In this document: positions 1 through 31,955 of the stretch, piece by piece | Numbering within the stretch: position 1 is the stretch's first letter | Layout of the letters: the number at the start of each line of letters is the position of its first letter | Origin: an uncultured bacterium | GTDB lineage: Bacteria > Pseudomonadota > Gammaproteobacteria > Steroidobacterales > Steroidobacteraceae | DNA length: 31,955 nt | NCBI GenBank assembly: GCA_963978075.1 | Contig: CAXBRZ010000001.1 | Location: 1-31,955 of the forward strand | Direction of reading: 5' to 3' | Position numbers and translations under genes: made by a program | The notes under the pieces: generated by a model | The model's database searches: none | Told to the model about the DNA's origin: nothing | The model's input: the letters and a program-made list of their open reading frames with translations, nothing else

Positions 1-2
1 AC

Positions 3-1727
3 CTGCACTCCCAGTCGCGAGGCAAGCTGTCATACGATGAGGCTCTCGGCGCCTTCGTGCCGGCTGCGACGGCCGAGCGCACGCGCTCGGCGGGTCTGTG
101 CCGCGGCACGTCCGGCCTTGCCGCGGTTCTCGCGGAAGGGTCTGCCGCAGGCAGCGCTGCGGCCGTGGCTGCGGGGTTCACAAGTACCCCAGGCAGTCAC
201 ACAGCAGTGGGTGGCGCGGTCGGCGTGGCCGGCAAGCCCGGCGCATTGCCCCAGATCGCTGGCGCCATCCCTCCCGCCAAGGCTTTTGTCGACTTCCAGA
301 ACGACGTCACGACCCGCGACATCGCGCTCGCCCAGCGCGAGGGTTTCGAGTCGATCGAGCACATCAAGCGCTACACCACGACCGGCATGGCGACCGATCA
401 GGGCAAGACCTCCGGTCTGAATGCTCTTGGCATCGTGGCGGAATCCTCGCAGCGACGTATCGCGGAAGTCGGTCTGACGACCTACCGCATGCCATACACG
501 CCGGTCACTTTTGGTGCATTTGCAGGCTCCGCCCGCGGCGACCAATTTGACCCGGTGCGCCGAACTCCAAGCCACCAGTGGGCGGTAGACCGCGGTGGCG
601 TCTTCGAAGACGTCGGCAACTGGAAACGCACGCGCTACTTCCCGCAGGGCGGCGAGGACATGCACGCGGCCGTCAATCGCGAGTGCGTCGCCGTACGCAC
701 CGGTGTCGGCATGTTCGATGCCTCGACACTTGGAAAGATCGAGGTCGTCGGCAAGGATGCGGCGGAGTTCCTGAACCGTTTCTATGTCAACAACTGGTCG
801 AACCTCGGTGTAAATCGCGCCCGCTACGGCATTCTCTGCCGAGACGACGGGTTCGTTTATGACGACGGCGTGATCGGACGCTTGGCGGAAGACCGGTTCC
901 ATGTCACAACGACCACGGGCGGCGCTGCCCGGGTGTTCAACATGATGGAAGATTACCTGCAGACCGAATGGCAGGACCTGTCCGTGTGGATCACCTCGAC
1001 GAGCGAGCAATGGTCGGTTGTCGCCCTGCAGGGACCGAAGGCTCGCGACGTCCTTGCGAAACTCGTCACTGATGTGGATCTGTCGGCCGCAGCGCTACCG
1101 CATATGGGCATCGCACGCGGTCACATTGCCGGGATCCCGATGATTCTTTTCAGGGTCAGCTTTACCGGCGAACTCGGCTTCGAAATCAACGTTCCGGCGG
1201 AGTATGGCAGCGACTTGTGGGAAGCCATCCATGCCGCCGGCCAGGAGTTCGGAATCACGCCTTACGGCACAGAAGCGATGCACGTCCTGCGCGCCGAGAA
1301 GGGCTACATCATTGTGGGCCAAGACACCGATGGGACACTCACGCCGGATGACGCCGGCGTCGCCTGGGCAATAGGCAAGACCAAGAAGGACTTCATCGGC
1401 AAGCGCGGCATGGACCGGCCTGCCCTGAAATCGGCGGATCGCAAGCAATTGATCGGCCTGCTGACCGAGGACTCCAATGTCGTCCTTGAGGAGGGTTCAC
1501 AGGTCGTGCTGACGCCCAACCTGCCGCCGCCCTTCACGATGGTGGGTCACGTGACCTCTTCCTACTTCAGCGCCAATCTCGGGCGCTCGATCGCCATGGC
1601 AGTTGTCGCCGGTGGGCGCGCAAAGATGGGTGAGACCCTCTACGTTGCAATGCCCGGTGGCGACATTCCGGTCAAGGTCAGCACGACCGTGTTCTATGAC
1701 CCCCAGGGAGGTCGCCTCAATGTCTGA
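3..1727 (+). CDS. soxA: Heterotetrameric sarcosine oxidase-family alpha subunit, 5'-truncated by the window edge (paralog 1)
   Basis: Frame is open from base 3 (LHSQSRGKLSYDEALGAFVP). Motifs KAFVDFQNDVT..EGFESIEHIKRYTTTGMATDQGK, FDASTLGKIEV and RVSFTGELGFEINV (GcvT-like THF-binding half). Stop overlaps the soxG start. Confidence 0.93.
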   Translation: MHSQSRGKLSYDEALGAFVPAATAERTRSAGLCRGTSGLAAVLAEGSAAGSAAAVAAGFTSTPGSHTAVGGAVGVAGKPGALPQIAGAIPPAKAFVDFQNDVTTRDIALAQREGFESIEHIKRYTTTGMATDQGKTSGLNALGIVAESSQRRIAEVGLTTYRMPYTPVTFGAFAGSARGDQFDPVRRTPSHQWAVDRGGVFEDVGNWKRTRYFPQGGEDMHAAVNRECVAVRTGVGMFDASTLGKIEVVGKDAAEFLNRFYVNNWSNLGVNRARYGILCRDDGFVYDDGVIGRLAEDRFHVTTTTGGAARVFNMMEDYLQTEWQDLSVWITSTSEQWSVVALQGPKARDVLAKLVTDVDLSAAALPHMGIARGHIAGIPMILFRVSFTGELGFEINVPAEYGSDLWEAIHAAGQEFGITPYGTEAMHVLRAEKGYIIVGQDTDGTLTPDDAGVAWAIGKTKKDFIGKRGMDRPALKSADRKQLIGLLTEDSNVVLEEGSQVVLTPNLPPPFTMVGHVTSSYFSANLGRSIAMAVVAGGRAKMGETLYVAMPGGDIPVKVSTTVFYDPQGGRLNV

Positions 1728-2262
1728 ACTCACGCGTCGCCCTCCCCATGTAGCCGCCCGCTCGTGGCTCGAACCTGTGCCCGCCATGACCCGCCTCTCG
1801 TTCCGCGGCGGCGCCGATGCAGTTGCCGCTGCCACTCGTGGTTTCGGAGTCGAGTTGTCCACAACCGCGTGCCGTGCGAGCACGAATGGCACGCGTACCG
1901 CATGGTGGCTGGGCCCTGACGAGTACCTGCTGGTCGCCCCGGAATCCGAGGCGGATGCCGTGCGGGCAGAACTTGCTGCTGCCCTTGGTGACCTGCCGCA
2001 CTCCATCGTCGACATCAGCCATCGTCACGCAGCCTTCCGCGTCACGGGACCGAGCTCCGCTTGGCTTATGAACACCGGATGCCCTCTGGACCTGGATCTC
2101 AGCGCCTTCCCGGTAGGCATGTGCACCCGCACGGTCTACATGAAGTCCGAGATCTACCTCTGGCGGGCCGCCGCGGACGTGTTTCACGTCGAGGCGTGGC
2201 GCTCGTTCACGCCCTATGTTGTGGGCCTCCTTGAGGAAGCGGCATCGGAGTGCGCTGCCTAA
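1720..2262 (+). CDS. soxG: Sarcosine oxidase-family gamma subunit
   Basis: ATG at 1720 overlaps the soxA end and has an upstream GGGAGG. Motifs WLGPDEYLL, VDISHRH, GCPLDL...FPVGMCTRT and VEAWRSF. Confidence 0.9.
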   Translation: MSELTRRPPHVAARSWLEPVPAMTRLSFRGGADAVAAATRGFGVELSTTACRASTNGTRTAWWLGPDEYLLVAPESEADAVRAELAAALGDLPHSIVDISHRHAAFRVTGPSSAWLMNTGCPLDLDLSAFPVGMCTRTVYMKSEIYLWRAAADVFHVEAWRSFTPYVVGLLEEAASECAA

Positions 2263-3386
2263 TGCGTCGCAACGGACGGGAGCGAGCCGGTCGTTCCCAC
2301 CCGTTCATTGGGCCTCTTGCCGCACTGTGCCTCTTGGGCGGGTGCACCCAGGATGACACATCGCAGAGAACGGTCAGCGTCTACAACTGGGCTGACTTTA
2401 TCGGCAAGCACACGCTAGAGGATTTCGAGAAGAGCACCGGCATCAAGGTGGACTACGAAACCTTTGATGCCGACGCGACAGTTGAAGCAAAAATGCTTGC
2501 CGGCGGGTCAGGATACGACGTCGTCGAGACCTCAACGCTGCTTTTCAGTCGTCAGATCAAGGCGGGAGCCTACCTTACCCTTGATCACAATCGACTCCCC
2601 GGCCTGAAGAACATTGACTCCAAGGTTCTCGAGTTATACGCCAGGTTTGACCCTGGAAATGCCCACGCAGTCCCTTACCTGCACTCCCTCAATGGATTTG
2701 CTTACAACGTCAAAATGATTCGGGAGCGAATGCCAGACGCTCCGGTGCATAGCCTTCGGATGATCTTTGATCCGGAGATTGCCAGTCGGTTTGCCGATTG
2801 CGGTATCACGTTTGTCGACTCCTCCCGTGACGTGCTGCAGTTGGCCCTCGTCTACCTCGGCATCGACCCCAATACGACTCACCGGGAAGACATGCAGGCG
2901 GCTGAACGCTTGATCCTCAAGGTACGGCCTTACATCCGTACCTTCGATTCCGCGGAGTACATCAACTCCCTCGCCAACGGCGAGAGTTGCATCGCGATGG
3001 GATGGTCAAGTGATTACGCCACGGCACTGGCACGCGCGCGGGCGGCGGGAATACACCTGGACCTCGCCTTTACCGTACCGCAGGAAGGGACGAACGCGGA
3101 CTACAGCGCATTCCTGATCCCCGCTGACTCGAAGCATATTGATGAAGCCTACGAATTTCTAAACTTCATACTGAAGCCAGAAACAATTGCCGACATCACG
3201 AATGACATCTATTACGGCAACGACAATCGCGCCGCAGATCATCTCATTCGTGCGGAAATTCGCTCGAATCCCGCGCTCTATCCCACTCCTGAGATTGCAG
3301 GGCGTATTTTCCTCTCTGCGGAAGTCTCTCCGGCGTTGGAACGGCTCGTAACCCGTACATGGACCCGGATCAAAACTGCACATTGA
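2262..3386 (+). CDS. PotD/PotF-family polyamine-type ABC substrate-binding lipoprotein (orphan)
   Basis: TAATG overlap with soxG. Lipobox-like LGGC. Motifs VYNWADFI, GGSGYDVV, LANGESCIAMGWSSD and AYEFLNFILKPE. Confidence 0.85.
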   Translation: MRRNGRERAGRSHPFIGPLAALCLLGGCTQDDTSQRTVSVYNWADFIGKHTLEDFEKSTGIKVDYETFDADATVEAKMLAGGSGYDVVETSTLLFSRQIKAGAYLTLDHNRLPGLKNIDSKVLELYARFDPGNAHAVPYLHSLNGFAYNVKMIRERMPDAPVHSLRMIFDPEIASRFADCGITFVDSSRDVLQLALVYLGIDPNTTHREDMQAAERLILKVRPYIRTFDSAEYINSLANGESCIAMGWSSDYATALARARAAGIHLDLAFTVPQEGTNADYSAFLIPADSKHIDEAYEFLNFILKPETIADITNDIYYGNDNRAADHLIRAEIRSNPALYPTPEIAGRIFLSAEVSPALERLVTRTWTRIKTAH

Positions 3387-3425
3387 GTTTTGGTTCTCCG
3401 GGATGACGGCACGTTCCATACAGGC

Positions 3426-3450
3426 ATAAAAATCCGCCCGCTTCCGACGG
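3426..3450 (-). terminator. Probable intrinsic terminator for the minus-strand dehydrogenase genes
   Basis: Minus strand reads CCGUCG-GAAG-C-GGGCGG followed by AUUUUUAU, downstream of the 3506 stop. The stem is imperfect. Confidence 0.45.
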
Positions 3451-3461
3451 TCTCGTAACAG

Positions 3462-3493
3462 CCCCTGACCCGGAAACTATCCCGGGTCAGGGG
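3462..3493. terminator. Perfect 12-bp inverted repeat between convergent genes
   Basis: CCCCTGACCCGG (3462-3473), 8-nt loop, CCGGGTCAGGGG (3482-3493). No strong U tract, so it may be a bidirectional terminator or an mRNA-stabilising hairpin. Confidence 0.6.
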
Positions 3494-3505
3494 GTTGCAC
3501 TGACG

Positions 3506-5929
3506 TTAACCGCGCAGGCGCGCATTCGCTGGATCGTAGAGCGGCTCCACACCCACGACTGCCTTGCGTTTCTCGCCCAGAATTCCGATCGTGAGCTCCT
3601 GCCCTTCGACCGCAAGGTCAGTCCGGATATAGGCAAGCGCGATGCTCTTGCCGATCCGGTACCCAAATCCGCCGGAAGTGACAATGCCAACGACTTCGTC
3701 GCCCAGATAGACCGCTGATACGGCGGAGGCGTCAGCGTCGTCCGCATCTACGATGAGCGGAACAAAGCGTTCCTTAGGCCCGGTCACAGCCTCCTTCCGA
3801 AGAGGCTCCTGACCAATGAATCCGCCTGCCTTGTCGAGTTTGACGAAGCGATCCAAGGACGCCATGAACGGCGTGTAGTCCGTGGTCAGGTCCTGCTTCC
3901 ACGAGCGGTAGCACTTTTCAAGACGCAGGCTGTCCATCGCGTAAAGGCCAAAGTCCGCAATGCCGAATTCCTCGCCGGCCTCGAACAGCAGGTCGTAGAT
4001 CGAGGCGACGTGTTCGACCGGAATGTGGAGTTCCCAGCCCAACTCACCCACGTAGTTCACGCGCATCGCCAGCGCCTTGGTGTAACCAATGGCGATCATG
4101 CGGACGCTGAGCCACGGGAAGGCAGCATTCGAGAGGTCGGAGGTCGTCAATTTGGCCAACACGTCACGCGACTTTGGACCCACGAGAATGAGGGTTCCAT
4201 AGCGGGCCGTCTCGTTGGTGACCCGAACCGAGCCATCGGCCGGCAAGTGCTCGTGCAGCCAGTGCAGATCGTGGCGCTCACCCGACGCGGCGCTGATCAG
4301 CCAGTAACGACCCCCACCGAGATTGGTCACCGTCATTTCAGTGACGATGCCGCCGCTGGGCGCGAGGAAGTAGTTGAGCGCGGTACGGCCTTCCTTCGGC
4401 AAGACGCCGGTGATCATGCCGTCAATCCAGGCAGCGGCTCCGCTTCCGGTCACCTCGAATTTCGTGAACCCCGGCAGGTCAAGGACCGCGACACGTTCGG
4501 CGACGGCCGCCGACTCACGCGCAACCGCCTGATGCCAATGGCAACGACGGAAGGAGGTATCGGTGCCCCCGGTATCTCCTGGCTTGGCGAAGTAGACAGC
4601 ACGCTCCCAGCCACCCCGGGCACCGAAGACGGCCCCCTTGGCCTTCAGACGATCGTAAAGGGGCGACGCTTTCGCGGGCCGACCGGCCGGGCGCTCTTCC
4701 TGGGGATAGCCGATCCCGTACTCGTGTTGATAGGTCTCGATCGCCTTGGCCAACGTAAATTTGTCGTTGGCGTGCTCGAGGTAGCGTCGGTGGTCAAATG
4801 GCCACATGTCCCACTCGGGGTGTCCATGGACCACCCACTCCGCGATCGACTTGCCGGCACCCCCTGCCTGGGCGATACCAAAGGTGAAGGCACAGCAGTG
4901 GTAGAAGTTTTTCAGGCCCGGCGCAGGACCCATGAGCGGATTTCCATCCGGCGCATACGGGATCGGTCCGTTGATGACGGTCTTGATACCCACACTGCCC
5001 AGAATCGGAACCTGGCCGATCGCACGCTCGATGTAATCACCCAGGCGATCGAGGTCATCCTCGAACAACTGATTCGCGAATTCCTCCGGAATGCCGTCGA
5101 GCCAATGGGCTTTGGCGTCCCACTCATAGGGTCCGAGCAGCAGAGAATGCCGTTCCTGACGCAGGTAATAGCTCACGTCGGGATCGCGCACCAAAGGCAG
5201 GCGCGCGGTGCCACGAGCCACCAGTTCGGGGATGTCTTCGGTGATCATGTACTGGTGGGAGAGCGTGACAATCGGCAGGTACTCCCCGACCATCGCGGCG
5301 ATCTCGCCGCCGCGATAACCGGCCGCATTGATCACCACTTCCGCCGTGATGTCGCCCTTGTTCGTGGTCAGCTTCCACTCACCGGACGAGGTGCGATTGA
5401 TCGCCGTCACCTTCGTGTTGCGGTAGATCTCCGCACCACGGTCGCGCGCACCCTTGGCAAGTGCCTGGGTCAGCTGCGCAGGATCGATATCGCCATCGTA
5501 AGGATCGTAGAGCGCCGCCTTGATATCGCTGACGTTCATGAAAGGATGCATTTTTGCGACTTCCGACGGAGTCATGAACTCAAAGTCGATTCCCTGCGCT
5601 CGCGCCTGCGCAACGACATGTTTGAACTCGTCAACACGATCGTGTTCGTGTGCGATACGGATACTGCCGGTCCGGTGATAATTGATGTCATATCCGGTCT
5701 TCTTGGACAACTCGGCGTACAGCTTGGTCGAGTGCCGCTGCAGCTTGATGGTGTTCCAGGATGTCGAGAAATTCGGACAATTTCCGGCCGCGTGCCAGGT
5801 CGATCCGGCGGTCAGTTCGTCCCGTTCGAGAAGCACGGCATCCGTGACGCCGAGTTCTGTCAGGTGGTAAAGGGCGCTGGCGCCGACCGCGCCACCACCG
5901 ATGATCACAATGCGTGCATGTGTTTTCAT
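3506..5929 (-). CDS. Dimethylglycine dehydrogenase-like FAD/GcvT oxidoreductase
   Basis: 807 aa. GGGAVG Rossmann motif, STWHAAG covalent-FAD His motif, NGPIPYAPDG, and a C-terminal GcvT domain (RVNYVGELGWELH, DSLRLEK). Confidence 0.9.
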   Translation of the reverse strand: MKTHARIVIIGGGAVGASALYHLTELGVTDAVLLERDELTAGSTWHAAGNCPNFSTSWNTIKLQRHSTKLYAELSKKTGYDINYHRTGSIRIAHEHDRVDEFKHVVAQARAQGIDFEFMTPSEVAKMHPFMNVSDIKAALYDPYDGDIDPAQLTQALAKGARDRGAEIYRNTKVTAINRTSSGEWKLTTNKGDITAEVVINAAGYRGGEIAAMVGEYLPIVTLSHQYMITEDIPELVARGTARLPLVRDPDVSYYLRQERHSLLLGPYEWDAKAHWLDGIPEEFANQLFEDDLDRLGDYIERAIGQVPILGSVGIKTVINGPIPYAPDGNPLMGPAPGLKNFYHCCAFTFGIAQAGGAGKSIAEWVVHGHPEWDMWPFDHRRYLEHANDKFTLAKAIETYQHEYGIGYPQEERPAGRPAKASPLYDRLKAKGAVFGARGGWERAVYFAKPGDTGGTDTSFRRCHWHQAVARESAAVAERVAVLDLPGFTKFEVTGSGAAAWIDGMITGVLPKEGRTALNYFLAPSGGIVTEMTVTNLGGGRYWLISAASGERHDLHWLHEHLPADGSVRVTNETARYGTLILVGPKSRDVLAKLTTSDLSNAAFPWLSVRMIAIGYTKALAMRVNYVGELGWELHIPVEHVASIYDLLFEAGEEFGIADFGLYAMDSLRLEKCYRSWKQDLTTDYTPFMASLDRFVKLDKAGGFIGQEPLRKEAVTGPKERFVPLIVDADDADASAVSAVYLGDEVVGIVTSGGFGYRIGKSIALAYIRTDLAVEGQELTIGILGEKRKAVVGVEPLYDPANARLRG

Positions 5930-5983
5930 GAATCACTCACTCCGGGGCGGCAGGCCGCCATAGAAAATCGTTTAGAAAAGCGT

Positions 5984-8443
5984 TCAGGCCTTGATACGTT
6001 CGTTCTTTGGGTCGTAGAGCGGTTCGAGCTGAACGCGCGCACGGTAGCGACGGCACGCCACTTCCACTTCCCAGACGCCGTCGGCGAGCCACTCTTTGGT
6101 GACTCCGGACTCGCATCCGACGTAGCCCATGCCGATGGATTTGCGGATTCGGTGACCAAAAGCGCCAGATCGGATCGAGCCTACGATCTGGCCATCTTTC
6201 AGGATCGGCTCCTCGTGGTACATGAGAGGCGCGGAATCGCTATCGTCCTCAAGGCACACCTGAACGAGCCGCTTGCGGGGGGTTCCCTTGGCCTTGTGAA
6301 CCAGCAGGGCCTCGCGACCGATGAACCCGCCGTCCTTGTCCCACGCAATGGTGAACGTCAGGCCTGCCTCGAAAGGGGTGTCCTCATCCGCAATGTCATG
6401 ACCCCAGCTGCGATAGCCCTTCTCGACGCGGCAGGCCGCCATCGAGTGGTATCCGGCATGCTTGAGACCGAATTCGGCGCCCGCCTCGAGAATCCGTTCA
6501 TAGACGTCAAGGACGTGCTCTGCCGACACATACAGTTCCCAGCCGAGCTCACCCACGTAGGTAATTCTGCTCGCGCGGACCGTGGCATATCCAATCTCGA
6601 CCTCCCGCGACCACGCAAACGGATGGGCAGCATTGGAGAAATCAAGACCGGTGAGCTTTTCAAGGAGGGGACGGCTGTTCGGACCCATGAGCCCCAGCAT
6701 CGCGATACCCGGGGTGACGTCCGTGATCCAGCACTGCGTCAGTCCGAGCGACTCACGGTGTTTGCGCAACCACGCCAGGTCGCGGGTCTGGCAAGCCGCC
6801 GCCGTCACCACCATGAACTCGTCGCGTGACAACCGCGTGATGGTCAGATCCGCCTCGATCCCGCCCAGTTCGTTCAGCCACTGGGTGTATACGAGCTTGC
6901 CTGCCGGCACGTCCACCTTCGACACGGAAAGACGGTCGAGTAACGAGAGCGCATCCGCACCCTGGACGAGGAATTTGGCGAAACAGGTTTCGTCGTACAG
7001 ACCGACCGCGTCGCGGACCGCCTCGGATTCCGCACGGCAGGCACCGAACCAGTTCTGGCGACCGTACGAATACTCATATTTGGGATTGCTGCCCGGGGCC
7101 GCATACCAATTCGGTCTTTCCCAACCGGCCAACTCGCCCATACAAGCACCGGCCGCAACCAGGCGGTCGTGCAATGGCGTACGGCGGGCGTTACGCGCGG
7201 TCTGGTACTGGTAATAGGGCCAGTGCATCGCATACAGGAGACCCAGCGTCTCCACGGTACGATCGTGCAGGTATTTCCGGTTCTTCTGGAACGGCTGGAT
7301 GCGACGGACATCGACGTCGGCTAGGTCCATCGGTGGGCGGCGGTTGACGATCCAGTCCGCGAGCACCTTGCCGGCGCCGCCACTGCCGGCAATGCCGACA
7401 GAATTGAACCCGGTGAGCAGGAACAGGTCCTTCACTTCCGGTGTCTCGCCCATGTAATAACGGTCGTCCGGCGTGAACGACTCCGGGCCATTGAAGAACA
7501 ACTGGATCCCCGCGTCCGCCAGTTTTGGCATGCGCTTGATGGCCATGTTCATGATCGGCTCGAAGTGATCGTAGTCCTCCGGCAGAGAATCGAAACAGAA
7601 CTCTTCGGGGATGCCTTTCATGCCCCAGGGCTTTGCCACTGGTTCAAAGCAGCCCATGAGAATCTTGCCGGCATCCTCTTTGTAATAGGCGCATTCGTCC
7701 GGAATACGCAGCACCGGCAAGTTGGCCGGCACGCCCTCCATGGGCTCCGTCACGATGTAGAAATGCTCGGCCGCGTGCAGCGGAACGGCAACGCCGACCT
7801 CAGCCGCGAGCCCATGCGACCACATACCACCGCACAGCACGACGGTATCGGCACGAATGGTGCCGTCGGCCGTTTCGACGCCGACAGCACGACCGTTCTC
7901 GACCAGAATCTTTACAACTTTAGTGTTCTCAAAGATCTTCGCGCCGCGCTGCTTGGCGCCTTTGGCGAGGGCCTGGGTGACATCGATCGGGTTGGTCTGG
8001 CCATCCTTGGGCAGGAAGATGCCGCCAACCACATCGGTCAGGTCAAGGAGCGGCCACTTGGACTTGATGTCGGACGGGGTCAAGAGATCGACCTCAAGGC
8101 CGAAGCACTTCCCCATGGACATGCCGCGTTTCAGTTCCTCGAAGCGCGCTTCCGTCTTGGCGACACTCACTGATCCGTTCTGCTTGAAGCCGGTGGCCTG
8201 ACCGGTTTCGGCCTCGAGGGAGCTGTAGAGTCCCGCCGTATATTTGGCCAATTCAGTCAGGTTGCGGGTCGCTCGCAACTGTCCGACAAGACCTGCGGCA
8301 TGCCATGTGGTCCCACAGGTCAGCTGCTTGCGCTCCAGCAGCACTACGTCAGTGACACCGATTTTCGTGAGGTGGTAAGCCACCGAACAGCCGGCAACAC
8401 CACCACCGATGATGACGACATTAGCGTGAGAGGGAAGTGCCAT
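5984..8443 (-). CDS. Sarcosine/dimethylglycine dehydrogenase-like FAD/GcvT oxidoreductase
   Basis: 819 aa. Motifs GGGVAG, TTWHAAGLVGQLR, NGPESFTPD, RITYVGELGWELY and CRVEKGYRSWG. Confidence 0.9.
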   Translation of the reverse strand: MALPSHANVVIIGGGVAGCSVAYHLTKIGVTDVVLLERKQLTCGTTWHAAGLVGQLRATRNLTELAKYTAGLYSSLEAETGQATGFKQNGSVSVAKTEARFEELKRGMSMGKCFGLEVDLLTPSDIKSKWPLLDLTDVVGGIFLPKDGQTNPIDVTQALAKGAKQRGAKIFENTKVVKILVENGRAVGVETADGTIRADTVVLCGGMWSHGLAAEVGVAVPLHAAEHFYIVTEPMEGVPANLPVLRIPDECAYYKEDAGKILMGCFEPVAKPWGMKGIPEEFCFDSLPEDYDHFEPIMNMAIKRMPKLADAGIQLFFNGPESFTPDDRYYMGETPEVKDLFLLTGFNSVGIAGSGGAGKVLADWIVNRRPPMDLADVDVRRIQPFQKNRKYLHDRTVETLGLLYAMHWPYYQYQTARNARRTPLHDRLVAAGACMGELAGWERPNWYAAPGSNPKYEYSYGRQNWFGACRAESEAVRDAVGLYDETCFAKFLVQGADALSLLDRLSVSKVDVPAGKLVYTQWLNELGGIEADLTITRLSRDEFMVVTAAACQTRDLAWLRKHRESLGLTQCWITDVTPGIAMLGLMGPNSRPLLEKLTGLDFSNAAHPFAWSREVEIGYATVRASRITYVGELGWELYVSAEHVLDVYERILEAGAEFGLKHAGYHSMAACRVEKGYRSWGHDIADEDTPFEAGLTFTIAWDKDGGFIGREALLVHKAKGTPRKRLVQVCLEDDSDSAPLMYHEEPILKDGQIVGSIRSGAFGHRIRKSIGMGYVGCESGVTKEWLADGVWEVEVACRRYRARVQLEPLYDPKNERIKA

Positions 8444-8469
8444 GAGATTTGCCTGACCTTGTCTGGAAT

Positions 8470-9090
8470 TTAATAGCGGGGAGGCGCGATGACCCAGAGC
8501 GACACGGACTCGACCTGCCCAGGGTTATAAGCGGAAAAGGGTTCTCCGCGTCCAATGCGGAAGCTGTCACCGGCGCGCAGTACGAAGCGTCGGTCATGGA
8601 TATCCAGTGACAACTCGCCGGAGAGGACAACGCCGGACTGTTCGGCCATGCGCGACACTTGCACGTCGCCGCTGCGCGCGCCCGGCGCGAAGCGGCTCAT
8701 GATGAGTTCCGCTTCACCATTGAGAGACGGTGACAACAACTCTTCCTCGATACCCGTACCCGGAAAATCGAGCCGACGCCGATGCTCTTGGCGCACCACG
8801 TAGCCGTGCTCGCTGGGTTCGCGTGGATCGTACCCTTGGAAGAACCAGCTGATGCTGACACCCAGCGCCTCACTGATGGCCTTGAGGGTGGAGATGGAAA
8901 TTTCGGAACGCCCACGCTCGATCTGGCTGACGTAGCCGATCGACTTGCCAATCGCCTGCGCGAGTTCCGCGAGGCGCATGCGGCGGGCCTCGCGCAGGTC
9001 GCGGATCTGCGCCCCGAGCGACGTCGGAGTCCGGGTGGCAGGCGCTGCGGTCGGCACCTCGTCCAGCCTTGTCGTGACGGCTTCGCTCAT
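8470..9090 (-). CDS. XRE-family HTH plus cupin transcriptional regulator
   Basis: N-terminal HTH (LAELAQAIGKSIGYVSQIERG) and C-terminal cupin (EQSGVVLSGELSL..GDSF). Purine-rich RBS (GGGAGG). Upstream of and co-oriented with the two dehydrogenases. Confidence 0.9.
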   Translation of the reverse strand: MSEAVTTRLDEVPTAAPATRTPTSLGAQIRDLREARRMRLAELAQAIGKSIGYVSQIERGRSEISISTLKAISEALGVSISWFFQGYDPREPSEHGYVVRQEHRRRLDFPGTGIEEELLSPSLNGEAELIMSRFAPGARSGDVQVSRMAEQSGVVLSGELSLDIHDRRFVLRAGDSFRIGRGEPFSAYNPGQVESVSLWVIAPPRY

Positions 9091-9141
9091 GCCCCCTCCC
9101 GCCGATATCTTTTCACAACCAAGTGTACGACGGATTTAATA

Positions 9142-9174
9142 TTCACAAGCGTGAAATTTTTTACCGGAATTTCA
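9142..9174. promoter_or_regulatory. Overlapping palindromic operator candidates in the divergent regulator/MDR promoter
   Basis: TTCAC-AAGC-GTGAA (9142-9155) and TGAAATT-N9-AATTTCA (9152-9174) in an AT-rich island. Confidence 0.55.
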
Positions 9175-9253
9175 TATTTTTGACTCAACGGGTGCTTGTT
9201 GGCACTCCGGGCCGCCCCCTAGACTGAAGGCCCGAAGCCCCACAGGACTACCG

Positions 9254-10336
9254 ATGCCCCTTTCCGGCGCCCCCTCGACGATGCGCGCGGTCCTGCTGAC
9301 CGGTCACGGCGGCACGGAGCGGCTGGTGCCAGGCATGGTCCCGACCCCCCTGCCAGGGCCCGGAGAGGTGCTGGTCCGGCTTGGCGGCGCTGCGGTGAAC
9401 AATACCGACATCAATCTCAGGGTGGGCTGGTACTCCAAAACCGTGACCGGCGCGACCGACTCCGCAGGCCCACAGGCGGGCGCCAGCTCGGACGCCGGAT
9501 GGACGGGAAACGCGCTCACGTTCCCCCGCATCCAGGGCGCAGACGGCGCCGGACGCATCATTGGGGTCGGCGAGGGTGTGTCGACGGAACGTATCGGGGA
9601 GCGAGTCCTCATCGATCCCATCCTGCGCCCGGCGGGCCTCCCCCTCTACTTCGGTTCCGACGTCCCCGGCGCCTTTGCCGAATACACGACGGTGCCAGAA
9701 GCAAACGCCGTGCAGGTTCACTCGGACCTGACCGACCCTGAACTTGCCTCGTTTCCATGCTCTTATCTCGCCGCACTGCACATGGTCAGCCGAGCCGGAG
9801 TCCGCCGTGGCCAGACGGTCGTCGTAACAGGCGCCACCGGTGGCGTGGGCACCGCACTCATCCAGTGGTGCCACGCACGCGGCGCACGAGTGATTGCGGT
9901 TGCCGAGACCGCCAAGCACTCCGCGTTACAAAAGCTCGGCGTCGAAGCCACGCTGGGTCGCGACCTCAGCCTGGAGCAGACCCTCGGGCGGGATTCGGCA
10001 GATGTCGTGCTCGACGTGGTGGGAGGAAACGGATTTCCGGATCGCCTCGCCGTATTGAAGCCCCACGGCCATTACGCAACCGCCGGCGCCATCGCAGGCC
10101 CCCTCGTCGAACTCGACCTCCGTACACTCTACCTGAAGGATCTCACGCTACACGGCTGCACCATTCCGCCACCGACACTCTTCGCGGAACTGGTCAAGGC
10201 GATCGAGACCGGCCTCATCCAACCGCTCGTGGCAATGACTTTTGATCTTGAAGATCTCGCGCTCGCCCAACAGGCGTTCCTGCGCAAGGAACATTTGGGC
10301 AAGATCGCGGTCCGTATGCCTCCGGGCAACCAGTAG
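9254..10336 (+). CDS. Medium-chain dehydrogenase/reductase (quinone-reductase-like, apparently non-zinc)
   Basis: Motifs PGPGEVLVRL, FPRIQGADGAG, VTGATGGVG and FLRKEHLGKI. The usual catalytic-Zn Cys and GHE positions read VNNTD and GAD. Confidence 0.85.
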   Translation: MPLSGAPSTMRAVLLTGHGGTERLVPGMVPTPLPGPGEVLVRLGGAAVNNTDINLRVGWYSKTVTGATDSAGPQAGASSDAGWTGNALTFPRIQGADGAGRIIGVGEGVSTERIGERVLIDPILRPAGLPLYFGSDVPGAFAEYTTVPEANAVQVHSDLTDPELASFPCSYLAALHMVSRAGVRRGQTVVVTGATGGVGTALIQWCHARGARVIAVAETAKHSALQKLGVEATLGRDLSLEQTLGRDSADVVLDVVGGNGFPDRLAVLKPHGHYATAGAIAGPLVELDLRTLYLKDLTLHGCTIPPPTLFAELVKAIETGLIQPLVAMTFDLEDLALAQQAFLRKEHLGKIAVRMPPGNQ

Positions 10337-10348
10337 CGTTACCGCTGT

Positions 10349-10642
10349 TCAGAGCATGCGTCGTGGAGGCGGCGGCGGCGGCCACCGCCCGAGTTTCGAG
10401 TTCCAGTAGGCCCATGAACGCTCATCCACAATCCCAGGTGGCAAGTGATCGAGCGTGGCAAGCAATTGCGCATCAGTCACAACGCTGCGGATCGTCTGAA
10501 GATCCTCAGGCGTCGCAAACCGCAATGCATAGGCCAGAAATCGAGTGCCATCCGTCAACGCGACTTCGGGACTTTCAAACCAGATGACCCGCCTCGCGAT
10601 GGCACGAAACTCTGCGTCCATTGGTAGTTGGAACTTGCTCAT
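10349..10642 (-). CDS. Small hypothetical protein, candidate antitoxin/partner of the upstream nucleotidyltransferase
   Basis: 97 aa. Its ATG overlaps the upstream stop (ATGA, 10639-10642). Protein-like composition (RRVIWFE, PPGIVDERSWAYWN). Confidence 0.7.
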   Translation of the reverse strand: MSKFQLPMDAEFRAIARRVIWFESPEVALTDGTRFLAYALRFATPEDLQTIRSVVTDAQLLATLDHLPPGIVDERSWAYWNSKLGRWPPPPPPRRML

Positions 10643-11307
10643 GGATCACGCCGCGCCCGAAACAGGTTCGTGATTGCAGGCAATCGTAACGGATCGACCT
10701 GGCGCGCCGCCGCGGCGAGCCGATCACGGACCTCGCCGGGCACTGTTGCGAGATTTCCGTCACCGAAATACGAGAGCGCCTTGAGTGTGCCAAGCGGGTG
10801 CGCGCCGGGGCCGTAAATAGCCAAGGCTGCGGCACAGGCCCATTCGAGGCCCACGTCATGACCGATGAGGGCATCCAGATCGAGATAGTCCTTTGCCTCG
10901 GCGCGGACCTGAACCGTTGCGGCTTTCGTCCCGGCGAGATCCAGCAGCGAGGCTATCGGCGTGCCAGTGTCGCTTGCGGTATCCGGTGCGAGCACTTGGC
11001 CCAGGCGCGGCACACCAAAGAATGACACCTGCACCGGTGCCCCGTGATCGACCAACAGGGTCAGGGTATTTTCGCAGCGTTGGAGGACGGTAGCGCCTAT
11101 CAGCGGTGGGCATCCCGCCTGAAGGGCCATCGGATCGAAGGAATCAAAGCGGAAAAAATCAAAATCAATGGACTGCCGATGACCGAGGCGCAAAGCGAGC
11201 GCGGTGCCCCCGTACAGGATCCAGCCTGGCAATCTGCCGGCCAACGCGTGCCAAAGCGCCCGCTGGGCGGGAGGCAGCACGCCAATTTGCACCGGTATTT
11301 CAGCCAT
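10639..11307 (-). CDS. AbiEii/AbiGii (DUF1814)-family nucleotidyltransferase toxin-like protein
   Basis: LYGGTALALRLGHRQSIDFDFF (GG and R-S-x-D-x-D motifs) and the C-terminal K...R...KDYLDL motif. Confidence 0.85.
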   Translation of the reverse strand: MAEIPVQIGVLPPAQRALWHALAGRLPGWILYGGTALALRLGHRQSIDFDFFRFDSFDPMALQAGCPPLIGATVLQRCENTLTLLVDHGAPVQVSFFGVPRLGQVLAPDTASDTGTPIASLLDLAGTKAATVQVRAEAKDYLDLDALIGHDVGLEWACAAALAIYGPGAHPLGTLKALSYFGDGNLATVPGEVRDRLAAAARQVDPLRLPAITNLFRARRDP

Positions 11308-11412
11308 GCCATCGAGTGTAAGTCACCCGGGGGCATAGCGCATCGTCAAGGGTATTGGAGCCTCTCAGCCCCCCAATCGCGACCCATCGCGGCCGCCCGA
11401 ACCGGGGACGGG

Positions 11413-12291
11413 TCAGTAGGCAGGCTCAGATCCACCAATCCCGACCGTCCGCTCGGCAGAGCGCAACGTGTTGAACAGCAGCATCGTGACGGTCATAGGA
11501 CCCACGCCACCGGGCACCGGCGAGATCAGCGAGGCTTTCTCGCGCACGCCTTCGAAATCGACGTCGCCCACAATTCTCCCGTCCGGCAGTCGGTTGATGC
11601 CCACATCGATGACGACCGCACCGGTCCGCACCATCTGCGGAACAATCAGGTTCGGCACGCCGGCCGCAACCACGAGGATGTCCGCCATCAGGGTGAACAT
11701 CGCAAGATCCCGCGTCAGTTTGTGGCAGATCGAGACGGTCGCATCCTGCTGCATCAGCATCATCGCAACAGGCTTGCCAACGATATTGCTCGCGCCGACG
11801 ACACAGACATTTCGCCCGGCAATCTCGACATTCTCATGCTCGAGCAGCTTCTGGACACCATAGGGCGTGCAGGGCGGGAAAACCGTCGAGCCGGTCAGCA
11901 GTCCACCGACGTTATACAGATGAAAGCCATCGACATCCTTGGCTGCCGATATCCGCTCCAGCACACTTCGAACTTCAATATGTGGCGGCAGCGGCAGCTG
12001 CACGAGGATGCCATGCACCTGCGGATCGGCGTTCAGCCGATCAATTTCGCTGAGCAGCGCTTCCTCGGAAATATCGGCGGGCATCTCGATCCGTTCCGAA
12101 CGGATACCCACATCCTCGCAGGCGCGGACCTTGTTGCTCACGTAGAGCTTGGAAGCGGGATTCTGGCCGACCAGAATGACCGCAAGGCCAGGCGTCAGGC
12201 CGTGCGTCGATACGAGCTCAGCGATACGGGCTTTGTATTCGGCACGCAGTTTCTTGGCGACGGCTTTGCCGTCGATGATCCGGGCGGTCAT
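11413..12291 (-). CDS. folD: Bifunctional methylene-THF dehydrogenase/cyclohydrolase
   Basis: Motifs IIDGK, PGLAVILVG, VHGILVQLPLP, KDVDGFH, PCTP, GASNIVGKP and PVPGGVGPMT. Confidence 0.97.
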   Translation of the reverse strand: MTARIIDGKAVAKKLRAEYKARIAELVSTHGLTPGLAVILVGQNPASKLYVSNKVRACEDVGIRSERIEMPADISEEALLSEIDRLNADPQVHGILVQLPLPPHIEVRSVLERISAAKDVDGFHLYNVGGLLTGSTVFPPCTPYGVQKLLEHENVEIAGRNVCVVGASNIVGKPVAMMLMQQDATVSICHKLTRDLAMFTLMADILVVAAGVPNLIVPQMVRTGAVVIDVGINRLPDGRIVGDVDFEGVREKASLISPVPGGVGPMTVTMLLFNTLRSAERTVGIGGSEPAY

Positions 12292-12328
12292 GAATGGGAT
12301 ACTCGGGGGTCAGGTCAAGAGGGCCGCG

Positions 12329-12357
12329 ATTCTACCCGCCCGAGGCGACGTCGGCAT
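12329..12357 (-). promoter_or_regulatory. Possible sigma70 promoter of folD
   Basis: Minus strand ATGCCG-N17-TAGAAT, with the -10 about 37 nt upstream of the folD ATG. The -35 match is weak. Confidence 0.3.
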
Positions 12358-12494
12358 TTCCGAATTCGCATACCACGTACTCAAGACGCCAATCCCGTGC
12401 ACAACGGATAAGCGCCCCGTCTGAAAGCGGCGCCGGCGTGGCCGGAAACGTCATAGCCCGGCCCTCTGGTCGAGTGCCACGCTCACGACAGACT

Positions 12495-14057
12495 TTACGC
12501 AGGGCGCATTCCCGAGCGCGGCAACTTCACCGGGAACTTCGCCCGGATGGCCGCATCGACTTCCTCGGGGATGTGCGACGGATAGTGCGTTGCGAGCAGG
12601 TCCTTCACCCGCTTCTCCGCGCGGTCAAGGACACTGGTCGATCCCTGCTCGATCCACTCATTCGGGCTGCGGCGATCGCCGACAGCCGGGTAGAGATACT
12701 CGGTCTGCATCAGTTGCAGGGTCTGGTCCGCCCCGAGGTAGTGTCCGGGGCCATTCAGGCAGACGTCCTTGATCACCTCGAAGGACAACTTCTCTTCGTT
12801 GACCTCGATACCCTTGATCGTGCGCTGGGCCATGCCGATCGTGTCGTTGTCGATCACTAGGCTCTCGAGCGAGTAGCCCAGCAGGCTGGCGTGCATGCCG
12901 GCCGATTCATAGATCATGTTGGCGCCGGCATTGCCCACGAGTGCGTGGTTGAGGGCCTTTTCCGCACCCGCCTGCTCGTCGGCGATCTTCGAATCGGTCA
13001 TGCCCGAGGCGGTGCCGCCGGTCAGGTCGTAGAAATGGGCCATCTGCCCGGCCGCCGCAGACAGTAGGGCCTGCTCGGGGCTACCACCGGACATCGCGCC
13101 CGTGCGCAGGTCCGAGACGAAGCACCACGTTCCAAAGATTGCGGGATGTCCTGGCTTGATGGCGTTGACATAGACGAGACCTGCAAGACATTCGGCGACT
13201 TCCTGGGCCAGCGCTCCTGCGATGGCCGCCGGCGCTGTTGCACCAGCCTGGCCGGCCGACAGGAGCAGCACGGGCATGCCACCGCGCACCGCGACCTCAA
13301 GACACTTGCAGGCATCGGTCGCAAATTTCATGGGCGGAACAACGAAGCAGTTCGACTGGCTGACAAAGGGACGCTCTCTCCACTTGTCCTCGCCACCGGC
13401 GATCATGTGCAGCATCTCGAGCGACTTCTCGAGATGCTCGGGCAGCACCCAACTGGACCCGACGTGCTTCGTCGTACTCGAGACGGACGCATAACAGGTA
13501 TTGAAATCCATCTCGTACGGATCCGGCAGGTCACGCGGGACCACGGCGCGCTGAAAGAAGTGGATGTGCTCCATCGCGTCGACGATGCGGCCGATGTTGA
13601 AAAGATCCTGGATGCGCGACTCGCGATAGGTGCCGTCGGCATTGACCATGTTCACCGCCGCGCCGGCGGTACCGAAGTAAACCTTCTTGCCCCATGGCTC
13701 GAGATCGAATTTCGGATCCTGTGCGTACAAGGGGAACTTGCGGCCCGCCTTGGCCAGCGTGTCCTCGACCAGCGCGCGCGGAAACAGCAGCCTGCCACGG
13801 TCGCTGAGCGTGCAACCGGCACGCGTGAGAATCTCGACGCCTGACTCGGGCGCATCGGCAAGACCGACTTCCTCGAGCAGACGCAGCGCGGTCTGGTGGA
13901 TCTGCTGGATGTCCGAGTCGCTGAGCGGCCGGTACTGACCGCCCGGCATGCCTGGGACCACCGGACGCAAATGATCCGGCAGGGGACCCGAACGCTGCGC
14001 ACGGCGGGCATCACGACCGGAAGGACGACGGGCTCGAACGGTGGACTCTTCAGACAC
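12495..14057 (-). CDS. MttB-family (trimethylamine methyltransferase superfamily) non-pyrrolysine methyltransferase 1
   Basis: Start reassigned to GTG at 14057 (AGGAGA RBS). Arg-rich N-terminus, IHQTALRLLEEVG, YFGTAG, GATAPAAIAGALAQ, VSDLRTGAMSGGSPE and GMTDSKIADEQAG. No in-frame TAG. Confidence 0.92.
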   Translation of the reverse strand: MSEESTVRARRPSGRDARRAQRSGPLPDHLRPVVPGMPGGQYRPLSDSDIQQIHQTALRLLEEVGLADAPESGVEILTRAGCTLSDRGRLLFPRALVEDTLAKAGRKFPLYAQDPKFDLEPWGKKVYFGTAGAAVNMVNADGTYRESRIQDLFNIGRIVDAMEHIHFFQRAVVPRDLPDPYEMDFNTCYASVSSTTKHVGSSWVLPEHLEKSLEMLHMIAGGEDKWRERPFVSQSNCFVVPPMKFATDACKCLEVAVRGGMPVLLLSAGQAGATAPAAIAGALAQEVAECLAGLVYVNAIKPGHPAIFGTWCFVSDLRTGAMSGGSPEQALLSAAAGQMAHFYDLTGGTASGMTDSKIADEQAGAEKALNHALVGNAGANMIYESAGMHASLLGYSLESLVIDNDTIGMAQRTIKGIEVNEEKLSFEVIKDVCLNGPGHYLGADQTLQLMQTEYLYPAVGDRRSPNEWIEQGSTSVLDRAEKRVKDLLATHYPSHIPEEVDAAIRAKFPVKLPRSGMRPA

Positions 14058-14155
14058 GGAACGTCTCCTGAATACGGACCAGACCGGGGCCGATGATCCC
14101 CATGCCACGGCAGCGCGGAAGCGTCGCACGTTGCGCCTTTCGCCGCAGTACTGTT

Positions 14156-14180
14156 TTTCTACCAGAAATGAAATTTTTTA
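14156..14180. promoter_or_regulatory. Operator candidate in the divergent mttB1/lyase promoter
   Basis: TTTCT-ACC-AGAAA (14156-14168), then TGAAATTTTTTA (14169-14180), which is identical to 9152-9163. Confidence 0.5.
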
Positions 14181-14243
14181 TGCGGCCGGAACGCCTAAAA
14201 TCCACTGGCCGACAGTCCAGTACGACGCTGAGGGACCTTCGCC

Positions 14244-15977
14244 ATGATTCGCTCCGCCTGCACGATCGCCCTTGTGACCACCTTGTCGGCTCCGCCACTG
14301 TACGCGGACTACCATCCGATCCAGCCGCAGGCACAAGCCGCTACTGTCCGGCTCGACGGCCGCACGCTCTCGGTCGATGCCGTCGTGCAGGTGGCCCGAT
14401 TCGGAGCGAAGGTGGAATTCACACAGGAGGCGCTCGACAGCATGGCCGGCAACTACGGGCTCCTGTTGGAGGCCACCGCCGAGGGCATTCCTGTTTACTG
14501 GTTCAACCGCGGCTCCGGCGACCAGCGCGAGACGGTCATCTTCGAGGGTGACGCGATGAGTCCGACCAACCGGCCGGTGGTCGAGAAGGTTCAGGAAGCC
14601 AGCTTCCGTCAGGCCGCCCTCTACGGGGTGGGACCCGAAGTCGATCAGGAGGAGATCGTCCGGGCCATGATGGTGGTACGGGCCAACTCGATGGTCCACA
14701 ACGCGCCGAGCCCCGCTCTGGCGCAGATGATCGTCGACCTTTTGAACCACCGGATTACGCCGGTCGTGCGATCGCGCGGCTCTGTCGGTGAGGGCGACCT
14801 TGGCCCATTGGGCAACGTCGGAGGCACCATGATCGGGGTCGGGGACGCCTACCTGAACGGTGAGCGATTGCCGGCCCGGGAAGCCCTGCGCCGCAGCGGC
14901 CTCGTCCCGCTCAAACCCTTCGCGGCAGACGACAATGCCCTCACGAGCAGCAACGCCTATGCGGTAGGTCAGGCCGCCCTTTTGGTGTACGACGCGCGCG
15001 AACTGCTCGAGTGGACCGACCTGTCCTACGCGATGGCCCTGAATGGCATGAACAGCAGCATCAGTCCACTGAGCCTTCCCGTGCAGCGCGACCGTCCCGA
15101 CCGCTGGCTGAACTGGCATGCTCAGAAAATCCTCACTATTCTGGGAGATAGCTATCTTTTCGACGCAGATAATGACCGAATCATTCAAGACCCTGAAAGT
15201 CTGCGGGCATCGTCGATCCGCCAGGCCAGCGCCTGGATGGAATGGCAGTTGCTGTCGGACAGCGTCACCTTCCAGATCAACAGCTCGGACCACAACCCCG
15301 TCGTGGCGCGCGGCTTAGGTCCCGACGACGCCAAGGAACTGGCCTCACCGCAACTGATGCACTTCTATGTCAAGGGCGGGCCGCTGAGTCGCGGCGAGCA
15401 TGGCTATATCCTCTCCAACGCCAACTGGGACCCCTACCCCTTCGCGAACCGTCTGGAAAGCTTCACCATTGCGATGGACAACATGGCGGTGGCCGTGGCG
15501 GAACGGATCGAGCGCTTCCGAAACCCGTTTTTCACCAAAGTCTCGGTCGAGGAGGCGCTGCCGGACTACGCCCGCGAGGACGACGGCTACGCGCCGATCG
15601 ACCTTTTGCAGCAGATTTCCGCGGACGCGGTACCGACGCCAGCGCGTGGCAGCGCCCTCGTCGGCACGGTCGAGGACTTGCAGGCGCAGACCCGCCAGAA
15701 GGTGGCGCGCGCACGCGATGCGGTATCGACCGCCCGCGAGCTGCTGGCATTTGATCTGCTGGAGGGCGCCCTCTGGATGGACGTGCGCGCGTCGCAAGTG
15801 CCTGGCCGCCATTTCGGCGCCGCGCCGACCCGCCTGTGGCAGTCCATCCGACGCCTGGCGCCCCGGCGGCAACTTTCCGTGCCGGAGCAACGCACCGAAC
15901 CTGACCAATCCAAGATTGCCCGCTTCCTGACGGAACACTCGGCGCAGGAATTTGCGTCGTACCTTCTGCCGAATTGA
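14244..15977 (+). CDS. Exported aromatic amino acid lyase-family protein lacking the MIO tripeptide (ergothionase-like)
   Basis: HAL-fold motifs LDGRTLS..V, VY..N.G, RAMMVVRANS, NHRITPVVRSRGSVGEGDL, QDPESLR and NSSDHNP. Sec-like signal peptide MIRSACTIALVTTLSAPPLYA. Confidence 0.85.
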   Translation: MIRSACTIALVTTLSAPPLYADYHPIQPQAQAATVRLDGRTLSVDAVVQVARFGAKVEFTQEALDSMAGNYGLLLEATAEGIPVYWFNRGSGDQRETVIFEGDAMSPTNRPVVEKVQEASFRQAALYGVGPEVDQEEIVRAMMVVRANSMVHNAPSPALAQMIVDLLNHRITPVVRSRGSVGEGDLGPLGNVGGTMIGVGDAYLNGERLPAREALRRSGLVPLKPFAADDNALTSSNAYAVGQAALLVYDARELLEWTDLSYAMALNGMNSSISPLSLPVQRDRPDRWLNWHAQKILTILGDSYLFDADNDRIIQDPESLRASSIRQASAWMEWQLLSDSVTFQINSSDHNPVVARGLGPDDAKELASPQLMHFYVKGGPLSRGEHGYILSNANWDPYPFANRLESFTIAMDNMAVAVAERIERFRNPFFTKVSVEEALPDYAREDDGYAPIDLLQQISADAVPTPARGSALVGTVEDLQAQTRQKVARARDAVSTARELLAFDLLEGALWMDVRASQVPGRHFGAAPTRLWQSIRRLAPRRQLSVPEQRTEPDQSKIARFLTEHSAQEFASYLLPN

Positions 15978-15993
15978 TTGCAATCGTTTGCAA
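15978..15993. promoter_or_regulatory. LacI/GalR-type operator-like palindrome upstream of the TonB-dependent receptor
   Basis: TTGCAATCGTTTGCAA fits the TGnAAnCGnTTnCA consensus. It lies about 270 nt upstream of the receptor start. Confidence 0.4.
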
Positions 15994-16261
15994 TCACGGG
16001 GCACCCGTTGGGGATCGCGCAACTAATTTGACCGCTCGGTAAATCCCGTTAGCGGCCGTGTTGTTGTTAAAGCGCAACTTCACAAATGTCATGAAAATGC
16101 TGTAGGTTACGCTCAGGATCTTCAGAACTGACTGACGGTCTTTTGTTTTGCTGCAACGAACTGTGTCTTGGAAGCGCACGCTTTTAGGACCACGCGGATC
16201 GGGACGAGGCTCACCGACTCTGCGAATGCCTGAGCCACCTTTTGTGAATGAGGGGAATCGC

Positions 16262-19003
16262 TTGAAACTTAATACCAAGCTGACCTACGCGGTCATGGCG
16301 GCGCTCAGCGCCGGCACGGGCTCCGTAGCGGTCGCCGCGACGGCTGAAGAGAGCAAGGCCACCGGCCTTGAGATCGCGGACATCGTCGTCACCGCACAGC
16401 GGCGTTCGGAAAGCATCCAGAACGTGCCTATCACCATCCAGGCTCTGAGCAGCGAAACGCTCAGCCAGTTGTCGGTGACAACGTTTGACGACATGGTGAA
16501 GTACCTGCCGAACGTGCAGTTGTCGAGCAACGGCCCGGCGCAGGGCAACATCTTTATGCGCGGCCTCGCCCTCGGTTCGGCAGGCACGCAGTCCTCCGGC
16601 ACGATCGGCCTGTACCCGAACGTCGCTGTCTACCTTGACGAACAGTCGGGTCAGTTGCCGTCGCGTAACCTCGACGTCTACGCCGCCGACCTTGAGCGCG
16701 TCGAAGTTCTCGAGGGTCCGCAGGGTACCCTGTTCGGCGGTGGCGCCCAGGCCGGTGTGGTCCGCTACATCACCAACAAGCCGAAGCTGAACAAGTTCGA
16801 AGGCGCCTTCGACGCCAGCTACGGCACGACCGCCCACGGCGACCCGAACTCGGGCTTCACCGCGACCCTGAACCTGCCGATCATCAACGACAAGTTCGCC
16901 GTTCGAGCCGTGATGTACAACGAGACCCGCGGTGGCTACATCGACAACGTGGCTTCGACGTTCACCCGTCGCAACACCGACCTCGGCATCTACTACGCGA
17001 AGTACGCCGGTGGCGTGCCGCCGGATAGCGTGGTCATCAACAACAACTCCATCGTCAAGGACAACATCAACTCTGTGAAATACCAGGGTACGCGTGTGTC
17101 CGGCCTCTGGCAGTTCAACGATGACTGGAACCTGCTCGTGTCGCAGTCCTATCAGGACGTGCACGCGGACGGCGTGTTCTATCAGATGCCGAAGGGCTCG
17201 GAAAACCAGGCTCTTTCGCCCTACGAGGTCACCCTGTTCAACAACTCGTTCAACACGGACAAGTTCTCGAACACGGCCTGGACCCTGAACGGCAAGCTCG
17301 GTGCCCTGCACGCGGTCTACACCGGCGGCTACCTCGTCCGCAAGGTCGACCAGGTGCAGGACTACACGAACTACGCGCGTGGCGTGTACGCCGACTACTA
17401 CCAGTGCTATGGCCCGGGTTCGGGCGTGTACTCGGCGGCCGCCGGTTATGCGATCTACGGCACGGGTGACACGAACCTCACCTCGAAGTGCTTCTCGCCG
17501 AGCGCCACCTGGCGCGAAATCGAGAAGAACACGCACTTGACCCACGAGTTCCGCCTGTCTTCGCCAGATGACTGGCGCTTGCGGTTTGTGGCCGGTGCGT
17601 TCTACGAGAACCTGCGCATCTATGACCAGACCGACTGGTACTATAAGTCGATCCCCAACTGCCCAGCCGATGTTTCGACTTATAACGGTTATACGGGAAC
17701 GGGCGGTGGAACGGGTTGCTTGGGCAACATCGCTCCGGTTCCGGGCTCGACGGTCAACAACCCGAACACCCGCCCTGACAACGACGGCTTCTTCGAAGAC
17801 GTGCAGCGCGGCTACAAGCAGAAGGCGTACTTCGCGTCGGTCGACTACGATCTGATCCCGAAGACCCTGACCGCGACGTTCGGTGCGCGCCACTACGACT
17901 ACGAGGTCGACCAGAAGGGTACGGTCAACACGTCGTTCGGCTGCTTCGAGGCGCCGGCCCCGTGCTACCCCTACAGCACCAACATGGACGCGGAAAAGCT
18001 GAACAGCTCGTACAAGGGCACGAAATACCGCGCCAACCTGACCTGGCACATCACGCCGGATGCCATGGTCTACGCGACCTGGTCGCAGGGGTACCGTCCG
18101 GGCGGCTTCAACCGTAAGGGAGGTTTAAAACTCAAGGACGGGACCGACCTCTACACAGCGTCCAATGCCCCTAGACCGAGTCTGATCGGCACGCCTATCC
18201 CACAGTTGTCGCTACCGCTGACTTTTGCGCCTGACACGCTTGAGAACAAAGAAATCGGCTTCAAGACCGAATTCATGAACCACCGCGTGCAGGTCAACGG
18301 CTCCATCTACCAGGAAGACTGGAAGAACGTTCAGACGGGCATTTTCAACCCAGCCTCCGGACTCGGAAACCTAACTTTCGCACTCAATGGCGCGGACTAC
18401 CGTGTTAAGGGTGCCGAGTTGCAGGTAACCGCTCGCGTGACCCAAGGCCTCACTGTGACCGGATCGATGTCGTACAACGACGCGACGCAAGTGAACTCGC
18501 CGTGTCTGGTTGATAACATCGCGGCCAGCAAGAACTACGGCAAGTGCATCACCTATAAGGGCGGCGGCATCCTCGGAGACGCGACACCCATCACCAACGC
18601 TCTCGGAAGTCCGGGCACACCGACCGCATACTCACCGAAGGTCCAGTTCAGCGCCCACGCGCGCTATGACTGGTCGGTAGGTGAGTACGCCGCGTTCTGG
18701 CAGGTGGGTGTCGTTCATGTCGGTGACATGTACAACAACACCTACACCAGTCCAGACGTTAACGGTGACAACCCGGCCAATCTCCAGGCTGTCGCCACCA
18801 CGCTGCTGCGCTTCCACATGGCGGCGTACACGACGTACGACGCGGCGGTGGGCGTGGCCAAGGACAACTGGAACCTCCAGCTGTACGGCCAGAACCTGAC
18901 CGACGAGAATGCGTCGACCTTCACCTCGACCGCCCAGTTCATCAAAACGGAAGTACCGCTCCGTCCACGTGTGCTCGGCATTCGGGTTGGCATGAAGTTC
19001 TGA
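16262..19003 (+). CDS. TonB-dependent outer-membrane receptor
   Basis: Probable TTG start at 16262 after GAGGGG. Signal peptide, IVVTAQRRSE TonB-box region, plug motif DLERVEVLEGPQGTLFG, beta-barrel character and terminal Phe (GMKF). Confidence 0.93.
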   Translation: MKLNTKLTYAVMAALSAGTGSVAVAATAEESKATGLEIADIVVTAQRRSESIQNVPITIQALSSETLSQLSVTTFDDMVKYLPNVQLSSNGPAQGNIFMRGLALGSAGTQSSGTIGLYPNVAVYLDEQSGQLPSRNLDVYAADLERVEVLEGPQGTLFGGGAQAGVVRYITNKPKLNKFEGAFDASYGTTAHGDPNSGFTATLNLPIINDKFAVRAVMYNETRGGYIDNVASTFTRRNTDLGIYYAKYAGGVPPDSVVINNNSIVKDNINSVKYQGTRVSGLWQFNDDWNLLVSQSYQDVHADGVFYQMPKGSENQALSPYEVTLFNNSFNTDKFSNTAWTLNGKLGALHAVYTGGYLVRKVDQVQDYTNYARGVYADYYQCYGPGSGVYSAAAGYAIYGTGDTNLTSKCFSPSATWREIEKNTHLTHEFRLSSPDDWRLRFVAGAFYENLRIYDQTDWYYKSIPNCPADVSTYNGYTGTGGGTGCLGNIAPVPGSTVNNPNTRPDNDGFFEDVQRGYKQKAYFASVDYDLIPKTLTATFGARHYDYEVDQKGTVNTSFGCFEAPAPCYPYSTNMDAEKLNSSYKGTKYRANLTWHITPDAMVYATWSQGYRPGGFNRKGGLKLKDGTDLYTASNAPRPSLIGTPIPQLSLPLTFAPDTLENKEIGFKTEFMNHRVQVNGSIYQEDWKNVQTGIFNPASGLGNLTFALNGADYRVKGAELQVTARVTQGLTVTGSMSYNDATQVNSPCLVDNIAASKNYGKCITYKGGGILGDATPITNALGSPGTPTAYSPKVQFSAHARYDWSVGEYAAFWQVGVVHVGDMYNNTYTSPDVNGDNPANLQAVATTLLRFHMAAYTTYDAAVGVAKDNWNLQLYGQNLTDENASTFTSTAQFIKTEVPLRPRVLGIRVGMKF

Positions 19004-19022
19004 TCCTTCGGGGTCAGTAAAG

Positions 19023-19050
19023 CTGCAGCCGGCCTATGGCCGGCTTGCAG
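19023..19050 (+). other. Stem-loop immediately after the receptor stop
   Basis: CTGCA-GCCGGCC-TAT-GGCCGGC-T-TGCAG, a 12-bp stem with one bulge. Confidence 0.55.
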
Positions 19051-19059
19051 TAGAATCTG

Positions 19060-19088
19060 AGGCGGGCAGCAGTGCCCGCCTTTTTTTT
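19060..19088 (+). terminator. Rho-independent terminator
   Basis: GGCGGGCA-GCAG-TGCCCGCC followed by T8 (19081-19088). Confidence 0.85.
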
Positions 19089-19096
19089 GGTGCCGC

Positions 19097-21097
19097 ATGA
19101 CTGACACGACCGCCGCCGACGCCCCCTCCCCTGTGGAGCTGGAGATCCAGCGCATCCGCGGGCTCATGGAAAAAGGGCAGTTCGCCGAAGCCCTGCCTGC
19201 GGCAGAATCCCTCGCGGCCACCGTTCCCCAGAACCGCGACGTGCTGTACCTCGTTGCCGTCTGCCAACGCTATCTGCACCGCATTGCAGACGCGCTCACG
19301 ACCCTTGGGGAACTTGAAAAGTCCCACCCGCGCTTCAGCCTCCTGTACCAGGAACGGGGTCACTGTTACGTCGCGCAGCGCGACGCACCCAACGCCATCC
19401 ACGCGTACCAGCAGGCCGTGAACCGCAATCCCGCGCTCGTCTCCAGCTGGACAAAACTGGTCACGCTCTACCGCATGACCGGCCAGCAGGACAACGCACA
19501 GACGGCCGCGGCGCACATCGAGGTCACCTCGAAACTCGCCCCCGAAGTACTCACCGCCACCGGTCTCTTCGCAGATGGCGACCGGACGGCCGCAGAGCGG
19601 ATCATCCGCCCCTATCTCCTGCGCAAACCCGATGATGTCGAGGCGATGCGCCTGCTGGCCCGCATCGCCCTCGAACTCGATGTGCTGGATGACGCGGACC
19701 TGCTGCTGGCCAGCGTGGTTGAACTCGCCCCCGACTACCGCGCTGCGCGCTATGACTATGCACGCACCCTGCTGAAGCGTCACAAGCATGCGGCAGGCGT
19801 CGAGCAACTCGAAATCCTCCTGAAGGCGGAACCGGACAACCGGACTTACCGAACTTCCTACGCCACCGCCTGGGTCGGCATGGGCGACCATGAAAAAGCG
19901 CTGACGCTGTATCGGGATTTGCTGGTCGACGCACCGCGTGCGCCCGACATCCTGCTCTCCATCGCCCATACCCTGAAAACGCTCGGCCGGCAGCCGGAAG
20001 CGATCGACGCGTACCGAGAGGCTGCAGCCTCTCGACCTCATTTCGGTGATGCGTACTGGAGTCTTGCCAATCTCAAGACCTACCGTTTCACGCCCGACGA
20101 AATTGCCGCCATGCAGGCGAGCGAGGCGTCAGAGGAGATCCAGACGGATGACCGCCTGCACATGTGCTTCGCGCTCGGCAAGGGCTTCGAGGATCTCGGG
20201 GACTACGCCCGTTCCTTCGAATACTACGAGCGCGGCAATGCACTGAAGAAAAGCGACAGTCCGTACCGGGCTGAATTCGTCGAACAGAACACCACCGAAC
20301 AAAAAAATGTCTGCAGCGAGTCCTTCTTTGCAGCTCGGCGCGGCTGGGGCTGCCAGGACGCCGATCCGATCTTCATCGTAGGGCTGCCGCGGGCAGGTTC
20401 CACGTTGCTTGAACAGATTCTCGCCTCCCACTCGCAGGTGGAGGGGACGATGGAGCTGGCGGACATCGCCACCGCCGTGGTGGAACTCGAGGGGCACAAC
20501 AAGGACAACGTCCATCGCGTGTACCCCAAGGTACTCGAAACCCTCGAGGATGCCGATTTTCGCCGTCTGGGCGAGAAATACCTCGCGGACACTCGGGTCT
20601 ACCGCAGCGGCAAGGCGTTCTTCATCGACAAGATGCCGAACAACTTCCGGCACATCGGACTCATCCACCTGATGCTGCCCAATGCCAAGATCATCGACGC
20701 GCGCCGCGAACCGATGGCCTGCTGCTTCTCCAACTTCAAGCAGCTGTTTGCCTCGGGACAGGACTTCACCTATTCGATTGAGGACATCGCGCGCTATTAC
20801 CGGACGTACATCGAACTCATGGACCACTGGGAGAGCGTGCTCCCCGGGCGCGTCCTGCGGGTACAGCATGAGGACGTGGTCGACAACCTAGAAACCAACG
20901 TCCGGCGCATCCTCGATTTCTGCGGCCTGCCCTTTGAACCTGGCTGCGTCGAGTTCCACAAGACCAAGCGCAGCGTCCGGACGGCCAGCTCCGAACAGGT
21001 CCGCCAGCCGATTTTCCGCGATGGCCTCGATCAGTGGCGCAACTTCGAGCCCTGGCTTTCACCCCTCAAGTCGCACCTCGGAGAACTCGTTCCGTGA
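19097..21097 (+). CDS. Tetratricopeptide-repeat sulfotransferase-family protein
   Basis: About 400 aa of TPR-like helical repeats, then the PAPS 5'-PSB loop IFIVGLPRAGSTLLEQIL, DKMPNNF, the 3'-PB region IIDARREPMACCFS and TASSEQVRQPI. Confidence 0.9.
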   Translation: MTDTTAADAPSPVELEIQRIRGLMEKGQFAEALPAAESLAATVPQNRDVLYLVAVCQRYLHRIADALTTLGELEKSHPRFSLLYQERGHCYVAQRDAPNAIHAYQQAVNRNPALVSSWTKLVTLYRMTGQQDNAQTAAAHIEVTSKLAPEVLTATGLFADGDRTAAERIIRPYLLRKPDDVEAMRLLARIALELDVLDDADLLLASVVELAPDYRAARYDYARTLLKRHKHAAGVEQLEILLKAEPDNRTYRTSYATAWVGMGDHEKALTLYRDLLVDAPRAPDILLSIAHTLKTLGRQPEAIDAYREAAASRPHFGDAYWSLANLKTYRFTPDEIAAMQASEASEEIQTDDRLHMCFALGKGFEDLGDYARSFEYYERGNALKKSDSPYRAEFVEQNTTEQKNVCSESFFAARRGWGCQDADPIFIVGLPRAGSTLLEQILASHSQVEGTMELADIATAVVELEGHNKDNVHRVYPKVLETLEDADFRRLGEKYLADTRVYRSGKAFFIDKMPNNFRHIGLIHLMLPNAKIIDARREPMACCFSNFKQLFASGQDFTYSIEDIARYYRTYIELMDHWESVLPGRVLRVQHEDVVDNLETNVRRILDFCGLPFEPGCVEFHKTKRSVRTASSEQVRQPIFRDGLDQWRNFEPWLSPLKSHLGELVP

Positions 21098-22620
21098 GCG
21101 AGCGTCGGCCCGGACCGCGCCGACGCGACGAGGCCCGCGCCCGTCCATCGGCCCAGTTCGCGCCGTTGCCGGCGCTTCGTCCGGCAGGGCCACCGCTTGA
21201 GCTTCTGTCAGGAGAGCAGGTCGAGCGCATCCTCACGACCGCTTTTCGCATCCTTGAGGAACTGGGTCTTGAGATCCGAAGCCCCAAGGCACGCCAGCAC
21301 TTCCGGGCGGCAGGAGCGCTCGTCGACGAGGACACGGGTCTTGTGCGCATCGGCCGCGACATCGTGGAGGCGCAATTAGGTCACGCGCCCGCCGAATTCG
21401 TGCTGCATGCCCGCAATCCTGAGCGTCACCTTCACGTGGGTGGCAATGCGGTCAACTTCGGCCCGGTGCATGGCGCGCCCAATATCCGTGACGGGCGCGA
21501 CGGTCGCCGCTACGGCAACCTCGAAGCCTTTCGCACCATCCTGAAGCTGACGCATCGGCTCGGCGTGACACAGTGGCAGGGCGGCATCGTGGTCGAGCCG
21601 ACCGACCTGCCGGTCGCATTGCGCCATTTGGCGGCGTATCAGGCACATATCGAATGCTCGGACATCGTCTGGGCCGCGCGCGGGGTTGGCGGTACACAGG
21701 CAGAGGACGCGCTCGCCCTCTCGGCCATCGAGCACGGCTGTCGAGTCGAGGACCTCGCCTCACGCCCTACCCTGCTGACCGTCACCAACGTCAATTCACC
21801 GCGGCGCGTGGACGAGGAAATCCTCGACAACATCATGATCATGGCCGCCCATGGCCAATGCGTGGTCGTCACTCCGTTCACCCTGATGGGCGCCATGGCG
21901 CCCGTGACGCTGGCAGGCGCCCTGGCGCAGCAGACGGCAGAGGCGCTGGGCATCGTCGTGCTTTGCCAGCTTGTCCGGCCTGGCAGCCCCTGCGTACTCG
22001 GCGGGTTTACCTCGAACGTCGACCTCAAGTCCGGATCCCCTGCGTTCGGCACACCGGAGTATGTCCAAGGGGTCATCGCGAGCGCCCAGATTGGCCGTCG
22101 GCTTCGACTTCCCGTGCGTACGAGCGCGGTCAACGCCGCCCCCTGCGTGGACGCCCAATCGACCTACGAGACCGCCTTTGCCCTGCAGGCGGCGATCCTG
22201 TCGCACAGCCACCTCGTGAGCCATGCCGCCGGCTGGCTCGAGGGTGGTCTCTCGGCCAGTTACGAGAAGATCATCGTCGATGCGGAACTCATCCGTCACT
22301 GGGCAGGCATCCTGAACCCCATCGCCTGCACGGATGACGATCTGGGCTTTGACACCATTCGCGAGGTGCCGCCCGGCGGGCATCACTTCGGTACCGCGCA
22401 CACCTTGGCGCGCTACCAGACGGCTTTCTATCGGCCGCTCCTGTCGGACTGGTCGAGCTTCGAGGCATGGACCGAAGCGGGCAGTCAGGATGCCACCGCA
22501 CGTGCGACCCGCCTTTGGCCGAAACTCCTCGAGGACTACGTGGCGCCTCCCCTTGATCCTGCCGTGCGCGAAGCCATGCTGGACTACATCGCCCGCCGCA
22601 CGCTGGCCCTTTCCCCGTGA
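21094..22620 (+). CDS. MttB-family non-pyrrolysine methyltransferase 2
   Basis: GTG at 21094 overlaps the upstream TGA. Motifs LHARNPER, NVNSPRR, PFTLMGAMAPVTLAGALAQ, FTSNVDLKSGSPAFGTPE and HAAGWLEGGL. No in-frame TAG. Confidence 0.92.
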   Translation: MSERRPGPRRRDEARARPSAQFAPLPALRPAGPPLELLSGEQVERILTTAFRILEELGLEIRSPKARQHFRAAGALVDEDTGLVRIGRDIVEAQLGHAPAEFVLHARNPERHLHVGGNAVNFGPVHGAPNIRDGRDGRRYGNLEAFRTILKLTHRLGVTQWQGGIVVEPTDLPVALRHLAAYQAHIECSDIVWAARGVGGTQAEDALALSAIEHGCRVEDLASRPTLLTVTNVNSPRRVDEEILDNIMIMAAHGQCVVVTPFTLMGAMAPVTLAGALAQQTAEALGIVVLCQLVRPGSPCVLGGFTSNVDLKSGSPAFGTPEYVQGVIASAQIGRRLRLPVRTSAVNAAPCVDAQSTYETAFALQAAILSHSHLVSHAAGWLEGGLSASYEKIIVDAELIRHWAGILNPIACTDDDLGFDTIREVPPGGHHFGTAHTLARYQTAFYRPLLSDWSSFEAWTEAGSQDATARATRLWPKLLEDYVAPPLDPAVREAMLDYIARRTLALSP

Positions 22621-23432
22621 CCGGCTGGCTCGCCAACGCCCGCATGTACGCGGTCACCCCTGCGGTGGAACACGCGTGGCAGCAGGTGATCGCAAACGTG
22701 GCCCGCGAGGCGGAGGTGGAACTTCGATATGTCCCCTATCCCGCTCCCCAGCCCTTGGAGGACCTCTGGAACCGTCCGGATTTGGGCTGTGTGCTCATGT
22801 GCGGGTATCCGATCGCCCTGCGCCTTGCGCCCGTGGTGCCGATCGTGGCACCTGTTCCTTCGATGGAGTGGGCCGAGGGCCGGGCGGTCTACCGCTCGGA
22901 CCTCATCGTCCGTGCCGACGCGCCGTTCCGGACGCTCGAGGACACCTTCGGCCATCGTGCAGCCTGGACCGTCCGCCACTCGCACTCAGGATTCAATGCC
23001 TTCCGGCACCACCTGCTGAAATACCGCAGCGCACTGCGCACCCGGCTGTATCGGGAAATGGTGCCGGATATGGTCACCGCACGCGCCATTCTGGATGGCG
23101 TACGCGAGGGGCGGTTCGACGTCGGGCCACTGGATGCCTACTGGCATTGGCTGATTGCCCGGCACGCCCCCGAACTGACCTCAGGCATACGGGTACTTGA
23201 ATCGACCGCCGTGGCTCCGATGCCCGCCTTCGTCGCATCCGCCGGCGCGCCTGAGGACGCCGTTCTACGCCTCAAGTCAGCCTTTGCCGCCGCCGATCAG
23301 CAGCCCTGGTTCGGCCGGTACCAGGCGGATCTGGGTCTGAATGGTTTTGCGCCGGTCAGCCAGGCGGATTTCGCCGTCACGCTTGAGCGTGATGCGGCCG
23401 CCCACGCCGCGGACTATTCCACGCCGGCCTGA
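22617..23432 (+). CDS. PhnD/SsuA-type periplasmic-binding-fold protein without a signal peptide
   Basis: GTGA overlap with mttB2. Motifs DLWNRPDLGCVLMCGYP, YRSDLIVRAD, HSHSGFNA and DVGPLDAY. No N-terminal hydrophobic stretch. Confidence 0.75.
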   Translation: MTGWLANARMYAVTPAVEHAWQQVIANVAREAEVELRYVPYPAPQPLEDLWNRPDLGCVLMCGYPIALRLAPVVPIVAPVPSMEWAEGRAVYRSDLIVRADAPFRTLEDTFGHRAAWTVRHSHSGFNAFRHHLLKYRSALRTRLYREMVPDMVTARAILDGVREGRFDVGPLDAYWHWLIARHAPELTSGIRVLESTAVAPMPAFVASAGAPEDAVLRLKSAFAAADQQPWFGRYQADLGLNGFAPVSQADFAVTLERDAAAHAADYSTPA

Positions 23433-23435
23433 CAG

Positions 23436-24380
23436 TCAGCCTGGCGGAACACGCCCGGTGGGATGCACGGCGACGTCATGGCCGCGCAACAGATAACGGC
23501 GCGCCAAGGCGAAATAACTGCGGTAGTACAACCCGCCATTCAGGCGCAGCAGCTCGTCGCGCCGCTGCCGGTATCGCCTCTGATAGGCATACCACGGAAT
23601 GAGCGGTTCATCGTGATGCAGGACGTGCAGGTTGTTGTAGAGAAAGAGGGGCCCGAAGAACCAACTGCGCTCGACAATCGCAATCCGCTCATGCACGGCA
23701 GGGAATGCGCGGTGTTCGGCATAGGAGCGTACTGAACCGAGGCTCTTGCTGGGCCAGACGACTGCAAGCAGATAGATCCAGAACGGGATACCGCAGACAA
23801 CGGTCACCCAGTAGACGACCGGCAGGCACAGAAGCAGGTGAAAGGCCCATGCCCCACCCACGCCGGGCTCGCCGCGCCGGATCGCGCGCCATTCACCACG
23901 CCAGTACATGAGGATATGCATGGGCGCGCCGACCGTCACACGCCCCAAGAGGGTCTGGTCGAGGCGCCACAAAAGCCTCATGAACGGCGACATGCCCTCC
24001 CACTGTTCCGGCGTCAGGTAGTAGGACTCAGGATCGTCCAGCGGATCGGTCAGCCGTTCGTTGTTGTGATGCTTGAGATGCAGACGCTTGTAGCGCGCGT
24101 AGGGAATCCACAGCGAGATTGGAATCCTGCCAATCAGGTCGTTGATGGTCGCCCAGCGTGTCGGATGGCCATGCAGCACCTCATGCTGCAGGGAACCGTG
24201 CCATGCCGTCAGGATGGCCAGCAGCGGCAAAACCACGACCGCCGGCCAGACGCCATACACCGTTGTGAGACCGAGCCAACCGCCATAAATAAACGCAGCC
24301 AGCAACACCGTCGGCCATTCAATGACCGGAGCCCCCGCATAGCGGGCCCGCTCAGGCAGCAGAAAGGTGTTTCCCGTCAT
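23436..24380 (-). CDS. Membrane di-iron fatty acid desaturase-family protein
   Basis: His boxes HEVLH, HLKHH and HVLHH, plus EH in YAEHR. Several transmembrane stretches. Confidence 0.85.
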   Translation of the reverse strand: MTGNTFLLPERARYAGAPVIEWPTVLLAAFIYGGWLGLTTVYGVWPAVVVLPLLAILTAWHGSLQHEVLHGHPTRWATINDLIGRIPISLWIPYARYKRLHLKHHNNERLTDPLDDPESYYLTPEQWEGMSPFMRLLWRLDQTLLGRVTVGAPMHILMYWRGEWRAIRRGEPGVGGAWAFHLLLCLPVVYWVTVVCGIPFWIYLLAVVWPSKSLGSVRSYAEHRAFPAVHERIAIVERSWFFGPLFLYNNLHVLHHDEPLIPWYAYQRRYRQRRDELLRLNGGLYYRSYFALARRYLLRGHDVAVHPTGRVPPG

Positions 24381-24454
24381 CCCTCAACCCGAACAACCGT
24401 CACAGCATCCAGTCTAGCCGAAGCCGCGCACCGGCCGCAGAGGACAAACCGCAA

Positions 24455-25180
24455 TCATGTCCTCACACGAGGCTCAGGCCCCGCAAGCAGTCCGAGGGCG
24501 TCGTGCAGCAGCATCGCCATCAGTCCGGTCAGAAGCCCCCCCTGCAGCACGAAGGCGCTGTTGTCGGACAGGAGCCCTGCAATGATGACCTCGCCGAGGC
24601 CCTTGGCTGCGACCGTAGAGCCGAGTGTCGCCGTGCCCACGCTGATCACGACACATTGCCGCAACCCCTCGACGAGCCATGGCCGTGCCAGCGGCAATTC
24701 GATGCGCCACAATCGCTCGGCAGGACCCATGCCGACACCGTCGGCGGCCTCGAGCACGGCTGAGGGCAATTGGGTAAGGCCCGTCAGGGCGTTCTCGAAG
24801 ACCGGCAGCAGGCCGTAGGCCGTGAGCGCGATCAGCGCCGGGCGCATTCCGAATCCCACCAGAGGGACGGCGACCGCAAGCACGGCAACCGGCGGAAAAG
24901 TCTGACCTATCCCGACCAGCGAGCGAGACATCGGCAGGAAGGCGCGTCCCGCGCCCCGTGTCACCAGGACCGCCAGGACGATGGCAATCAGGGCACTGAG
25001 GGAGGTAGCAAAGAGCACGAGCCCAAGGTGCGCCAAGGTCAGCGTGAGGAGGTCCCCCTGGTCGTAGATGGCCGGAGCGCCAGCCGCAGCGAACGGCGCA
25101 AATACGAATGCGAAGGCCTCCGGCCGCAGCAGGAACGCCGCGAGCACGGCCAGAACGAGGCACCGAATCATCACCCTCAT
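24455..25180 (-). CDS. yehW: Osmoprotectant-type ABC permease (YehW-like)
   Basis: Start at ATG 25180 (ATGA overlap). GQTFPPVAVLAVAVP and the EAA motif EAADGVGMG. Confidence 0.85.
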   Translation of the reverse strand: MRVMIRCLVLAVLAAFLLRPEAFAFVFAPFAAAGAPAIYDQGDLLTLTLAHLGLVLFATSLSALIAIVLAVLVTRGAGRAFLPMSRSLVGIGQTFPPVAVLAVAVPLVGFGMRPALIALTAYGLLPVFENALTGLTQLPSAVLEAADGVGMGPAERLWRIELPLARPWLVEGLRQCVVISVGTATLGSTVAAKGLGEVIIAGLLSDNSAFVLQGGLLTGLMAMLLHDALGLLAGPEPRVRT

Positions 25181-26115
25181 CGCGCGGCGGTTCCGTGGCG
25201 CAGAATCATGCCAAGCGTCACATGGCCCATCCGGTGCCCCTGTGCATCGCATACATTCGCGGCCTCCGCACCTGCCCAGATCAGGGCTGCGAGCGCGTCC
25301 TTCAGGCTCATGGTGACCGGCAAATCCGGTCCCGTGACAGCACCCGGCGACAGGATCGTATCCGCGGTCTCAAGAGACAAGAGCCGCAGGGCCCGGTCGG
25401 CGGTGCCCGTCAGCGCGGCAACCTGGTCTGTGGCAGGTTCGGTCAGCAGCCGTGCCGGAACGTCGTACTGCAGCAAGCGTCCGCCGTCCATGACAGCAAT
25501 CCGGTCCGCCAGCAGGAACGCCTCATCCATGTCATGCGTGACGATCAGCACGGTCGTTCCCAATTGCCGCTGGATTGCCCGAAGATCCGACTGCGCCTTG
25601 GCGCGGATGACGGGATCCAGCGCTCCGAAAGGCTCGTCCATCAGCAACAGGGCGGGGTCTGCGGCCAGTGCGCGTGCAACACCGACCCGCTGCTGCTGGC
25701 CTCCGGACAGTTCGGCCGGAAGGCGCAGCGCATGGGTTGCCGGATCAAGGCCGAACAATCGGAGCAGTTCATCGGTGCGGGCGTGGATACGCGCCTTGTC
25801 CCAACCCAGCAGGCGCGGCACGGCGGCAATGTTCTCGGCCACCGTATGGTGCGGGAAGAGGCCATTGCCCTGGATGACGTAGCCGATACGCCGACGCAAC
25901 ACATGCGCGGGTTCCGCGGTGGTCAGGCGTCCGTCGATGCGCACAGCGCCACTCGTGGGCTCGACCAGACGGTTGATCATGCGCAGCAGCGTCGACTTGC
26001 CGGAGCCGGAGGCTCCGACAATGGCCGTCACCGAACCGCTCGGCACCGCAAGACTCACGCCGTCCACCACGGTGGACTGTCCATAGCGTTTGGTCAGCCC
26101 CTCAATCTCGATCAT
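25177..26115 (-). CDS. yehX: Osmoprotectant-type ABC ATPase (YehX-like)
   Basis: Walker A GASGSGKS, signature LSGGQQQRV, Walker B LLLMDEPFGALD and H-loop VTHD. Confidence 0.93.
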   Translation of the reverse strand: MIEIEGLTKRYGQSTVVDGVSLAVPSGSVTAIVGASGSGKSTLLRMINRLVEPTSGAVRIDGRLTTAEPAHVLRRRIGYVIQGNGLFPHHTVAENIAAVPRLLGWDKARIHARTDELLRLFGLDPATHALRLPAELSGGQQQRVGVARALAADPALLLMDEPFGALDPVIRAKAQSDLRAIQRQLGTTVLIVTHDMDEAFLLADRIAVMDGGRLLQYDVPARLLTEPATDQVAALTGTADRALRLLSLETADTILSPGAVTGPDLPVTMSLKDALAALIWAGAEAANVCDAQGHRMGHVTLGMILRHGTAAR

Positions 26116-27266
26116 CCCGCCCTCCGCTGCTGCAACTGCTCGACCACGGCATCCAGCATCACACCGGCCGAGAGCGCGAGCGCCACTGTGGGCAAGGCCC
26201 CCAGCAGCACAAGATCAATGGCCGTCTGGCCGATGCCCTGGAAGATAAACGCCCCAAGGCCCCCGCCGCCAACGAGGGCTGCCACCGCAGCAAGACCGAT
26301 GTTTTGGACGAGCACCACGCGTACACCCGTGACGATCGTCGGCAGCGCCAGGGGCCAGCGTATATCGCTCAGCACCTGGCGTTCGGTGAGCCCCATGCCC
26401 CGCGCCGCCTCAATCACGTCCTCAGAAATGCCCTCGAGGCCGAGCACTGTATTGGCCACCACCGGCAGCAGGGCATACAGGCACAGCGCTAGAAAGGCCG
26501 GCGCATAACCGATACCACCGATGCCCCAGTCAGCGAGCGTGGGCCACGCCGCCGCCAGTGCGGCCAGCGGTGTCATCAGCATGCCGTACAGTGCAATCGA
26601 AGGCACTGTCTGCACGCCGCTCAGCACCGCAAGCATGGGCCGTCGCAGCCAGCGACGTCCGTGACAGGCGAGCCCCGCGGGTACGCCGATGGCCACCGCA
26701 AAGAGCACCGAGCCGAACGACAAGGCGAGGTGACGGTTCAGTTCGTGACCGAAACGCCCTGCATTGGTCGCGTACTCGCGCATGACGGACACCTGCTCGA
26801 AATGCCCGCTGCCAAGCGCAAGGCCCAAGGCACACAGCGCGGTCGCCAACAGCAGCAGACGCGCGAAGGCGCGCAACCGCAGGCGGGCAACGGCGTCGGT
26901 CAGGAGCAGCAGTAACGTTGCCGTCAAACACCAGAAGCCCGGGCCGGGCGCGATCCGCAAGACGGCTGCCCCGTCGGCTCCGCGCGCACTGGCCGCCGCA
27001 CCGAGCCCGTACAGGAGCACTGCAAGGGCACCGATGCTGGCGGTCAGGCGCCGCACGGGCTGCAGGCTTAGGACCGCCAGCAGCCAGAGGAGCAGAAGGG
27101 CGACACCCCACGGCAACCCACCCGTGATCAGCACGTCAAAGGCCGACTCGCCGACGCCAGGCACCACCCGGTTCGCTTTGACTATCAGGAAGGGCAGCCC
27201 ACTGAACGCCCACGCTCCCGCCACCCCGAAGACGAGGCCCGGCAAGTCGGGCCGTCGGGCACTCAT
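26112..27266 (-). CDS. yehY: Osmoprotectant-type ABC permease (YehY-like)
   Basis: Long N-terminal TM extension with ANRVVPG, QTVPSIALYG, EAARGMGLT and GGGGLG. Confidence 0.87.
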   Translation of the reverse strand: MSARRPDLPGLVFGVAGAWAFSGLPFLIVKANRVVPGVGESAFDVLITGGLPWGVALLLLWLLAVLSLQPVRRLTASIGALAVLLYGLGAAASARGADGAAVLRIAPGPGFWCLTATLLLLLTDAVARLRLRAFARLLLLATALCALGLALGSGHFEQVSVMREYATNAGRFGHELNRHLALSFGSVLFAVAIGVPAGLACHGRRWLRRPMLAVLSGVQTVPSIALYGMLMTPLAALAAAWPTLADWGIGGIGYAPAFLALCLYALLPVVANTVLGLEGISEDVIEAARGMGLTERQVLSDIRWPLALPTIVTGVRVVLVQNIGLAAVAALVGGGGLGAFIFQGIGQTAIDLVLLGALPTVALALSAGVMLDAVVEQLQQRRAG

Positions 27267-28171
27267 GGGAGAAACCCCGCCACGCGCAGGTAATCCCGGG
27301 CGACAACGGCCGGCGCCTCGCCGCCGATCTGCACCCGTTCGTTCAGCCGCTGCAGACGGTCACGATCAAGGCTGCGCATCAGCGGACCCACAACCTCTGC
27401 AATCGCCGGATACCGCTCCAGCACCACGCCCCGCACCGTCGGCACCGGCGCATAGACCGGCTGGTCATGAAGGTCATCCTCCAGCACGCGCAACCGGGCG
27501 CTGACGATTCCGCCATCCGTGCTGTAGACCATCGCCACATTGACGTTGTTGGTGCGCGCCGCCGCCGCTGCGATGGTGGCGGCCGTCTCACCGCCGGCGA
27601 GGACAATCTTCTGTTCGGGTTTGAGGTGGAATCCGTAGGTCGCCTCGAGCGAACGCAGCGTACCGGCGTTGGCAAATTCGGCCGAGCAGGCGAGCGTCAC
27701 GTGTCCACCCGCACGAACCCAGCGTCCAAAGTCGCTCATGCTGTACAGGACAGCCTGCCGCGCGACGTCCTCGCGCACGGCTAGCGCCCAGGTATTGCTC
27801 GCCGGCGCCGGTGTCAGCCAGACCACCCGATGCGCCGCCAAGTCAAGGCGGGCGCCTTCCGCAAAACCTGCCGCCGCATCCTTCCAGACGGGGTCAGACG
27901 GCCGGTGGTGGAAAAAACCGGCGTTCCCCGTGTACTCGACGTAAAGATCGATTTCTCCGGCCAGCAACGCCCTGCGCACGACCGGGGTCGCTCCGAGCGT
28001 CATGCGATCGACCGTCGGAATACCGTGCGCCTCCAGCAAGAGACGGATCATCTGGCCGATCATGGCCGACTCCGTCGACAGCTTGGACGACACCACCACC
28101 GGTGGCAGCGCCATAGCCACGCCGGCGACAGACAGCGACCACAGCAACAGGAGACACAGCAGGCGGCGCAA
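27263..28171 (-). CDS. yehZ: OsmF/YehZ-type quaternary-amine ABC substrate-binding protein
   Basis: Probable TTG start at 28171 (GGAG 6 nt upstream) gives the signal peptide MRRLLCLLLLWSLSVAGVAMA. Motifs LGATPVVR, GEIDLYVEYTGNAGFF, NTWALAVR and QPVYAPVP. Confidence 0.85.
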   Translation of the reverse strand: MRRLLCLLLLWSLSVAGVAMALPPVVVSSKLSTESAMIGQMIRLLLEAHGIPTVDRMTLGATPVVRRALLAGEIDLYVEYTGNAGFFHHRPSDPVWKDAAAGFAEGARLDLAAHRVVWLTPAPASNTWALAVREDVARQAVLYSMSDFGRWVRAGGHVTLACSAEFANAGTLRSLEATYGFHLKPEQKIVLAGGETAATIAAAAARTNNVNVAMVYSTDGGIVSARLRVLEDDLHDQPVYAPVPTVRGVVLERYPAIAEVVGPLMRSLDRDRLQRLNERVQIGGEAPAVVARDYLRVAGFLP

Positions 28172-28348
28172 TCGGATCTCCGCAGTCGCACCAGTGGGGC
28201 GAGGCTTGACCCTGCCACCTTGGCGATTGCAGTGCACAGCGTCAAGCACCGAAGCGCTTGTCATCGCCCGCGCCGCGTGGTCACATGGGCGCCTGTCGGG
28301 CACCGCGCATCACGGCCGGGTGCCCCAGATGCAAGTTCCGCCAGATCT

Positions 28349-29653
28349 GTGAAGCCACCGTTGAAGCGCACGCCCAAGAACCGCTCCGATCACCCTGACA
28401 GCGGCCGTTACAGCCTTTTTCGGCTCCTGCGCGAAGGTCTGTTCGGTCATGAAGGCTGGGGACCTGCCTGGCACAAGGCCTCGCCTCGCGCTCACTACCG
28501 CGTCGTCATTGTCGGCGGCGGCGGCCAGGGGTTGGCCACCGCCCATGCCCTCTGCACCGAGCATGGCATCAGCGACGTAGCGGTACTGGAAAAAGGCCCG
28601 ATCGGGCTTGGCAACGTCGGACGCAACACCACCATCGTCCGCAGCAACTACTTCCATCCGGACAACATCCGCTTCTACGAATACTCGCTGAAGCGCTGGG
28701 AACAACTGGAGCGCACGCTCAACTTCAACGCGATGGTGAGCCAGCGCGGCACGCTCAACCTGTTCCATACCGAAGCGCAGCGCGACCTTTTCACCCGCCG
28801 CGCCAACGCGATGCGCCTGCAGGGCGTCGATGCCGAGGCTCTGGACCGCAAGGAGGTCAAGGAACTGGTGCCTCTCGTCGACCTCGACCATGGCCGTTTC
28901 CCGGTGCTGGGCGGCTTCCTGCAGCCACGCGGAGGCACCGTACGTCACGACGCCGTTGCCTGGCGGTACGCACGTGCCGCATCACGGGCAGGCGCCGATA
29001 TCGTCGAGCACTGCGAAGTGCGCCGCATCGTTGCCGAGCGTGGCCGCGTGACCGGCGTCGAAACCAGCCGCGGCTTCATCGGCGCCGACATTGTCTGTCT
29101 CGCGGTTGCCGGCCACTCCTCCACCCTGGCCGGCACGGTCGGCCTCAGACTGCCGGTCGAGAGCCACGTGCTGCAGGCCTTCGTGAGCGAATCGATCAAG
29201 CCGGTCCTCGACGTCGTCATCACCTATGGCGCCGGGCACTTCTACATCAGCCAGTCGGACAAGGGTGGTCTCGTCTTCGGAGGCCCGATCGACGGCTACA
29301 ACACCTACGGACAGCGTGGCACGTTGCCGGTGGCCGAAGAGGTTGCCGCCGCTGGACTGACCATGCTCCCGGGACTTGGCCGCGTGCGGATCCTGCGCCA
29401 ATGGGGCGGCATCATGGACATGAGCATGGACGGATCGCCGATCATTTCCCGCACGCCGGTCGAAGGTCTTATTTTGAACGCTGGCTGGTGTTACGGCGGA
29501 TTCAAGGCCATTCCGGCCGGTGGCGCCGCGACGGCCCACCTCATCGCTACAGGCGAACCACACGACATCGCGCGGCATTTTGACCTTGAGCGGTTTGCGG
29601 ACGGCCGCACCATCGACGAGCGCGGCGCCGGGCCGTTCCCGTGGGCGCACTGA
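28349..29653 (+). CDS. soxB: Sarcosine oxidase-family beta subunit (paralog 2); start uncertain (GTG 28349 or TTG 28361)
   Basis: RYSLFRLL..GL N-terminal motif, IVGGGGQGLATA, GRNTTIVRSNY, RHDAVAW, WGGIMDMSMDGSPI and GWCYGGFKA. Confidence 0.9.
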   Translation: MKPPLKRTPKNRSDHPDSGRYSLFRLLREGLFGHEGWGPAWHKASPRAHYRVVIVGGGGQGLATAHALCTEHGISDVAVLEKGPIGLGNVGRNTTIVRSNYFHPDNIRFYEYSLKRWEQLERTLNFNAMVSQRGTLNLFHTEAQRDLFTRRANAMRLQGVDAEALDRKEVKELVPLVDLDHGRFPVLGGFLQPRGGTVRHDAVAWRYARAASRAGADIVEHCEVRRIVAERGRVTGVETSRGFIGADIVCLAVAGHSSTLAGTVGLRLPVESHVLQAFVSESIKPVLDVVITYGAGHFYISQSDKGGLVFGGPIDGYNTYGQRGTLPVAEEVAAAGLTMLPGLGRVRILRQWGGIMDMSMDGSPIISRTPVEGLILNAGWCYGGFKAIPAGGAATAHLIATGEPHDIARHFDLERFADGRTIDERGAGPFPWAH

Positions 29654-29654
29654 C

Positions 29655-29936
29655 ATGCTGCGCATTCCCTGCCCGCACTGCGGAGTACGTGACGAGACCG
29701 AATTCCGCTACCGCGGAGATGCCAGCGTGCTGCGCCCATCCCCCGAGGGCGGCGAGGTGGCTTTCGCGCGCTACGTCTACGAACGAACCAATCCCAAGGG
29801 CTGGCATGCCGAGTGGTGGATGCATGCTGCCGGCTGCCGAACGGTACTGCGCGTGATCCGGCATACCGTCACGCACGAAATCCATTCGGTAACACTGCCG
29901 CAGGAAACCGCCGAGATGCCGGCGGACGGTCGATGA
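29655..29936 (+). CDS. soxD: Sarcosine oxidase-family delta subunit
   Basis: MLRIPCPHCGVRDETEF, YVYERTNPKG..EWWMHAAGC (Cys3His zinc site) and RHTVTHEI. Confidence 0.93.
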   Translation: MLRIPCPHCGVRDETEFRYRGDASVLRPSPEGGEVAFARYVYERTNPKGWHAEWWMHAAGCRTVLRVIRHTVTHEIHSVTLPQETAEMPADGR

Positions 29937-31480
29937 GCGGCGCCTCCCGCCTCTGCAGCGGCCTCTTCGAATGCACAGGCGCACCCGTGCAGTTTCGTTT
30001 CGACGGCGTGCCTTACACAGGCCGCGAGGGCGACACGCTCGCAGCCGCCCTGCTCGCCAACGGCGTCCAGGTCGTCGGCCGCAGCTTCAAATACCACCGC
30101 CGCCGGGGAATCTACACCGCCGGACCCGAGGAACCCAACGCCCTCGTGACAGTGATCGGTACCACCGGACGGGAGCCGAACAGGCCGGCCACCACCCTGC
30201 CGCTCACCGACGGCCTCAACGTCGAGAGCCAGAACCGCTGGCCCTCCCTCACGCTGGACCTGCTGGGCGCTTTCGGGGCGCTGTCCCGCTTTCTTCCCGC
30301 CGGGTTCTACTACAAGACCTTCATGTGGCCGGGCTTCGCGTGGGAGCGGATTTACGAGCCCTTGATCCGCCGCGCGGCAGGACTTGGGCGTCTGCAACCG
30401 CCCCCATCACCCCCCGCGCAGGCAGACACGCGCCACGCCCACACGGACGTGCTCGTGGTGGGAGCTGGCCCCTCCGGTCTGAGTGCGGCTTACGCCCTTG
30501 GCTCTCAAGGTCTGCGTGTGATCCTTGCCGATCAGGACGAGCACGCCGGCGGCGGCACCTGCCTTGATCCTGACTGGCATGCGTGGCGAGCGGCGATGCT
30601 GGGGCAACTCGACGCATTGCCGAGCGTGCGTCGCCTGGCCCGCACCACCGTCGTGGGCGCTTACGGTCACGGTGTGTTCGGCGCGCTCGAGACGCATGCA
30701 CCTTCCAAAGACGCGGCGGGCGGCGAGACCTTGCACGTGATCCGTTGTCTCGCAACGGTGCTCGCCACAGGCTCGGTCGAGCGACTGATCGCACTGCCAG
30801 GCAACGACCTGCCCGGTGTCATGCTTGCCGGTGCGGCCCTGCGCTACCTCGTCGGCCACGGCGTTTCGATCGGCCGCAGGGCCATCGTCTTCACCAACAA
30901 CGACGATGCCTATGCGACCGCGCTCGAATACGCCCGGCGCGGTAGCCCCGTCGAAGCCATCGTCGATGTGCGCGAATACTCCCCTGCGGCGGACCGGGCG
31001 CGTGGAGCCGGGCTGACCGTGTACGCCGGCGCCAAGGTCGAAGCCATCCTCGGCGACAAGGCCGTTCGGGCCGTGCGGGTGCGGGATCGCGAAGGTCAGC
31101 GCTTCACCCTGCCCGCTGATTGTGTGCTTCTCTCGGGCGGCCACACCCCGGCAACGGCACTGGCAGCGCAACTGGGCGCGGAACTGCGCTGGAACACTTC
31201 GCTCGCAGCCTTTACGCCCGATCTTGCTCCCGCATTGGGACAGGTGGCAGGGTCAGCGCACGGGGTGTGCGGTCTCGCCGCTGCCGTGCAGGACGGCCTG
31301 TCGGCAGCGCGACGCATTGCGGCGACCTTGGGACTTACTGCTTTCGAGGAGCCCTCACTGCCCGTCACCCCGGCCGATGCGCCCCGGGCTGACCTTGAAC
31401 CCTGCTGGGAAATCGCAGGCAAAGGCAAGGCGTTCGTCGACCTGCAGCATGATGTGACCTGCGCCGATGTGCGCCTGGCG
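29933..31480 (+). CDS. soxA: Sarcosine oxidase-family alpha subunit, N-terminal half only (paralog 2); not in the supplied ORF track
   Basis: ATGA overlap with soxD. My translation gives FRFDG..GDTLAAALLANG...GRSFKYHR, GFYYKTFMWP, DVLVVGAGPSGL, GNDLPGVM and KAFVDLQHDVT with no stop. Homology ends at ADVRLA (516 codons). Confidence 0.9.
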
Positions 31481-31955
31481 CGCTTCGCGTTCCTGCCGAC
31501 GCTGCAATTCGAGGCGGACTACGGCATCGAAGCCAACGCCTTCGCGTTGCATAGCACCGTAGCCGCAGCCCCGGACAAAGGTCCCTTGCCGAATCTCGGC
31601 TACTTTCTCACTGTCTCGTTGAGCTTGCCGGTTTGGGATTGGGGTTCGCGATCGAGCAAGGTTCGGCAAGCCGCGCTAAAGCGCGATCAGGCGTCGGTGG
31701 ATCTTTCGGTCACGCAGCGGACGCTCATCCGCAATTTCCAGGGCTTCTACAAGGAAGCTGAGACTGCCCGCACGCAAGTGGATTCGCTTCGTTCCTCGGT
31801 GGATCTGGCGGCTGAAAGTCTCCGCTTAAACGGATTGCGTTACCAAGCCGGTGAAGCTACCATCTTGGAACTTGTGGACGCGCAAACCACGCTTTTGCAA
31901 ACGAAGAACGCTTACGACGACGGTTTGGCCCGTTATCGTGTTGCGCTCGCTAATC
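31481..31955 (+). other. C-terminal fragment of a TolC-family outer-membrane efflux protein, joined in frame to soxA
   Basis: Same frame reads RFAFLPTL...LSLPVWDWG...SVDLAAESLRLNGLRYQAGEATILELVDAQTTLLQTKNAYDDGLARYRVALAN, a typical OEP repeat (LP.wDwG, Y..G..t.lelvdAQ). It runs off the window edge. Confidence 0.85.

Follow-up and report, generated by a model that had tools for sequence, protein, structure and literature searches.

Why would a sulfotransferase gene be joined to the gene of an MttB-family methyltransferase by an overlapping stop and start? The question was raised by a 31,955-nucleotide stretch (the window) from the genome of an uncultured Steroidobacteraceae bacterium. The first-pass annotation described genes for a TPR-sulfotransferase, an MttB methyltransferase and a binding-fold protein that follow a TonB receptor and are linked to each other by GTGA overlaps, and this description was borne out by the open reading frames and the sequence. 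GTGA was seen at 21094–21097 and at 22617–22620, and in both cases the GTG start of the next gene overlapped the TGA stop of the preceding gene by 4 nt. Overlaps of this length are frequent in compact genomes. Hence, the conservation of such an overlap, not its presence, argues against chance.

Gene products of the locus

The TonB-dependent receptor gene (16148–19003, plus strand) was recognized from its N-terminal sequence and from the Pfam matches Plug (7e-15) and TonB_dep_Rec_b-barrel (1.6e-26). According to its sequence, the true start is likely the ATG near 16226, which lies 5' of a signal-peptide-like stretch. The receptor and the sulfotransferase genes were separated by 93 nt, and two hairpins (19022–19092, plus strand) were identified 3' of the receptor stop by the terminator scan and from the sequence. 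The scan gave a canonical intrinsic terminator at 19059–19082, with a 10-bp stem and then a T-run, which ended a few nucleotides 5' of the sulfotransferase ATG. This terminator was conserved in seven related loci. No promoter was found by the sigma-70 scan, and the Rfam scan of the window gave no match.

The cytoplasmic TPR-sulfotransferase (19097–21097, plus strand) was identified by Pfam (TPR repeats and Sulfotransfer_3, 6.2e-51), an AF2 model (pLDDT 90), Foldseek and PDB sequence matches. It contained about 12 TPR repeats (residues 12–412) and a PAPS-type sulfotransferase domain (approximately 420–650). The top Foldseek matches were the TPR domains of OGT and SPINDLY; the search with the whole protein was dominated by TPR matches and was thus silent on the catalytic domain. 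The PDB sequence matches were to TPST, with the CurM sulfotransferase second-best. The PAPS motifs of PF13469 were kept: GLPRAGST aligned with GMPRSGTT of TPST (5'-PSB loop), the Glu of GTMEL aligned with the second Glu of CGEET as the catalytic base, and RRE...S was aligned in the 3'-PB region. As judged from these alignments, the catalytic domain is closest to the protein-tyrosine sulfotransferases, of which RaxST of Xanthomonas is another example. TPST1/2 (PDB 5wrj, 3ap1, 8w5z) had Sulfotransfer_3, the PSB loop PRxGS/TT, the catalytic Glu and the 3'-PB region in common with the enzyme, a similarity that was weak (E 3e-6). Unlike TPST, the enzyme was fused to the TPR repeats, was cytoplasmic and was located beside TonB receptors. 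The likeness to OGT and SPINDLY, in which the TPR arm picks protein substrates, was an analogy of architecture only, namely a long TPR superhelix ahead of a transferase domain, whereas the catalytic fold and chemistry were different. Taken together, the PAPS dependence, the TPST likeness and the OGT-like TPR arm suggest a protein or peptide substrate. An APS kinase was encoded in the genome for the sulfate donor.

The MttB-family gene of the chain (MttB_B; 21094–22620, plus strand; Pfam MTTB, 2.3e-175) matched PF06253 over its full length (profile positions 5–497 of 500). It was not of the pyrrolysine type, as there was no in-frame stop and TIGR02369 scored 239.6 bits, below its cut-off of 525. 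The best PDB matches were the putative methyltransferase 4yyc (4e-99) and then the glycine betaine methyltransferase DhMtgB (2qne/9yce; 9e-84). The similarity to both was full-length, at an identity too low for transferring substrate specificity. MttB_B is presumed to be a quaternary amine:corrinoid methyltransferase. Moreover, the partner proteins of an MtgBCD-type system were present in the genome: genes of the B12-binding (MtgC-like), DUF1638 and Pterin_bind (MtgD-like) types were clustered on one contig and a RamA-like gene (RACo_C_ter) was on a second, both unlinked to the locus. MttB_B thus appears to rely on shared corrinoid partners that are encoded away from its own locus.

The third gene of the chain (22617–23432, plus strand) encoded a PhnD/AioX-like protein (Pfam Phosphonate-bd, 2e-21) and was present as a single copy in the genome. 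The AF2 model (pLDDT 84) had the class II binding-protein fold, and Foldseek matched it to AioX, ArrX, PtxB and PhnD with a TM of about 0.77 (AioX, 2.4e-16). Residues Cys106, Tyr131, Ser161, Ser163 and Asp210 of AioX were matched by the invariant C62, Y92, S122, S124 and D173, whereas His192 was replaced by Ala. The translated N-terminus, VTGWLANARMYAV, had no hydrophobic leader. In contrast to the periplasmic AioX, ArrX, PtxB and PhnD, the protein lacked a signal peptide, and neither a cognate PhnE-type permease nor a sensor kinase accompanied it. Its partners were MttB and a di-iron membrane enzyme, and the neighbouring ABC system had its own OpuAC. Literature searches on MttB together with PhnD gave nothing relevant.

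The gene of this membrane di-iron enzyme, of the FA_desaturase family (23436–24380, minus strand; 2.5e-28), was convergent on the PhnD-like gene with 3 nt between the stops. It was followed by an OpuA-type betaine ABC importer (24455–28303, minus strand; Pfam BPD_transp_1, ABC_tran and OpuAC), which consisted of a permease, an ATPase, a second permease and an OpuAC binding protein. A second MttB paralog (MttB_A; 12495–14129, minus strand; MTTB, 1.2e-113) adjoined folD and was 84–97% identical among the genus relatives. DMGDH and sox genes were also in the window. Two minus-strand open reading frames (28310–28948 and 28982–29665), initially used as synteny markers, were rejected as shadows of a plus-strand DAO/SoxB-like gene.

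Two conserved gene pairs

The neighbourhoods of MttB_B and the PhnD-like gene were compared across related genomes. In 65 of 73 loci, these two genes overlapped by 4 nt or lay at most 40 nt apart. Where there was room for it (75 loci), the desaturase-like gene converged on the PhnD-like gene from no more than 600 nt away in 68 cases, and the OpuA-type importer was kept beside the two genes in most loci. Hence, the conserved core is the pair of MttB and the PhnD-like gene, together with the convergent desaturase-like gene and the importer. The constant partners of MttB_B were the cytoplasmic AioX-like protein and the di-iron membrane enzyme, not the sulfotransferase. Among 62 informative loci, the sulfotransferase was directly upstream in 17, nearby or inverted in 4, and absent from the upstream flank in 41. 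The upstream neighbour of MttB_B varied widely across the family; many of the longest open reading frames picked upstream of MttB were spurious, high in GC and without a Pfam match, and these picks were used only for this variation.

The adjacency extended beyond this genome. It recurred in three clades of Steroidobacteraceae, and the 4-nt overlap between the sulfotransferase and MttB genes (ATGA or GTGA) was kept in 14 of the 17 adjacent loci. The MttB start at the overlap is backed by these related loci, in which ATGA or GTGA recurred at this site. Furthermore, the adjacency in three clades with the overlap kept makes co-expression of the sulfotransferase, MttB and PhnD-like genes likely.

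The sulfotransferase was paired with the TonB receptor. A receptor was upstream in all 15 sulfotransferase–MttB adjacent loci with enough flank. In this genome, each of the seven sulfotransferase paralogs with readable flanks adjoined a TonB receptor (contigs C1, C40 twice, C19, C89, C32 and C193), and the genes beyond the receptor–sulfotransferase pairs differed between these loci. A phylum-wide sample was taken with one site per genus (47 genera, drawn from at least 150 family matches), and the five receptors of this genome served as queries for receptor detection. Among the matches listed, a receptor gene lay no more than 1.5 kb from that of the sulfotransferase in at least 16 of the 47 genera, a lower bound given these five queries, and MttB was within 9 kb in 0 of the 47. 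A clear natural test was provided by two inverted loci and one interrupted locus, in which the sulfotransferase remained with the receptor; these enzymes thus belong to TonB receptors. In the first-pass annotation, no function was known for TPR-sulfotransferases next to TonB receptors, and this still held after literature searches on the two together, which gave nothing relevant.

Explanations of the three-gene chain

The three genes probably arose by the joining of two independent conserved pairs, a lineage-specific arrangement that occurs in some soil Steroidobacteraceae. The first pair would consist of the outer-membrane receptor and the cytoplasmic PAPS-dependent TPR-sulfotransferase, the target of which may be the receptor, or else some other exported protein, ahead of its export. 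The second would consist of MttB_B and the cytoplasmic AioX/PhnD-like protein, tied to the membrane di-iron enzyme and the OpuA-type importer. The placement of the receptor cassette ahead of MttB with a stop/start overlap would allow uptake and catabolism to be co-expressed, and the MttB substrate would not be acted on by the sulfotransferase. Three observations were counted against this reading. The overlap was kept in 14 of 17 loci and in three clades; with a strong terminator behind the receptor, the sulfotransferase looks transcriptionally nearer to MttB than to the receptor; and a second cassette, on contig C32, was part of a quaternary-amine locus that also contained a carnitine-dehydrogenase-like gene and a BetI-type repressor, with an MttB gene 9 kb off. 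The last observation may point to some tie to amine use.

A neutral origin, in which the cassette landed by the MttB operon through rearrangement and the overlap is inherited compaction with no functional tie, is rather unlikely. The variable upstream neighbour of MttB_B is consistent with it, as are the 47-genus sample, among whose listed matches no sulfotransferase lay near MttB, and the receptor–sulfotransferase cassettes elsewhere, which also adjoined glycogen, sugar and aromatic-type genes. Moreover, the MttB tree accommodated the adjacent state with a minimum of two changes, and the adjacency would thus be mostly inherited. However, the overlap was retained down to approximately 60% sulfotransferase identity, and different sulfotransferase lineages held the position beside MttB: in the sulfotransferase tree, the MttB-adjacent copies were in separate lineages and a non-adjacent paralog of this genome was nested among them. 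The cassette was also the commonest single neighbour (adjacent or near in 21 of 62 loci), and the cassette on C32 was in another betaine-type locus.

The proposal of the first-pass annotation that the genes form one module for a sulfated quaternary amine found no support. The sulfotransferase travelled with the TonB receptor and not with MttB, 41 of the 62 loci were without an upstream sulfotransferase, and the MttB-adjacent sulfotransferases were not one orthologous line. With two separate conserved pairs, a shared sulfated-amine chemistry is unlikely. A wider form is quite improbable, in which the substrate of the sulfotransferase would be a small amine, either hydroxylated or demethylated, or in which choline-O-sulfate or another sulfated quaternary amine would be processed by the module, with the PhnD-like protein as the binder of the sulfate ester. 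The translational chain, the oxyanion pocket of the AioX type, retained with its Cys, Tyr, Asp and two Ser, the second-best match to the small-molecule/ACP enzyme CurM and the capacity of this genome for PAPS synthesis speak for it. Nevertheless, the catalytic domain was nearest to the protein-tyrosine enzymes, long TPR arms are typically found in enzymes that modify proteins, the sulfotransferase family adjoined receptors in unrelated contexts, and PhnD-like proteins also occurred in alphaproteobacteria without MttB. In addition, no sulfatase-family match for a BetC-type use of choline-O-sulfate was obtained among the window open reading frames scanned, and the PF00884 matches were on three other contigs. 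Recruitment of MttB_B or the PhnD-like protein by the TPR arm, with the sulfotransferase modifying or scaffolding the demethylase, is very improbable. TPR domains are protein binders and translational coupling tends toward matched partner amounts, but close sulfotransferase paralogs here and elsewhere had neither an MttB nor a PhnD-like neighbour, and most MttB_B orthologs had no sulfotransferase.

It is improbable that the sulfotransferase sulfates tyrosines of the neighbouring receptor, or of another exported protein, before export and so creates an anionic site at which cationic quaternary amines are captured. If so, the coupling to MttB and to the carnitine/betaine locus would mark a sulfated-receptor form of betaine scavenging in soil bacteria. 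A Tyr-rich receptor segment with the motif DYTNYARGVYADYYQ was also found in receptor paralogs without an adjacent sulfotransferase, and thus gives receptor sulfation no support.

Proposed demethylation route

On the reading of two joined pairs, MttB_B would most likely demethylate a quaternary amine that resembles glycine betaine and pass the methyl group to the unlinked MtgC-like corrinoid protein. The methyl group would then reach tetrahydrofolate via the MtgD-like protein, as in aerobic MtgBCD, and the demethylation would feed into the island's genes for dimethylglycine, sarcosine and folate. In MtgBCD, we know of no described role for AioX/PhnD-like or di-iron partners, and MttB_B differed in being tied to a leaderless protein of the former type and a membrane enzyme of the latter. 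The aerobic MtgBCD glycine betaine demethylase is that of Ruegeria pomeroyi (PMC12478193). The likeness to it comprised a non-pyrrolysine MttB-family enzyme in an aerobe, the MtgC-, MtgD-, DUF1638- and RamA-like genes elsewhere in the genome, and the position of MttB_B among genes for dimethylglycine, sarcosine and folate C1 units. A major aerobic route of betaine demethylation is emerging in the non-pyrrolysine MttB enzymes, and Steroidobacteraceae have many paralogs; in contrast to Ruegeria pomeroyi, the host here was a gammaproteobacterium with about nine.

Gene layout of the methylated-amine island

The open reading frames and the sequence confirmed the coordinates proposed in the first-pass annotation for three plus-strand genes, together with their GTGA overlaps at 21094-21097 and 22617-22620. 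These genes encoded a TPR-sulfotransferase (19097-21097, TPR repeats and Sulfotransfer_3 in Pfam), the MttB-family protein MttB_B (21094-22620, a full-length match to Pfam MTTB) and a PhnD-like protein (22617-23432, Phosphonate-bd in Pfam), and a plus-strand TonB receptor gene (16148-19003, Pfam Plug and beta-barrel) was located upstream. The chain was surrounded by a methylated-amine island, which included sarcosine oxidase genes, two DMGDH-like genes, folD and a second MttB gene (MttB_A, 12495-14129, minus strand). The island also held genes for an exported MIO-less lyase, an OpuA-type ABC importer (24455-28303, minus strand) and a convergent FA_desaturase-family protein (desaturase-like, 23436-24380, minus strand). 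The source MAG was 83% complete.

Conservation of gene order and partners of the sulfotransferase

Orthologs of MttB_B with 71-85% identity were present in 14 genomes of the same genus, and the order receptor, sulfotransferase, MttB and PhnD-like gene was kept in every case with an available flank. A PhnD-like profile search of contigs from one genome per species gave 346 loci. The best 80 of these, mostly from Steroidobacteraceae with a few alphaproteobacteria and overlapping with the same-genus set, were used for the following counts. The constant block was MttB_B, the PhnD-like gene, the convergent desaturase-like gene and the OpuA-type importer. The MttB/PhnD-like junction was a 4-nt overlap in 27 of 73 loci and a gap of at most 40 nt in 38 of 73, and in 68 of the 75 loci with room the desaturase-like gene converged on the PhnD-like gene from within 600 nt. 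The sulfotransferase-MttB adjacency noticed at first pass was correct and recurred in other genomes: among the 62 loci that were informative, the gene immediately preceding MttB was the sulfotransferase in 17; 4 others had it close by or inverted, and in 41 it was not found in the flank upstream of MttB. An ATGA or GTGA overlap was kept in 14 of the 17 directly adjacent loci. In the MttB_B tree, the adjacent state was distributed over three clades, which required at least two changes. Tandem duplicated TPR-sulfotransferases occurred between receptor and MttB in loci L043, L046, L094 and L034, and the sulfotransferase tree indicated that L044 had apparently retained the other copy of such a pair.

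The partner that the sulfotransferase followed was the receptor. It was upstream in each of the 15 sulfotransferase-MttB loci whose flank was long enough, and the sulfotransferase was still behind a receptor in the two loci with an inverted cassette (L062, L074) and in the one with an intervening gene (L090). The own genome encoded seven to eight TPR-sulfotransferase paralogs, and a TonB receptor adjoined every one with a readable flank; the paralog on contig C301, whose receptor-side flank was cut by the contig end, adjoined an FAD oxidoreductase. The genes beyond these pairs varied (MttB; formylglutamate amidohydrolase and aminotransferase; a TPP enzyme; SnoaL/cupin/SDR; glycogen genes), and another neighbourhood held a carnitine-dehydrogenase-like gene with a BetI-type repressor. 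Moreover, the MttB-adjacent copies were not one lineage in the sulfotransferase tree, with the C301 paralog and the inverted copies nested among them. In a phylum sample of one sulfotransferase site per genus (47 genera), among the matches listed, a receptor was within 1.5 kb in at least 16 genera and an MttB gene was found within 9 kb in none.

The first-pass proposal that the three genes form a single enzyme module for a sulfated quaternary amine was not borne out, since the sulfotransferase followed the receptor and no sulfatase gene was found in the locus. The best reading of the chain was two pairs, each conserved separately, combined in a composite operon. Searches for these pairings found no paper on a receptor-sulfotransferase or MttB/PhnD-like partnership.

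A second sulfotransferase-receptor cassette of the own genome was located in a quaternary-amine locus on contig C32 (L125, 1-13883). After it came genes for a carnitine-dehydrogenase-like 3HCDH-thioesterase fusion, a TetR of the BetI type, an MFS transporter, an FAD oxidase, a DMGDH-like protein and a further MttB.

Predicted properties of the three proteins

No signal peptide was found in the sequence at the sulfotransferase start. The AF2 model (pLDDT 90) displayed about 12 TPR pairs followed by the sulfotransferase domain, and Foldseek matched it to the TPR domains of OGT and SPINDLY. Among solved structures, the catalytic domain was closest to tyrosylprotein sulfotransferases and to the CurM sulfotransferase; both the PSB loop and the catalytic Glu aligned. 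An APS kinase was encoded in the own genome. The Tyr-rich segment of the receptor was also found in receptor paralogs without a sulfotransferase, and it therefore argued neither for nor against receptor sulfation.

No internal stop was found in the MttB_B reading frame, and the score was below the Pyl-type equivalog cut-off. Its best solved relatives were 4yyc and the glycine betaine methyltransferase 2qne/9yce. The own genome had about nine MttB paralogs; B12-binding, DUF1638 and Pterin_bind genes were clustered on contig C97, unlinked to the window locus, and a RamA-like gene was on C29. In the published aerobic model (PMC12478193), the methyl group goes from MtgB to a shared MtgC and is then moved onto tetrahydrofolate by MtgD. 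The C97 cluster and the C29 gene matched this MtgBCD model, which accounted for the absence of a local corrinoid gene.

The PhnD-like gene was single-copy in the own genome, and no signal peptide was found in its protein sequence. Across gamma- and alphaproteobacteria, the protein showed 64-77% identity, and many of its residues were invariant. The predicted model had the fold of a class II binding protein, nearest to AioX, ArrX, PtxB and PhnD. Five of seven AioX pocket residues were kept (C62, Y92, S122, S124 and D173), whereas His192 of AioX was replaced by Ala and Tyr88 was beyond the alignment. The simplest inference was an oxyanion-bearing small molecule as ligand. In alphaproteobacterial loci, the PhnD-like gene occurred without MttB_B, and the desaturase-like gene was present in some (L045, L108). 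In L045 (Beijerinckiaceae MAG, 5279-8801), the PhnD-like gene followed enolase-superfamily (MR_MLE) and ornithine-cyclodeaminase-family genes, not MttB, and the desaturase-like gene was again convergent on it. From this context, the PhnD-like/desaturase pair may take part in metabolism of the proline-betaine type.

Transcription signals and other features of the window

Two hairpins, separated by a stretch with a TAGAAT motif, were located 3' of the receptor stop (19022-19092). The second was a strong canonical intrinsic terminator, which ended a few nucleotides before the sulfotransferase ATG and was kept both in the clade of the window and in the sister clade. Given this terminator, the three genes would depend for their expression on read-through or on a promoter that was not recognised; the scans of the window gave neither a sigma-70 consensus nor an Rfam element. 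In more distant loci, which had no T-run, GGTAGAAT or GGTAGACT was kept about 12 nt 5' of the ATG; this motif might serve as a conserved -10 element or represent a regulatory leader.

The MIO-less lyase gene (14244-15977) was between MttB_A and the receptor gene. In relatives L036, L038, L040 and L050 it was elsewhere, adjoining a DMGDH-like gene by the OpuAC gene, and its position in the window is a lineage-specific rearrangement. A direct repeat, TTGCAATC(G)TTTGCAATC (15975-15998), separated the lyase stop from the receptor gene and is a possible operator site. No family matched the minus-strand ORFs 28310-28948 and 28982-29665, which were rejected as shadows of a DAO/SoxB-like gene on the plus strand (Pfam DAO 1.7e-63, region 27830-29653), the first gene of a second sox operon that reached the window end. 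In the open frame 29813-31954, SoxA N-terminal domains (Fer2_4, Pyr_redox_2) were followed by an outer-membrane efflux (OEP) domain, and the frame may be chimeric or misassembled; the window start fell inside a SoxA C-terminal part. An AbiEii-family nucleotidyltransferase gene (10639-11307) was located between an ADH-like gene and folD, and the closest relative (L028) had a copy with 65% identity.
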